A stretch of 64,000 bases of DNA, taken from NCBI RefSeq assembly GCF_964355755.1, contig NC_092672.1:13640001-13704000 (forward strand), in the 5' to 3' direction. The position numbers and the translations under genes were made by a program. This DNA is from Antedon mediterranea. Lineage: Eukaryota; Animalia; Echinodermata. Positions 1 to 64,000 of the stretch are shown here, in pieces (position 1 is the first letter of the stretch; every line of letters starts with the position of its first letter). Below the pieces are notes generated by a model. That model ran no database searches. It had not been told where the DNA came from and saw nothing but the letters and a program-made list of their open reading frames with translations.

Positions 1-1392
1 CTAACCACCCTCCTGTGAAATGCCTGACGTGTATACCCATAAAAAAAACATCACTCCAGTTGTAAACCGCCAAGATCTGAACACCCTCCTGTACAACGCA
101 TGACGTGCCAGATGTAAACCGGCAAGATCTAACCACTCTCATGTAAAACGCCTGACATTTATACCCTTTAAAAAAAACATCACTCCAGATGTAATCCACC
201 AAGATTTAACCACCCTCATGTAAAACGCCTGACGTGTATAACCTTAAAAAAAACATTACTCCCTATGTAAACCGCCAAGATCTGACCACGCACTGTCATG
301 TAAAACGCCTGACGTGTATAACCTAAGAAATACATCACTCCAGATGTAAACCGGCAAGATTAAACCACCCTCATGTGAAACGACTGACGTGTATACCTTT
401 AAAAAAACCCATCCCTCATGTAAAACGCCTGACGTGTATAACCTAAGAAATACATCACTCCAGATGTAAACCGGCAAGATTAAACCACCCTCATGTGAAA
501 CGACTGACGTGTATACCTTTAAAAAAAACCCATCCCTTATGTAAAACGCCTGACGTGTATACCTTTAAAAAAAACCATTAAACCTGACATAAACCGCCAA
601 GATCTAACTACCCTCCTGGGAAATGCCTGACGTGTATACCCATAAAAAAAACATCACTCCAGATGTAAACCGCCAAGATCTGAACACCCTCATGTACAAC
701 GCCTGATGTGTATAATTACCTAAAAAAAAAACATCACTCCAGATGTAAACCGCCAAGATGTAACGACCCTCATGTAAAACGCCTGACGTGTATAACCTAT
801 AAAAAAAACATCACTCCAGATGTAAACCGCCAAGATGTAACGACCCTCATGTAAAACGCCTGATGTGTATAACCTAAAAAAAAAACATCACTCCAGATGT
901 AAACCGGCAAGATCTAACGACCCTCATGTAAAACGCCTGACGTGTATACCCATAAAAAAAACATCACTCCAGATGTAAACCGCCAAGATCTGAACACCCT
1001 CATGTACAACGCCTGATGTGTATAATTACCTTAAAAAAAAACATCACTCCAGATGTAAACCGCCAAGATCTAACCACCCTCATGTAAAACGCCTGACGTG
1101 TATACCCATAATAAAAACATCACTCCAGATGTAAACCGCCAAGATCTGAACACCCTCATGTACAACGCCTGATGTGTATAATTACCTAAAAAAAAAACAT
1201 CACTCCAGATGTAAACCGCCAAGATGTAACGACCCTCATGTAAAACGCCTGACGTGTATAACCTAAAAAAAAAACATCACTCCAGATGTTAACCGCCAAG
1301 ATGTAACGACCCTCATGTAAAACGCCTGACATGTATAACCTAAAAAAACACATCACTCCAGATGCAAACCGCCAATATCTGACCACCCTCTG
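1..1392. repeat. Minisatellite/satellite, ~76-80-bp unit (CATCACTCCAGATGTAAACCGCCAAGATCTAACCACCCTCATGTAAAACGCCTGACGTGTATACCCATAAAAAAAA), continues off the left edge
   Basis: CATCACTCCAGATG recurs at ~652, 732, 809, 886, 962, 1042, 1118, 1198, 1275 and 1351. The ORFs at 256-477 and 1186-1395 are simply translations of the repeat. Confidence 0.95.
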
Positions 1393-1639
1393 CAAACTGA
1401 TAAGAAAGTGGTTATTTTCAACAAGCTAACACAAAGAAAATAGTCCAGGAGTATTAGACAAAAAAAGGGCCAAAGGTAGAAATAAATATGCTAAAGCTGA
1501 ATTTTTCAGGATAGGTCCCCAATGTTGTCTGGAACAACATACTAAAAGTCCCCGGGTTTCCCCGTTGTGCTTCAACCTGATTGGGCCATTTTTGAAAATG
1601 GCGGCCATCTTAACATTATTTACCATATTTTGACAACCA

Positions 1640-2580
1640 GTAGGTGTAAGTAAACAATTTTGGTGTCAAAATACTCAGAAGACCAATATTTATATTCACT
1701 GTAATGGATAAGTTTTTAAAAAAATGACCGGAAATGCCTGTTTTGACCATAAATTTGGATTATCTCAATATCTCATCAACGACTGGCCGTAGAGAGTTCA
1801 AAGTTGTCCCAAATTATTCAGATTGCCCAACTTTCTATTCACTCTAATGAAAGAAAAATACTAAATTCCTTTAGAAACCTTCTATTCTGACCTTTGAACT
1901 ATTGACCTAAGCATATTTTAATTTTATAGACATCTTGGTGATCGATAGAAGTACATAAGCGAAATTGGTGTCAAAATACTCAGAAGACCCATATTTATAT
2001 TCATTATAATGGAAAAGTTTTTTAAAAAATGACAGGAAATGCATGTTTTGAACTTTGACCCTAAATTTGGATTATCTCAATATCTCATCAACGACTGGCC
2101 GTAGAGACTTCAAAGTTGTCCCAAATTATTCGGAATGCCCAACTTTCTATTTATACTTTAATGAAAGAAAAATACCAAAAACCTTTAGAAACCTTCTATT
2201 TTGACCGTTGAATTAACTATTGACGTAGGCATATTTATTTTTATAGACATCTTGGTGATCGATAGGATACGAAATTGGTTTCAAAATTTATAACTTTGAT
2301 CCTAAATTTGGGTTATCTCAATACCGCATCAACTGCTGGCCGTAGAGACTTCAAAATTGTCCTAAATTAAGCAGTGTGCCCAACTCTCTATTCACTGTAG
2401 TTAAAGAAAAATACTAAAAGCCTTTTGAAACCACCTATTTTGCCATTTGAACTATTGATCTGGACAATACAATTTTTATATCATAATTATATAGAAATCT
2501 TGGTGATCGATAGGAATACATAAGCGAATTTGTTGTCAAAATATTCCAAAACACCCATGTTTTTTTACCTTTGACTTTAA
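1640..2580 (+). repeat. Degenerate tandem repeat of ~305 bp (about 3 copies)
   Basis: TGGTGTCAAAATACTCAGAAGACC at ~1661 and ~1966, with variants at ~2276 and ~2531. CAACGACTGGCCGTAGAGA-TTCAAAGTTGTCCCAAATT recurs at ~1777, 2088 and 2330. Confidence 0.85.
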
Positions 2581-3939
2581 TCACTACATTATAATTTAAT
2601 AATTTAAGTCCCAAATAGTATGATGGACATATCATACCATTCATCATGCCATGAGATGTCAAATTTATCTGAAACAGCCTAGAAAAAGTGTCCGATGGAC
2701 GAATAATAATATTCATCAATATAGATATGAGGCCATAATTTCAGGTATCAAAGGGTCACAATGTGTCATTTGACAAATCACCTAAATAATAAAATACAAT
2801 ATGAAACTCTTACAAATCTATCAAGATGGATTATAAAGAAATTGTCACTGTAAAGTTGTTATGGTCTTCAACAGATTTTCATGCCCTTATTTTATTAACC
2901 ATCATAATTATAGTCCTGAAGTATTTTCGATTTTTAGAGAATTTTGATTAGAAAAAATACCGTAGAGAAAAATGTTCACATCTTAAAGATAAATGCAATA
3001 ATTCTTTTAAAATTAAATTGCATCATATCAGATAAGAATCGGAGGTATGACTAGAGCCTAAAATGAGACTTAGACTGAGACCTTGATAAATGGTTGGGTG
3101 GGTGACTATGTACAGTGTGCAGTTTTAGACAATTTAAAAAAATGTTATAAGATGAATTATGTACTCCAGACCTATATACACAAAGAAATGTAATAGTGCA
3201 GCTCAATTGAAAAAAAAAACCAATTTTACCAATAAGTGTGTGTCAAATCAACCAGTAGTGGTCTCTTTAATAATATTAAATGGCACTGCCGAAGAGGAAC
3301 ATTTCAGAATTGGTATAGCTCCAAAGTTTAAACATGGACATTAGCCATATAGAGAAGGCGTGGCATTTTTTAGAGGACTAATTTCTAACCTTTATTTCAA
3401 GAATAAATAAATAATAAAATTTGTTTGGTTACTAATGATAATTGTGTTGTTAAAGATAATTCTATTGATCTCTTTTTTGACCGTTATAATTGTTTTTGTA
3501 ATAAAATTAGTAAAATTGTATAATTTTGTATTGTTAGATTTTAAGATTTATATATATTTTTATATGGTATAGTTTATTCCATTCTGTAAGGGGCGGGTTT
3601 CCCGCTGTTGAATGAGTTTGAATAAAATAAAATAAAATAAAATGAATAAAAGAAGTGAAAACAGGCTAAAGCCCAAACAGACAGTAAAACGTATCATATA
3701 TATATAGTTTAAAATTGGGGCTTGGTTTGTCTGTTTAGCATCTGAGCAATTTGGAATGAATTTTACCTCTCATGACAATGGCCATACTGATGAATTGTTA
3801 GATTCTGTCTGTCTTTATGTCAACTTAAATTTAACTTTTTGCATCTAAGCCCTCCCTCTGGAGAGCACGGGCTATTGTCGGTTTATACAGGTAAGCTAGG
3901 CACGAAGTAAGACTAATTCTCATTAAAATCTAATGATTA

Positions 3940-4155
3940 AGGTCAAAGGTCAAAATACTTTCAATCGCATTAAGAGTAAACAGAAACATGGGTGTTTTGG
4001 AGTATTTTGACACCAAATTCCCTTATGTATTCCTATCGATCAGATCACAAAAATGTCTATACAATTTTGGTATACAATATGACCAGATCAAGGGTTCAAA
4101 GGTCAAAATAGAAGGTTTCTAAAGGAATTTGGTATTTTTCTTTCATTAGAGTGGA
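3940..4155 (-). repeat. Inverted partial copy of the ~305-bp repeat
   Basis: 3981-4150 is the reverse complement of the ACTCTAATGAAAGAAAAATAC...TTTAGAAACCTTCTATT...GATCGATAGGAATACATAAG...GTCAAAATA.TCCAAAACACCCATGTTT segment of 1840-2560. Confidence 0.8.
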
Positions 4156-5197
4156 TAAGCATATCACTACAAAAGTTTATATATTCAGACACTGTGTCCG
4201 TAAGTTCATTCAGATCATTAGCGTTATTAATAAACATCTCCCAGTCCGTATCATCAAATGCATCTTTTAGGCGTTCCGTTGCTTCCGCTGTCCATTTCTT
4301 TACTTTAATAGTCCTTGGCTTCTCTCGTTTAACTAATGGAATGTATTTCGGGTTTAGTACGATTAAAAAATGATCTCCCAAGCACGGCCACTGGGTTGAA
4401 ACATATGCGTTTTTCACGTTTGTGTAGCAAAGGTCTAATATACTTGTTTCTCGCGTAGGACATGTAACGTGTTGGTAGTAGTACTCGCTTGTCTTCTTCA
4501 ATGATCCGCGATTAAAATCTCCGTTTATGACAACGAATGCATCGGGCGAGGTGGCTTCTATGTCGTACAGTACTTCTGCAATCTCTGTCGATGCATTATT
4601 AACCAGATTTGTTTTGGGAATATATACAGTAACAATGACAACGTGTGAAAATTCCCTGGGTATATAATAGGGGCGTACGCTTACAACAAGAATTTCACAA
4701 TTTGGTGAGCATCTGTGCTTCTTCACGACTGCGTTATTTTGATGACAATATCTTTCGTTGACGTAAATACAGATACCACCACCCCTTTTCTTTCCTGATT
4801 CACATGTTCTGTCTCCCCTCAGTAATTTAAAACCATTAATTTCGATATGAGAATCATCATGCCTATCCTGCAACCATGTTTCAGTGAATGACATTATACT
4901 GGCATCACGGAATTCACGAAAGTATTTCGCGTTCGCTCTAAGTTCGTCCATTTTATTTGATATCGACTGAACATTTCCCATAATAATTGTAGGAATGTAT
5001 GGTCTTGCTTTGCGAGCACGTAAACGTTTCCTAATGCCTCCTGCCTTACCCCGTTTTCTCCGTCTCGCTTCCTTTGGTATGTCCATGGTGGGTCTAGACA
5101 GCGGTTGTCCGCGCACCTTTTGTCCAATGGAATGCAATTCGTTCGATGAATAGCATATCCTAGAGCCTGGGCCAGATCCATAGTATAATGCAGTCAT
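4103..5197 (-). pseudogene. Apurinic-like endonuclease (APE) domain of a Rex1/Babar-like LINE ORF, truncated before the RT
   Basis: EEP-family motifs as above. No RT follows. Confidence 0.8.
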
Positions 5198-5362
5198 TCA
5201 TCAATAAAAACCACTAAAATATCACCAACTTATCTTGAAATAATATTCACAGTCACTAGGACAATATTACCAATATAAAAAAACTATCATAGACATCATA
5301 AACGTTTAGAAATATACAAAAATACACAAAAATTGCGAGCAGCGTCGACCACACGTGCAGCG
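4150..5362 (-). mobile_element. Rex1/Babar-like non-LTR retrotransposon, 5' part (APE domain), 3'-truncated
   Basis: ORF 4103-5197 has the RRRKRGKAGG basic leader, MGNVQSISNKMDEL, FTETWL, GGGICIYVN, GDFN, LDLCYTN and GDH motifs. Its last ~15 codons run into the inverted 305-bp repeat. The 5' boundary is approximate. Confidence 0.8.
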
Positions 5363-6745
5363 AAATAGAAATTCTTGCATGGCAGTACGAAAACCTGCCT
5401 ATGGTTGTACATCATTGTAAATTGTCAACAGACACTGTGCTACAGACAGTGTACCGTGTGTTAAAAGTACAGCATTTATAGCAGACAACAACGTGTATAA
5501 CTTGCTATAGTTTTACAGATAGCACCTATGGACAGTAGCAGAATCGGGTGCACCACCCCATAGAGCCTTAAAAGCCAAATCCCAATCCTGGGCCGGACGT
5601 AAACGCACACACGAAGCCACATGACTGATCCCCTCTAATCTAGCATTAAAAACCTCTTTACTCGATACCTGATGCCAAGCAACTTGTTTCTTGCATAGGA
5701 GCCAATAATCTTGACACAATTTCCCCAGATGGACATATACCATCGGAGGTTCCATATCATGGGGACGGTTGTTATCCCACACCAAAATCCCAAGTCGATG
5801 AAGAACCCGACCTAACCACAAGGCACCAAAGAAAGACCATTCAACCCCTTTGCACACCTGTGACATGGAAGAAATTAGAATACTTTCACATTTCGCCACC
5901 GGATCTAACAGACCCAAGCCACCTTTACTTTTCGGCAAAAATAAGGTCTTCCGTGAAACCATTTCTCTACCACCCTTCCACACGAAGGAGAACATGCACT
6001 TATATATACGCTTGACCAAAGCCATAGGATCAACGTAAACAGGAGCTACATACAACACAATAGGTAACGCTATAGAATTCAGAATCAGGATTCTACCCAT
6101 TACAGACATTTTCCTATTTTTCCATTTTTCAACTGTTGTTTCGAACCGCCCCACAACTTTCTCCCACGTTGCCCGGCCGGGATCTTGAGCTCCAAACTCT
6201 ACCCCGCAAACTTTTAAAGAATTCACAGACCACGGGACTGACTCCACCCCAGGAAGTCAAGATAACCCTCGCCACACACCCCATAACAGACCACATGTTT
6301 TCGAAAGATTAAATCGGGAACCAGAGACTCCCTCCCTTCCGGGAACGCTACATGTTTGGAAGTCACCAAGTCACATATCACGCTACCCAAACGAAGACAA
6401 AGCACTTTTGCCAAAATCTTATAGTAAACATTTAGCAGGGTGATAGGACGCCGGTTCTTTGGGTCTTGGCTATCCCCAGGCTTCTGTAACAGGGTTATAA
6501 GACCAAGCCGTTGCGATTTCGACAAGCTACCGGACTGAAATACTGAAGTATAAACCTCAATTAAGTCGGCGCCAATAAGCGACCAAAATTCCAAATAAAA
6601 TTCCACTGGCAGGCCATCTGACCCAGGTGACTTGTCTTTGGCCATGGAAGAAATAGCTTTCAGTACCTCGGCCGCATCTACAGTTCCTTCCAAAACGTTT
6701 ACCTTTGTTCTTGGAACTTTTTACACCATTCAAGAAGCTTTCTTG

Positions 6746-7724
6746 CCCGGCGATTTTTTTTTTCGTACATAAGTTGGGGACCCCCTCATAAACGTCACAA
6801 AATAAACATGAATAATTCATCAGTTAAATTTGTTGTTCCGTGTGCACCCAAGCGTATAGCAACAAGAAGTGATTACACAACTGCGATACGATACTTTCTA
6901 CAGTAGGCCTAGGATTATAAGTCAATTCACGTGATTGCCTTCGCGCACTCTTCTTCACACAAAATGTGTCGAGTCGAGGCTAATCGACAGCTAGGCAAGA
7001 CATTAAACCATGGAGGTATATTTTTATACCTCCATGATTAAACTAAGTAGTAATTCATTGGACATAGCCCAAAGAAAGCTTAGAGCCACAAGAATAAAGA
7101 ATGTGTATTATAATTTGTGTACTGTATTTTTTTAATTCTGCTATTTTATTATCAAACAATATGCATGTACTCAAAGGAACTTTAAAAATGCCCGTATATG
7201 AACACATGAGATGGGAAGATTTGACCCACGAGAATAAAAAATGTATTTTTGTGTAATGTTTATTGTTTAATTTTGCTGACTTATTACTCGGATTGTGTCA
7301 TACCAAAGATAACTATCTTTGGTCATACCTAACACACACACGTCACACACACCCCCACACAGCTACTACTAGAATAGACACACATGGGTTTAGAGACTAA
7401 TAATTAGGCCTAATAGTATTAATAGAAACTATAATTTTAACACGTAATTCTTTAGTAATAAATTATATTAAAAACACCATAAACTAAAGGCTGATTATTT
7501 CGACAATCCACACAAAACGCCGCTATCTTCTATGAAATCGCACGCCGCAACAACAGCAGAGATAGGCCTAGAATCGTACCGCACTTGTGTGCTCACTTCT
7601 TGTTGCTATACGCTTGGGTGCACACGGAACAAGAACATTTAACTGATGAATTATTCATGTTTATTTTGTGACGTTTCATGAGGGGGTCCCCAACTTATGT
7701 ACGAAAAAAAAAATCGCGTCCGGG
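6746..7724. mobile_element. Non-autonomous TIR element (MITE-like), ~980 bp, ~125-bp TIRs starting CCCGG, inserted in Tx1 ORF2
   Basis: 6746-6872 (CCCGGCGATTTTTTTTTTCGTACATAAGTTGGGGACCCCCTCAT...GCAACAAGAAGTGA) is the near-perfect reverse complement of 7593-7724. The ORF2 frame rejoins across it (…YYQDLFDGSNSKLDI | QESFLNGV…). Confidence 0.9.
7009..7036. mobile_element. 28-bp palindromic micro-MITE or footprint with 7-bp TSD
   Basis: CATGGAGGTATA-TTTT-TATACCTCCATG is flanked by ATTAAAC at 7002-7008 and 7037-7043. Confidence 0.75.
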
Positions 7725-9000
7725 TATGTCTAACTTGCTGTTGCTTCCGTCAAAAAGGTCCTGATAATAGTCAGCAAAAACCCCAGCGATTTCCTCGCTA
7801 TCAGTGACGACATCGCCTTTACTGTTACGCACTGACAAGACCAGTTTCTTCTGTCCTCTCTGTTTTTCTTGGCCAAAAAAGAACTTGGAGCTCTTTTCCC
7901 CTTCCTCTAAAAACCGGACTCTTGCCCTAATTCGGGCCCTTCTCTTTCTATCTGGGCTAGCTTGTTTAAGTTAACCTTTATTGCTGTCATTGAATCCAAA
8001 ACTGCTGTCTCTTTAGACTGGTTGAGCTGGCATTTTAGATGCTCATACTCTTTCTCTAATTTTCTCCTTTCATTTTTCTTTGAAGTACTGATCCTCACCG
8101 AGTGGGAGATAATAACCTCTTTAGACATCCTCTTTACATCATCCCACCCACCATTCAAGAATTGACGAAAACCCCTGCTTTAACGACTGCCACAACTTAT
8201 ATCTATGAGAGAAGTCTTCAGTAAACACAGGATCATTCAGAACAGAAATGTTGCATTTCCATACGCCTTTACCTTTTCTTATGCAGGATGACACCTCCGC
8301 TTTCATTACTGTCCATTCATGATCAGAGGACGCACATACAGAGTACTCAAAATGCTTAACACAGATTGAAGGGGATGCATAAAACCTATCAAGTCTACAG
8401 GCAACACCCTTTGCGCTTGAGCTCCAGGATGTGCTAACGGTATTAGGATGTAACAAGCGGAACTGGTCGACCAGGCAATAATCCTGACAAAAATCACGTA
8501 ATTCGACCGAGCCCCGGGTTTCCCCCCACTTTGTCTGTACCTCCATCCATGATGCAATTAAAGTCCCCACCTAGAACACAAGGCACGGCTGGGGAAAGCC
8601 ACTCCGGCAGTGCAGCGAAGTACGCCTTTCTAATTGCCGGGTCATTTGGAGCATACACACAACAGAGCTGCACCAACTTCTCTCCGAACTTCACCAATCC
8701 TGAGATCACGGTACCATCCACATCCCTGCGAACTTTCGAAAGGGATAGCCCTGAACGAAGTAATATCCCGACTCCCCCACTTCGATTGGAGCTTCCACCC
8801 CAACAGACACATTCACCCCGTTCAAGAGACCACTGGTCGCTATCCATACCACAATGAACTTCCTGTAAAAAAAATCACATCATATTTCTTTTGCCTACAC
8901 GAATTAAAAATAAAAGTCCTCTTTGCAGGGTCTCTTAATCCATTTACATTTAAAGAACAGAATAAAACCATTGCTAAAATTAAGCTAAAAACTCTCATTA

Positions 9001-10320
9001 CTATTGCAACGATAGACGAACCATGCCGTTCACTGACGTTCTCAATACATACCCAGTATGCATTTCGACCAGGTGCGGGATTACTTCAGAAGGCCTCGAC
9101 ATCCGCCTTCTACACGCTCTAACCGGGCAGTCAACCATTACATTACTTTTGCCATGCTTCTTCGCCATGTGGTCTACATATGTCGCCCAAGCCGTAAAGG
9201 ACCCCTTGGTGCAACCCTTCGGGCAGCTTAATATAAACCCTCTTTCCTTGGCAAATTTTGAACTGTCAAGTTTAACTTGGGCCCTATCACGTCTGATCGT
9301 TTCTTTATCCGCGGATGCCATTGGCACCTCTTCCTCAGAACTAGCTTCTTCCTGAATTACCAGCCTTTGATCTTCTGGAAGGTCACCCATATCGCAATCA
9401 GCCCAGCTGCCAGAACATGTTGGTGTCACCACATCACCAATAGCAGACACATTACTAGCTTGTGATACCCGTTCATCAACATTTGACACAGAGCTAGTCA
9501 GTGTGCCCCTGTCATCTTGTGTAGACAAGTAACTGTCGTCTAACTCACCAGAAACGTCCACACTAATTTTGCTTTCTTCCTCTTCAACCGCATCCACTTC
9601 CAAACCTTCTGTCTGAGATTCCTGCTCACCTATCTCCGTATTCTCGTTCTCACTTCCATCCTCTACTCTATTTTCCCCTTTGGCCTTTGAACTGAACGAC
9701 ACGGGGCAGTTCCTGTAAACATGACCAGACACACCACAGATCGAACATTTAATCTCATTCTGACAATCCAGTGCCACATGCCCTAATTCCAGACATTTAT
9801 TACACTTCTTTTGCGAGCAGTCCCGGACAAAGTGACCTTCTACGCCGCATCGGAGGCACGTTTTAGGCTGCCCCCAATAAGAAACCCAACAGTTTCTAGA
9901 ACCCACTCTGATTTGCGACGGTATGTTCGTTTTAAGAGCCATCATAAACTGCCTGTTACCATTATAAATGGTAGGAAACTCACGATACGTCAATCTACGG
10001 GAAGCCAAAACTTCACCATATCGGGAAAGCACACATTTCACCACCTCATCCTGGACCTCATGCTCGACGTACAGCACCTTAACAATCACTCTGTTGTCAT
10101 AAATGTTGACAACCATGTTCGTACTAACACTGCTCAACTCACCGGCAGCACGTCGGCATATTGCAGAGGTCTTGAAAGACACGTCGTACGATCGACTGCT
10201 TAACCGCTGAACAGCTTCCACTTCTTCTACCCGAACACCAGATTTCTTGATATCCGCAAACACAGACTTCACATCCACCTCCTCTTCGTATCTCAGGTTG
10301 AGAGACGAACATCTCCGCAT
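9001..10320 (-). CDS. Tx1-type ORF1 (gag-like): RRM-like N-terminus, three CCHC zinc knuckles, acidic linker, two C2H2-like fingers
   Basis: CLRCGVEGHFVRDC, CNKCLELGHVALDC, CSICGVSGHVYRNC; IYNGNR..M and SYWGQPKTC motifs; C-terminal CPKGC..HMAKKH and CPVRAC..HLVEMH. Open for 439 aa. Confidence 0.88.
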   Translation of the reverse strand: MRRCSSLNLRYEEEVDVKSVFADIKKSGVRVEEVEAVQRLSSRSYDVSFKTSAICRRAAGELSSVSTNMVVNIYDNRVIVKVLYVEHEVQDEVVKCVLSRYGEVLASRRLTYREFPTIYNGNRQFMMALKTNIPSQIRVGSRNCWVSYWGQPKTCLRCGVEGHFVRDCSQKKCNKCLELGHVALDCQNEIKCSICGVSGHVYRNCPVSFSSKAKGENRVEDGSENENTEIGEQESQTEGLEVDAVEEEESKISVDVSGELDDSYLSTQDDRGTLTSSVSNVDERVSQASNVSAIGDVVTPTCSGSWADCDMGDLPEDQRLVIQEEASSEEEVPMASADKETIRRDRAQVKLDSSKFAKERGFILSCPKGCTKGSFTAWATYVDHMAKKHGKSNVMVDCPVRACRRRMSRPSEVIPHLVEMHTGYVLRTSVNGMVRLSLQ

Positions 10321-10379
10321 TTTGAGACGCCAAGTACTTCAATTAGATACAGGTATAACCTTCTATCTTACCACCACAC

Positions 10380-10392
10380 AAGAACAGATACT
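10380..10392 (-). other. 13-bp U2 snRNA segment (nt 35-47, AGTATCTGTTCTT) between two tandem Tx1 copies; putative target-site duplication
   Basis: The + strand AAGAACAGATACT is identical to the array U2 sequence and sits exactly between the A-rich 3' end of copy A and the 5' UTR of copy B. Confidence 0.8.
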
Positions 10393-11483
10393 CCTTTTTG
10401 ATTTAGAGCGAATGCAGACAAGGATAAACTAACTCAGAACATAACCACTAAGCGTTCAACCCCAGGCAGGCTGCCCACGGCAGACTGCCCACGGCAGACC
10501 GGAATACGTGAGGGTACGATCCTCCCTGCCTCTAAAAACTAAACACTGAACAAAAACGAGATGCGAGAAAACAGACACCGCAGTAAGTCGAATTAATTTA
10601 CAACTTAAAAACCAAATTTTCGCCCACCACGCATGCGAGAACACCTTGAGTACACCAAACATTTTGAAAAATTGATAACTGACACTTGAGTCGTGTAAAC
10701 TCGAGATTAATACGATTTTTTAGAGCTTTCTTGACTATGAGAATAAGACCTTCTCCCGAAACAAATTCATTGTGGAACAAGGCCTGACATCTAGCCTTCC
10801 AAATAACAAACTTAATCTCAGAAATAAAAAACACAGCCAATTCAAAAAGAAGCTGCTCGGACGCATTAAAAGAAAAAAATATCAAGTGGTTCTCAGACAC
10901 TGAGACATCCAACCCGTGGAAGCGACTAAGCACTTCCATCCCCCACTGCCAAACTAAAGCGAGATGCGAGCAGTCCATAAGACAGTGACGGATTGATTCC
11001 GTACCACCACACCAAGGACAGTCAAAACGCTTGACCGACATTCTGCGATGTTTCAAAACTTCTCCTACCGGGAGACAATTATGCACCGCTTTCCATCCTA
11101 CTTCTCTACTACAGTTAAGGATTCTACTACCCCATAGAGCCTTAAAAGCCAAATCCCAATCCTGGACCGGACGTGAACGCACACACGAAGCCACATGACT
11201 GATCCCCTCTAATCTAGCATTAAAAACCTCTTTACTCGATACCTGATGCCAAGCAACTTGTTTCTTGCATAGGAGCCAATAATCTTGACACAATTTCCCC
11301 AGATAGACATATACCATCGGAGGTTCCATATCATGGGGACGGTTGTTATCCCACACCAAAATCCCAAGTCGATGAAGAACTCGACCTAACCATAAGGCAC
11401 CAAAGAAAGACCATTCAACCCCTTTGCACACCTGTGACATGGAAGAAATTACAATACTTTCACATTTCGCCACCGGATCTAAC
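10393..11483 (-). mobile_element. Tx1-clade (Keno-like) LINE, copy A: 5'-truncated, with ORF2 C-terminus and 3' UTR
   Basis: ORF 10598-11473 has an RT-associated zinc-binding domain (WKAVHNCLP, CPWCGGTESIRHCLMDC, IWKARC). 11130-11483 is nearly identical to 5555-5909. A ~200-bp 3' UTR ends TAAATCAAAAAGG. The 5' end is joined to the U2 spacer. Confidence 0.88.
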
Positions 11484-11551
11484 GTTAACGTTATAGAACA
11501 CTTACGCTACGTTGTCAATTTACATAACAATACAGAGTGACGTAAGTAGCG

Positions 11552-12873
11552 GAGAGAAGTTGGTGCAGTGTGTAGTTCCTAATCTTTGGAAAGAATCGAT
11601 TATAAAACCTATTCCTAAACAGACTGTCATAAAACAACTGAATGATCTGCGGCCTATTGCGCTGACATCTCTTGTTATGAAACTCGATCCACTGCACTGC
11701 ACTGCACTGGAAGAGGTGTTGAGGATGCCAAGCTTTTTTTATTAAACACATTGTACAAGCACCTTGAACTGCCTCGATCTCACGCCAGAATGTTATTCGC
11801 CGACTTCTCTTCTGCCTTCAATACCATGCACCCTTATATTTTAGCAAACAAATTAATTTCGAATTTTGGTTTTCAACGTGATTTTGTATTATGGATTATA
11901 AGTTTTCTTACGAACAGATGTCAGAGGGTCTTAGTTAACCAAAGACAATCGAATGTACGTATGACAAGTATTGGATCCCCCCAGGGTTGCGTCCTCTCTC
12001 CTCTCCTGTATATTATATACACGGATGACTGTCGCAGCAAACAGGACAATAGTCATCTTGTTAAATTTGCTGACGACACTGTCTTGCTGTCTCTCCTTCA
12101 AAATTCACAGGACGGCCATGGTTCCGCTTTAGATGATTTTATCCAATTTTGTGGAAACTCCTACTTGGAACTCAATGTGACCAAAACCAAGGAGATGATT
12201 GTAGATTTTAGGAAGGAGAAAAGACGCAACCCTTGGGTATCCATTATAAATGACGAACCAGTCGATATTGTCCATTCCTTTAAATACCTAGGTACTATAT
12301 TTGAGGACAATCTCGGCTGGGAATTAAACACAGAGGCAATAGTAAAGAAAAGACACCAGAGACTTTATCTGTTAAGGAAGCTGAACCATTTTAATGTCGA
12401 TAAAGTAATTCTTAGCGTTTTTTATAATTCCTTTATTGAGAACGTTTTAACTTTTTCCTTTATATGCTGGTTTTTTAGTCTTAGGGTCAAAGAAAAAAAC
12501 TCACTATAAAGAATTGTTAACTTAAGCTACGAAGTTGACAACCTATTAATTTAGAACTTATCTTCTTTTTGTGACATGCAAACTCTTGAAAAAAGTAGAG
12601 CTATTCTAAAAAATATTAACCATGCCTTGTTCAGTGATTTCGAGCTCATGCCTCATGGGCGTCGCTTTCGATGCCCGGCATGTAGAACAAACCGGAAAAG
12701 GAATTCGTTTTTGCTATTCGACTCTTAAATTCTTGAACCTTGACTTTTTTGTTTTTTTTGTTCTGTGTATTGTGATATTTTGTATATTTTGTAAGATCAT
12801 TTTAATCCAGACCTTTTTATTTGAATTGCCCCGTGTGGGATGATTAAAGAATTTTGAATTGAATTGAATTGAA
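11552..12873 (+). mobile_element. Rex1/Babar-like LINE, 5'-truncated RT/3' end with (TTGAA)n tail, inserted in the U2 spacer
   Basis: WKESIIKPIPK, LNDLRPIALTS, FADFSSAFNT, GSPQGCVLSPLLY, KFADDT and FKYLG motifs, then a frameshifted C-terminus (…FELMPHGRRFR…RTNRKRNSF). Tail at 12854-12873. The flanks TAGCG|TAAGG rejoin the spacer. Confidence 0.88.
11751..12509 (+). pseudogene. Reverse transcriptase fragment (Rex1/Babar-like)
   Basis: RT motifs 3-7 present. Upstream deletion and frameshift, premature stop at 12509. Confidence 0.85.
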
Positions 12874-13150
12874 TAAGGTTTATCGAAACAAAGACGAAAC
12901 AGTAAAATATACGTTTCATGGCTATAAATTACGTCATTAACAAAATTTGAAAATACGCCCATTCGTTTCTCTGTGCATTTTAACAATTAAACAATCAACT
13001 GAAATTACAGTAACATATTATTCAGAAAAAATACATAATTATTTCTCTATTGAAAAAGTATGACGTAACAACATGTAACCTGTTACGTAAATACAGAAGA
13101 CCTACAATAAACAGTGTAACAGATTCTATTTTTTAATAATTATCTTGATA

Positions 13151-13303
13151 GGTTGGGCCAATCCTGGACGTACTGCAATACCAGGTCAACCCGTGGCCAG
13201 GATGGAGCAAGCTCCTATTCCATGGCCTAAATTAAAAAATCAGTTTAATATAGAAGCTACTCGATGAGCAGCGTTTCAGATATTAAGCTGAAAAGAACAG
13301 ATA
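13151..13303 (-). pseudogene. U2: U2 snRNA 3' fragment (nt 37-189) of the interrupted gene
   Basis: Identical to array U2 from TATCTGTTC to GGCCCAACC except an Sm-site G>T change. Ends at the (TCAA)3 tail. Confidence 0.95.
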
Positions 13304-14014
13304 TCAATCAATCAATTTATTTGGAAATTGCACCTTTACATCGGTGGCACACACAGGAAGTGGTGCATCCATATTGAACACAATTAACATAAAATGACGG
13401 ATACGGATACTTAAGCTGATTTGAATTAAAATTAGTACTATATACTGTGGCAATATTTGTCTGACATGATCGAGTTGATACATTTTAGTTAAATATATTT
13501 ATATATATATACATAAAGAGGAAGTAGTAACAAAAATATTTGTTGATGACGATATTAAAATTATCATGATAGTTAATATTGAAATGGTTTCATATACAGT
13601 ATAGTATATAATACTATATTATCTATACCATTCCGGTAGGTCGAGTCGACCTTCAATCAAATACTGTACATCGTTCATGTTGTAATTAAAGACGGGGTAT
13701 ATCAATCAATCAATCAATCAATTTATTTGGAAATTGCACCTTTACATCGGTGGCACACACAGGAAGTGGTGCATCCATATTGAACACAATTAACATAAAA
13801 TGACGGATACGGATACTTAAGCTAATTTGAATTAAAATTAGTACTCTATATTGTAGCAATATTTGTCTGACATGAGTTGATACATTTTAGTTAAATATAT
13901 TTATATTATATAGGCCTACATAAAGAGGAAGTAGTAACAAAAATATTTGTTGATGAGGATATTAAAATTATCATGATAGTTAATATTGAAATGGTTTCAT
14001 ATACAGTATAGTAA
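13304..14014 (-). repeat. Duplicated 3' terminus of the RTEX-like element (13304-13606 vs 13702-14014) separated by ~95 bp of unrelated DNA
   Basis: Both copies begin (TCAA)nTTTATTTGGAAATTGCACCTTTACATCGGTGGCACAC on the + strand and differ by several substitutions and indels. Confidence 0.92.
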
Positions 14015-14084
14015 TAACAATTATACATAGTGATACAAAATAATATATAAAAAATACATTCACATAAAATCATAAGTTAATACG

Positions 14085-14122
<38 letters not shown>

Positions 14123-14412
14123 ACTATACTACTATACTTAACTAAAAAAGCCAAAAGAAAACGTTGGTAAGTAAATATATTTAATGTAAGGTATAGCCTG
14201 TTAATCATTACTGTATTTATAGTTCTACATTAGTAGTACCAGACTACTACAGTTTAGTGATAACAATAATTATTAATACATGATACAAAATAATATATAT
14301 ATAAATACATTCACATTCACAAAAAAAACTTAAGTATACTATACTTAACTAAAAAAATTCTTTATTTCGTTACTCTATTTACAGTTATACATTAGTAGTA
14401 CCAGACTGGTAT

Positions 14413-17400
14413 TTAAATCTTTAACATTTTGGTACGTGAAGCCCATGCTTGTTTTATATAGCTTTTGCAAAACATGTCAAATATTTCATTTACTTTATTA
14501 ACAATTACTGGTTGCGTCCCAGTAGGAAGGCTAGTGTCACTTCCTAGGGTTAGTTTTAGTTTTAATACTGGGTTACCTAGTAGAAAGTACAACCAGAATG
14601 TATATAGATTACTATTATATAGGTTATGCTCAAGTTTACAATATTCCGTTGAGCGTAGATCATCAAAATATTTGCATTTGAACATAAAATGTATAATGTC
14701 TTCTTTATCATTTTTACATATAGGACATGTACCATCATTATCTTCTTCCCATATAGATTTCTTAAGGTTAAGTGCAAGTGTATTTGATCTTGCCTTAAAT
14801 TTAAGACTTGCCCCTAAGAAATCTAATTTATCTAAAAGATACGGTTCTATATATGGTGTGGATTTAAGTGTGACATAATTCATCAATGAAGTTTTCTTTC
14901 TGGCTTGGTCAAAAATTTGGATACCATCAATACTTTTAATTATACTTTTTGAAATGATTACCCATTGATTGTTAGTATCTGTCGTTAATTTAAACCTGTG
15001 GCTCATTCCACACAAGTCTAGAGTATTTTGCATATGGTTGTACCATTTCCATTTGAATGTAGACGTATGACCAATGAATAGCATTGCACTAAAAGCCAAT
15101 TTGGGCCATCGACTCATATCCATCTTTACTAAACGATTTAAGAAATCAATTCGTTGCATGTCTTGAATAGTTGAAATAGACTTCCAACCTAGATCACCGT
15201 ACAAAGCTTCCTTACAAGTTGTACGTGGTGATTTGAGTATTGCCTTTGCCATTTGGGTTTGTAATTTTTCAAGATTTTGAATATCACTTATACCACCACA
15301 GACATATGTAGAGCACGCATAGTTAATTGAAGGAAGACCCAGAGTCTTCCACAACAAATCTCCATAAAACACTCTGTTATAATCATCTTGATCATTAATA
15401 ATTGACTTTATATACGCTATAATTCTATATCCCTTCTTAATAACCTCTTCAATATGACAGTGATCGGAAAGAGATCTTGTAATATGGGATCCTAAATATT
15501 TGTAACTATTAACTTCTGAAATATAATGATCACTTAATGGCCATAATCTCTGTTTGTCTGTTCTTTTTCCAGTAATTAAAACATTGGATTTCTCATAGTT
15601 GAATTCTAATTTGTAGTCATTACTAAATTTTGTAGCTAGATCAAGCATTTCTTGTAACTCCCTTTCATCGTTAGCTAGCAGAACAACATCATCTGCCCAG
15701 AATAGACCACTTAATTGAACATTACATATTTCTATGCCCATTTTGTTTTCCCTTAGAAGTTTGGCAAATTCATTTATGTATATACAAAATAAAATAGGTG
15801 ATAATGCACAACCTTGTTTAACACCTTCTTCAATTTCGAAATATTCTGTTTCGATTTCTCCAAATTTTACTTTACAGTGAACATTATTATATATATTAAA
15901 TAATATTTTCCATACATTTCCTTTAATACCAATATCCCATGCTGTGGTTAACAATTTGTCTCTCCATACAGTATCGAAGGCCTTTCGAAAATCAAGAAAA
16001 GCCATATATGTATTTTTACCCTCTGCCTGTCTGGTTGAGGCTATACATTTAAGTGTGAAAATATGATCATCACAGCGATGGTCTTTTCTGAATCCACCTT
16101 GGATTTCAGACAATATGTTGTTGCTTTCAAGAAACTTTGAGATATTATTAGATATAATACGCGTGAATACCTTGGACACACATGAGTTGAGAGTTATACC
16201 TCTATAATTGTTTAAGTCATTTTTTGGACCTTTCTTGTGAACCGGGATTATTATACCTTTGTTCCATTCATCGGGGATAGTTTGAAGTTCTAACAGGCGA
16301 TTAAATAGTTGAGAGAGAGATTGGATAAGTTTATCTCCTCCAAATTTGAGAAGTTCATTAGGAATGGTATCAATGCCAGGTGCTTTGTGGTTTTTACATT
16401 GGCCTAAAGCCCATTTAATATCTAACATAGAGATATATATATTGCAAAGCTGAGGGGAATTTTGAGTTCCGATATTACATTCATCACTTTTATTTCTTAG
16501 ATTGTTTATTTCTTCTTTTGTTTGTTTAATTGAATAATCGTGAGTACCTAAGTTACTTTGTCCTAATGTCTTCCAATATTGACATATTGTCTCTTTTATT
16601 TTACATTTATCTGTTGTTGTCTTATCAGAGTTAGGCAGTTTAATTGAAGTAGTTTCAACTTTTTTGCGGTTAGAACCTCGTAAGTTTGTCCAAAAATTCT
16701 TACTGCTTACTCCACCGTTTTCTGAGATTTGTGCGCTTTTATCAATGCGAACTTGCATTATTTTCTTGTTGATTGCGTGTTTGACAGCTTTCCTTTTATG
16801 TTGGTAATTTTGCCATAGCTCGTTGCCATGTACTGTGTTTTTATTACTCTTCACCCAATGTCGGTGTTCTTTACTGGCAGTTTTTCTATCTTTGATCAAA
16901 TGATCAATGTTTGAGTCCCACCATCGTTTGTGTTTACATTTATTATTTTTGAATCCTATTGTTTTATTTGCTGCTTGTAGTAATTTTGATCGCCATGAGG
17001 ACCATAGCATATTTGGGCAGTCAAATTCATTGGCGTTCCATTCTTCCAAAGTATCTTTTAATTCTTTTTGGTAATTGGACCAGTCTTGATGTGGTAAAAT
17101 ATTCCAAATATTTGTGGAGTTTTTATTCTTTTTCTTTTTATTTAATTGACCAAAGCTTTGTTTAAAATTTGTTATTAATGTATTGTGATCACTGCCTAAA
17201 TGAAAGCGGTGGTCTTCATCCACAATAAATGTTTCTACATATTCTATTAGGTCGTCTGAGGTTAACATATAATCAATGGTTGAGGATTGATTATTCCTCA
17301 TCCATGTTGTCTTTCCGTGGCATAGTTTTGTACAGTTGAGAACTGTAAGTGCCGAATTTTCACAAAAATTAAGAAAACGTTTGCCATTCGTATTAAGAAC

Positions 17401-18117
17401 AGGGTCTCCATATGGGATTGCATTACCAATTCTGGCGTTAAAGTCTCCCATAATTAAAATGTGTGCAGCTTTTTCATTTTCAATTTGTAAAATTTCTGAT
17501 AGGAGTTGATTATATAATTCATCAGAGAGACATGCATCAGTTCCTTCGACAGGAAAGTAAGCTACTGCTATATATATAATATTATTGTTTAACTTAACTT
17601 TTATCCATAGTCTTTCATAATCATCGTGCGGGTCGAAATAATTATCATCCATGATTGTAATCGCCTCCGATATTAGAAAACCTATACCACCCCCATTTTT
17701 AGATTTTCTATTTTTGCCAATCCATTTATAGCTGTTAATGTCAATTGTTTGATCATTTTGTAGAAATGTTTCAGCTAAACCTAATATTTGGATACTATTG
17801 TCTTTTAAGAAATGATCAATCTCATAGATCTTAGATTTTACCCTGTTTACGTTATTAAATGCAATCTTAATGTTAGAACATTCATTATTCTTATCATTAC
17901 GACTTTTCTTTTTACCACGTCTATGTCTTTTACTTGATTTAACTTTTTCATTACTTTGGTCTATAACAGAACTTTCTCTTGAGATATTACACTTATGTTC
18001 ATTGTTATATTCATTACTAAGCAAAAAATACCTGTTTTGTTGTTGACTTGTCCAGTCAGTACTACCGGTTAAGGAAATATGTCCCTTATAACCGGCTCTT
18101 TCTTCATGGCCATGTTC
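14413..18117 (-). CDS. ORF2: APE endonuclease, reverse transcriptase and C-terminal zinc finger. The frame is open from the ORF1 stop; the track start at 18024 is a TTG.
   Basis: FNNVN, LAETF, GGGIGF, MGDFNARIG, TIDYML, SDH; KAPGIDTIPNE, NYRGITL, QGGFR, FLDFRKAFDTVWR, GVKQGCALSPILF, FWADD, YKYLG; CPICKNDKEDIIHFMFKC. No stop in >1200 codons. Confidence 0.93.
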   Translation of the reverse strand, partial: EHGHEERAGYKGHISLTGSTDWTSQQQNRYFLLSNEYNNEHKCNISRESSVIDQSNEKVKSSKRHRRGKKKSRNDKNNECSNIKIAFNNVNRVKSKIYEIDHFLKDNSIQILGLAETFLQNDQTIDINSYKWIGKNRKSKNGGGIGFLISEAITIMDDNYFDPHDDYERLWIKVKLNNNIIYIAVAYFPVEGTDACLSDELYNQLLSEILQIENEKAAHILIMGDFNARIGNAIPYGDPVLNTNGKRFLNFCENSALTVLNCTKLCHGKTTWMRNNQSSTIDYMLTSDDLIEYVETFIVDEDHRFHLGSDHNTLITNFKQSFGQLNKKKKNKNSTNIWNILPHQDWSNYQKELKDTLEEWNANEFDCPNMLWSSWRSKLLQAANKTIGFKNNKCKHKRWWDSNIDHLIKDRKTASKEHRHWVKSNKNTVHGNELWQNYQHKRKAVKHAINKKIMQVRIDKSAQISENGGVSSKNFWTNLRGSNRKKVETTSIKLPNSDKTTTDKCKIKETICQYWKTLGQSNLGTHDYSIKQTKEEINNLRNKSDECNIGTQNSPQLCNIYISMLDIKWALGQCKNHKAPGIDTIPNELLKFGGDKLIQSLSQLFNRLLELQTIPDEWNKGIIIPVHKKGPKNDLNNYRGITLNSCVSKVFTRIISNNISKFLESNNILSEIQGGFRKDHRCDDHIFTLKCIASTRQAEGKNTYMAFLDFRKAFDTVWRDKLLTTAWDIGIKGNVWKILFNIYNNVHCKVKFGEIETEYFEIEEGVKQGCALSPILFCIYINEFAKLLRENKMGIEICNVQLSGLFWADDVVLLANDERELQEMLDLATKFSNDYKLEFNYEKSNVLITGKRTDKQRLWPLSDHYISEVNSYKYLGSHITRSLSDHCHIEEVIKKGYRIIAYIKSIINDQDDYNRVFYGDLLWKTLGLPSINYACSTYVCGGISDIQNLEKLQTQMAKAILKSPRTTCKEALYGDLGWKSISTIQDMQRIDFLNRLVKMDMSRWPKLAFSAMLFIGHTSTFKWKWYNHMQNTLDLCGMSHRFKLTTDTNNQWVIISKSIIKSIDGIQIFDQARKKTSLMNYVTLKSTPYIEPYLLDKLDFLGASLKFKARSNTLALNLKKSIWEEDNDGTCPICKNDKEDIIHFMFKCKYFDDLRSTEYCKLEHNLYNSNLYTFWLYFLLGNPVLKLKLTLGSDTSLPTGTQPVIVNKVNEIFDMFCKSYIKQAWASRTKMLKI

Positions 18118-19272
18118 CTAGCATTCGGATGGGCAAATTACCGACTTATGGCCTAACAAACCACATGAGTAACACTTAATATGTTGACCATGTCTACAGT
18201 TCTTTTTGACATGATTGTGTTCACCACAGAAGTGACATCCGGCACGTTGACTTTGTCTGTTGTTAGATCCTTTCGCTTGGTTGTTTCTCCGTTCAGATTC
18301 AAATGTATGCGAATTCCTTCTTTTGGGTGACGGTTTGCCGCGTGTTGACTGTCCGTTATGTAATCGATTCTGTTTGCGAATAATTGGGTGGTGCCTATTG
18401 ATGTTGCGTAGAAGGCGTCTTGTGCCGCTCGTTGACAGGTGTAGTCCATATCTATCAAGTGTTGATGTGTCTACTGAATTGTCCTGTTGTTTGAAATTTT
18501 CGTCATTTTCAACTAATATGCATCCATTTGTGTCGGCCAGTGATCTTAGTTTTGTGTTAAGTTTGTCCACAAGTTTCTGGTGGCCTGGGTGGTCAGTACG
18601 TGGTAATACTGTCGAAAGAATGACAAGTGAGTTTGGTGAGCGTCCATTAAGATAAAATACGATTTCCTCATATTTACCTTCTGCTATTTCTTCATCGGCT
18701 TCAGAAGTGCAGTCATTTGTGCTTCCATGAATTATAATCGTTGAGAATGTGTCAACAGGTAGCTCATCTAATCTTTTCTTAATATCATTGACTCTTTTGC
18801 CGCGTAGGCACTCGATCGTTGTGTTTTCCAAACCATTTTTATTTACATCTCGAAGTATGGAATCGCTTATTAGAAGTGTTGGTGCTGATTGTTTATTTGC
18901 TACATTGTCATTCTGATTTGTTGCAAAGACATCTTGTTTATTCGTTTCCTGTCGATTGTTAGGTTTATCCTGTCCCTGGTTACATGAAAGCATATTTAGT
19001 TTGTTGATCAACTCCTCGTTTTTACTTTCAAGGCTTTTAATTTTCGTTGTTTGTTCAGTTAATAGTATATCTTGGTCTAAGGACTTGTTCAGGACTGTGT
19101 TTAGTTTTGCAGTTAGCTCTTTAATGCAGGCTGGTAGGCGGTGGCATGATAAGCAGAACCATATAGTTGGTTTCTTTCCTTTCATTCCAATACATGAACG
19201 GTGATATAATTGGTTGCACAGATTGCATTCAATCGCTGATGCTGTATCAGATTTTGTTTGCTTACAAGCATC
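18118..19272 (-). CDS. ORF1: truncated PHD finger, coiled coil, SGNH esterase-like domain, two CCHC knuckles (first ATG at 19185)
   Basis: Hand translation upstream of 19185 gives DACKQTKSDTASAIECNLCNQLYHRSCIG, then MKGKKPTIWFCLSC (PHD). ISDSILR, IIHGSTND and DRYGLHL are SGNH blocks. Knuckles: CHFCGEHNHVKKNC, CYSCGLLGHKSVIC. Confidence 0.88.
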   Translation of the reverse strand, partial: DACKQTKSDTASAIECNLCNQLYHRSCIGMKGKKPTIWFCLSCHRLPACIKELTAKLNTVLNKSLDQDILLTEQTTKIKSLESKNEELINKLNMLSCNQGQDKPNNRQETNKQDVFATNQNDNVANKQSAPTLLISDSILRDVNKNGLENTTIECLRGKRVNDIKKRLDELPVDTFSTIIIHGSTNDCTSEADEEIAEGKYEEIVFYLNGRSPNSLVILSTVLPRTDHPGHQKLVDKLNTKLRSLADTNGCILVENDENFKQQDNSVDTSTLDRYGLHLSTSGTRRLLRNINRHHPIIRKQNRLHNGQSTRGKPSPKRRNSHTFESERRNNQAKGSNNRQSQRAGCHFCGEHNHVKKNCRHGQHIKCYSCGLLGHKSVICPSEC

Positions 19273-19311
19273 ATACTACACATGATCTTAGCCAAAAGGC
19301 CGAGAAGCGAT
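19273..19311 (-). pseudogene. U2: U2 snRNA 5' fragment (nt 1-39) with intact upstream promoter, fused to the retroelement
   Basis: ATCGCTTCTCGGCCTTTTGGCTAAGATCATGTGTAGTAT on the minus strand. Confidence 0.95.
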
Positions 19312-19875
19312 AACAATTAAACGAATCTCAACTAGTACCAACAAATGACGACTTGCTGTCGAATCAGTGTGATACATATAATGTAGCTAATGCATACATT
19401 CGACCGATGTGTTAAGTCATACCGTTTAGAATATAAAAGTTTTTACAGAGATTATAGAGTAATATAATTAATTTGTAATAACTGTCAACATGTTTTTTTA
19501 AAACAAAACTGATGACGTGTTACGTTCGATGGTCGTAAAACACCGTTAACGTTAAAGAACACTTACGCTACGTTGTCAATTTACATAACAATACAGAGTG
19601 ACGTAAGTAGCGTAAGGTTTATCGAGTCGGACCGTAAAACAAAGACGAAACAGTAAAATATACGTTTCATGGCTATAAATTACGTCATTAACAAAATTTG
19701 AATATACGCCCATTCGTTTCTCTGTGCATTTTAATAATTAAACAATCAACTGAAATTACAGTAACATTTTATTCAGAAAAAATACATAATTATTTCTCTA
19801 TTGAAAAAGTATGACGTAACAACATGTAACCTGTAACGTAAATACAGAAGACCTACAATAAACAGTGTAACAGAT

Positions 19876-19890
19876 TCTATTTTTTAATAA
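19876..19890 (-). terminator. Candidate snRNA 3' box (TTATTAAAAAATAGA) ~12 nt past the U2 3' end (present in every unit)
   Basis: Resembles GTTTN0-3AAARNNAGA at the expected distance. Variants AAAAAAGAGA and ACAAAATAGA occur in other units. Confidence 0.55.
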
Positions 19891-19901
19891 CTATCTTGAT
19901 A

Positions 19902-20090
19902 GGTTGGGCCAATCCTGGACGTACTGCAATACCAGGTCAACCCGTGGCCAGGATGGAGCAAGCTCCTATTCCATGGCCTAAATTCAAAAATCAGTTTAAT
20001 ATAGAAGCTACTCGATGAGCAGCGTTTCAGATATTAAGCTGAAAAGAACAGATACTACACATGATCTTAGCCAAAAGGCCGAGAAGCGAT
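19902..20090 (-). ncRNA. U2: U2 snRNA copy 1
   Basis: ATCGCTTCTCGGCCTTTTGGCTAAGATCATGTGTAGTATCTGTTC…, GUAGUA branch-site recognition, Sm site AUUUUUG, loop IV AUUGCAGUAC. The 3' end is approximate (+/-3 nt). Confidence 0.97.
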
Positions 20091-20134
20091 AACAATTAAA
20101 CGAATCTCAACTAGTACCAACAAATGACGACTTG

Positions 20135-20151
20135 CTGTCGAATCAGTGTGA
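20135..20151 (-). promoter_or_regulatory. Candidate snRNA proximal sequence element (PSE), TCACACTGATTCGACAG at -61..-45 (present in every unit)
   Basis: Position and TCAC start match metazoan PSEs (vertebrate consensus TCACCNTNAS…). Function is inferred. Confidence 0.6.
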
Positions 20152-20681
20152 TACATATAATGTAGCTAATGCATACATTCGACCGATGTGTTAAGCCATA
20201 CCGTTTAAAATATAAAAGTTTTTACAGAGATTATAGAGTAATATAATTAATTTGTAATAACTGTCAACATGTTTTTTTTAAACAAAACTGATGACGTGTT
20301 ACGTTCGATGGTCGTAAAACACCGTTAACACTTACGCTACGTTGTCAATTTACATAACAATACAGAGTATACATACAGTGACGTAAGTAGCGTAATGTTT
20401 ATCGAGTCGGACCGTAAAACAAAGACGAAACAGTAAAATATACGTTTCATGGCTATAAATTACGTCATTAACAAAATTTGAATATACGCCCATTCGTTTC
20501 TCTGTGCATTTTAATAATTAAACAATCAACTGAAATTACAGTAACATTTTATTCAGAAAAAATACATAATTATTTCTCTATAGAAAAAGTATGACGTAAC
20601 AACATGTAACCTGTTACGTAAATACAGAAGACTTACAATAAACCGTGTGACAGATTCTCTTTTTTAATAATTATCTTGATA

Positions 20682-20870
20682 GGTTGGGCCAATCCTGGAT
20701 GTACTGCAATACCAGGTCAACCCGTGGCCAGGATGGAGCAAGCTCCTATTCCATGGCCTAAATTCAAAAATCAGTTTAATATAGAAGCTACTCGATGAGC
20801 AGCGTTTCAGATATTAAGCTGAAAAGAACAGATACTACACATGATCTTAGCCAAAAGGCCGAGAAGCGAT
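20682..20870 (-). ncRNA. U2: U2 snRNA copy 2
   Basis: As copy 1. Confidence 0.95.
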
Positions 20871-21461
20871 AACAATTAAACGAATCTCAACTAGTACCAA
20901 CAAATGACGACTTGCTGTCGAATCAGTGTGATACATAATGTAGCTAATGCATACATTCGACCGATGTGTTAAGCCATACCGTTTAAAATATAAAAGTTTT
21001 TACAGAGATTATAGAGTAATATAATTAATTTGTAATATTAACTGTCAACATGTTTTTTTAAAACAAAACTGATGACGTGTTACGTTCGATGGTCGTAAAA
21101 CACCGTTAACGTTATAGAACACTTACGCTACGTTGTCAATTTACATAACAATACAGAGTGACGTAAGTAGCGTAAGGTTTATCGAGTCGGACCGTAAAAC
21201 AAAGACGAAACAGTAAAATATACGTTTCATGGCTATAAATTACGTCATTAACAAAATTTGAATATACGCCCATTCGTTTCTCTGTGCATTTTAATAATTA
21301 AACAATCAACTGAAATTACAGTAACATTTTATTCAGAAAAAATACATAATTATTTCTCTATTGAAAAAGTATGACGTAACAACATGTAACCTGTAACGTA
21401 AATACAGAAGACCTACAATAAACAGTGTAACAGATTCTATTTTTTAATAATTATCTTGATA

Positions 21462-21650
21462 GGTTGGGCCAATCCTGGACGTACTGCAATACCAGGTCAA
21501 CCCGTGGCCAGGATGGAGCAAGCTCCTATTCCATGGCCTAAATTCAAAAATCAGTTTAATATAGAAGCTACTCGATGAGCAGCGTTTCAGATATTAAGCT
21601 GAAAAGAACAGATACTACACATGATCTTAGCCAAAAGGCCGAGAAGCGAT
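21462..21650 (-). ncRNA. U2: U2 snRNA copy 3
   Basis: As copy 1. Confidence 0.95.
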
Positions 21651-22241
21651 AACAATTAAACGAATCTCAACTAGTACCAACAAATGACGACTTGCTGTCG
21701 AATCAGTGTGATACATATAATGTAGCTAATGCATACATTCGACCGATGTGTTAAGCCATACCGTTTAGAATATAAAAGTTTTTACAGAGATTATAGAGTA
21801 ATATAATTAATTTGTAATAACTGTCAACATGTTTTTTTAAAACAAAACTGATGACGTGTTACGTTCGATGGTCGTAAAACACCGTTAACGTTATAGAACA
21901 CTTACGCTACGTTGTCAATTTACATAACAATACAGAGTGACGTAAGTAGCGTAAGGTTTATCGAGTCGGACCGTAAAACAAAGACGAAACAGTAAACTAT
22001 ACGTTTCATGGCTATAAATTAGGTCAATAAATAAAAATTGAAAATACGCCCATTCGTTTCTCTGTGCATTTTAATAATTAAAAAATCAACTGAAATTACA
22101 GTAACATTTCATTCAGAAAAAATAAATAATTATTTCTCTATAGAAAAAGTATGACGCAACAACATGTAACCTGTTACGTAAATACAGAAGACTTACAATA
22201 AACCGTGTGACAGACTCTCTTTTTTAATAATTATCTTGATA

Positions 22242-22430
22242 GGTTGGGCCAATCCTGGATGTACTGCAATACCAGGTCAACCCGTGGCCAGGATGGAGCA
22301 AGCTCCTATTCCATGGCCTAAATTCAAAAATCAGTTTAATATAGAAGCTACTCGATGAGCAGCGTTTCAGATATTAAGCTGAAAAGAACAGATACTACAC
22401 ATGATCTTAGCCAAAAGGCCGAGAAGCGAT
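22242..22430 (-). ncRNA. U2: U2 snRNA copy 4
   Basis: As copy 1. Confidence 0.95.
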
Positions 22431-23023
22431 AACAATTAAACGAATCTCAACTAGTACCAACAAATGACGACTTGCTGTCGAATCAGTGTGATACATATAA
22501 TGTAGCTAATGCATACATTCGACCGATGTGTTAAGCCATACCGTTTAAAATATAAAAGTTTTTACAGAGATTATAGAGTAATATAATTAATTTGTAATAT
22601 TAACTGTCAACATGTTTTTTTAAAACAAAACTGATGACGTGTTACGTTCGATGGTCGTAAAACACCGTTAACGTTATAGAACACTTACGCTACGTTGTCA
22701 ATTTACATAACAATACAGAGTGACGTAAGTAGCGTAAGGTTTATCGAGTCGGACCGTAAAACAAAGACGAAACAGTAAAATATACGTTTCATGGCTATAA
22801 ATTACGTCATTAACAAAATTTGAATATACGCCCATTCGTTTCTCTGTGCATTTTAATAATTAAACAATCAACTGAAATTACAGTAACATTTTATTCAGAA
22901 AAAATACATAATTATTTCTCTATTGAAAAAGTATGACGTAACAACATGTAACCTGTAACGTAAATACAGAAGACCTACAATAAACAGTGTAACAGATTCT
23001 ATTTTTTAATAATTATCTTGATA

Positions 23024-23212
23024 GGTTGGGCCAATCCTGGACGTACTGCAATACCAGGTCAACCCGTGGCCAGGATGGAGCAAGCTCCTATTCCATGGCC
23101 TAAATTCAAAAATCAGTTTAATATAGAAGCTACTCGATGAGCAGCGTTTCAGATATTAAGCTGAAAAGAACAGATACTACACATGATCTTAGCCAAAAGG
23201 CCGAGAAGCGAT
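23024..23212 (-). ncRNA. U2: U2 snRNA copy 5
   Basis: As copy 1. Confidence 0.95.
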
Positions 23213-23803
23213 AACAATTAAACGAATCTCAACTAGTACCAACAAATGACGACTTGCTGTCGAATCAGTGTGATACATATAATGTAGCTAATGCATACAT
23301 TCGACCGATGTGTTAAGTCATACCGTTTAGAATATAAAAGTTTTTACAGAGATTATAGAGTAATATAATTAATTTGTAATAACTGTCAACATGTTTTTTT
23401 AAAACAAAACTGATGACGTGTTACGTTCGATGGTCGTAAAACACCGTTAACGTTATAGAACACTTACGCTACGTTGTCAATTTACATAACAATACAGAGT
23501 GACGTAAGTAGCGTAAGGTTTATCGAGTCGGACCGTAAAACAAAGACGAAACAGTAAACTATACGTTTCATGGCTATAAATTAGGTCAATAAATAAAAAT
23601 TGAAAATACGCCCATTCGTTTCTCTGTGCATTTTAATAATTAAAAAATCAACTGAAATTACAGTAACATTTCATTCAGAAAAAATAAATAATTATTTCTC
23701 TATAGAAAAAGTATGACGCAACAACATGTAACCTGTTACGTAAATACAGAAGACTTACAATAAACCGTGTGACAGATTCTCTTTTTTAATAATTATCTTG
23801 ATA

Positions 23804-23992
23804 GGTTGGGCCAATCCTGGATGTACTGCAATACCAGGTCAACCCGTGGCCAGGATGGAGCAAGCTCCTATTCCATGGCCTAAATTCAAAAATCAGTTTA
23901 ATATAGAAGCTACTCGATGAGCAGCGTTTCAGATATTAAGCTGAAAAGAACAGATACTACACATGATCTTAGCCAAAAGGCCGAGAAGCGAT
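23804..23992 (-). ncRNA. U2: U2 snRNA copy 6
   Basis: As copy 1. Confidence 0.95.
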
Positions 23993-24585
23993 AACAATTA
24001 AACGAATCTCAACTAGTACCAACAAATGACGACTTGCTGTCGAATCAGTGTGATACATATAATGTAGCTAATGCATACATTCGACCGATGTGTTAAGCCA
24101 TACCGTTTAAAATATAAAAGTTTTTACAGAGATTATAGAGTAATATAATTAATTTGTAATATTAACTGTCAACATGTTTTTTTAAAACAAAACTGATGAC
24201 GTGTTACGTTCGATGGTCGTAAAACACCGTTAACGTTATAGAACACTTACGCTACGTTGTCAATTTACATAACAATACAGAGTGACGTAAGTAGCGTAAG
24301 GTTTATCGAGTCGGACCGTAAAACAAAGACGAAACAGTAAAATATACGTTTCATGGCTATAAATTACGTCATTAACAAAATTTGAATATACGCCCATTCG
24401 TTTCTCTGTGCATTTTAATAATTAAACAATCAACTGAAATTACAGTAACATTTTATTCAGAAAAAATACATAATTATTTCTCTATTGAAAAAGTATGACG
24501 TAACAACATGTAACCTGTAACGTAAATACAGAAGACCTACAATAAACAGTGTAACAGATTCTATTTTTTAATAATTATCTTGATA

Positions 24586-24774
24586 GGTTGGGCCAATCCT
24601 GGACGTACTGCAATACCAGGTCAACCCGTGGCCAGGATGGAGCAAGCTCCTATTCCATGGCCTAAATTCAAAAATCAGTTTAATATAGAAGCTACTCGAT
24701 GAGCAGCGTTTCAGATATTAAGCTGAAAAGAACAGATACTACACATGATCTTAGCCAAAAGGCCGAGAAGCGAT
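24586..24774 (-). ncRNA. U2: U2 snRNA copy 7
   Basis: As copy 1. Confidence 0.95.
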
Positions 24775-25364
24775 AACAATTAAACGAATCTCAACTAGTA
24801 CCAACAAATGACGACTTGCTGTCGAATCAGTGTGATACATATAATGTAGCTAATGCATACATTCGACCGATGTGTTAAGCCATACCGTTTAAAATATAAA
24901 AGTTTTTACAGAGATTATAGAGTAATATAATTAATTTGTAATAACTGTCAACATGTTTTTTTTAAACAAAACTGATGACGTGTTACGTTCGATGGTCGTA
25001 AAACACCGTTAACGTTATAGAACACTTACGCTACGTTGTCAATTTACATAACAATACAGAGTGACGTAAGTAGCGTAAGGTTTATCGAGTCGGACCGTAA
25101 AACAAAGACGAAACAGTAAAATATACGTTTCATGGCTATAAATTACGTCATTAACAAAATTTGAATATACGCCCATTCGTTTCTCTGTGCATTTTAATAA
25201 TTAAACAATCAACTGAAATTACAGTAACATTTTATTCAGAAAAAATACATAATTATTTCTCTATTGAAAAAGTATGACGTAACAACATGTAACCTGTAAC
25301 GTAAATACAGAAGACCTACAATAAACAGTGTAACAGATTCTATTTTTTAATAATTATCTTGATA

Positions 25365-25553
25365 GGTTGGGCCAATCCTGGACGTACTGCAATACCAGGT
25401 CAACCCGTGGCCAGGATGGAGCAAGCTCCTATTCCATGGCCTAAATTAAAAAATCAGTTTAATATAGAAGCTACTCGATGAGCAGCGTTTCAGATATTAA
25501 GCTGAAAAGAACAGATACTACACATGATCTTAGCCAAAAGGCCGAGAAGCGAT
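25365..25553 (-). ncRNA. U2: U2 snRNA copy 8 (Sm-site G>U variant)
   Basis: As copy 1. Confidence 0.93.
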
Positions 25554-26081
25554 AACAATTAAACGAATCTCAACTAGTACCAACAAATGACGACTTGCTG
25601 TCGAATCAGTGTGATACATATAATGTAGCTAATGCATACATTCGACCGATGTGTTAAGCCATACCGTTTAAAATATAAAGTTTTTACAGAGATTATAGAG
25701 TAATATAATTAATTTGTAATAACTGTCAACATGTTTTTTTTAAACAAAACTGATGACGTGTTACGTTCGATGGTCGTAAAACACCGTTAACGTTATAGAA
25801 CACTTACGCTACGTTGTCAATTTACATAACAATACAGAGTGACGTAAGTAGCGTAATGTTTATCGAGTCGGACCGTAAAACAAAGACGAAACAGTAAAAT
25901 ATACGTTTCATGGCTATAAATTACGTCATTAACAAAATTTGAATATACGCCCATTCGTTTCTCTGTGCGTTTTAATAATTAAACAATCAACTGAAATTAC
26001 AGTAACATTTTATTCAGAAAAAATACATAATTATTTCTCTATTGAAAAAGTATGACGTAACAACATGTAACCTGTAACGTA

Positions 26082-26531
26082 TTTATTTATTTATTTATTT
26101 GGAATTACACCTTTAGATCGGTGGCACACTTAGCACAAAGGTGCATCCTTCACAATATAAAATATAACAATTAACAGAAAAGTAAAAAAAGGCAAAAGCA
26201 ACTATCAACCCCTATCCTACCCCCCCCCCCCCCAATTTACATCGATACATACAGTAGATCATTACTTTACACAATGAATACAAAACAAGATATAGTAAAA
26301 GTGTATAAAATAAAATAAAATCAGCTGATAAACACAGCTTATTACGAAAAACCCCCAACTCCTCCCCCCTCCCACTTTTTTTTCAATTTACTTAATGTAG
26401 CAATGTAGATAACATAGTTATTGAGTCATGGAATTCAGTGAATCATTTCGAAATTGCCATGCTTGTTTTAGGTATCTTTTACAAAAACTATCTAAAATAT
26501 GTTCACACTCTTCATCAATTAAATTATCTGA
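26082..26531 (-). mobile_element. 450-bp 5'-truncated RTEX-like copy (second subfamily), (TAAA)n tail, GTA duplicated at the junctions, ~65 bp downstream of a U2 gene
   Basis: The minus strand encodes …EECEHILDSFCKRYLKQAWQFRNDS, similar to the ORF2 end (…EIFDMFCKSYIKQAWASR). It shares the terminal GGATGCACC…GTGTGCCACCGAT.TAAAGGTG.AATT.CCAAATAAA motif. Confidence 0.88.
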
Positions 26532-26595
26532 GTAAATACAGAAGACCTACAATAAACAGTGTAACAGATTCTATTTTTTAATAATTATCTTGATA

Positions 26596-26784
26596 GGTTG
26601 GGCCAATCCTGGACGTACTGCAATACCAGGTCAACCCGTGGCCAGGATGGAGCAAGCTCCTATTCCATGGCCTAAATTCAAAAATCAGTTTAATATAGAA
26701 GCTACTCGATGAGCAGCGTTTCAGATATTAAGCTGAAAAGAACAGATACTACACATGATCTTAGCCAAAAGGCCGAGAAGCGAT
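26596..26784 (-). ncRNA. U2: U2 snRNA copy 9
   Basis: As copy 1. Confidence 0.95.
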
Positions 26785-27374
26785 AACAATTAAACGAATC
26801 TCAACTAGTACCAACAAATGACGACTTGCTGTCGAATCAGTGTGATACATATAATGTAGCTAATGCATACATTCGACCGATGTGTTAAGTCATACCGTTT
26901 AGAATATAAAAGTTTTTACAGAGATTATAGAGTAATATAATTAATTTGTAATAACTGTCAACATGTTTTTTTAAAACAAAACTGATGACGTGTTACGTTC
27001 GATGGTCGTAAAACACCGTTAACGTTAAAGAACACTTACGCTACGTTGTCAATTTACATAACAATACAGAGTGACGTAAGTAGCGTAAGGTTTATCGAGT
27101 CGGACCGTAAAACAAAGACGAAACAGTAAAATATACGTTTCATGGCTATAAATTACGTCATTAACAAAATTTGAATATACGCCCATTCGTTTCTCTGTGC
27201 ATTTTAATAATTAAACAATCAACTGAAATTACAGTAACATTTTATTCAGAAAAAATACATAATTATTTCTCTATTGAAAAAGTATGACGTAACAACATGT
27301 AACCTGTAACGTAAATACAGAAGACCTACAATAAACAGTGTAACAGATTCTATTTTTTAATAACTATCTTGATA

Positions 27375-27563
27375 GGTTGGGCCAATCCTGGACGTACTGC
27401 AATACCAGGTCAACCCGTGGCCAGGATGGAGCAAGCTCCTATTCCATGGCCTAAATTCAAAAATCAGTTTAATATAGAAGCTACTCGATGAGCAGCGTTT
27501 CAGATATTAAGCTGAAAAGAACAGATACTACACATGATCTTAGCCAAAAGGCCGAGAAGCGAT
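27375..27563 (-). ncRNA. U2: U2 snRNA copy 10
   Basis: As copy 1. Confidence 0.95.
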
Positions 27564-28154
27564 AACAATTAAACGAATCTCAACTAGTACCAACAAATGA
27601 CGACTTGCTGTCGAATCAGTGTGATACATATAATGTAGCTAATGCATACATTCGACCGATGTGTTAAGCCATACCGTTTAAAATATAAAAGTTTTTACAG
27701 AGATTATAGAGTAATATAATTAATTTGTAATAACTGTCAACATGTTTTTTTTAAACAAAACTGATGACGTGTTACGTTCGATGGTCGTAAAACACCGTTA
27801 ACACTTACGCTACGTTGTCAATTTACATAACAATACAGAGTATACATACAGTGACGTAAGTAGCGTAATGTTTATCGAGTCGGACCGTAAAACAAAGACG
27901 AAACAGTAAAATATACGTTTCATGGCTATAAATTACGTCATTAACAAAATTTGAATATACGCCCATTCGTTTCTCTGTGCATTTTAATAATTAAACAATC
28001 AACTGAAATTACAGTAACATTTTATTCAGAAAAAATACATAATTATTTCTCTATTGAAAAAGTATGACGTAACAACATGTAACCTGTAACGTAAATACAG
28101 AAGACCTACAATAAACAGTGTAACAGATTCTATTTTTTAATAATTATCTTGATA

Positions 28155-28343
28155 GGTTGGGCCAATCCTGGACGTACTGCAATACCAGGTCAACCCGTGG
28201 CCAGGATGGAGCAAGCTCCTATTCCATGGCCTAAATTCAAAAATCAGTTTAATATAGAAGCTACTCGATGAGCAGCGTTTCAGATATTAAGCTGAAAAGA
28301 ACAGATACTACACATGATCTTAGCCAAAAGGCCGAGAAGCGAT
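28155..28343 (-). ncRNA. U2: U2 snRNA copy 11
   Basis: As copy 1. Confidence 0.95.
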
Positions 28344-28951
28344 AACAATTAAACGAATCTCAACTAGTACCAACAAATGACGACTTGCTGTCGAATCAGT
28401 GTGATACATATAATGTAGCTAATGCATACATTCGACCGATGTGTTAAGCCATACCGTTTAAAATATAAAAGTTTTTACAGAGATTATAGAGTAATATAAT
28501 TAATTTGTAATATTAACTGTCAACATGTTTTTTTAAAACAAAACTGATGACGTGTTACGTTCGATGGTCGTAAAACACCGTTAACGTTATAGAACACTTA
28601 CGCTACGTTGTCAATTTACATAACAATACAGAGTATACATACAGTGACGTAAGTAGCGTAAGGTTTATCGAGTTGGACCGTAAAACAAAGACGAAACAGT
28701 AAACTATACGTTTCATGGCTATAAATTAGGTCAATAAATAAAAATTGAAAATACGCCCATTCGTTTCTCTGTGCATTTTAATAATTAAAAAATCAACTGA
28801 AATTACAGTAACATTTCATTCAGAAAAAATAAATAATTATTTCTCTATAGAAAAAGTATGACGTAACAACATGTAACCTGTTACGTAAATACAGAAGAAG
28901 ACCTACAATAAACAGTGTAACAGATTCTATTTTGTAATAATTATCTTGATA

Positions 28952-29140
28952 GGTTGGGCCAATCCTGGATGTACTGCAATACCAGGTCAACCCGTGGCCA
29001 GGATGGAGCAAGCTCTTATTCCATGGCCTAAATTCAAAAATAAGTTTAATATAGAAGCTACTCGATGAGCAGCGTTTCAGATATTAAGCTGAAAAGAACA
29101 GATACTACACATGATCTTAGCCAAAAGGCCGAGAAGCGAT
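28952..29140 (-). ncRNA. U2: U2 snRNA copy 12
   Basis: As copy 1. Confidence 0.95.
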
Positions 29141-29745
29141 AACAATTAAACGAATCTCAACTAGTACCAACAAATGACGACTTGCTGTCGAATCAGTGTG
29201 ATACATATAATGTAGCTAATGCATACATTCGACCGATGTGTTAAGCCATACCGTTTAAAATATAAAAGTTTTTACAGAGATTATAGAGTAATATAATTAA
29301 TTTGTAATAACTGTCAACATGTTTTTTTAAAACAAAACTGATGACGTGTTACGTTCGATGGTCGTAAAACACCGTTAACGTTATAGAACACTTACGCTAC
29401 GTTGTCAATTTACATAACAATACAGAGTATACATACAGTGACGTAAGTAGCGTAAGGTTTATCGAGTCGGACCGTAAAACAAAGACGAAACAGTAAACTA
29501 TACGTTTCATGGCTATAAATTAGGTCAATAAATAAAAATTGAAAATACGCCCATTCGTTTCTCTGTGCATTTTAATAATTAAAAAATCAACTGAAATTAC
29601 AGTAACATTTCATTCAGAAAAAATAAATAATTATTTCTCTATAGAAAAAGTATGACGTAACAACATGTAACCTGTTACGTAAATACAGAAGAAGACCTAC
29701 AATAAACAGTGTAACAGATTCTATTTTGTAATAATTATCTTGATA

Positions 29746-29934
29746 GGTTGGGCCAATCCTGGATGTACTGCAATACCAGGTCAACCCGTGGCCAGGATGG
29801 AGCAAGCTCCTATTCCATGGCCTAAATTCAAAAATAAGTTTAATATAGAAGCTACTCGATGAGCAGCGTTTCAGATATTAAGCTGAAAAGAACAGATACT
29901 ACACATGATCTTAGCCAAAAGGCCGAGAAGCGAT
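29746..29934 (-). ncRNA. U2: U2 snRNA copy 13
   Basis: As copy 1. Confidence 0.95.
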
Positions 29935-30524
29935 AACAATTAAACGAATCTCAACTAGTACCAACAAATGACGACTTGCTGTCGAATCAGTGTGATACAT
30001 ATAATGTAGCTAATGAATACATTCGACCGATGTGTTAAGCCATACCGTTTAAAATATAAAAGTTTTTACAGAGATTGTAGAGTAATATAATTAATTTGTA
30101 ATAACTGTCAACATGTTTTTTTAAAACAAAACTGATGACGTGTTACGTTCGATGGTCGTAAAACACCGTTAACGTTATAGAACACTTACGCTACGTTGTC
30201 AATTTACATAACAATACAGAGTGACGTAAGTAGCGTAAGGTTTATCGAGTCGGACCGTAAAACAAAGACGAAACAGTAAAATATACGTTTCATGGCTATA
30301 AATTACGTCATTAACAAAATTTGAATATACGCCCATTCGTTTCTCTGTGCATTTTAATAATTAAACAATCAACTGAAATTACAGTAACATTTTATTCAGA
30401 AAAAATACATAATTATTTCTCTATTGAAAAAGTATGACGTAACAACATGTAACCTGTAACGTAAATACAGAAGACCTACAATAAACAGTGTAACAGATTC
30501 TATTTTTTAATAATTATCTTGATA

Positions 30525-30713
30525 GGTTGGGCCAATCCTGGACGTACTGCAATACCAGGTCAACCCGTGGCCAGGATGGAGCAAGCTCCTATTCCATGGC
30601 CTAAATTCAAAAATCAGTTTAATATAGAAGCTACTCGATGAGCAGCGTTTCAGATATTAAGCTGAAAAGAACAGATACTACACATGATCTTAGCCAAAAG
30701 GCCGAGAAGCGAT
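30525..30713 (-). ncRNA. U2: U2 snRNA copy 14
   Basis: As copy 1. Confidence 0.95.
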
Positions 30714-31303
30714 AACAATTAAACGAATCTCAACTAGTACCAACAAATGACGACTTGCTGTCGAATCAGTGTGATACATATAATGTAGCTAATGCATACA
30801 TTCGACCGATGTGTTAAGTCATACCGTTTAGAATATAAAAGTTTTTACAGAGATTATAGAGTAATATAATTAATTTGTAATAACTGTCAACATGTTTTTT
30901 TAAAACAAAACTGATGACGTGTTACGTTCGATGGTCGTAAAACACCGTTAACGTTATAGAACACTTACGCTACGTTGTCAATTTACATAACAATACAGAG
31001 TGACGTAAGTAGCGTAAGGTTTATCGAGTCGGACCGTAAAACAAAGACGAAACAGTAAAATATACGTTTCATGGCTATAAATTACGTCATTAACAAAATT
31101 TGAATATACGCCCATTCGTTTCTCTGTGCATTTTAATAATTAAACAATCAACTGAAATTACAGTAACATTTTATTCAGAAAAAATACATAATTATTTCTC
31201 TATTGAAAAAGTATGACGTAACAACATGTAACCTGTAACGTAAATACAGAAGACCTACAATAAACAGTGTAACAGATTCTATTTTTTAATAATTATCTTG
31301 ATA

Positions 31304-31492
31304 GGTTGGGCCAATCCTGGACGTACTGCAATACCAGGTCAACCCGTGGCCAGGATGGAGCAAGCTCCTATTCCATGGCCTAAATTCAAAAATCAGTTTA
31401 ATATAGAAGCTACTCGATGAGCAGCGTTTCAGATATTAAGCTGAAAAGAACAGATACTACACATGATCTTAGCCAAAAGGCCGAGAAGCGAT
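31304..31492 (-). ncRNA. U2: U2 snRNA copy 15
   Basis: As copy 1. Confidence 0.95.
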
Positions 31493-32083
31493 AACAATTA
31501 AACGAATCTCAACTAGTACCAACAAATGACGACTTGCTGTCGAATCAGTGTGATACATATAATGTAGCTAATGCATACATTCGACCGATGTGTTAAGTCA
31601 TACCGTTTAGAATATAAAAGTTTTTACAGAGATTATAGAGTAATATAATTAATTTGTAATAACTGTCAACATGTTTTTTTAAAACAAAACTGATGACGTG
31701 TTACGTTCGATGGTCGTAAAACACCGTTAACGTTATAGAACACTTACGCTACGTTGTCAATTTACATAACAATACAGAGTGACGTAAGTAGCGTAAGGTT
31801 TATCGAGTCGGACCGTAAAACAAAGACGAAACAGTAAACTATACGTTTCATGGCTATAAATTAGGTCAATAAATAAAAATTGAAAATACGCCCATTCGTT
31901 TCTCTGTGCATTTTAATAATTAAAAAATCAACTGAAATTACAGTAATATTTCATTCAGAAAAAATAAATAATTATTTCTCTATAGAAAAAGTATGACGCA
32001 ACAACATGTAACCTGTTACGTAAATACAGAAGACTTACAATAAACCGTGTGACAGATTCTCTTTTTTAATAATTATCTTGATA

Positions 32084-32272
32084 GGTTGGGTCAATCCTGG
32101 ATGTACTGCAATACCAGGTCAACCCGTGGCCAGGATGGAGCAAGCTCCTATTCCATGGCCTAAATTCAAAAATCAGTTTAATATAGAAGCTACTCGATGA
32201 GCAGCGTTTCAGATATTAAGCTGAAAAGAACAGATACTACACATGATCTTAGCCAAAAGGCCGAGAAGCGAT
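32084..32272 (-). ncRNA. U2: U2 snRNA copy 16
   Basis: As copy 1. Confidence 0.95.
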
Positions 32273-32862
32273 AACAATTAAACGAATCTCAACTAGTACC
32301 AACAAATGACGACTTGCTGTCGAATCAGTGTGATACATATAATGTAGCTAATGCATACATTCGACCGATGTGTTAAGCCATACCGTTTAAAATATAAAAG
32401 TTTTTACAGAGATTATAGAGTAATATAATTAATTTGTAATAACTGTCAACATGTTTTTTTAAAACAAAACTGATGACGTGTTACGTTCGATGGTCGTAAA
32501 ACACCGTTAACGTTATAGAACACTTACGCTACGTTGTCAATTTACATAACAATACAGAGTGACGTAAGTAGCGTAAGGTTTATCGAGTCGGACCGTAAAA
32601 CAAAGACGAAACAGTAAAATATACGTTTCATGGCTATAAATTACGTCATTAACAAAATTTGAATATACGCCCATTCGTTTCTCTGTGCATTTTAATAATT
32701 AAACAATCAACTGAAATTACAGTAACATTTTATTCAGAAAAAATACATAATTATTTCTCTATTGAAAAAGTATGACGTAACAACATGTAACCTGTAACGT
32801 AAATACAGAAGACCTACAATAAACAGTGTAACAGATTCTATTTTTTAATAATTATCTTGATA

Positions 32863-33051
32863 GGTTGGGCCAATCCTGGACGTACTGCAATACCAGGTCA
32901 ACCCGTGGCCAGGATGGAGCAAGCTCCTATTCCATGGCCTAAATTCAAAAATCAGTTTAATATAGAAGCTACTCGATGAGCAGCGTTTCAGATATTAAGC
33001 TGAAAAGAACAGATACTACACATGATCTTAGCCAAAAGGCCGAGAAGCGAT
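32863..33051 (-). ncRNA. U2: U2 snRNA copy 17
   Basis: As copy 1. Confidence 0.95.
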
Positions 33052-33642
33052 AACAATTAAACGAATCTCAACTAGTACCAACAAATGACGACTTGCTGTC
33101 GAATCAGTGTGATACATATAATGTAGCTAATGCATACATTCGACCGATGTGTTAAGCCATACCGTTTAAAATATAAAAGTTTTTACAGAGATTATAGAGT
33201 AATATAATTAATTTGTAATAACTGTCAACATGTTTTTTTTAAACAAAACTGATGACGTGTTACGTTCGATGGTCGTAAAACACCGTTAACACTTACGCTA
33301 CGTTGTCAATTTACATAACAATACAGAGTATACATACAGTGACGTAAGTAGCGTAATGTTTATCGAGTCGGACCGTAAAACAAAGACGAAACAGTAAAAT
33401 ATACGTTTCATGGCTATAAATTACGTCATTAACAAAATTTGAATATACGCCCATTCGTTTCTCTGTGCATTTTAATAATTAAACAATCAACTGAAATTAC
33501 AGTAACATTTTATTCAGAAAAAATACATAATTATTTCTCTATTGAAAAAGTATGACGTAACAACATGTAACCTGTAACGTAAATACAGAAGACCTACAAT
33601 AAACAGTGTAACAGATTCTATTTTTTAATAATTATCTTGATA

Positions 33643-33831
33643 GGTTGGGCCAATCCTGGACGTACTGCAATACCAGGTCAACCCGTGGCCAGGATGGAGC
33701 AAGCTCCTATTCCATGGCCTAAATTAAAAAATCAGTTTATTATAGAAGCTACTCGATGAGCAGCGTTTCAGATATTAAGCTGAAAAGAACAGATACTACA
33801 CATGATCTTAGCCAAAAGGCCGAGAAGCGAT
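33643..33831 (-). ncRNA. U2: U2 snRNA copy 18 (Sm-site G>U variant)
   Basis: As copy 1. Confidence 0.93.
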
Positions 33832-34424
33832 AACAATTAAACGAATCTCAACTAGTACCAACAAATGACGACTTGCTGTCGAATCAGTGTGATACATATA
33901 ATGTAGCTAATGCATACATTCGACCGATGTGTTAAGCCATACCGTTTAAAATATAAAAGTTTTTACAGAGATTATAGAGTAATATAATTAATTTGTAATA
34001 TTAACTGTCAACATGTTTTTTTAAAACAAAACTGATGACGTGTTACGTTCGATGGTCGTAAAACACCGTTAACGTTATAGAACACTTACGCTACGTTGTC
34101 AATTTACATAACAATACAGAGTGACGTAAGTAGCGTAAGGTTTATCGAGTCGGACCGTAAAACAAAGACGAAACAGTAAAATATACGTTTCATGGCTATA
34201 AATTACGTCATTAACAAAATTTGAATATACGCCCATTCGTTTCTCTGTGCATTTTAATAATTAAAAAATCAACTGAAATTACAGTAACATTTTATTCAGA
34301 AAAAATACATAATTATTTCTCTATTGAAAAAGTATGACGTAACAACATGTAACCTGTAACGTAAATACAGAAGACCTACAATAAACAGTGTAACAGATTC
34401 TATTTTTTAATAATTATCTTGATA

Positions 34425-34613
34425 GGTTGGGCCAATCCTGGACGTACTGCAATACCAGGTCAACCCGTGGCCAGGATGGAGCAAGCTCCTATTCCATGGC
34501 CTAAATTCAAAAATCAGTTTAATATAGAAGCTACTCGATGAGCAGCGTTTCAGATATTAAGCTGAAAAGAACAGATACTACACATGATCTTAGCCAAAAG
34601 GCCGAGAAGCGAT
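34425..34613 (-). ncRNA. U2: U2 snRNA copy 19
   Basis: As copy 1. Confidence 0.95.
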
Positions 34614-35204
34614 AACAATTAAACGAATCTCAACTAGTACCAACAAATGACGACTTGCTGTCGAATCAGTGTGATACATATAATGTAGCTAATGCATACA
34701 TTCGACCGATGTGTTAAGCCATACCGTTTAGAATATAAAAGTTTTTACAGAGATTATAGAGTAATATAATTAATTTGTAATAACTGTCAACATGTTTTTT
34801 TAAAACAAAACTGATGACGTGTTACGTTCGATGGTCGTAAAACACCGTTAACGTTATAGAACACTTACGCTACGTTGTCAATTTACATAACAATACAGAG
34901 TGACGTAAGTAGCGTAAGGTTTATCGAGTCGGACCGTAAAACAAAGACGAAACAGTAAACTATACGTTTCATGGCTATAAATTAGGTCAATAAACAAAAT
35001 TTGAAAATACGCCCATTCGTTTCTCTGTGCATTTTAATAATTAAAAAATCAACTGAAATTACAGTAACATTTCATTCAGAAAAAATAAATAATTATTTCT
35101 CTATAGAAAAAGTATGACGCAACAACATGTAACCTGTTACGTAAATACAGAAGACTTACAATAAACCGTGTGACAGATTCTCTTTTTTAATAATTATCTT
35201 GATA

Positions 35205-35393
35205 GGTTGGGCCAATCCTGGATGTACTGCAATACCAGGTCAACCCGTGGCCAGGATGGAGCAAGCTCCTATTCCATGGCCTAAATTCAAAAATCAGTTT
35301 AATATAGAAGCTACTCGATGAGCAGCGTTTCAGATATTAAGCTGAAAAGAACAGATACTACACATGATCTTAGCCAAAAGGCCGAGAAGCGAT
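35205..35393 (-). ncRNA. U2: U2 snRNA copy 20
   Basis: As copy 1. Confidence 0.95.
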
Positions 35394-35984
35394 AACAATT
35401 AAACGAATCTCAACTAGTACCAACAAATGACGACTTGCTGTCGAATCAGTGTGATACATAATGTAGCTAATGCATACATTCGACCGATGTGTTAAGCCAT
35501 ACCGTTTAAAATATAAAAGTTTTTACAGAGATTATAGAGTAATATAATTAATTTGTAATATTAACTGTCAACATGTTTTTTTAAAACAAAACTGATGACG
35601 TGTTACGTTCGATGGTCGTAAAACACCGTTAACGTTATAGAACACTTACGCTACGTTGTCAATTTACATAACAATACAGAGTGACGTAAGTAGCGTAAGG
35701 TTTATCGAGTCGGACCGTAAAACAAAGACGAAACAGTAAAATATACGTTTCATGGCTATAAATTACGTCATTAACAAAATTTGAATATACGCCCATTCGT
35801 TTCTCTGTGCATTTTAATAATTAAACAATCAACTGAAATTACAGTAACATTTTATTCAGAAAAAATACATAATTATTTCTCTATTGAAAAAGTATGACGT
35901 AACAACATGTAACCTGTAACGTAAATACAGAAGACCTACAATAAACAGTGTAACAGATTCTATTTTTTAATAATTATCTTGATA

Positions 35985-36173
35985 GGTTGGGCCAATCCTG
36001 GACGTACTGCAATACCAGGTCAACCCGTGGCCAGGATGGAGCAAGCTCCTATTCCATGGCCTAAATTCAAAAATCAGTTTAATATAGAAGCTACTCGATG
36101 AGCAGCGTTTCAGATATTAAGCTGAAAAGAACAGATACTACACATGATCTTAGCCAAAAGGCCGAGAAGCGAT
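35985..36173 (-). ncRNA. U2: U2 snRNA copy 21
   Basis: As copy 1. Confidence 0.95.
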
Positions 36174-36764
36174 AACAATTAAACGAATCTCAACTAGTAC
36201 CAACAAATGACGACTTGCTGTCGAATCAGTGTGATACATATAATGTAGCTAATGCATACATTCGACCGATGTGTTAAGCCATACCGTTTAGAATATAAAA
36301 GTTTTTACAGAGATTATAGAGTAATATAATTAATTTGTAATAACTGTCAACATGTTTTTTTAAAACAAAACTGATGACGTGTTACGTTCGATGGTCGTAA
36401 AACACCGTTAACGTTATAGAACACTTACGCTACGTTGTCAATTTACATAACAATACAGAGTGACGTAAGTAGCGTAAGGTTTATCGAGTCGGACCGTAAA
36501 ACAAAGACGAAACAGTAAACTATACGTTTCATGGCTATAAATTAGGTCAATAAATAAAAATTGAAAATACGCCCATTCGTTTCTCTGTGCATTTTAATAA
36601 TTAAAAAATCAACTGAAATTACAGTAACATTTCATTCAGAAAAAATAAATAATTATTTCTCTATAGAAAAAGTATGACGCAACAACATGTAACCTGTTAC
36701 GTAAATACAGAAGACTTACAATAAACCGTGTGACAGACTCTCTTTTTTAATAATTATCTTGATA

Positions 36765-36953
36765 GGTTGGGCCAATCCTGGATGTACTGCAATACCAGGT
36801 CAACCCGTGGCCAGGATGGAGCAAGCTCCTATTCCATGGCCTAAATTCAAAAATCAGTTTAATATAGAAGCTACTCGATGAGCAGCGTTTCAGATATTAA
36901 GCTGAAAAGAACAGATACTACACATGATCTTAGCCAAAAGGCCGAGAAGCGAT
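36765..36953 (-). ncRNA. U2: U2 snRNA copy 22
   Basis: As copy 1. Confidence 0.95.
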
Positions 36954-37546
36954 AACAATTAAACGAATCTCAACTAGTACCAACAAATGACGACTTGCTG
37001 TCGAATCAGTGTGATACATATAATGTAGCTAATGCATACATTCGACCGATGTGTTAAGCCATACCGTTTAAAATATAAAAGTTTTTACAGAGATTATAGA
37101 GTAATATAATTAATTTGTAATATTAACTGTCAACATGTTTTTTTAAAACAAAACTGATGACGTGTTACGTTCGATGGTCGTAAAACACCGTTAACGTTAT
37201 AGAACACTTACGCTACGTTGTCAATTTACATAACAATACAGAGTGACGTAAGTAGCGTAAGGTTTATCGAGTCGGACCGTAAAACAAAGACGAAACAGTA
37301 AAATATACGTTTCATGGCTATAAATTACGTCATTAACAAAATTTGAATATACGCCCATTCGTTTCTCTGTGCATTTTAATAATTAAACAATCAACTGAAA
37401 TTACAGTAACATTTTATTCAGAAAAAATACATAATTATTTCTCTATTGAAAAAGTATGACGTAACAACATGTAACCTGTAACGTAAATACAGAAGACCTA
37501 CAATAAACAGTGTAACAGATTCTATTTTTTAATAATTATCTTGATA

Positions 37547-37735
37547 GGTTGGGCCAATCCTGGACGTACTGCAATACCAGGTCAACCCGTGGCCAGGATG
37601 GAGCAAGCTCCTATTCCATGGCCTAAATTCAAAAATCAGTTTAATATAGAAGCTACTCGATGAGCAGCGTTTCAGATATTAAGCTGAAAAGAACAGATAC
37701 TACACATGATCTTAGCCAAAAGGCCGAGAAGCGAT
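37547..37735 (-). ncRNA. U2: U2 snRNA copy 23
   Basis: As copy 1. Confidence 0.95.
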
Positions 37736-38326
37736 AACAATTAAACGAATCTCAACTAGTACCAACAAATGACGACTTGCTGTCGAATCAGTGTGATACA
37801 TATAATGTAGCTAATGCATACATTCGACCGATGTGTTAAGTCATACCGTTTAGAATATAAAAGTTTTTACAGAGATTATAGAGTAATATAATTAATTTGT
37901 AATAACTGTCAACATGTTTTTTTAAAACAAAACTGATGACGTGTTACGTTCGATGGTCGTAAAACACCGTTAACGTTATAGAACACTTACGCTACGTTGT
38001 CAATTTACATAACAATACAGAGTGACGTAAGTAGCGTAAGGTTTATCGAGTCGGACCGTAAAACAAAGACGAAACAGTAAACTATACGTTTCATGGCTAT
38101 AAATTAGGTCAATAAATAAAAATTGAAAATACGCCCATTCGTTTCTCTGTGCATTTTAATAATTAAAAAATCAACTGAAATTACAGTAACATTTCATTCA
38201 GAAAAAATAAATAATTATTTCTCTATAGAAAAAGTATGACGCAACAACATGTAACCTGTTACGTAAATACAGAAGACTTACAATAAACCGTGTGACAGAT
38301 TCTCTTTTTTAATAATTATCTTGATA

Positions 38327-38515
38327 GGTTGGGCCAATCCTGGATGTACTGCAATACCAGGTCAACCCGTGGCCAGGATGGAGCAAGCTCCTATTCCATG
38401 GCCTAAATTCAAAAATCAGTTTAATATAGAAGCTACTCGATGAGCAGCGTTTCAGATATTAAGCTGAAAAGAACAGATACTACACATGATCTTAGCCAAA
38501 AGGCCGAGAAGCGAT
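38327..38515 (-). ncRNA. U2: U2 snRNA copy 24
   Basis: As copy 1. Confidence 0.95.
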
Positions 38516-39106
38516 AACAATTAAACGAATCTCAACTAGTACCAACAAATGACGACTTGCTGTCGAATCAGTGTGATACATAATGTAGCTAATGCATACA
38601 TTCGACCGATGTGTTAAGCCATACCGTTTAAAATATAAAAGTTTTTACAGAGATTATAGAGTAATATAATTAATTTGTAATATTAACTGTCAACATGTTT
38701 TTTTAAAACAAAACTGATGACGTGTTACGTTCGATGGTCGTAAAACACCGTTAACGTTATAGAACACTTACGCTACGTTGTCAATTTACATAACAATACA
38801 GAGTGACGTAAGTAGCGTAAGGTTTATCGAGTCGGACCGTAAAACAAAGACGAAACAGTAAAATATACGTTTCATGGCTATAAATTACGTCATTAACAAA
38901 ATTTGAATATACGCCCATTCGTTTCTCTGTGCATTTTAATAATTAAACAATCAACTGAAATTACAGTAACATTTTATTCAGAAAAAATACATAATTATTT
39001 CTCTATTGAAAAAGTATGACGTAACAACATGTAACCTGTAACGTAAATACAGAAGACCTACAATAAACAGTGTAACAGATTCTATTTTTTAATAATTATC
39101 TTGATA

Positions 39107-39295
39107 GGTTGGGCCAATCCTGGACGTACTGCAATACCAGGTCAACCCGTGGCCAGGATGGAGCAAGCTCCTATTCCATGGCCTAAATTCAAAAATCAGT
39201 TTAATATAGAAGCTACTCGATGAGCAGCGTTTCAGATATTAAGCTGAAAAGAACAGATACTACACATGATCTTAGCCAAAAGGCCGAGAAGCGAT
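39107..39295 (-). ncRNA. U2: U2 snRNA copy 25
   Basis: As copy 1. Confidence 0.95.
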
Positions 39296-39886
39296 AACAA
39301 TTAAACGAATCTCAACTAGTACCAACAAATGACGACTTGCTGTCGAATCAGTGTGATACATATAATGTAGCTAATGCATACATTCGACCGATGTGTTAAG
39401 CCATACCGTTTAGAATATAAAAGTTTTTACAGAGATTATAGAGTAATATAATTAATTTGTAATAACTGTCAACATGTTTTTTTAAAACAAAACTGATGAC
39501 GTGTTACGTTCGATGGTCGTAAAACACCGTTAACGTTATAGAACACTTACGCTACGTTGTCAATTTACATAACAATACAGAGTGACGTAAGTAGCGTAAG
39601 GTTTATCGAGTCGGACCGTAAAACAAAGACGAAACAGTAAACTATACGTTTCATGGCTATAAATTAGGTCAATAAATAAAAATTGAAAATACGCCCATTC
39701 GTTTCTCTGTGCATTTTAATAATTAAAAAATCAACTGAAATTACAGTAACATTTCATTCAGAAAAAATAAATAATTATTTCTCTATAGAAAAAGTATGAC
39801 GCAACAACATGTAACCTGTTACGTAAATACAGAAGACTTACAATAAACCGTGTGACAGACTCTCTTTTTTAATAATTATCTTGATA

Positions 39887-40075
39887 GGTTGGGCCAATCC
39901 TGGATGTACTGCAATACCAGGTCAACCCGTGGCCAGGATGGAGCAAGCTCCTATTCCATGGCCTAAATTCAAAAATCAGTTTAATATAGAAGCTACTCGA
40001 TGAGCAGCGTTTCAGATATTAAGCTGAAAAGAACAGATACTACACATGATCTTAGCCAAAAGGCCGAGAAGCGAT
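39887..40075 (-). ncRNA. U2: U2 snRNA copy 26
   Basis: As copy 1. Confidence 0.95.
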
Positions 40076-40668
40076 AACAATTAAACGAATCTCAACTAGT
40101 ACCAACAAATGACGACTTGCTGTCGAATCAGTGTGATACATATAATGTAGCTAATGCATACATTCGACCGATGTGTTAAGCCATACCGTTTAAAATATAA
40201 AAGTTTTTACAGAGATTATAGAGTAATATAATTAATTTGTAATATTAACTGTCAACATGTTTTTTTAAAACAAAACTGATGACGTGTTACGTTCGATGGT
40301 CGTAAAACACCGTTAACGTTATAGAACACTTACGCTACGTTGTCAATTTACATAACAATACAGAGTGACGTAAGTAGCGTAAGGTTTATCGAGTCGGACC
40401 GTAAAACAAAGACGAAACAGTAAAATATACGTTTCATGGCTATAAATTACGTCATTAACAAAATTTGAATATACGCCCATTCGTTTCTCTGTGCATTTTA
40501 ATAATTAAACAATCAACTGAAATTACAGTAACATTTTATTCAGAAAAAATACATAATTATTTCTCTATTGAAAAAGTATGACGTAACAACATGTAACCTG
40601 TAACGTAAATACAGAAGACCTACAATAAACAGTGTAACAGATTCTATTTTTTAATAATTATCTTGATA

Positions 40669-40857
40669 GGTTGGGCCAATCCTGGACGTACTGCAATACC
40701 AGGTCAACCCGTGGCCAGGATGGAGCAAGCTCCTATTCCATGGCCTAAATTCAAAAATCAGTTTAATATAGAAGCTACTCGATGAGCAGCGTTTCAGATA
40801 TTAAGCTGAAAAGAACAGATACTACACATGATCTTAGCCAAAAGGCCGAGAAGCGAT
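40669..40857 (-). ncRNA. U2: U2 snRNA copy 27
   Basis: As copy 1. Confidence 0.95.
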
Positions 40858-41448
40858 AACAATTAAACGAATCTCAACTAGTACCAACAAATGACGACTT
40901 GCTGTCGAATCAGTGTGATACATATAATGTAGCTAATGCATACATTCGACCGATGTGTTAAGTCATACCGTTTAGAATATAAAAGTTTTTACAGAGATTA
41001 TAGAGTAATATAATTAATTTGTAATAACTGTCAACATGTTTTTTTAAAACAAAACTGATGACGTGTTACGTTCGATGGTCGTAAAACACCGTTAACGTTA
41101 TAGAACACTTACGCTACGTTGTCAATTTACATAACAATACAGAGTGACGTAAGTAGCGTAAGGTTTATCGAGTCGGACCGTAAAACAAAGACGAAACAGT
41201 AAACTATACGTTTCATGGCTATAAATTAGGTCAATAAATAAAAATTGAAAATACGCCCATTCGTTTCTCTGTGCATTTTAATAATTAAAAAATCAACTGA
41301 AATTACAGTAACATTTCATTCAGAAAAAATAAATAATTATTTCTCTATAGAAAAAGTATGACGCAACAACATGTAACCTGTTACGTAAATACAGAAGACT
41401 TACAATAAACCGTGTGACAGATTCTCTTTTTTAATAATTATCTTGATA

Positions 41449-41637
41449 GGTTGGGCCAATCCTGGATGTACTGCAATACCAGGTCAACCCGTGGCCAGGA
41501 TGGAGCAAGCTCCTATTCCATGGCCTAAATTCAAAAATCAGTTTAATATAGAAGCTACTCGATGAGCAGCGTTTCAGATATTAAGCTGAAAAGAACAGAT
41601 ACTACACATGATCTTAGCCAAAAGGCCGAGAAGCGAT
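41449..41637 (-). ncRNA. U2: U2 snRNA copy 28
   Basis: As copy 1. Confidence 0.95.
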
Positions 41638-42230
41638 AACAATTAAACGAATCTCAACTAGTACCAACAAATGACGACTTGCTGTCGAATCAGTGTGATA
41701 CATATAATGTAGCTAATGCATACATTCGACCGATGTGTTAAGCCATACCGTTTAAAATATAAAAGTTTTTACAGAGATTATAGAGTAATATAATTAATTT
41801 GTAATATTAACTGTCAACATGTTTTTTTAAAACAAAACTGATGACGTGTTACGTTCGATGGTCGTAAAACACCGTTAACGTTATAGAACACTTACGCTAC
41901 GTTGTCAATTTACATAACAATACAGAGTGACGTAAGTAGCGTAAGGTTTATCGAGTCGGACCGTAAAACAAAGACGAAACAGTAAAATATACGTTTCATG
42001 GCTATAAATTACGTCATTAACAAAATTTGAATATACGCCCATTCGTTTCTCTGTGCATTTTAATAATTAAACAATCAACTGAAATTACAGTAACATTTTA
42101 TTCAGAAAAAATACATAATTATTTCTCTATTGAAAAAGTATGACGTAACAACATGTAACCTGTAACGTAAATACAGAAGACCTACAATAAACAGTGTAAC
42201 AGATTCTATTTTTTAATAATTATCTTGATA

Positions 42231-42419
42231 GGTTGGGCCAATCCTGGACGTACTGCAATACCAGGTCAACCCGTGGCCAGGATGGAGCAAGCTCCTATTC
42301 CATGGCCTAAATTCAAAAATCAGTTTAATATAGAAGCTACTCGATGAGCAGCGTTTCAGATATTAAGCTGAAAAGAACAGATACTACACATGATCTTAGC
42401 CAAAAGGCCGAGAAGCGAT
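42231..42419 (-). ncRNA. U2: U2 snRNA copy 29
   Basis: As copy 1. Confidence 0.95.
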
Positions 42420-43009
42420 AACAATTAAACGAATCTCAACTAGTACCAACAAATGACGACTTGCTGTCGAATCAGTGTGATACATATAATGTAGCTAATG
42501 CATACATTCGACCGATGTGTTAAGCCATACCGTTTAAAATATAAAAGTTTTTACAGAGATTATAGAGTAATATAATTAATTTGTAATAACTGTCAACATG
42601 TTTTTTTTAAACAAAACTGATGACGTGTTACGTTCGATGGTCGTAAAACACCGTTAACGTTATAGAACACTTACGCTACGTTGTCAATTTACATAACAAT
42701 ACAGAGTGACGTAAGTAGCGTAAGGTTTATCGAGTCGGACCGTAAAACAAAGACGAAACAGTAAAATATACGTTTCATGGCTATAAATTACGTCATTAAC
42801 AAAATTTGAATATACGCCCATTCGTTTCTCTGTGCATTTTAATAATTAAACAATCAACTGAAATTACAGTAACATTTTATTCAGAAAAAATACATAATTA
42901 TTTCTCTATTGAAAAAGTATGACGTAACAACATGTAACCTGTAACGTAAATACAGAAGACCTACAATAAACAGTGTAACAGATTCTATTTTTTAATAATT
43001 ATCTTGATA

Positions 43010-43198
43010 GGTTGGGCCAATCCTGGACGTACTGCAATACCAGGTCAACCCGTGGCCAGGATGGAGCAAGCTCCTATTCCATGGCCTAAATTCAAAAATC
43101 AGTTTAATATAGAAGCTACTCGATGAGCAGCGTTTCAGATATTAAGCTGAAAAGAACAGATACTACACATGATCTTAGCCAAAAGGCCGAGAAGCGAT
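43010..43198 (-). ncRNA. U2: U2 snRNA copy 30
   Basis: As copy 1. Confidence 0.95.
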
Positions 43199-43726
43199 AA
43201 CAATTAAACGAATCTCAACTAGTACCAACAAATGACGACTTGCTGTCGAATCAGTGTGATACATATAATGTAGCTAATGCATACATTCGACCGATGTGTT
43301 AAGCCATACCGTTTAAAATATAAAGTTTTTACAGAGATTATAGAGTAATATAATTAATTTGTAATAACTGTCAACATGTTTTTTTTAAACAAAACTGATG
43401 ACGTGTTACGTTCGATGGTCGTAAAACACCGTTAACGTTATAGAACACTTACGCTACGTTGTCAATTTACATAACAATACAGAGTGACGTAAGTAGCGTA
43501 ATGTTTATCGAGTCGGACCGTAAAACAAAGACGAAACAGTAAAATATACGTTTCATGGCTATAAATTACGTCATTAACAAAATTTGAATATACGCCCATT
43601 CGTTTCTCTGTGCGTTTTAATAATTAAACAATCAACTGAAATTACAGTAACATTTTATTCAGAAAAAATACATAATTATTTCTCTATTGAAAAAGTATGA
43701 CGTAACAACATGTAACCTGTAACGTA

Positions 43727-44178
43727 TTTATTTATTTATTTATTTGGAATTACACCTTTAGATCGGTGGCACACTTAGCACAAAGGTGCATCCTTCACAA
43801 TATAAAATATAACAATTAACAGAAAAGTAAAAAAAGGCAAAAGCAACTATCAACCCCTATCCTACCCCCCCCCCCCCCCCAATTTACATCGATACATACA
43901 GTAGATCATTACTTTACACAATGAATACAAAACAAGATATAGTAAAAGTGTATAAAATAAAATAAAATCAGCTGATAAACACAGCTTATTACGAAAAACC
44001 CCCAACTCCTCCCCCCTCCCACTTTTTTTTCAATTTACTTAATGTAGCAATGTAGATAACATAGTTATTGAGTCATGGAATTCAGTGAATCATTTCGAAA
44101 TTGCCATGCTTGTTTTAGGTATCTTTTACAAAAACTATCTAAAATATGTTCACACTCTTCATCAATTAAATTATCTGA
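43727..44178 (-). mobile_element. Second copy of the same truncated insertion, with identical junctions
   Basis: Identical to 26082-26531 except for poly-C length; offset 17,645 bp. Confidence 0.9.
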
Positions 44179-44242
44179 GTAAATACAGAAGACCTACAAT
44201 AAACAGTGTAACAGATTCTATTTTTTAATAATTATCTTGATA

Positions 44243-44431
44243 GGTTGGGCCAATCCTGGACGTACTGCAATACCAGGTCAACCCGTGGCCAGGATGGAGC
44301 AAGCTCCTATTCCATGGCCTAAATTCAAAAATCAGTTTAATATAGAAGCTACTCGATGAGCAGCGTTTCAGATATTAAGCTGAAAAGAACAGATACTACA
44401 CATGATCTTAGCCAAAAGGCCGAGAAGCGAT
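44243..44431 (-). ncRNA. U2: U2 snRNA copy 31
   Basis: As copy 1. Confidence 0.95.
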
Positions 44432-45021
44432 AACAATTAAACGAATCTCAACTAGTACCAACAAATGACGACTTGCTGTCGAATCAGTGTGATACATATA
44501 ATGTAGCTAATGCATACATTCGACCGATGTGTTAAGTCATACCGTTTAGAATATAAAAGTTTTTACAGAGATTATAGAGTAATATAATTAATTTGTAATA
44601 ACTGTCAACATGTTTTTTTAAAACAAAACTGATGACGTGTTACGTTCGATGGTCGTAAAACACCGTTAACGTTAAAGAACACTTACGCTACGTTGTCAAT
44701 TTACATAACAATACAGAGTGACGTAAGTAGCGTAAGGTTTATCGAGTCGGACCGTAAAACAAAGACGAAACAGTAAAATATACGTTTCATGGCTATAAAT
44801 TACGTCATTAACAAAATTTGAATATACGCCCATTCGTTTCTCTGTGCATTTTAATAATTAAACAATCAACTGAAATTACAGTAACATTTTATTCAGAAAA
44901 AATACATAATTATTTCTCTATTGAAAAAGTATGACGTAACAACATGTAACCTGTAACGTAAATACAGAAGACCTACAATAAACAGTGTAACAGATTCTAT
45001 TTTTTAATAACTATCTTGATA

Positions 45022-45210
45022 GGTTGGGCCAATCCTGGACGTACTGCAATACCAGGTCAACCCGTGGCCAGGATGGAGCAAGCTCCTATTCCATGGCCTA
45101 AATTCAAAAATCAGTTTAATATAGAAGCTACTCGATGAGCAGCGTTTCAGATATTAAGCTGAAAAGAACAGATACTACACATGATCTTAGCCAAAAGGCC
45201 GAGAAGCGAT
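45022..45210 (-). ncRNA. U2: U2 snRNA copy 32
   Basis: As copy 1. Confidence 0.95.
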
Positions 45211-45801
45211 AACAATTAAACGAATCTCAACTAGTACCAACAAATGACGACTTGCTGTCGAATCAGTGTGATACATATAATGTAGCTAATGCATACATTC
45301 GACCGATGTGTTAAGCCATACCGTTTAAAATATAAAAGTTTTTACAGAGATTATAGAGTAATATAATTAATTTGTAATAACTGTCAACATGTTTTTTTTA
45401 AACAAAACTGATGACGTGTTACGTTCGATGGTCGTAAAACACCGTTAACACTTACGCTACGTTGTCAATTTACATAACAATACAGAGTATACATACAGTG
45501 ACGTAAGTAGCGTAATGTTTATCGAGTCGGACCGTAAAACAAAGACGAAACAGTAAAATATACGTTTCATGGCTATAAATTACGTCATTAACAAAATTTG
45601 AATATACGCCCATTCGTTTCTCTGTGCATTTTAATAATTAAACAATCAACTGAAATTACAGTAACATTTTATTCAGAAAAAATACATAATTATTTCTCTA
45701 TTGAAAAAGTATGACGTAACAACATGTAACCTGTAACGTAAATACAGAAGACCTACAATAAACAGTGTAACAGATTCTATTTTTTAATAATTATCTTGAT
45801 A

Positions 45802-45990
45802 GGTTGGGCCAATCCTGGACGTACTGCAATACCAGGTCAACCCGTGGCCAGGATGGAGCAAGCTCCTATTCCATGGCCTAAATTCAAAAATCAGTTTAAT
45901 ATAGAAGCTACTCGATGAGCAGCGTTTCAGATATTAAGCTGAAAAGAACAGATACTACACATGATCTTAGCCAAAAGGCCGAGAAGCGAT
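45802..45990 (-). ncRNA. U2: U2 snRNA copy 33
   Basis: As copy 1. Confidence 0.95.
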
Positions 45991-46598
45991 AACAATTAAA
46001 CGAATCTCAACTAGTACCAACAAATGACGACTTGCTGTCGAATCAGTGTGATACATATAATGTAGCTAATGCATACATTCGACCGATGTGTTAAGCCATA
46101 CCGTTTAAAATATAAAAGTTTTTACAGAGATTATAGAGTAATATAATTAATTTGTAATATTAACTGTCAACATGTTTTTTTAAAACAAAACTGATGACGT
46201 GTTACGTTCGATGGTCGTAAAACACCGTTAACGTTATAGAACACTTACGCTACGTTGTCAATTTACATAACAATACAGAGTATACATACAGTGACGTAAG
46301 TAGCGTAAGGTTTATCGAGTCGGACCGTAAAACAAAGACGAAACAGTAAACTATACGTTTCATGGCTATAAATTAGGTCAATAAATAAAAATTGAAAATA
46401 CGCCCATTCGTTTCTCTGTGCATTTTAATAATTAAAAAATCAACTGAAATTACAGTAACATTTCATTCAGAAAAAATAAATAATTATTTCTCTATAGAAA
46501 AAGTATGACGTAACAACATGTAACCTGTTACGTAAATACAGAAGAAGACCTACAATAAACAGTGTAACAGATTCTATTTTGTAATAATTATCTTGATA

Positions 46599-46787
46599 GG
46601 TTGGGCCAATCCTGGATGTACTGCAATACCAGGTCAACCCGTGGCCAGGATGGAGCAAGCTCTTATTCCATGGCCTAAATTCAAAAATAAGTTTAATATA
46701 GAAGCTACTCGATGAGCAGCGTTTCAGATATTAAGCTGAAAAGAACAGATACTACACATGATCTTAGCCAAAAGGCCGAGAAGCGAT
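46599..46787 (-). ncRNA. U2: U2 snRNA copy 34
   Basis: As copy 1. Confidence 0.95.
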
Positions 46788-47392
46788 AACAATTAAACGA
46801 ATCTCAACTAGTACCAACAAATGACGACTTGCTGTCGAATCAGTGTGATACATATAATGTAGCTAATGCATACATTCGACCGATGTGTTAAGCCATACCG
46901 TTTAAAATATAAAAGTTTTTACAGAGATTATAGAGTAATATAATTAATTTGTAATAACTGTCAACATGTTTTTTTAAAACAAAACTGATGACGTGTTACG
47001 TTCGATGGTCGTAAAACACCGTTAACGTTATAGAACACTTACGCTACGTTGTCAATTTACATAACAATACAGAGTATACATACAGTGACGTAAGTAGCGT
47101 AAGGTTTATCGAGTCGGACCGTAAAACAAAGACGAAACAGTAAACTATACGTTTCATGGCTATAAATTAGGTCAATAAATAAAAATTGAAAATACGCCCA
47201 TTCGTTTCTCTGTGCATTTTAATAATTAAAAAATCAACTGAAATTACAGTAACATTTCATTCAGAAAAAATAAATAATTATTTCTCTATAGAAAAAGTAT
47301 GACGTAACAACATGTAACCTGTTACGTAAATACAGAAGAAGACCTACAATAAACAGTGTAACAGATTCTATTTTGTAATAATTATCTTGATA

Positions 47393-47581
47393 GGTTGGGC
47401 CAATCCTGGATGTACTGCAATACCAGGTCAACCCGTGGCCAGGATGGAGCAAGCTCCTATTCCATGGCCTAAATTCAAAAATCAGTTTAATATAGAAGCT
47501 ACTCGATGAGCAGCGTTTCAGATATTAAGCTGAAAAGAACAGATACTACACATGATCTTAGCCAAAAGGCCGAGAAGCGAT
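47393..47581 (-). ncRNA. U2: U2 snRNA copy 35
   Basis: As copy 1. Confidence 0.95.
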
Positions 47582-48171
47582 AACAATTAAACGAATCTCA
47601 ACTAGTACCAACAAATGACGACTTGCTGTCGAATCAGTGTGATACATATAATGTAGCTAATGAATACATTCGACCGATGTGTTAAGCCATACCGTTTAAA
47701 ATATAAAAGTTTTTACAGAGATTATAGAGTAATATAATTAATTTGTAATAACTGTCAACATGTTTTTTTAAAACAAAACTGATGACGTGTTACGTTCGAT
47801 GGTCGTAAAACACCGTTAACGTTATAGAACACTTACGCTACGTTGTCAATTTACATAACAATACAGAGTGACGTAAGTAGCGTAAGGTTTATCGAGTCGG
47901 ACCGTAAAACAAAGACGAAACAGTAAAATATACGTTTCATGGCTATAAATTACGTCATTAACAAAATTTGAATATACGCCCATTCGTTTCTCTGTGCATT
48001 TTAATAATTAAACAATCAACTGAAATTACAGTAACATTTTATTCAGAAAAAATACATAATTATTTCTCTATTGAAAAAGTATGACGTAACAACATGTAAC
48101 CTGTAACGTAAATACAGAAGACCTACAATAAACAGTGTAACAGATTCTATTTTTTAATAATTATCTTGATA

Positions 48172-48360
48172 GGTTGGGCCAATCCTGGACGTACTGCAAT
48201 ACCAGGTCAACCCGTGGCCAGGATGGAGCAAGCTCCTATTCCATGGCCTAAATTCAAAAATCAGTTTAATATAGAAGCTACTCGATGAGCAGCGTTTCAG
48301 ATATTAAGCTGAAAAGAACAGATACTACACATGATCTTAGCCAAAAGGCCGAGAAGCGAT
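48172..48360 (-). ncRNA. U2: U2 snRNA copy 36
   Basis: As copy 1. Confidence 0.95.
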
Positions 48361-48950
48361 AACAATTAAACGAATCTCAACTAGTACCAACAAATGACGA
48401 CTTGCTGTCGAATCAGTGTGATACATATAATGTAGCTAATGCATACATTCGACCGATGTGTTAAGTCATACCGTTTAGAATATAAAAGTTTTTACAGAGA
48501 TTATAGAGTAATATAATTAATTTGTAATAACTGTCAACATGTTTTTTTAAAACAAAACTGATGACGTGTTACGTTCGATGGTCGTAAAACACCGTTAACG
48601 TTATAGAACACTTACGCTACGTTGTCAATTTACATAACAATACAGAGTGACGTAAGTAGCGTAAGGTTTATCGAGTCGGACCGTAAAACAAAGACGAAAC
48701 AGTAAAATATACGTTTCATGGCTATAAATTACGTCATTAACAAAATTTGAATATACGCCCATTCGTTTCTCTGTGCATTTTAATAATTAAACAATCAACT
48801 GAAATTACAGTAACATTTTATTCAGAAAAAATACATAATTATTTCTCTATTGAAAAAGTATGACGTAACAACATGTAACCTGTAACGTAAATACAGAAGA
48901 CCTACAATAAACAGTGTAACAGATTCTATTTTTTAATAATTATCTTGATA

Positions 48951-49139
48951 GGTTGGGCCAATCCTGGACGTACTGCAATACCAGGTCAACCCGTGGCCAG
49001 GATGGAGCAAGCTCCTATTCCATGGCCTAAATTCAAAAATCAGTTTAATATAGAAGCTACTCGATGAGCAGCGTTTCAGATATTAAGCTGAAAAGAACAG
49101 ATACTACACATGATCTTAGCCAAAAGGCCGAGAAGCGAT
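48951..49139 (-). ncRNA. U2: U2 snRNA copy 37
   Basis: As copy 1. Confidence 0.95.
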
Positions 49140-49730
49140 AACAATTAAACGAATCTCAACTAGTACCAACAAATGACGACTTGCTGTCGAATCAGTGTGA
49201 TACATATAATGTAGCTAATGCATACATTCGACCGATGTGTTAAGTCATACCGTTTAGAATATAAAAGTTTTTACAGAGATTATAGAGTAATATAATTAAT
49301 TTGTAATAACTGTCAACATGTTTTTTTAAAACAAAACTGATGACGTGTTACGTTCGATGGTCGTAAAACACCGTTAACGTTATAGAACACTTACGCTACG
49401 TTGTCAATTTACATAACAATACAGAGTGACGTAAGTAGCGTAAGGTTTATCGAGTCGGACCGTAAAACAAAGACGAAACAGTAAACTATACGTTTCATGG
49501 CTATAAATTAGGTCAATAAATAAAAATTGAAAATACGCCCATTCGTTTCTCTGTGCATTTTAATAATTAAAAAATCAACTGAAATTACAGTAACATTTCA
49601 TTCAGAAAAAATAAATAATTATTTCTCTATAGAAAAAGTATGACGCAACAACATGTAACCTGTTACGTAAATACAGAAGACTTACAATAAACCGTGTGAC
49701 AGATTCTCTTTTTTAATAATTATCTTGATA

Positions 49731-49919
49731 GGTTGGGTCAATCCTGGATGTACTGCAATACCAGGTCAACCCGTGGCCAGGATGGAGCAAGCTCCTATTC
49801 CATGGCCTAAATTCAAAAATCAGTTTAATATAGAAGCTACTCGATGAGCAGCGTTTCAGATATTAAGCTGAAAAGAACAGATACTACACATGATCTTAGC
49901 CAAAAGGCCGAGAAGCGAT
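49731..49919 (-). ncRNA. U2: U2 snRNA copy 38
   Basis: As copy 1. Confidence 0.95.
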
Positions 49920-50507
49920 AACAATTAAACGAATCTCAACTAGTACCAACAAATGACGACTCTGTCGAATCAGTGTGATACATATAATGTAGCTAATGCA
50001 TACATTCGACCGATGTGTTAAGCCATACCGTTTAAAATATAAAAGTTTTTACAGAGATTATAGAGTAATATAATTAATTTGTAATAACTGTCAACATGTT
50101 TTTTTAAAACAAAACTGATGACGTGTTACGTTCGATGGTCGTAAAACACCGTTAACGTTATAGAACACTTACGCTACGTTGTCAATTTACATAACAATAC
50201 AGAGTGACGTAAGTAGCGTAAGGTTTATCGAGTCGGACCGTAAAACAAAGACGAAACAGTAAAATATACGTTTCATGGCTATAAATTACGTCATTAACAA
50301 AATTTGAATATACGCCCATTCGTTTCTCTGTGCATTTTAATAATTAAACAATCAACTGAAATTACAGTAACATTTTATTCAGAAAAAATACATAATTATT
50401 TCTCTATTGAAAAAGTATGACGTAACAACATGTAACCTGTAACGTAAATACAGAAGACCTACAATAAACAGTGTAACAGATTCTATTTTTTAATAACTAT
50501 CTTGATA

Positions 50508-50696
50508 GGTTGGGCCAATCCTGGACGTACTGCAATACCAGGTCAACCCGTGGCCAGGATGGAGCAAGCTCCTATTCCATGGCCTAAATTCAAAAATCAG
50601 TTTAATATAGAAGCTACTCGATGAGCAGCGTTTCAGATATTAAGCTGAAAAGAACAGATACTACACATGATCTTAGCCAAAAGGCCGAGAAGCGAT
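50508..50696 (-). ncRNA. U2: U2 snRNA copy 39
   Basis: As copy 1. Confidence 0.95.
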
Positions 50697-51287
50697 AACA
50701 ATTAAACGAATCTCAACTAGTACCAACAAATGACGACTTGCTGTCGAATCAGTGTGATACATATAATGTAGCTAATGCATACATTCGACCGATGTGTTAA
50801 GCCATACCGTTTAAAATATAAAAGTTTTTACAGAGATTATAGAGTAATATAATTAATTTGTAATAACTGTCAACATGTTTTTTTTAAACAAAACTGATGA
50901 CGTGTTACGTTCGATGGTCGTAAAACACCGTTAACACTTACGCTACGTTGTCAATTTACATAACAATACAGAGTATACATACAGTGACGTAAGTAGCGTA
51001 ATGTTTATCGAGTCGGACCGTAAAACAAAGACGAAACAGTAAAATATACGTTTCATGGCTATAAATTACGTCATTAACAAAATTTGAATATACGCCCATT
51101 CGTTTCTCTGTGCATTTTAATAATTAAACAATCAACTGAAATTACAGTAACATTTTATTCAGAAAAAATACATAATTATTTCTCTATTGAAAAAGTATGA
51201 CGTAACAACATGTAACCTGTAACGTAAATACAGAAGACCTACAATAAACAGTGTAACAGATTCTATTTTTTAATAATTATCTTGATA

Positions 51288-51476
51288 GGTTGGGCCAATC
51301 CTGGACGTACTGCAATACCAGGTCAACCCGTGGCCAGGATGGAGCAAGCTCCTATTCCATGGCCTAAATTCAAAAATCAGTTTAATATAGAAGCTACTCG
51401 ATGAGCAGCGTTTCAGATATTAAGCTGAAAAGAACAGATACTACACATGATCTTAGCCAAAAGGCCGAGAAGCGAT
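51288..51476 (-). ncRNA. U2: U2 snRNA copy 40
   Basis: As copy 1. Confidence 0.95.
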
Positions 51477-52084
51477 AACAATTAAACGAATCTCAACTAG
51501 TACCAACAAATGACGACTTGCTGTCGAATCAGTGTGATACATATAATGTAGCTAATGCATACATTCGACCGATGTGTTAAGCCATACCGTTTAAAATATA
51601 AAAGTTTTTACAGAGATTATAGAGTAATATAATTAATTTGTAATATTAACTGTCAACATGTTTTTTTAAAACAAAACTGATGACGTGTTACGTTCGATGG
51701 TCGTAAAACACCGTTAACGTTATAGAACACTTACGCTACGTTGTCAATTTACATAACAATACAGAGTATACATACAGTGGCGTAAGTAGCGTAAGGTTTA
51801 TCGAGTCGGACCGTAAAACAAAGACGAAACAGTAAACTATACGTTTCATGGCTATAAATTAGGTCAATAAATAAAAATTGAAAATACGCCCATTCGTTTC
51901 TCTGTGCATTTTAATAATTAAAAAATCAACTGAAATTACAGTAACATTTCATTCAGAAAAAATAAATAATTATTTCTCTATAGAAAAAGTATGACGTAAC
52001 AACATGTAACCTGTTACGTAAATACAGAAGAAGACCTACAATAAACAGTGTAACAGATTCTATTTTGTAATAATTATCTTGATA

Positions 52085-52273
52085 GGTTGGGCCAATCCTG
52101 GATGTACTGCAATACCAGGTCAACCCGTGGCCAGGATGGAGCAAGCTCTTATTCCATGGCCTAAATTCAAAAATAAGTTTAATATAGAAGCTACTCGATG
52201 AGCAGCGTTTCAGATATTAAGCTGAAAAAAACAGATACTACACATGATCTTAGCCAAAAGGCCGAGAAGCGAT
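52085..52273 (-). ncRNA. U2: U2 snRNA copy 41 (C45U variant)
   Basis: As copy 1; g>a at 52229. Confidence 0.92.
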
Positions 52274-52878
52274 AACAATTAAACGAATCTCAACTAGTAC
52301 CAACAAATGACGACTTGCTGTCGAATCAGTGTGATACATATAATGTAGCTAATGCATACATTCGACCGATGTGTTAAGCCATACCGTTTAAAATATAAAA
52401 GTTTTTACAGAGATTATAGAGTAATATAATTAATTTGTAATAACTGTCAACATGTTTTTTTAAAACAAAACTGATGACGTGTTACGTTCGATGGTCGTAA
52501 AACACCGTTAACGTTATAGAACACTTACGCTACGTTGTCAATTTACATAACAATACAGAGTATACATACAGTGACGTAAGTAGCGTAAGGTTTATCGAGT
52601 CGGACCGTAAAACAAAGACGAAACAGTAAACTATACGTTTCATGGCTATAAATTAGGTCAATAAATAAAAATTGAAAATACGCCCATTCGTTTCTCTGTG
52701 CATTTTAATAATTAAAAAATCAACTGAAATTACAGTAACATTTCATTCAGAAAAAATAAATAATTATTTCTCTATAGAAAAAGTATGACGTAACAACATG
52801 TAACCTGTTACGTAAATACAGAAGAAGACCTACAATAAACAGTGTAACAGATTCTATTTTGTAATAATTATCTTGATA

Positions 52879-53067
52879 GGTTGGGCCAATCCTGGATGTA
52901 CTGCAATACCAGGTCAACCCGTGGCCAGGATGGAGCAAGCTCCTATTCCATGGCCTAAATTCAAAAATAAGTTTAATATAGAAGCTACTCGATGAGCAGC
53001 GTTTCAGATATTAAGCTGAAAAGAACAGATACTACACATGATCTTAGCCAAAAGGCCGAGAAGCGAA
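52879..53067 (-). ncRNA. U2: U2 snRNA copy 42 (A1U variant)
   Basis: As copy 1; t>a at 53067. Confidence 0.92.
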
Positions 53068-53657
53068 AACAATTAAACGAATCTCAACTAGTACCAACAA
53101 ATGACGACTTGCTGTCGAATCAGTGTGATACATATAATGTAGCTAATGAATACATTCGACCGATGTGTTAAGCCATACCGTTTAAAATATAAAAGTTTTT
53201 ACAGAGATTATAGAGTAATATAATTAATTTGTAATAACTGTCAACATGTTTTTTTAAAACAAAACTGATGACGTGTTACGTTCGATGGTCGTAAAACACC
53301 GTTAACGTTATAGAACACTTACGCTACGTTGTCAATTTACATAACAATACAGAGTGACGTAAGTAGCGTAAGGTTTATCGAGTCGGACCGTAAAACAAAG
53401 ACGAAACAGTAAAATATACGTTTCATGGCTATAAATTACGTCATTAACAAAATTTGAATATACGCCCATTCGTTTCTCTGTGCATTTTAATAATTAAACA
53501 ATCAACTGAAATTACAGTAACATTTTATTCAGAAAAAATACATAATTATTTCTCTATTGAAAAAGTATGACGTAACAACATGTAACCTGTAACGTAAATA
53601 CAGAAGACCTACAATAAACAGTGTAACAGATTCTATTTTTTAATAATTATCTTGATA

Positions 53658-53846
53658 GGTTGGGCCAATCCTGGACGTACTGCAATACCAGGTCAACCCG
53701 TGGCCAGGATGGAGCAAGCTCCTATTCCATGGCCTAAATTCAAAAATCAGTTTAATATAGAAGCTACTCGATGAGCAGCGTTTCAGATATTAAGCTGAAA
53801 AGAACAGATACTACACATGATCTTAGCCAAAAGGCCGAGAAGCGAT
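53658..53846 (-). ncRNA. U2: U2 snRNA copy 43
   Basis: As copy 1. Confidence 0.95.
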
Positions 53847-54439
53847 AACAATTAAACGAATCTCAACTAGTACCAACAAATGACGACTTGCTGTCGAATC
53901 AGTGTGATACATATAATGTAGCTAATGCATACATTCGACCGATGTGTTAAGCCATACCGTTTAAAATATAAAAGTTTTTACAGAGATTATAGAGTAATAT
54001 AATTAATTTGTAATATTAACTGTCAACATGTTTTTTTAAAACAAAACTGATGACGTGTTACGTTCGATGGTCGTAAAACACCGTTAACGTTATAGAACAC
54101 TTACGCTACGTTGTCAATTTAGATAACAATACAGAGTGACGTAAGTAGCGTAAGGTTTATCGAGTCGGACCGTAAAACAAAGACGAAACAGTAAAATATA
54201 CGTTTCATGGCTATAAATTACGTCATTAACAAAATTTGAATATACGCCCATTCGTTTCTCTGTGCATTTTAATAATTAAACAATCAACTGAAATTACAGT
54301 AACATTTTATTCAGAAAAAATACATAATTATTTCTCTATTGAAAAAGTATGACGTAACAACATGTAACCTGTAACGTAAATACAGAAGACCTACAATAAA
54401 CAGTGTAACAGATTCTATTTTTTAATAATTATCTTGATA

Positions 54440-54628
54440 GGTTGGGCCAATCCTGGACGTACTGCAATACCAGGTCAACCCGTGGCCAGGATGGAGCAAG
54501 CTCCTATTCCATGGCCTAAATTCAAAAATCAGTTTAATATAGAAGCTACTCGATGAGCAGCGTTTCAGATATTAAGCTGAAAAGAACAGATACTACACAT
54601 GATCTTAGCCAAAAGGCCGAGAAGCGAT
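54440..54628 (-). ncRNA. U2: U2 snRNA copy 44
   Basis: As copy 1. Confidence 0.95.
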
Positions 54629-55218
54629 AACAATTAAACGAATCTCAACTAGTACCAACAAATGACGACTTGCTGTCGAATCAGTGTGATACATATAATG
54701 TAGCTAATGCATACATTCGACCGATGTGTTAAGCCATACCGTTTAGAATATAAAAGTTTTTACAGAGATTATAGAGTAATATAATTAATTTGTAATAACT
54801 GTCAACATGTTTTTTTAAAACAAAACTGATGACGTGTTACGTTCGATGGTCGTAAAACACCGTTAACGTTATAGAACACTTACGCTACGTTGTCAATTTA
54901 CATAACAATACAGAGTGACGTAAGTAGCGTAAGGTTTATCGAGTCGGACCGTAAAACAAAGACGAAACAGTAAACTATACGTTTCATGGCTATAAATTAG
55001 GTCAATAAATAAAAATTGAAAATACGCCCATTCGTTTCTCTGTGCATTTTAATAATTAAAAAATCAACTGAAATTACAGTAACATTTCATTCAGAAAAAT
55101 AAATAATTATTTCTCTATAGAAAAAGTATGACGCAACAACATGTAACCTGTTACGTAAATACAGAAGACTTACAATAAACCGTGTGACAGATTCTCTTTT
55201 TTAATAATTATCTTGATA

Positions 55219-55407
55219 GGTTGGGCCAATCCTGGATGTACTGCAATACCAGGTCAACCCGTGGCCAGGATGGAGCAAGCTCCTATTCCATGGCCTAAAT
55301 TCAAAAATCAGTTTAATATAGAAGCTACTCGATGAGCAGCGTTTCAGATATTAAGCTGAAAAGAACAGATACTACACATGATCTTAGCCAAAAGGCCGAG
55401 AAGCGAT
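55219..55407 (-). ncRNA. U2: U2 snRNA copy 45
   Basis: As copy 1. Confidence 0.95.
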
Positions 55408-56000
55408 AACAATTAAACGAATCTCAACTAGTACCAACAAATGACGACTTGCTGTCGAATCAGTGTGATACATATAATGTAGCTAATGCATACATTCGAC
55501 CGATGTGTTAAGCCATACCGTTTAAAATATAAAAGTTTTTACAGAGATTATAGAGTAATATAATTAATTTGTAATATTAACTGTCAACATGTTTTTTTAA
55601 AACAAAACTGATGACGTGTTACGTTCGATGGTCGTAAAACACCGTTAACGTTATAGAACACTTACGCTACGTTGTCAATTTACATAACAATACAGAGTGA
55701 CGTAAGTAGCGTAAGGTTTATCGAGTCGGACCGTAAAACAAAGACGAAACAGTAAAATATACGTTTCATGGCTATAAATTACGTCATTAACAAAATTTGA
55801 ATATACGCCCATTCGTTTCTCTGTGCATTTTAATAATTAAACAATCAACTGAAATTACAGTAACATTTTATTCAGAAAAAATACATAATTATTTCTCTAT
55901 TGAAAAAGTATGACGTAACAACATGTAACCTGTAACGTAAATACAGAAGACCTACAATAAACAGTGTAACAGATTCTATTTTTTAATAATTATCTTGATA

Positions 56001-56189
56001 GGTTGGGCCAATCCTGGACGTACTGCAATACCAGGTCAACCCGTGGCCAGGATGGAGCAAGCTCCTATTCCATGGCCTAAATTCAAAAATCAGTTTAATA
56101 TAGAAGCTACTCGATGAGCAGCGTTTCAGATATTAAGCTGAAAAGAACAGATACTACACATGATCTTAGCCAAAAGGCCGAGAAGCGAT
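56001..56189 (-). ncRNA. U2: U2 snRNA copy 46
   Basis: As copy 1. Confidence 0.95.
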
Positions 56190-56779
56190 AACAATTAAAC
56201 GAATCTCAACTAGTACCAACAAATGACGACTTGCTGTCGAATCAGTGTGATACATATAATGTAGCTAATGCATACATTCGACCGATGTGTTAAGTCATAC
56301 CGTTTAGAATATAAAAGTTTTTACAGAGATTATAGAGTAATATAATTAATTTGTAATAACTGTCAACATGTTTTTTTAAAACAAAACTGATGACGTGTTA
56401 CGTTCGATGGTCGTAAAACACCGTTAACGTTATAGAACACTTACGCTACGTTGTCAATTTACATAACAATACAGAGTGACGTAAGTAGCGTAAGGTTTAT
56501 CGAGTCGGACCGTAAAACAAAGACGAAACAGTAAAATATACGTTTCATGGCTATAAATTACGTCATTAACAAAATTTGAATATACGCCCATTCGTTTCTC
56601 TGTGCATTTTAATAATTAAACAATCAACTGAAATTACAGTAACATTTTATTCAGAAAAAATACATAATTATTTCTCTATTGAAAAAGTATGACGTAACAA
56701 CATGTAACCTGTAACGTAAATACAGAAGACCTACAATAAACAGTGTAACAGATTCTATTTTTTAATAATTATCTTGATA

Positions 56780-56968
56780 GGTTGGGCCAATCCTGGACGT
56801 ACTGCAATACCAGGTCAACCCGTGGCCAGGATGGAGCAAGCTCCTATTCCATGGCCTAAATTCAAAAATCAGTTTAATATAGAAGCTACTCGATGAGCAG
56901 CGTTTCAGATATTAAGCTGAAAAGAACAGATACTACACATGATCTTAGCCAAAAGGCCGAGAAGCGAT
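56780..56968 (-). ncRNA. U2: U2 snRNA copy 47
   Basis: As copy 1. Confidence 0.95.
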
Positions 56969-57559
56969 AACAATTAAACGAATCTCAACTAGTACCAACA
57001 AATGACGACTTGCTGTCGAATCAGTGTGATACATATAATGTAGCTAATGCATACATTCGACCGATGTGTTAAGTCATACCGTTTAGAATATAAAAGTTTT
57101 TACAGAGATTATAGAGTAATATAATTAATTTGTAATAACTGTCAACATGTTTTTTTAAAACAAAACTGATGACGTGTTACGTTCGATGGTCGTAAAACAC
57201 CGTTAACGTTATAGAACACTTACGCTACGTTGTCAATTTACATAACAATACAGAGTGACGTAAGTAGCGTAAGGTTTATCGAGTCGGACCGTAAAACAAA
57301 GACGAAACAGTAAACTATACGTTTCATGGCTATAAATTAGGTCAATAAATAAAAATTGAAAATACGCCCATTCGTTTCTCTGTGCATTTTAATAATTAAA
57401 AAATCAACTGAAATTACAGTAACATTTCATTCAGAAAAAATAAATAATTATTTCTCTATAGAAAAAGTATGACGCAACAACATGTAACCTGTTACGTAAA
57501 TACAGAAGACTTACAATAAACCGTGTGACAGATTCTCTTTTTTAATAATTATCTTGATA

Positions 57560-57748
57560 GGTTGGGTCAATCCTGGATGTACTGCAATACCAGGTCAACC
57601 CGTGGCCAGGATGGAGCAAGCTCCTATTCCATGGCCTAAATTCAAAAATCAGTTTAATATAGAAGCTACTCGATGAGCAGCGTTTCAGATATTAAGCTGA
57701 AAAGAACAGATACTACACATGATCTTAGCCAAAAGGCCGAGAAGCGAT
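57560..57748 (-). ncRNA. U2: U2 snRNA copy 48
   Basis: As copy 1. Confidence 0.95.
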
Positions 57749-58338
57749 AACAATTAAACAAATCTCAACTAGTACCAACAAATGACGACTTGCTGTCGAA
57801 TCAGTGTGATACATATAATGTAGCTAATGCATACATTCGACCGATGTGTTAAGCCATACCGTTTAAAATATAAAAGTTTTTACAGAGATTATAGAGTAAT
57901 ATAATTAATTTGTAATAACTGTCAACATGTTTTTTTAAAACAAAACTGATGACGTGTTACGTTCGATGGTCGTAAAACACCGTTAACGTTATAGAACACT
58001 TACGCTACGTTGTCAATTTACATAACAATACAGAGTGACGTAAGTAGCGTAAGGTTTATCGAGTCGGACCGTAAAACAAAGACGAAACAGTAAAATATAC
58101 GTTTCATGGCTATAAATTACGTCATTAACAAAATTTGAATATACGCCCATTCGTTTCTCTGTGCATTTTAATAATTAAACAATCAACTGAAATTACAGTA
58201 ACATTTTATTCAGAAAAAATACATAATTATTTCTCTATTGAAAAAGTATGACGTAACAACATGTAACCTGTAACGTAAATACAGAAGACCTACAATAAAC
58301 AGTGTAACAGATTCTATTTTTTAATAATTATCTTGATA

Positions 58339-58527
58339 GGTTGGGCCAATCCTGGACGTACTGCAATACCAGGTCAACCCGTGGCCAGGATGGAGCAAGC
58401 TCCTATTCCATGGCCTAAATTCAAAAATCAGTTTAATATAGAAGCTACTCGATGAGCAGCGTTTCAGATATTAAGCTGAAAAGAACAGATACTACACATG
58501 ATCTTAGCCAAAAGGCCGAGAAGCGAT
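58339..58527 (-). ncRNA. U2: U2 snRNA copy 49
   Basis: As copy 1. Confidence 0.95.
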
Positions 58528-59118
58528 AACAATTAAACGAATCTCAACTAGTACCAACAAATGACGACTTGCTGTCGAATCAGTGTGATACATATAATGT
58601 AGCTAATGCATACATTCGACCGATGTGTTAAGCCATACCGTTTAGAATATAAAAGTTTTTACAGAGATTATAGAGTAATATAATTAATTTGTAATAACTG
58701 TCAACATGTTTTTTTAAAACAAAACTGATGACGTGTTACGTTCGATGGTCGTAAAACACCGTTAACGTTATAGAACACTTACGCTACGTTGTCAATTTAC
58801 ATAACAATACAGAGTGACGTAAGTAGCGTAAGGTTTATCGAGTCGGACCGTAAAACAAAGACGAAACAGTAAACTATACGTTTCATGGCTATAAATTAGG
58901 TCAATAAATAAAAATTGAAAATACGCCCATTCGTTTCTCTGTGCATTTTAATAATTAAAAAATCAACTGAAATTACAGTAACATTTCATTCAGAAAAAAT
59001 AAATAATTATTTCTCTATAGAAAAAGTATGACGCAACAACATGTAACCTGTTACGTAAATACAGAAGACTTACAATAAACCGTGTGACAGATTCTCTTTT
59101 TTAATAATTATCTTGATA

Positions 59119-59307
59119 GGTTGGGCCAATCCTGGATGTACTGCAATACCAGGTCAACCCGTGGCCAGGATGGAGCAAGCTCCTATTCCATGGCCTAAAT
59201 TCAAAAATCAGTTTAATATAGAAGCTACTCGATGAGCAGCGTTTCAGATATTAAGCTGAAAAGAACAGATACTACACATGATCTTAGCCAAAAGGCCGAG
59301 AAGCGAT
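59119..59307 (-). ncRNA. U2: U2 snRNA copy 50
   Basis: As copy 1. Confidence 0.95.
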
Positions 59308-59900
59308 AACAATTAAACGAATCTCAACTAGTACCAACAAATGACGACTTGCTGTCGAATCAGTGTGATACATATAATGTAGCTAATGCATACATTCGAC
59401 CGATGTGTTAAGCCATACCGTTTAAAATATAAAAGTTTTTACAGAGATTATAGAGTAATATAATTAATTTGTAATATTAACTGTCAACATGTTTTTTTAA
59501 AACAAAACTGATGACGTGTTACGTTCGATGGTCGTAAAACACCGTTAACGTTATAGAACACTTACGCTACGTTGTCAATTTACATAACAATACAGAGTGA
59601 CGTAAGTAGCGTAAGGTTTATCGAGTCGGACCGTAAAACAAAGACGAAACAGTAAAATATACGTTTCATGGCTATAAATTACGTCATTAACAAAATTTGA
59701 ATATACGCCCATTCGTTTCTCTGTGCATTTTAATAATTAAACAATCAACTGAAATTACAGTAACATTTTATTCAGAAAAAATACATAATTATTTCTCTAT
59801 TGAAAAAGTATGACGTAACAACATGTAACCTGTAACGTAAATACAGAAGACCTACAATAAACAGTGTAACAGATTCTATTTTTTAATAATTATCTTGATA

Positions 59901-60089
59901 GGTTGGGCCAATCCTGGACGTACTGCAATACCAGGTCAACCCGTGGCCAGGATGGAGCAAGCTCCTATTCCATGGCCTAAATTCAAAAATCAGTTTAATA
60001 TAGAAGCTACTCGATGAGCAGCGTTTCAGATATTAAGCTGAAAAGAACAGATACTACACATGATCTTAGCCAAAAGGCCGAGAAGCGAT
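59901..60089 (-). ncRNA. U2: U2 snRNA copy 51
   Basis: As copy 1. Confidence 0.95.
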
Positions 60090-60679
60090 AACAATTAAAC
60101 GAATCTCAACTAGTACCAACAAATGACGACTTGCTGTCGAATCAGTGTGATACATATAATGTAGCTAATGCATACATTCGACCGATGTGTTAAGTCATAC
60201 CGTTTAGAATATAAAAGTTTTTACAGAGATTATAGAGTAATATAATTAATTTGTAATAACTGTCAACATGTTTTTTTAAAACAAAACTGATGACGTGTTA
60301 CGTTCGATGGTCGTAAAACACCGTTAACGTTATAGAACACTTACGCTACGTTGTCAATTTACATAACAATACAGAGTGACGTAAGTAGCGTAAGGTTTAT
60401 CGAGTCGGACCGTAAAACAAAGACGAAACAGTAAAATATACGTTTCATGGCTATAAATTACGTCATTAACAAAATTTGAATATACGCCCATTCGTTTCTC
60501 TGTGCATTTTAATAATTAAACAATCAACTGAAATTACAGTAACATTTTATTCAGAAAAAATACATAATTATTTCTCTATTGAAAAAGTATGACGTAACAA
60601 CATGTAACCTGTAACGTAAATACAGAAGACCTACAATAAACAGTGTAACAGATTCTATTTTTTAATAATTATCTTGATA

Positions 60680-60868
60680 GGTTGGGCCAATCCTGGACGT
60701 ACTGCAATACCAGGTCAACCCGTGGCCAGGATGGAGCAAGCTCCTATTCCATGGCCTAAATTCAAAAATCAGTTTAATATAGAAGCTACTCGATGAGCAG
60801 CGTTTCAGATATTAAGCTGAAAAGAACAGATACTACACATGATCTTAGCCAAAAGGCCGAGAAGCGAT
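60680..60868 (-). ncRNA. U2: U2 snRNA copy 52
   Basis: As copy 1. Confidence 0.95.
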
Positions 60869-61459
60869 AACAATTAAACGAATCTCAACTAGTACCAACA
60901 AATGACGACTTGCTGTCGAATCAGTGTGATACATATAATGTAGCTAATGCATACATTCGACCGATGTGTTAAGTCATACCGTTTAGAATATAAAAGTTTT
61001 TACAGAGATTATAGAGTAATATAATTAATTTGTAATAACTGTCAACATGTTTTTTTAAAACAAAACTGATGACGTGTTACGTTCGATGGTCGTAAAACAC
61101 CGTTAACGTTATAGAACACTTACGCTACGTTGTCAATTTACATAACAATACAGAGTGACGTAAGTAGCGTAAGGTTTATCGAGTCGGACCGTAAAACAAA
61201 GACGAAACAGTAAACTATACGTTTCATGGCTATAAATTAGGTCAATAAATAAAAATTGAAAATACGCCCATTCGTTTCTCTGTGCATTTTAATAATTAAA
61301 AAATCAACTGAAATTACAGTAACATTTCATTCAGAAAAAATAAATAATTATTTCTCTATAGAAAAAGTATGACGCAACAACATGTAACCTGTTACGTAAA
61401 TACAGAAGACTTACAATAAACCGTGTGACAGATTCTCTTTTTTAATAATTATCTTGATA

Positions 61460-61648
61460 GGTTGGGTCAATCCTGGATGTACTGCAATACCAGGTCAACC
61501 CGTGGCCAGGATGGAGCAAGCTCCTATTCCATGGCCTAAATTCAAAAATCAGTTTAATATAGAAGCTACTCGATGAGCAGCGTTTCAGATATTAAGCTGA
61601 AAAGAACAGATACTACACATGATCTTAGCCAAAAGGCCGAGAAGCGAT
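61460..61648 (-). ncRNA. U2: U2 snRNA copy 53
   Basis: As copy 1. Confidence 0.95.
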
Positions 61649-62238
61649 AACAATTAAACGAATCTCAACTAGTACCAACAAATGACGACTTGCTGTCGAA
61701 TCAGTGTGATACATATAATGTAGCTAATGCATACATTCGACCGATGTGTTAAGCCATACCGTTTAAAATATAAAAGTTTTTACAGAGATTATAGAGTAAT
61801 ATAATTAATTTGTAATAACTGTCAACATGTTTTTTTAAAACAAAACTGATGACGTGTTACGTTCGATGGTCGTAAAACACCGTTAACGTTATAGAACACT
61901 TACGCTACGTTGTCAATTTACATAACAATACAGAGTGACGTAAGTAGCGTAAGGTTTATCGAGTCGGACCGTAAAACAAAGACGAAACAGTAAAATATAC
62001 GTTTCATGGCTATAAATTACGTCATTAACAAAATTTGAATATACGCCCATTCGTTTCTCTGTGCATTTTAATAATTAAACAATCAACTGAAATTACAGTA
62101 ACATTTTATTCAGAAAAAATACATAATTATTTCTCTATTGAAAAAGTATGACGTAACAACATGTAACCTGTAACGTAAATACAGAAGACCTACAATAAAC
62201 AGTGTAACAGATTCTATTTTTTAATAATTATCTTGATA

Positions 62239-62427
62239 GGTTGGGCCAATCCTGGACGTACTGCAATACCAGGTCAACCCGTGGCCAGGATGGAGCAAGC
62301 TCCTATTCCATGGCCTAAATTCAAAAATCAGTTTAATATAGAAGCTACTCGATGAGCAGCGTTTCAGATATTAAGCTGAAAAGAACAGATACTACACATG
62401 ATCTTAGCCAAAAGGCCGAGAAGCGAT
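62239..62427 (-). ncRNA. U2: U2 snRNA copy 54
   Basis: As copy 1. Confidence 0.95.
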
Positions 62428-63018
62428 AACAATTAAACGAATCTCAACTAGTACCAACAAATGACGACTTGCTGTCGAATCAGTGTGATACATATAATGT
62501 AGCTAATGCATACATTCGACCGATGTGTTAAGCCATACCGTTTAAAATATAAAAGTTTTTACAGAGATTATAGAGTAATATAATTAATTTGTAATAACTG
62601 TCAACATGTTTTTTTTAAACAAAACTGATGACGTGTTACGTTCGATGGTCGTAAAACACCGTTAACACTTACGCTACGTTGTCAATTTACATAACAATAC
62701 AGAGTATACATACAGTGACGTAAGTAGCGTAATGTTTATCGAGTCGGACCGTAAAACAAAGACGAAACAGTAAAATATACGTTTCATGGCTATAAATTAC
62801 GTCATTAACAAAATTTGAATATACGCCCATTCGTTTCTCTGTGCATTTTAATAATTAAACAATCAACTGAAATTACAGTAACATTTTATTCAGAAAAAAT
62901 ACATAATTATTTCTCTATTGAAAAAGTATGACGTAACAACATGTAACCTGTAACGTAAATACAGAAGACCTACAATAAACAGTGTAACAGATTCTATTTT
63001 TTAATAATTATCTTGATA

Positions 63019-63207
63019 GGTTGGGCCAATCCTGGACGTACTGCAATACCAGGTCAACCCGTGGCCAGGATGGAGCAAGCTCCTATTCCATGGCCTAAAT
63101 TAAAAAATCAGTTTAATATAGAAGCTACTCGATGAGCAGCGTTTCAGATATTAAGCTGAAAAGAACAGATACTACACATGATCTTAGCCAAAAGGCCGAG
63201 AAGCGAT
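63019..63207 (-). ncRNA. U2: U2 snRNA copy 55 (Sm-site G>U variant)
   Basis: As copy 1. Confidence 0.93.
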
Positions 63208-63800
63208 AACAATTAAACGAATCTCAACTAGTACCAACAAATGACGACTTGCTGTCGAATCAGTGTGATACATATAATGTAGCTAATGCATACATTCGAC
63301 CGATGTGTTAAGCCATACCGTTTAAAATATAAAAGTTTTTACAGAGATTATAGAGTAATATAATTAATTTGTAATATTAACTGTCAACATGTTTTTTTAA
63401 AACAAAACTGATGACGTGTTACGTTCGATGGTCGTAAAACACCGTTAACGTTATAGAACACTTACGCTACGTTGTCAATTTACATAACAATACAGAGTGA
63501 CGTAAGTAGCGTAAGGTTTATCGAGTCGGACCGTAAAACAAAGACGAAACAGTAAAATATACGTTTCATGGCTATAAATTACGTCATTAACAAAATTTGA
63601 ATATACGCCCATTCGTTTCTCTGTGCATTTTAATAATTAAAAAATCAACTGAAATTACAGTAACATTTTATTCAGAAAAAATACATAATTATTTCTCTAT
63701 TGAAAAAGTATGACGTAACAACATGTAACCTGTAACGTAAATACAGAAGACCTACAATAAACAGTGTAACAGATTCTATTTTTTAATAATTATCTTGATA

Positions 63801-63989
63801 GGTTGGGCCAATCCTGGACGTACTGCAATACCAGGTCAACCCGTGGCCAGGATGGAGCAAGCTCCTATTCCATGGCCTAAATTCAAAAATCAGTTTAATA
63901 TAGAAGCTACTCGATGAGCAGCGTTTCAGATATTAAGCTGAAAAGAACAGATACTACACATGATCTTAGCCAAAAGGCCGAGAAGCGAT
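63801..63989 (-). ncRNA. U2: U2 snRNA copy 56
   Basis: As copy 1. Confidence 0.95.
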
Positions 63990-64000
63990 AACAATTAAAC

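What the first reader, a model, noticed from the sequence alone, without database searches (positions are those of the whole stretch)
13151..19311. RTEX-like LINE with open ORFs inserted at the branch-point recognition site of a U2 gene: candidate third U2-targeting lineage
Seen: U2 nt 1-39 (19273-19311) and nt 37-189 (13151-13303) flank a 5.97-kb sense-oriented element, with TAT on both sides (3-bp TSD or microhomology). The break is at the end of GUAGUA (nt 33-38), and ORF2 is fully open. Known: the described U2-specific non-LTR families, Keno (Tx1 clade, APE) and Utopia (restriction-like endonuclease), insert around U2 nt 37-38. Inference: this element is neither. It has an APE, a PHD+SGNH+CCHC ORF1, an RTE-group RT and a (TTGA)n tail, so it could be an independent origin of U2 targeting; I know of no U2-specific RTEX. 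Caveat: this is a single insertion, its internal tail has a non-U2 flank, and a relative inserted elsewhere in the unit, so strict specificity is unproven.
Basis: partly seen in the sequence, partly recalled or inferred. Interest (0 to 1): 0.82.

Follow-up and report, generated by a model that had tools for sequence, protein, structure and literature searches.

The report
RTEX-like LINE at Keno's U2 site
A front-truncated copy of a multi-copy jumping gene, likely of the RTEX type, splits the last U2 splicing-RNA gene of a long tandem array within two bases of the spot used by two known U2-targeting elements; matching tails also adjoin non-U2 DNA, so it is likely a dispersed element that landed there, though a real preference for U2 remains possible.

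Summary
On the minus strand a 5,969-nt non-LTR element splits the last U2 gene of an array (56 intact copies plus this one), with TAT on both sides (U2 nt 37-39). ORF2 (APE, RT, zinc finger; 1,234 codons) is open. Correction: the copy is 5'-truncated. ORF1 (PHD, SGNH, CCHC) has no start and lacks about 100-220 residues.

The RT does not nest in Tx1-like sequences (AU p = 1e-4), and there is no restriction-like nuclease, so it is neither Keno nor Utopia. RTEX rests on architecture; no named reference was available.

Strict U2 specificity is unlikely: about 40-80 3' ends (rough) against 1 of 57 U2 genes hit here, and two contigs from an independent sample join a matching tail to non-U2 DNA.

A weaker preference stays open (about 35%). 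The internal tail is also followed by TAT, which fits two successive hits at one site, and one contig joint may be a second U2-linked insertion. A Keno-like Tx1 tandem sits in what appears to be the next array unit.

Flank counts from the assembly would decide it.

The parts
19273..19311 (-). U2 snRNA gene, nt 1-39; ends in TAT (19275-19273), the 5' copy of the putative 3-bp target duplication
18118..19272 (-). ORF1, 5'-truncated: rest of a PHD finger, SGNH esterase, two CCHC knuckles; stop TAG at 18120-18118
14413..18117 (-). ORF2, open 1,234 codons: APE, RT (FWADD), C-terminal Cys/His finger; in frame with ORF1, first Met at residue 156
13702..14412 (-). 3' UTR of the long copy with internal near-repeats, a T33 run and the internal (TTGA)n tail
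13699..13701 (-). TAT directly after the internal tail: a third target copy if the two segments inserted one after the other
13614..13698 (-). 85 nt that is neither this element nor U2; lies in the deepest bins of the read laying and continues differently in 7 contigs of run X8, so likely a piece of another high-copy repeat
13304..13613 (-). second, short 3' copy of the same family (95% identical over 314 columns to 14017-13709) with the terminal (TTGA)n tail
13148..13303 (-). U2 snRNA gene, nt 37-192; begins with TAT
19899..63989 (-). tandem array of 56 intact U2 genes, unit about 780 nt (context; runs to the window end)
26082..26534 (-). 453-nt 3' fragment of a sister family with an (AAAT)n tail in the array spacer, TAC on both sides; repeated in the unit that starts at 44431
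10380..10392 (-). U2 nt 35-47 (13 of 13 letters) between the 3' end of one Tx1-like copy (11483-10393) and the 5' end of another (from 10379): Keno-like tandem (context)

Best explanation
This is a 5'-truncated copy of a multi-copy APE-type LINE family, likely RTEX, that likely inserted by target-primed reverse transcription after its own endonuclease nicked at a TA in the terminal U2 gene, and the family is likely dispersed rather than U2-specific. Shown: the domain layout, the truncation, the TAT on both sides, many more 3' ends than 5' ends in four sequencing runs, and a sister family in the array spacer with TAC on both sides. Inferred: ORF2p nicks the bottom strand opposite nt 36/37 or 37/38, primes on the (UUGA)n tail with about one base of pairing, stops inside ORF1 and joins three bases downstream, giving a 3-bp duplication. 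In this reading the internal tail, 85-nt foreign piece and second 3' copy came along in one event, by read-through at a non-U2 donor or by template jumps. The copy likely survives because terminal units escape array turnover, as the other insertions at this edge suggest. It lacks its own promoter and the ORF1 start, so it is likely dead in cis unless the U2 promoter reads into it.
For:: word depth in run X2 rises from 433 (ORF1) through 1,411 and 2,415 (single ORF2 contigs) to 11,572 at 13412; with single-variant contigs near 290 this is roughly 1.5-3, 5-10, 8-17 and 40-80 copies (the calibration is my assumption). Only 1 of 57 U2 genes in the window is hit. Run X5 (another sample and study of the same organism code) has 2 contigs whose loose ends at 13303 are not U2 (table 7). 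The sister family hit the spacer at unit position 251 with a 3-bp TAC, so this group does land in the array away from the Keno site. A 97.6% identical ORF2 copy is annotated as a gene model with foreign ends. Relatives at about 60% RT identity form clusters of 30 and 25 members; the 15 listed of each lie on contigs of 8-309 kb. PMC6007223 (passages) names only Tx1 and R1 as APE clades with site-specific members.
Against: For one insertion in a unit, the chance of a sense hit within 2 nt of the Keno site is about 0.3% (uniform) or 1.2% (TA sites at nt 34-41). The internal tail is followed by TAT (chance about 0.14), as two successive hits at the same site would leave. One joint in run X2 at single-variant depth (266) links place 13291 (U2 nt 49) through 13 letters to a family segment starting at 13913, a junction that is not in the window (table 5c). 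Only 24 of 232 loose ends were printed, the internal tail was skipped as a repeat in X2, and at 80% likeness the two X5 contigs may belong to a sister family. No flank of a close relative could be fetched.
Confidence: 0.5

Rival explanations
1. The family has a real preference for U2 nt 37-39 and also inserts elsewhere, like the weakly specific Utopia families of reptiles. Its APE would read the sequence upstream of the nick. The window would then hold two events in one gene: first a short copy with 85 extra 5' bases, then the long copy into the re-formed U2(1-36)|TAT site, each leaving TAT.
For: Layout U2(1-36)-TAT-long copy-TAT-extra-short copy-TAT-U2(40-). Site within 1-2 nt of the Keno/Utopia 3' junction at nt 39 (PMC4640811 section 6), sense orientation. 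Candidate second U2-linked joint in run X2 (table 5c). Tandem insertion in U2 and weak specificity are both described for Utopia; extra 5' bases are described for LINE inserts (PMC4245944 passages).
Against: 1 of 57 U2 genes hit against about 40-80 3' ends; two non-U2 flanks in X5. TAT after the internal tail needs only two informative bases, and TA also begins the spacer duplication. The X2 joint could be a short 80%-likeness match, and its other side begins in a TA-rich stretch. No such RTEX or RTE family turned up in six literature searches.
Confidence: 0.33
2. The element was captured at a nick or open site made by other means: the endonuclease of the resident Keno-like Tx1 family, or the exposed DNA 35-50 nt behind an snRNA promoter. 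The RTEX-like RNA would then have no specificity of its own.
For: A Tx1-like tandem with U2 nt 35-47 between the copies lies at 11483-5500, joined to array spacer DNA (chance of that 13-mer near the boundary about 7e-6), so a U2-site nuclease was likely active in this array. Two unreviewed earlier notes claim Keno lands 35-48 nt into several snRNA genes (not tested).
Against: The 3-bp duplication matches the sister family's TAC, not the 9-13 nt U2 piece between the Tx1 copies. The element's own APE motifs are intact. The Tx1 copies in the window are broken.
Confidence: 0.1
3. The family is strictly U2-specific, like Keno or the Utopia families of Phytophthora, and the other tails belong to sister families.
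For: Exact site and orientation; few copies reach ORF1 (depth 433 in X2), as expected for a low-copy targeted element.
Against: 3' UTR depth 11,572 at 13412, upstream of the 57-nt end shared with the sister family; 56 of 57 U2 genes empty; two non-U2 flanks at the exact tail end.
Confidence: 0.05
4. It is a Keno/Tx1 element with an odd ORF1, or an assembly chimera.
For: APE endonuclease and U2 site are shared with Keno. With all 8 Tx1/L1-like rows as a sister group the clade is not rejected (p-AU 0.159), which reflects the unrooted long branch. No listed contig spans the whole stretch.
Against: Nesting in animal Tx1-like rows rejected (p-AU 1.07e-4); P0001 alone with them rejected (0.0066); branch support 100. 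Both junctions are in register with a 3-bp overlap, which a mis-join would rarely give.
Confidence: 0.02

Closest known systems
RTEX clade of non-LTR retrotransposons (Kapitonov et al. 2009, not read; seen as cited in PMC3905857 and PMC5753468 passages)
   Same: Long ORF1 with an SGNH esterase, APE plus RT in ORF2, RT motifs of the RTE type (YRGI, DHIFTL, GVKQGCxLSP; the label is recalled), C-terminal Cys/His finger, short tandem-repeat tail.
   Different: No RTEX family with snRNA targeting was found in the searches; placement against named RTEX sequences not tested; the close clade has FWADD at the RT active site.
Keno (Tx1 clade; Kojima and Fujiwara 2004, not read; seen as cited in PMC4640811 and PMC4494074)
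   Same: APE endonuclease, animal host, sense insertion in U2, 3' junction within 1-2 nt of nt 39.
   Different: RT outside the Tx1-like rows; esterase ORF1; (TTGA)n tail; 3-bp duplication; specificity not shown.
Utopia (PMC4640811: passages, sections 6 and 8)
   Same: Same U2 region; occasional tandem insertion and weak specificity in some families would match the rival reading.
   Different: Utopia has one ORF with a restriction-like endonuclease; duplications of 0 or 20 bp.
RTE-clade insertion signature (PMC6007223: abstract and passages)
   Same: Duplication starts with T; microsatellite-like tail with 1-2 nt of 3' microhomology.
   Different: No T stretch 10 nt upstream at the U2 site (the TTTT is at nt 15-18, about 20 nt upstream); RTE proper lacks a long ORF1.

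Membership tests
RTEX clade | RT groups with named RTEX references | not testable with these tools
   No labelled RTEX, RTE or Keno sequence could be fetched; trees use unlabelled hits
RTEX clade | Long ORF1 with SGNH esterase | tested here: met
   PF13472 E 2.4e-9; PMC3905857 lists the esterase in CR1, RTEX and Penelope, so it is not unique to RTEX
RTEX clade | ORF2 with APE and RT | tested here: met
   PF14529, PF03372, PF00078
RTEX clade | RTE-group RT motifs and short-repeat tail (features recalled; tail type also in PMC6007223) | tested here: inconclusive
   Motifs printed and (ATCA)5.5 fit, but motif diagnosis rests on recall
Keno (Tx1) | APE endonuclease | tested here: met
Keno (Tx1) | RT within the Tx1 clade | tested here: not met
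   p-AU 1.07e-4 for nesting among 5 animal Tx1-like rows; these rows are hits of the window's own Tx1-like fragment, not named Keno
Keno (Tx1) | 3' flank starts at U2 nt 39 | tested here: inconclusive
   nt 37 or 38, or nt 39 with one extra A
Target-specific family (criterion of PMC4494074) | Over 20% of flanks are the target | tested here: inconclusive
   No genome held; one search shows 24 of 232 loose ends, two of them non-U2 at the tail; rough depth figures point below 20%
Utopia | Restriction-like endonuclease at the C-terminus, no APE | tested here: not met
   N-terminal APE; no such domain among the 4 Pfam hits

The most novel reading that the evidence does not exclude
An RTEX-like lineage of feather stars has evolved, independently of Keno and Utopia, a preference for U2 nt 37-39: a third origin of targeting at this site and the first target-preferring APE element outside Tx1 and R1. 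It hit this gene twice in succession, and shares the site with a resident Keno-like family in the next array unit.
Probability: 0.35. Interest if true: 0.75.

Novelty: new member of a known kind. Interest (0 to 1): 0.45.

Why it matters
If the best reading holds, this is an ordinary LINE at a suggestive place. If the preference is real, three unrelated endonuclease lineages converge on one site in U2, and the statement that only Tx1 and R1 hold site-specific APE elements (PMC6007223) fails. The open ORF2 and dozens of relatives at 56-73% RT identity would then let one ask which APE residues create specificity, and whether sequence or promoter-proximal accessibility makes this site a target. 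It would also add a candidate enzyme for targeted gene insertion.

Tried and rejected
No whole genome is held, so no genome-wide flank count. Viral contigs: 2 distant loci, 0 for the ORF1 alignment, 0 for the tail motif, 0 for the tail-U2 junction pattern. Prokaryote genome contigs: 4 distant loci. None of the 86 loci has a meaningful U2 match (best 14 nt, E 0.21) or the tail motif; they are too distant to count for or against. Sequencing runs: no RNA holder listed; three small-share runs, of which only X9 was laid. Earlier findings: nothing for the protein, the tail or RTEX words. Rfam at E up to 5 found only U2 and three chance-level hits in 9000-14500. Solved structures gave only distant L1 and R2 matches. 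Rejected: that the copy is full length; that tail pairing explains the site (one base only); that the T-stretch signature of RTE explains it. No fold was predicted, since it would not decide specificity.
Full report
Observation. The region is read on the minus strand. Rfam lists 57 U2 matches in the window: 56 intact genes from 19899 to 63989 and a partial one at 13148-13364. Units are about 780 nt. The last gene is split: nt 1-39 at 19311-19273, 5,969 nt of insert, then nt 37-192 from 13303. TAT stands on both sides. Its first T also continues the (TTGA)n tail, so the 3' flank starts at nt 37 or 38, or at 39 with one extra A. PMC4640811 (section 6) puts the Utopia 3' flank at nt 39 and says that Keno's is identical. 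The rejoined gene differs from the array majority at 1 of 192 positions, a variant seen in 3 of 56 intact copies, so the insertion is likely young.

The element. ORF2 is open for 1,234 codons and has APE, RT and a weak zf-RVT hit; ORF1 has PHD, SGNH esterase and CCHC hits. The copy is 5'-truncated. Of 4 ORF1 homologues, 3 cover 99% of the query, are 486-590 aa long and run about 100-220 residues further N-terminal; a profile search shows many more of 530-650 aa. In three runs a contig continues 410, 221 and 1,318 letters past 19260 (table 8; my reading of the record coordinates; the letters were not shown). ORF2 follows ORF1 in frame across one TAG and has no Met until residue 156, while most relatives are called with a start upstream of the APE; how ORF2 is initiated is open. 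A protein 97.6% identical over 802 residues is recorded from Antedon mediterranea, so the host is likely a feather star and that record is likely another copy.

Kinship. The RT search gave 358 proteins, 120 listed; 40 of these are at 51-73% identity, besides the near-identical copy, with named ones from a crinoid, a brittle star and an acorn worm. For a Tx1 comparison I used hits of the window's own broken Tx1-like RT; they are unlabelled. From 300 RT candidates I hand-picked 86. The 21 close rows form one group (99) and the 20 Tx1/L1-like rows plus one locus lie across a branch of support 100 (quick tree, LG+G4). On 32 rows, nesting the close group among 5 animal Tx1-like rows is rejected (p-AU 1.07e-4), as is P0001 alone with all 8 (0.0066); the close group as sister to all 8 is not rejected (0.159). 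RT identity is 21-27% to the Tx1/L1-like rows. PMC3905857 (passages) places esterase ORF1s in CR1, RTEX and Penelope and says RTE proper has little or no ORF1. With RT motifs that I recall as RTE-type, RTEX is the best label, but membership was not tested against named sequences.

The 3' region is composite. After the long copy's tail come TAT (13701-13699), 85 nt of foreign DNA (13698-13614) and a second 3' copy, 95% identical over 314 columns, with the terminal tail. The 85 nt lie in the deepest bins and continue differently in 7 contigs of run X8, so they likely derive from another high-copy repeat. Two readings fit. One event carried both tails from a non-U2 donor, or by template jumps. 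Or a short copy with extra 5' bases inserted first and the long copy then hit the re-formed site, each leaving TAT. The third TAT has two informative bases (chance about 0.14), so it favours the second reading only slightly.

Specificity. No genome is held and no flank of a close relative could be fetched. Eleven runs hold the stretch or part of it; 4 of 11 were laid on 13272-19260 at 80% likeness. The family is present in all four, from three organism codes. In X2, depth is 433 over ORF1, 751-2,415 in single ORF2 contigs, 11,572 at 13412 and 50,443 at 13315, where sister families share the end. Taking seven low-depth variants (median 293.5) as one or two haploid copies gives about 40-80 3' ends. 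The tool warns that depth is no copy number, so this is a rough guide only. In the window 1 of 57 U2 genes is hit. In X5, 2 contigs leave the reference at 13303 with non-U2 letters. A sister family with an (AAAT)n tail sits in the spacer with TAC on both sides, in 2 units. These points make strict specificity unlikely. Against a pure accident: one insertion in a unit has about a 0.3-1.2% chance of this position and orientation, and table 5c has a joint in X2, depth 266, from 13913 through 13 letters to 13291 (U2 nt 49). Read in element direction it is U2 nt 37-49 followed by a family segment starting at 13913, a junction not in the window. It may be a second U2-linked insertion or a short chance match; side lengths were not given. 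Only 24 of 232 loose ends were printed. The scan covers some 250,000 windows, so a 1% coincidence is expected now and then.

Context. Beyond the split gene the spacer runs to 12886, is interrupted by another RT-bearing insert, resumes at 11551-11483 and joins the 3' part of a Tx1-like copy. That copy ends at 10393 and is followed by U2 nt 35-47, 13 of 13 letters, and by the 5' end of a second copy, 98% identical where they overlap. This looks like a Keno tandem in the next unit (inference; no named Keno was compared). It shows the array edge collects insertions and offers a source of nicks at this site, but the 3-bp duplication here matches the sister family, not the Tx1 pair.

Mechanism and odds. 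Most likely (0.5) a dispersed RTEX-like family whose APE nicks at TA and leaves 3-bp duplications, caught at U2 nt 37. Next (0.33) a real but weak U2 preference; then capture at a Keno nick or promoter-proximal open site (0.1), strict specificity (0.05), Tx1 membership or artefact (0.02). The layout is shown; nicking, priming and order of events are inferred.

Literature. [quoted passage not shown] PMC4494074 gives the 20% criterion and Keno's range (passages). PMC6007223 says only Tx1 and R1 hold site-specific APE LINEs (abstract and passages). PMC5753468 and PMC4245944 were seen as passages. Six searches returned no U2-targeting RTEX or RTE family. Repbase, subscription papers, figures and the supplements of these papers were not seen; the junction alignments in S1 Fig of PMC4640811 and Repbase entries may bear on the exact site and on novelty.

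Verdict. Observation confirmed with a correction (5'-truncated). Interpretation partly supported: not Keno, not Utopia, targeting unproven. New member of a known kind; interest 0.45. The novel reading has probability about 0.35 and would deserve 0.75.

Noticed in passing
window 5500-11483 (-): Two Tx1-like copies in tandem with U2 nt 35-47 between them, the first joined to array spacer DNA; the second has an open 445-codon ORF1 frame about 60 nt after the U2 piece and a broken ORF2. Likely a feather-star Keno.
   Followed up: partly
window 18100-18135 (-): ORF1 and ORF2 are in frame across a single TAG, ORF2 has no Met before residue 156, and a stem-loop is predicted about 20 nt after the stop: read-through or non-AUG re-initiation is possible.
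   Followed up: partly
window 11552-12885: Insert in the array spacer with a plus-strand RT and ALKBH8_N (PF09004) frame at 11646-12509; about 24 nt of spacer lost at the site.
   Followed up: no
window 19899-63989: The U2 copies read AUGUGUAGUA where the Rfam consensus has AAGUGUAGUA (nt 30 A to U), next to the branch-point pairing region; the spacer insertion recurs 17.6 kb apart (units at 26784 and 44431), which suggests a higher-order duplication.
   Followed up: no
window 4103-5500 (-): Fragment of another APE-type LINE (364-codon frame) that cuts off the 3' end of the Tx1-like copy.
   Followed up: no
window 6750-7717: About 970-nt insert with 148-nt inverted ends (95% alike) inside the Tx1-like ORF2: likely a non-autonomous DNA transposon.
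   Followed up: no
window 1-1390: Degenerate tandem repeat at the window start.
   Followed up: no
L083, L084 (whole): Eukaryote-type LINE ORFs on contigs of two bacterial metagenome-assembled genomes, likely contamination of those assemblies.
   Followed up: no
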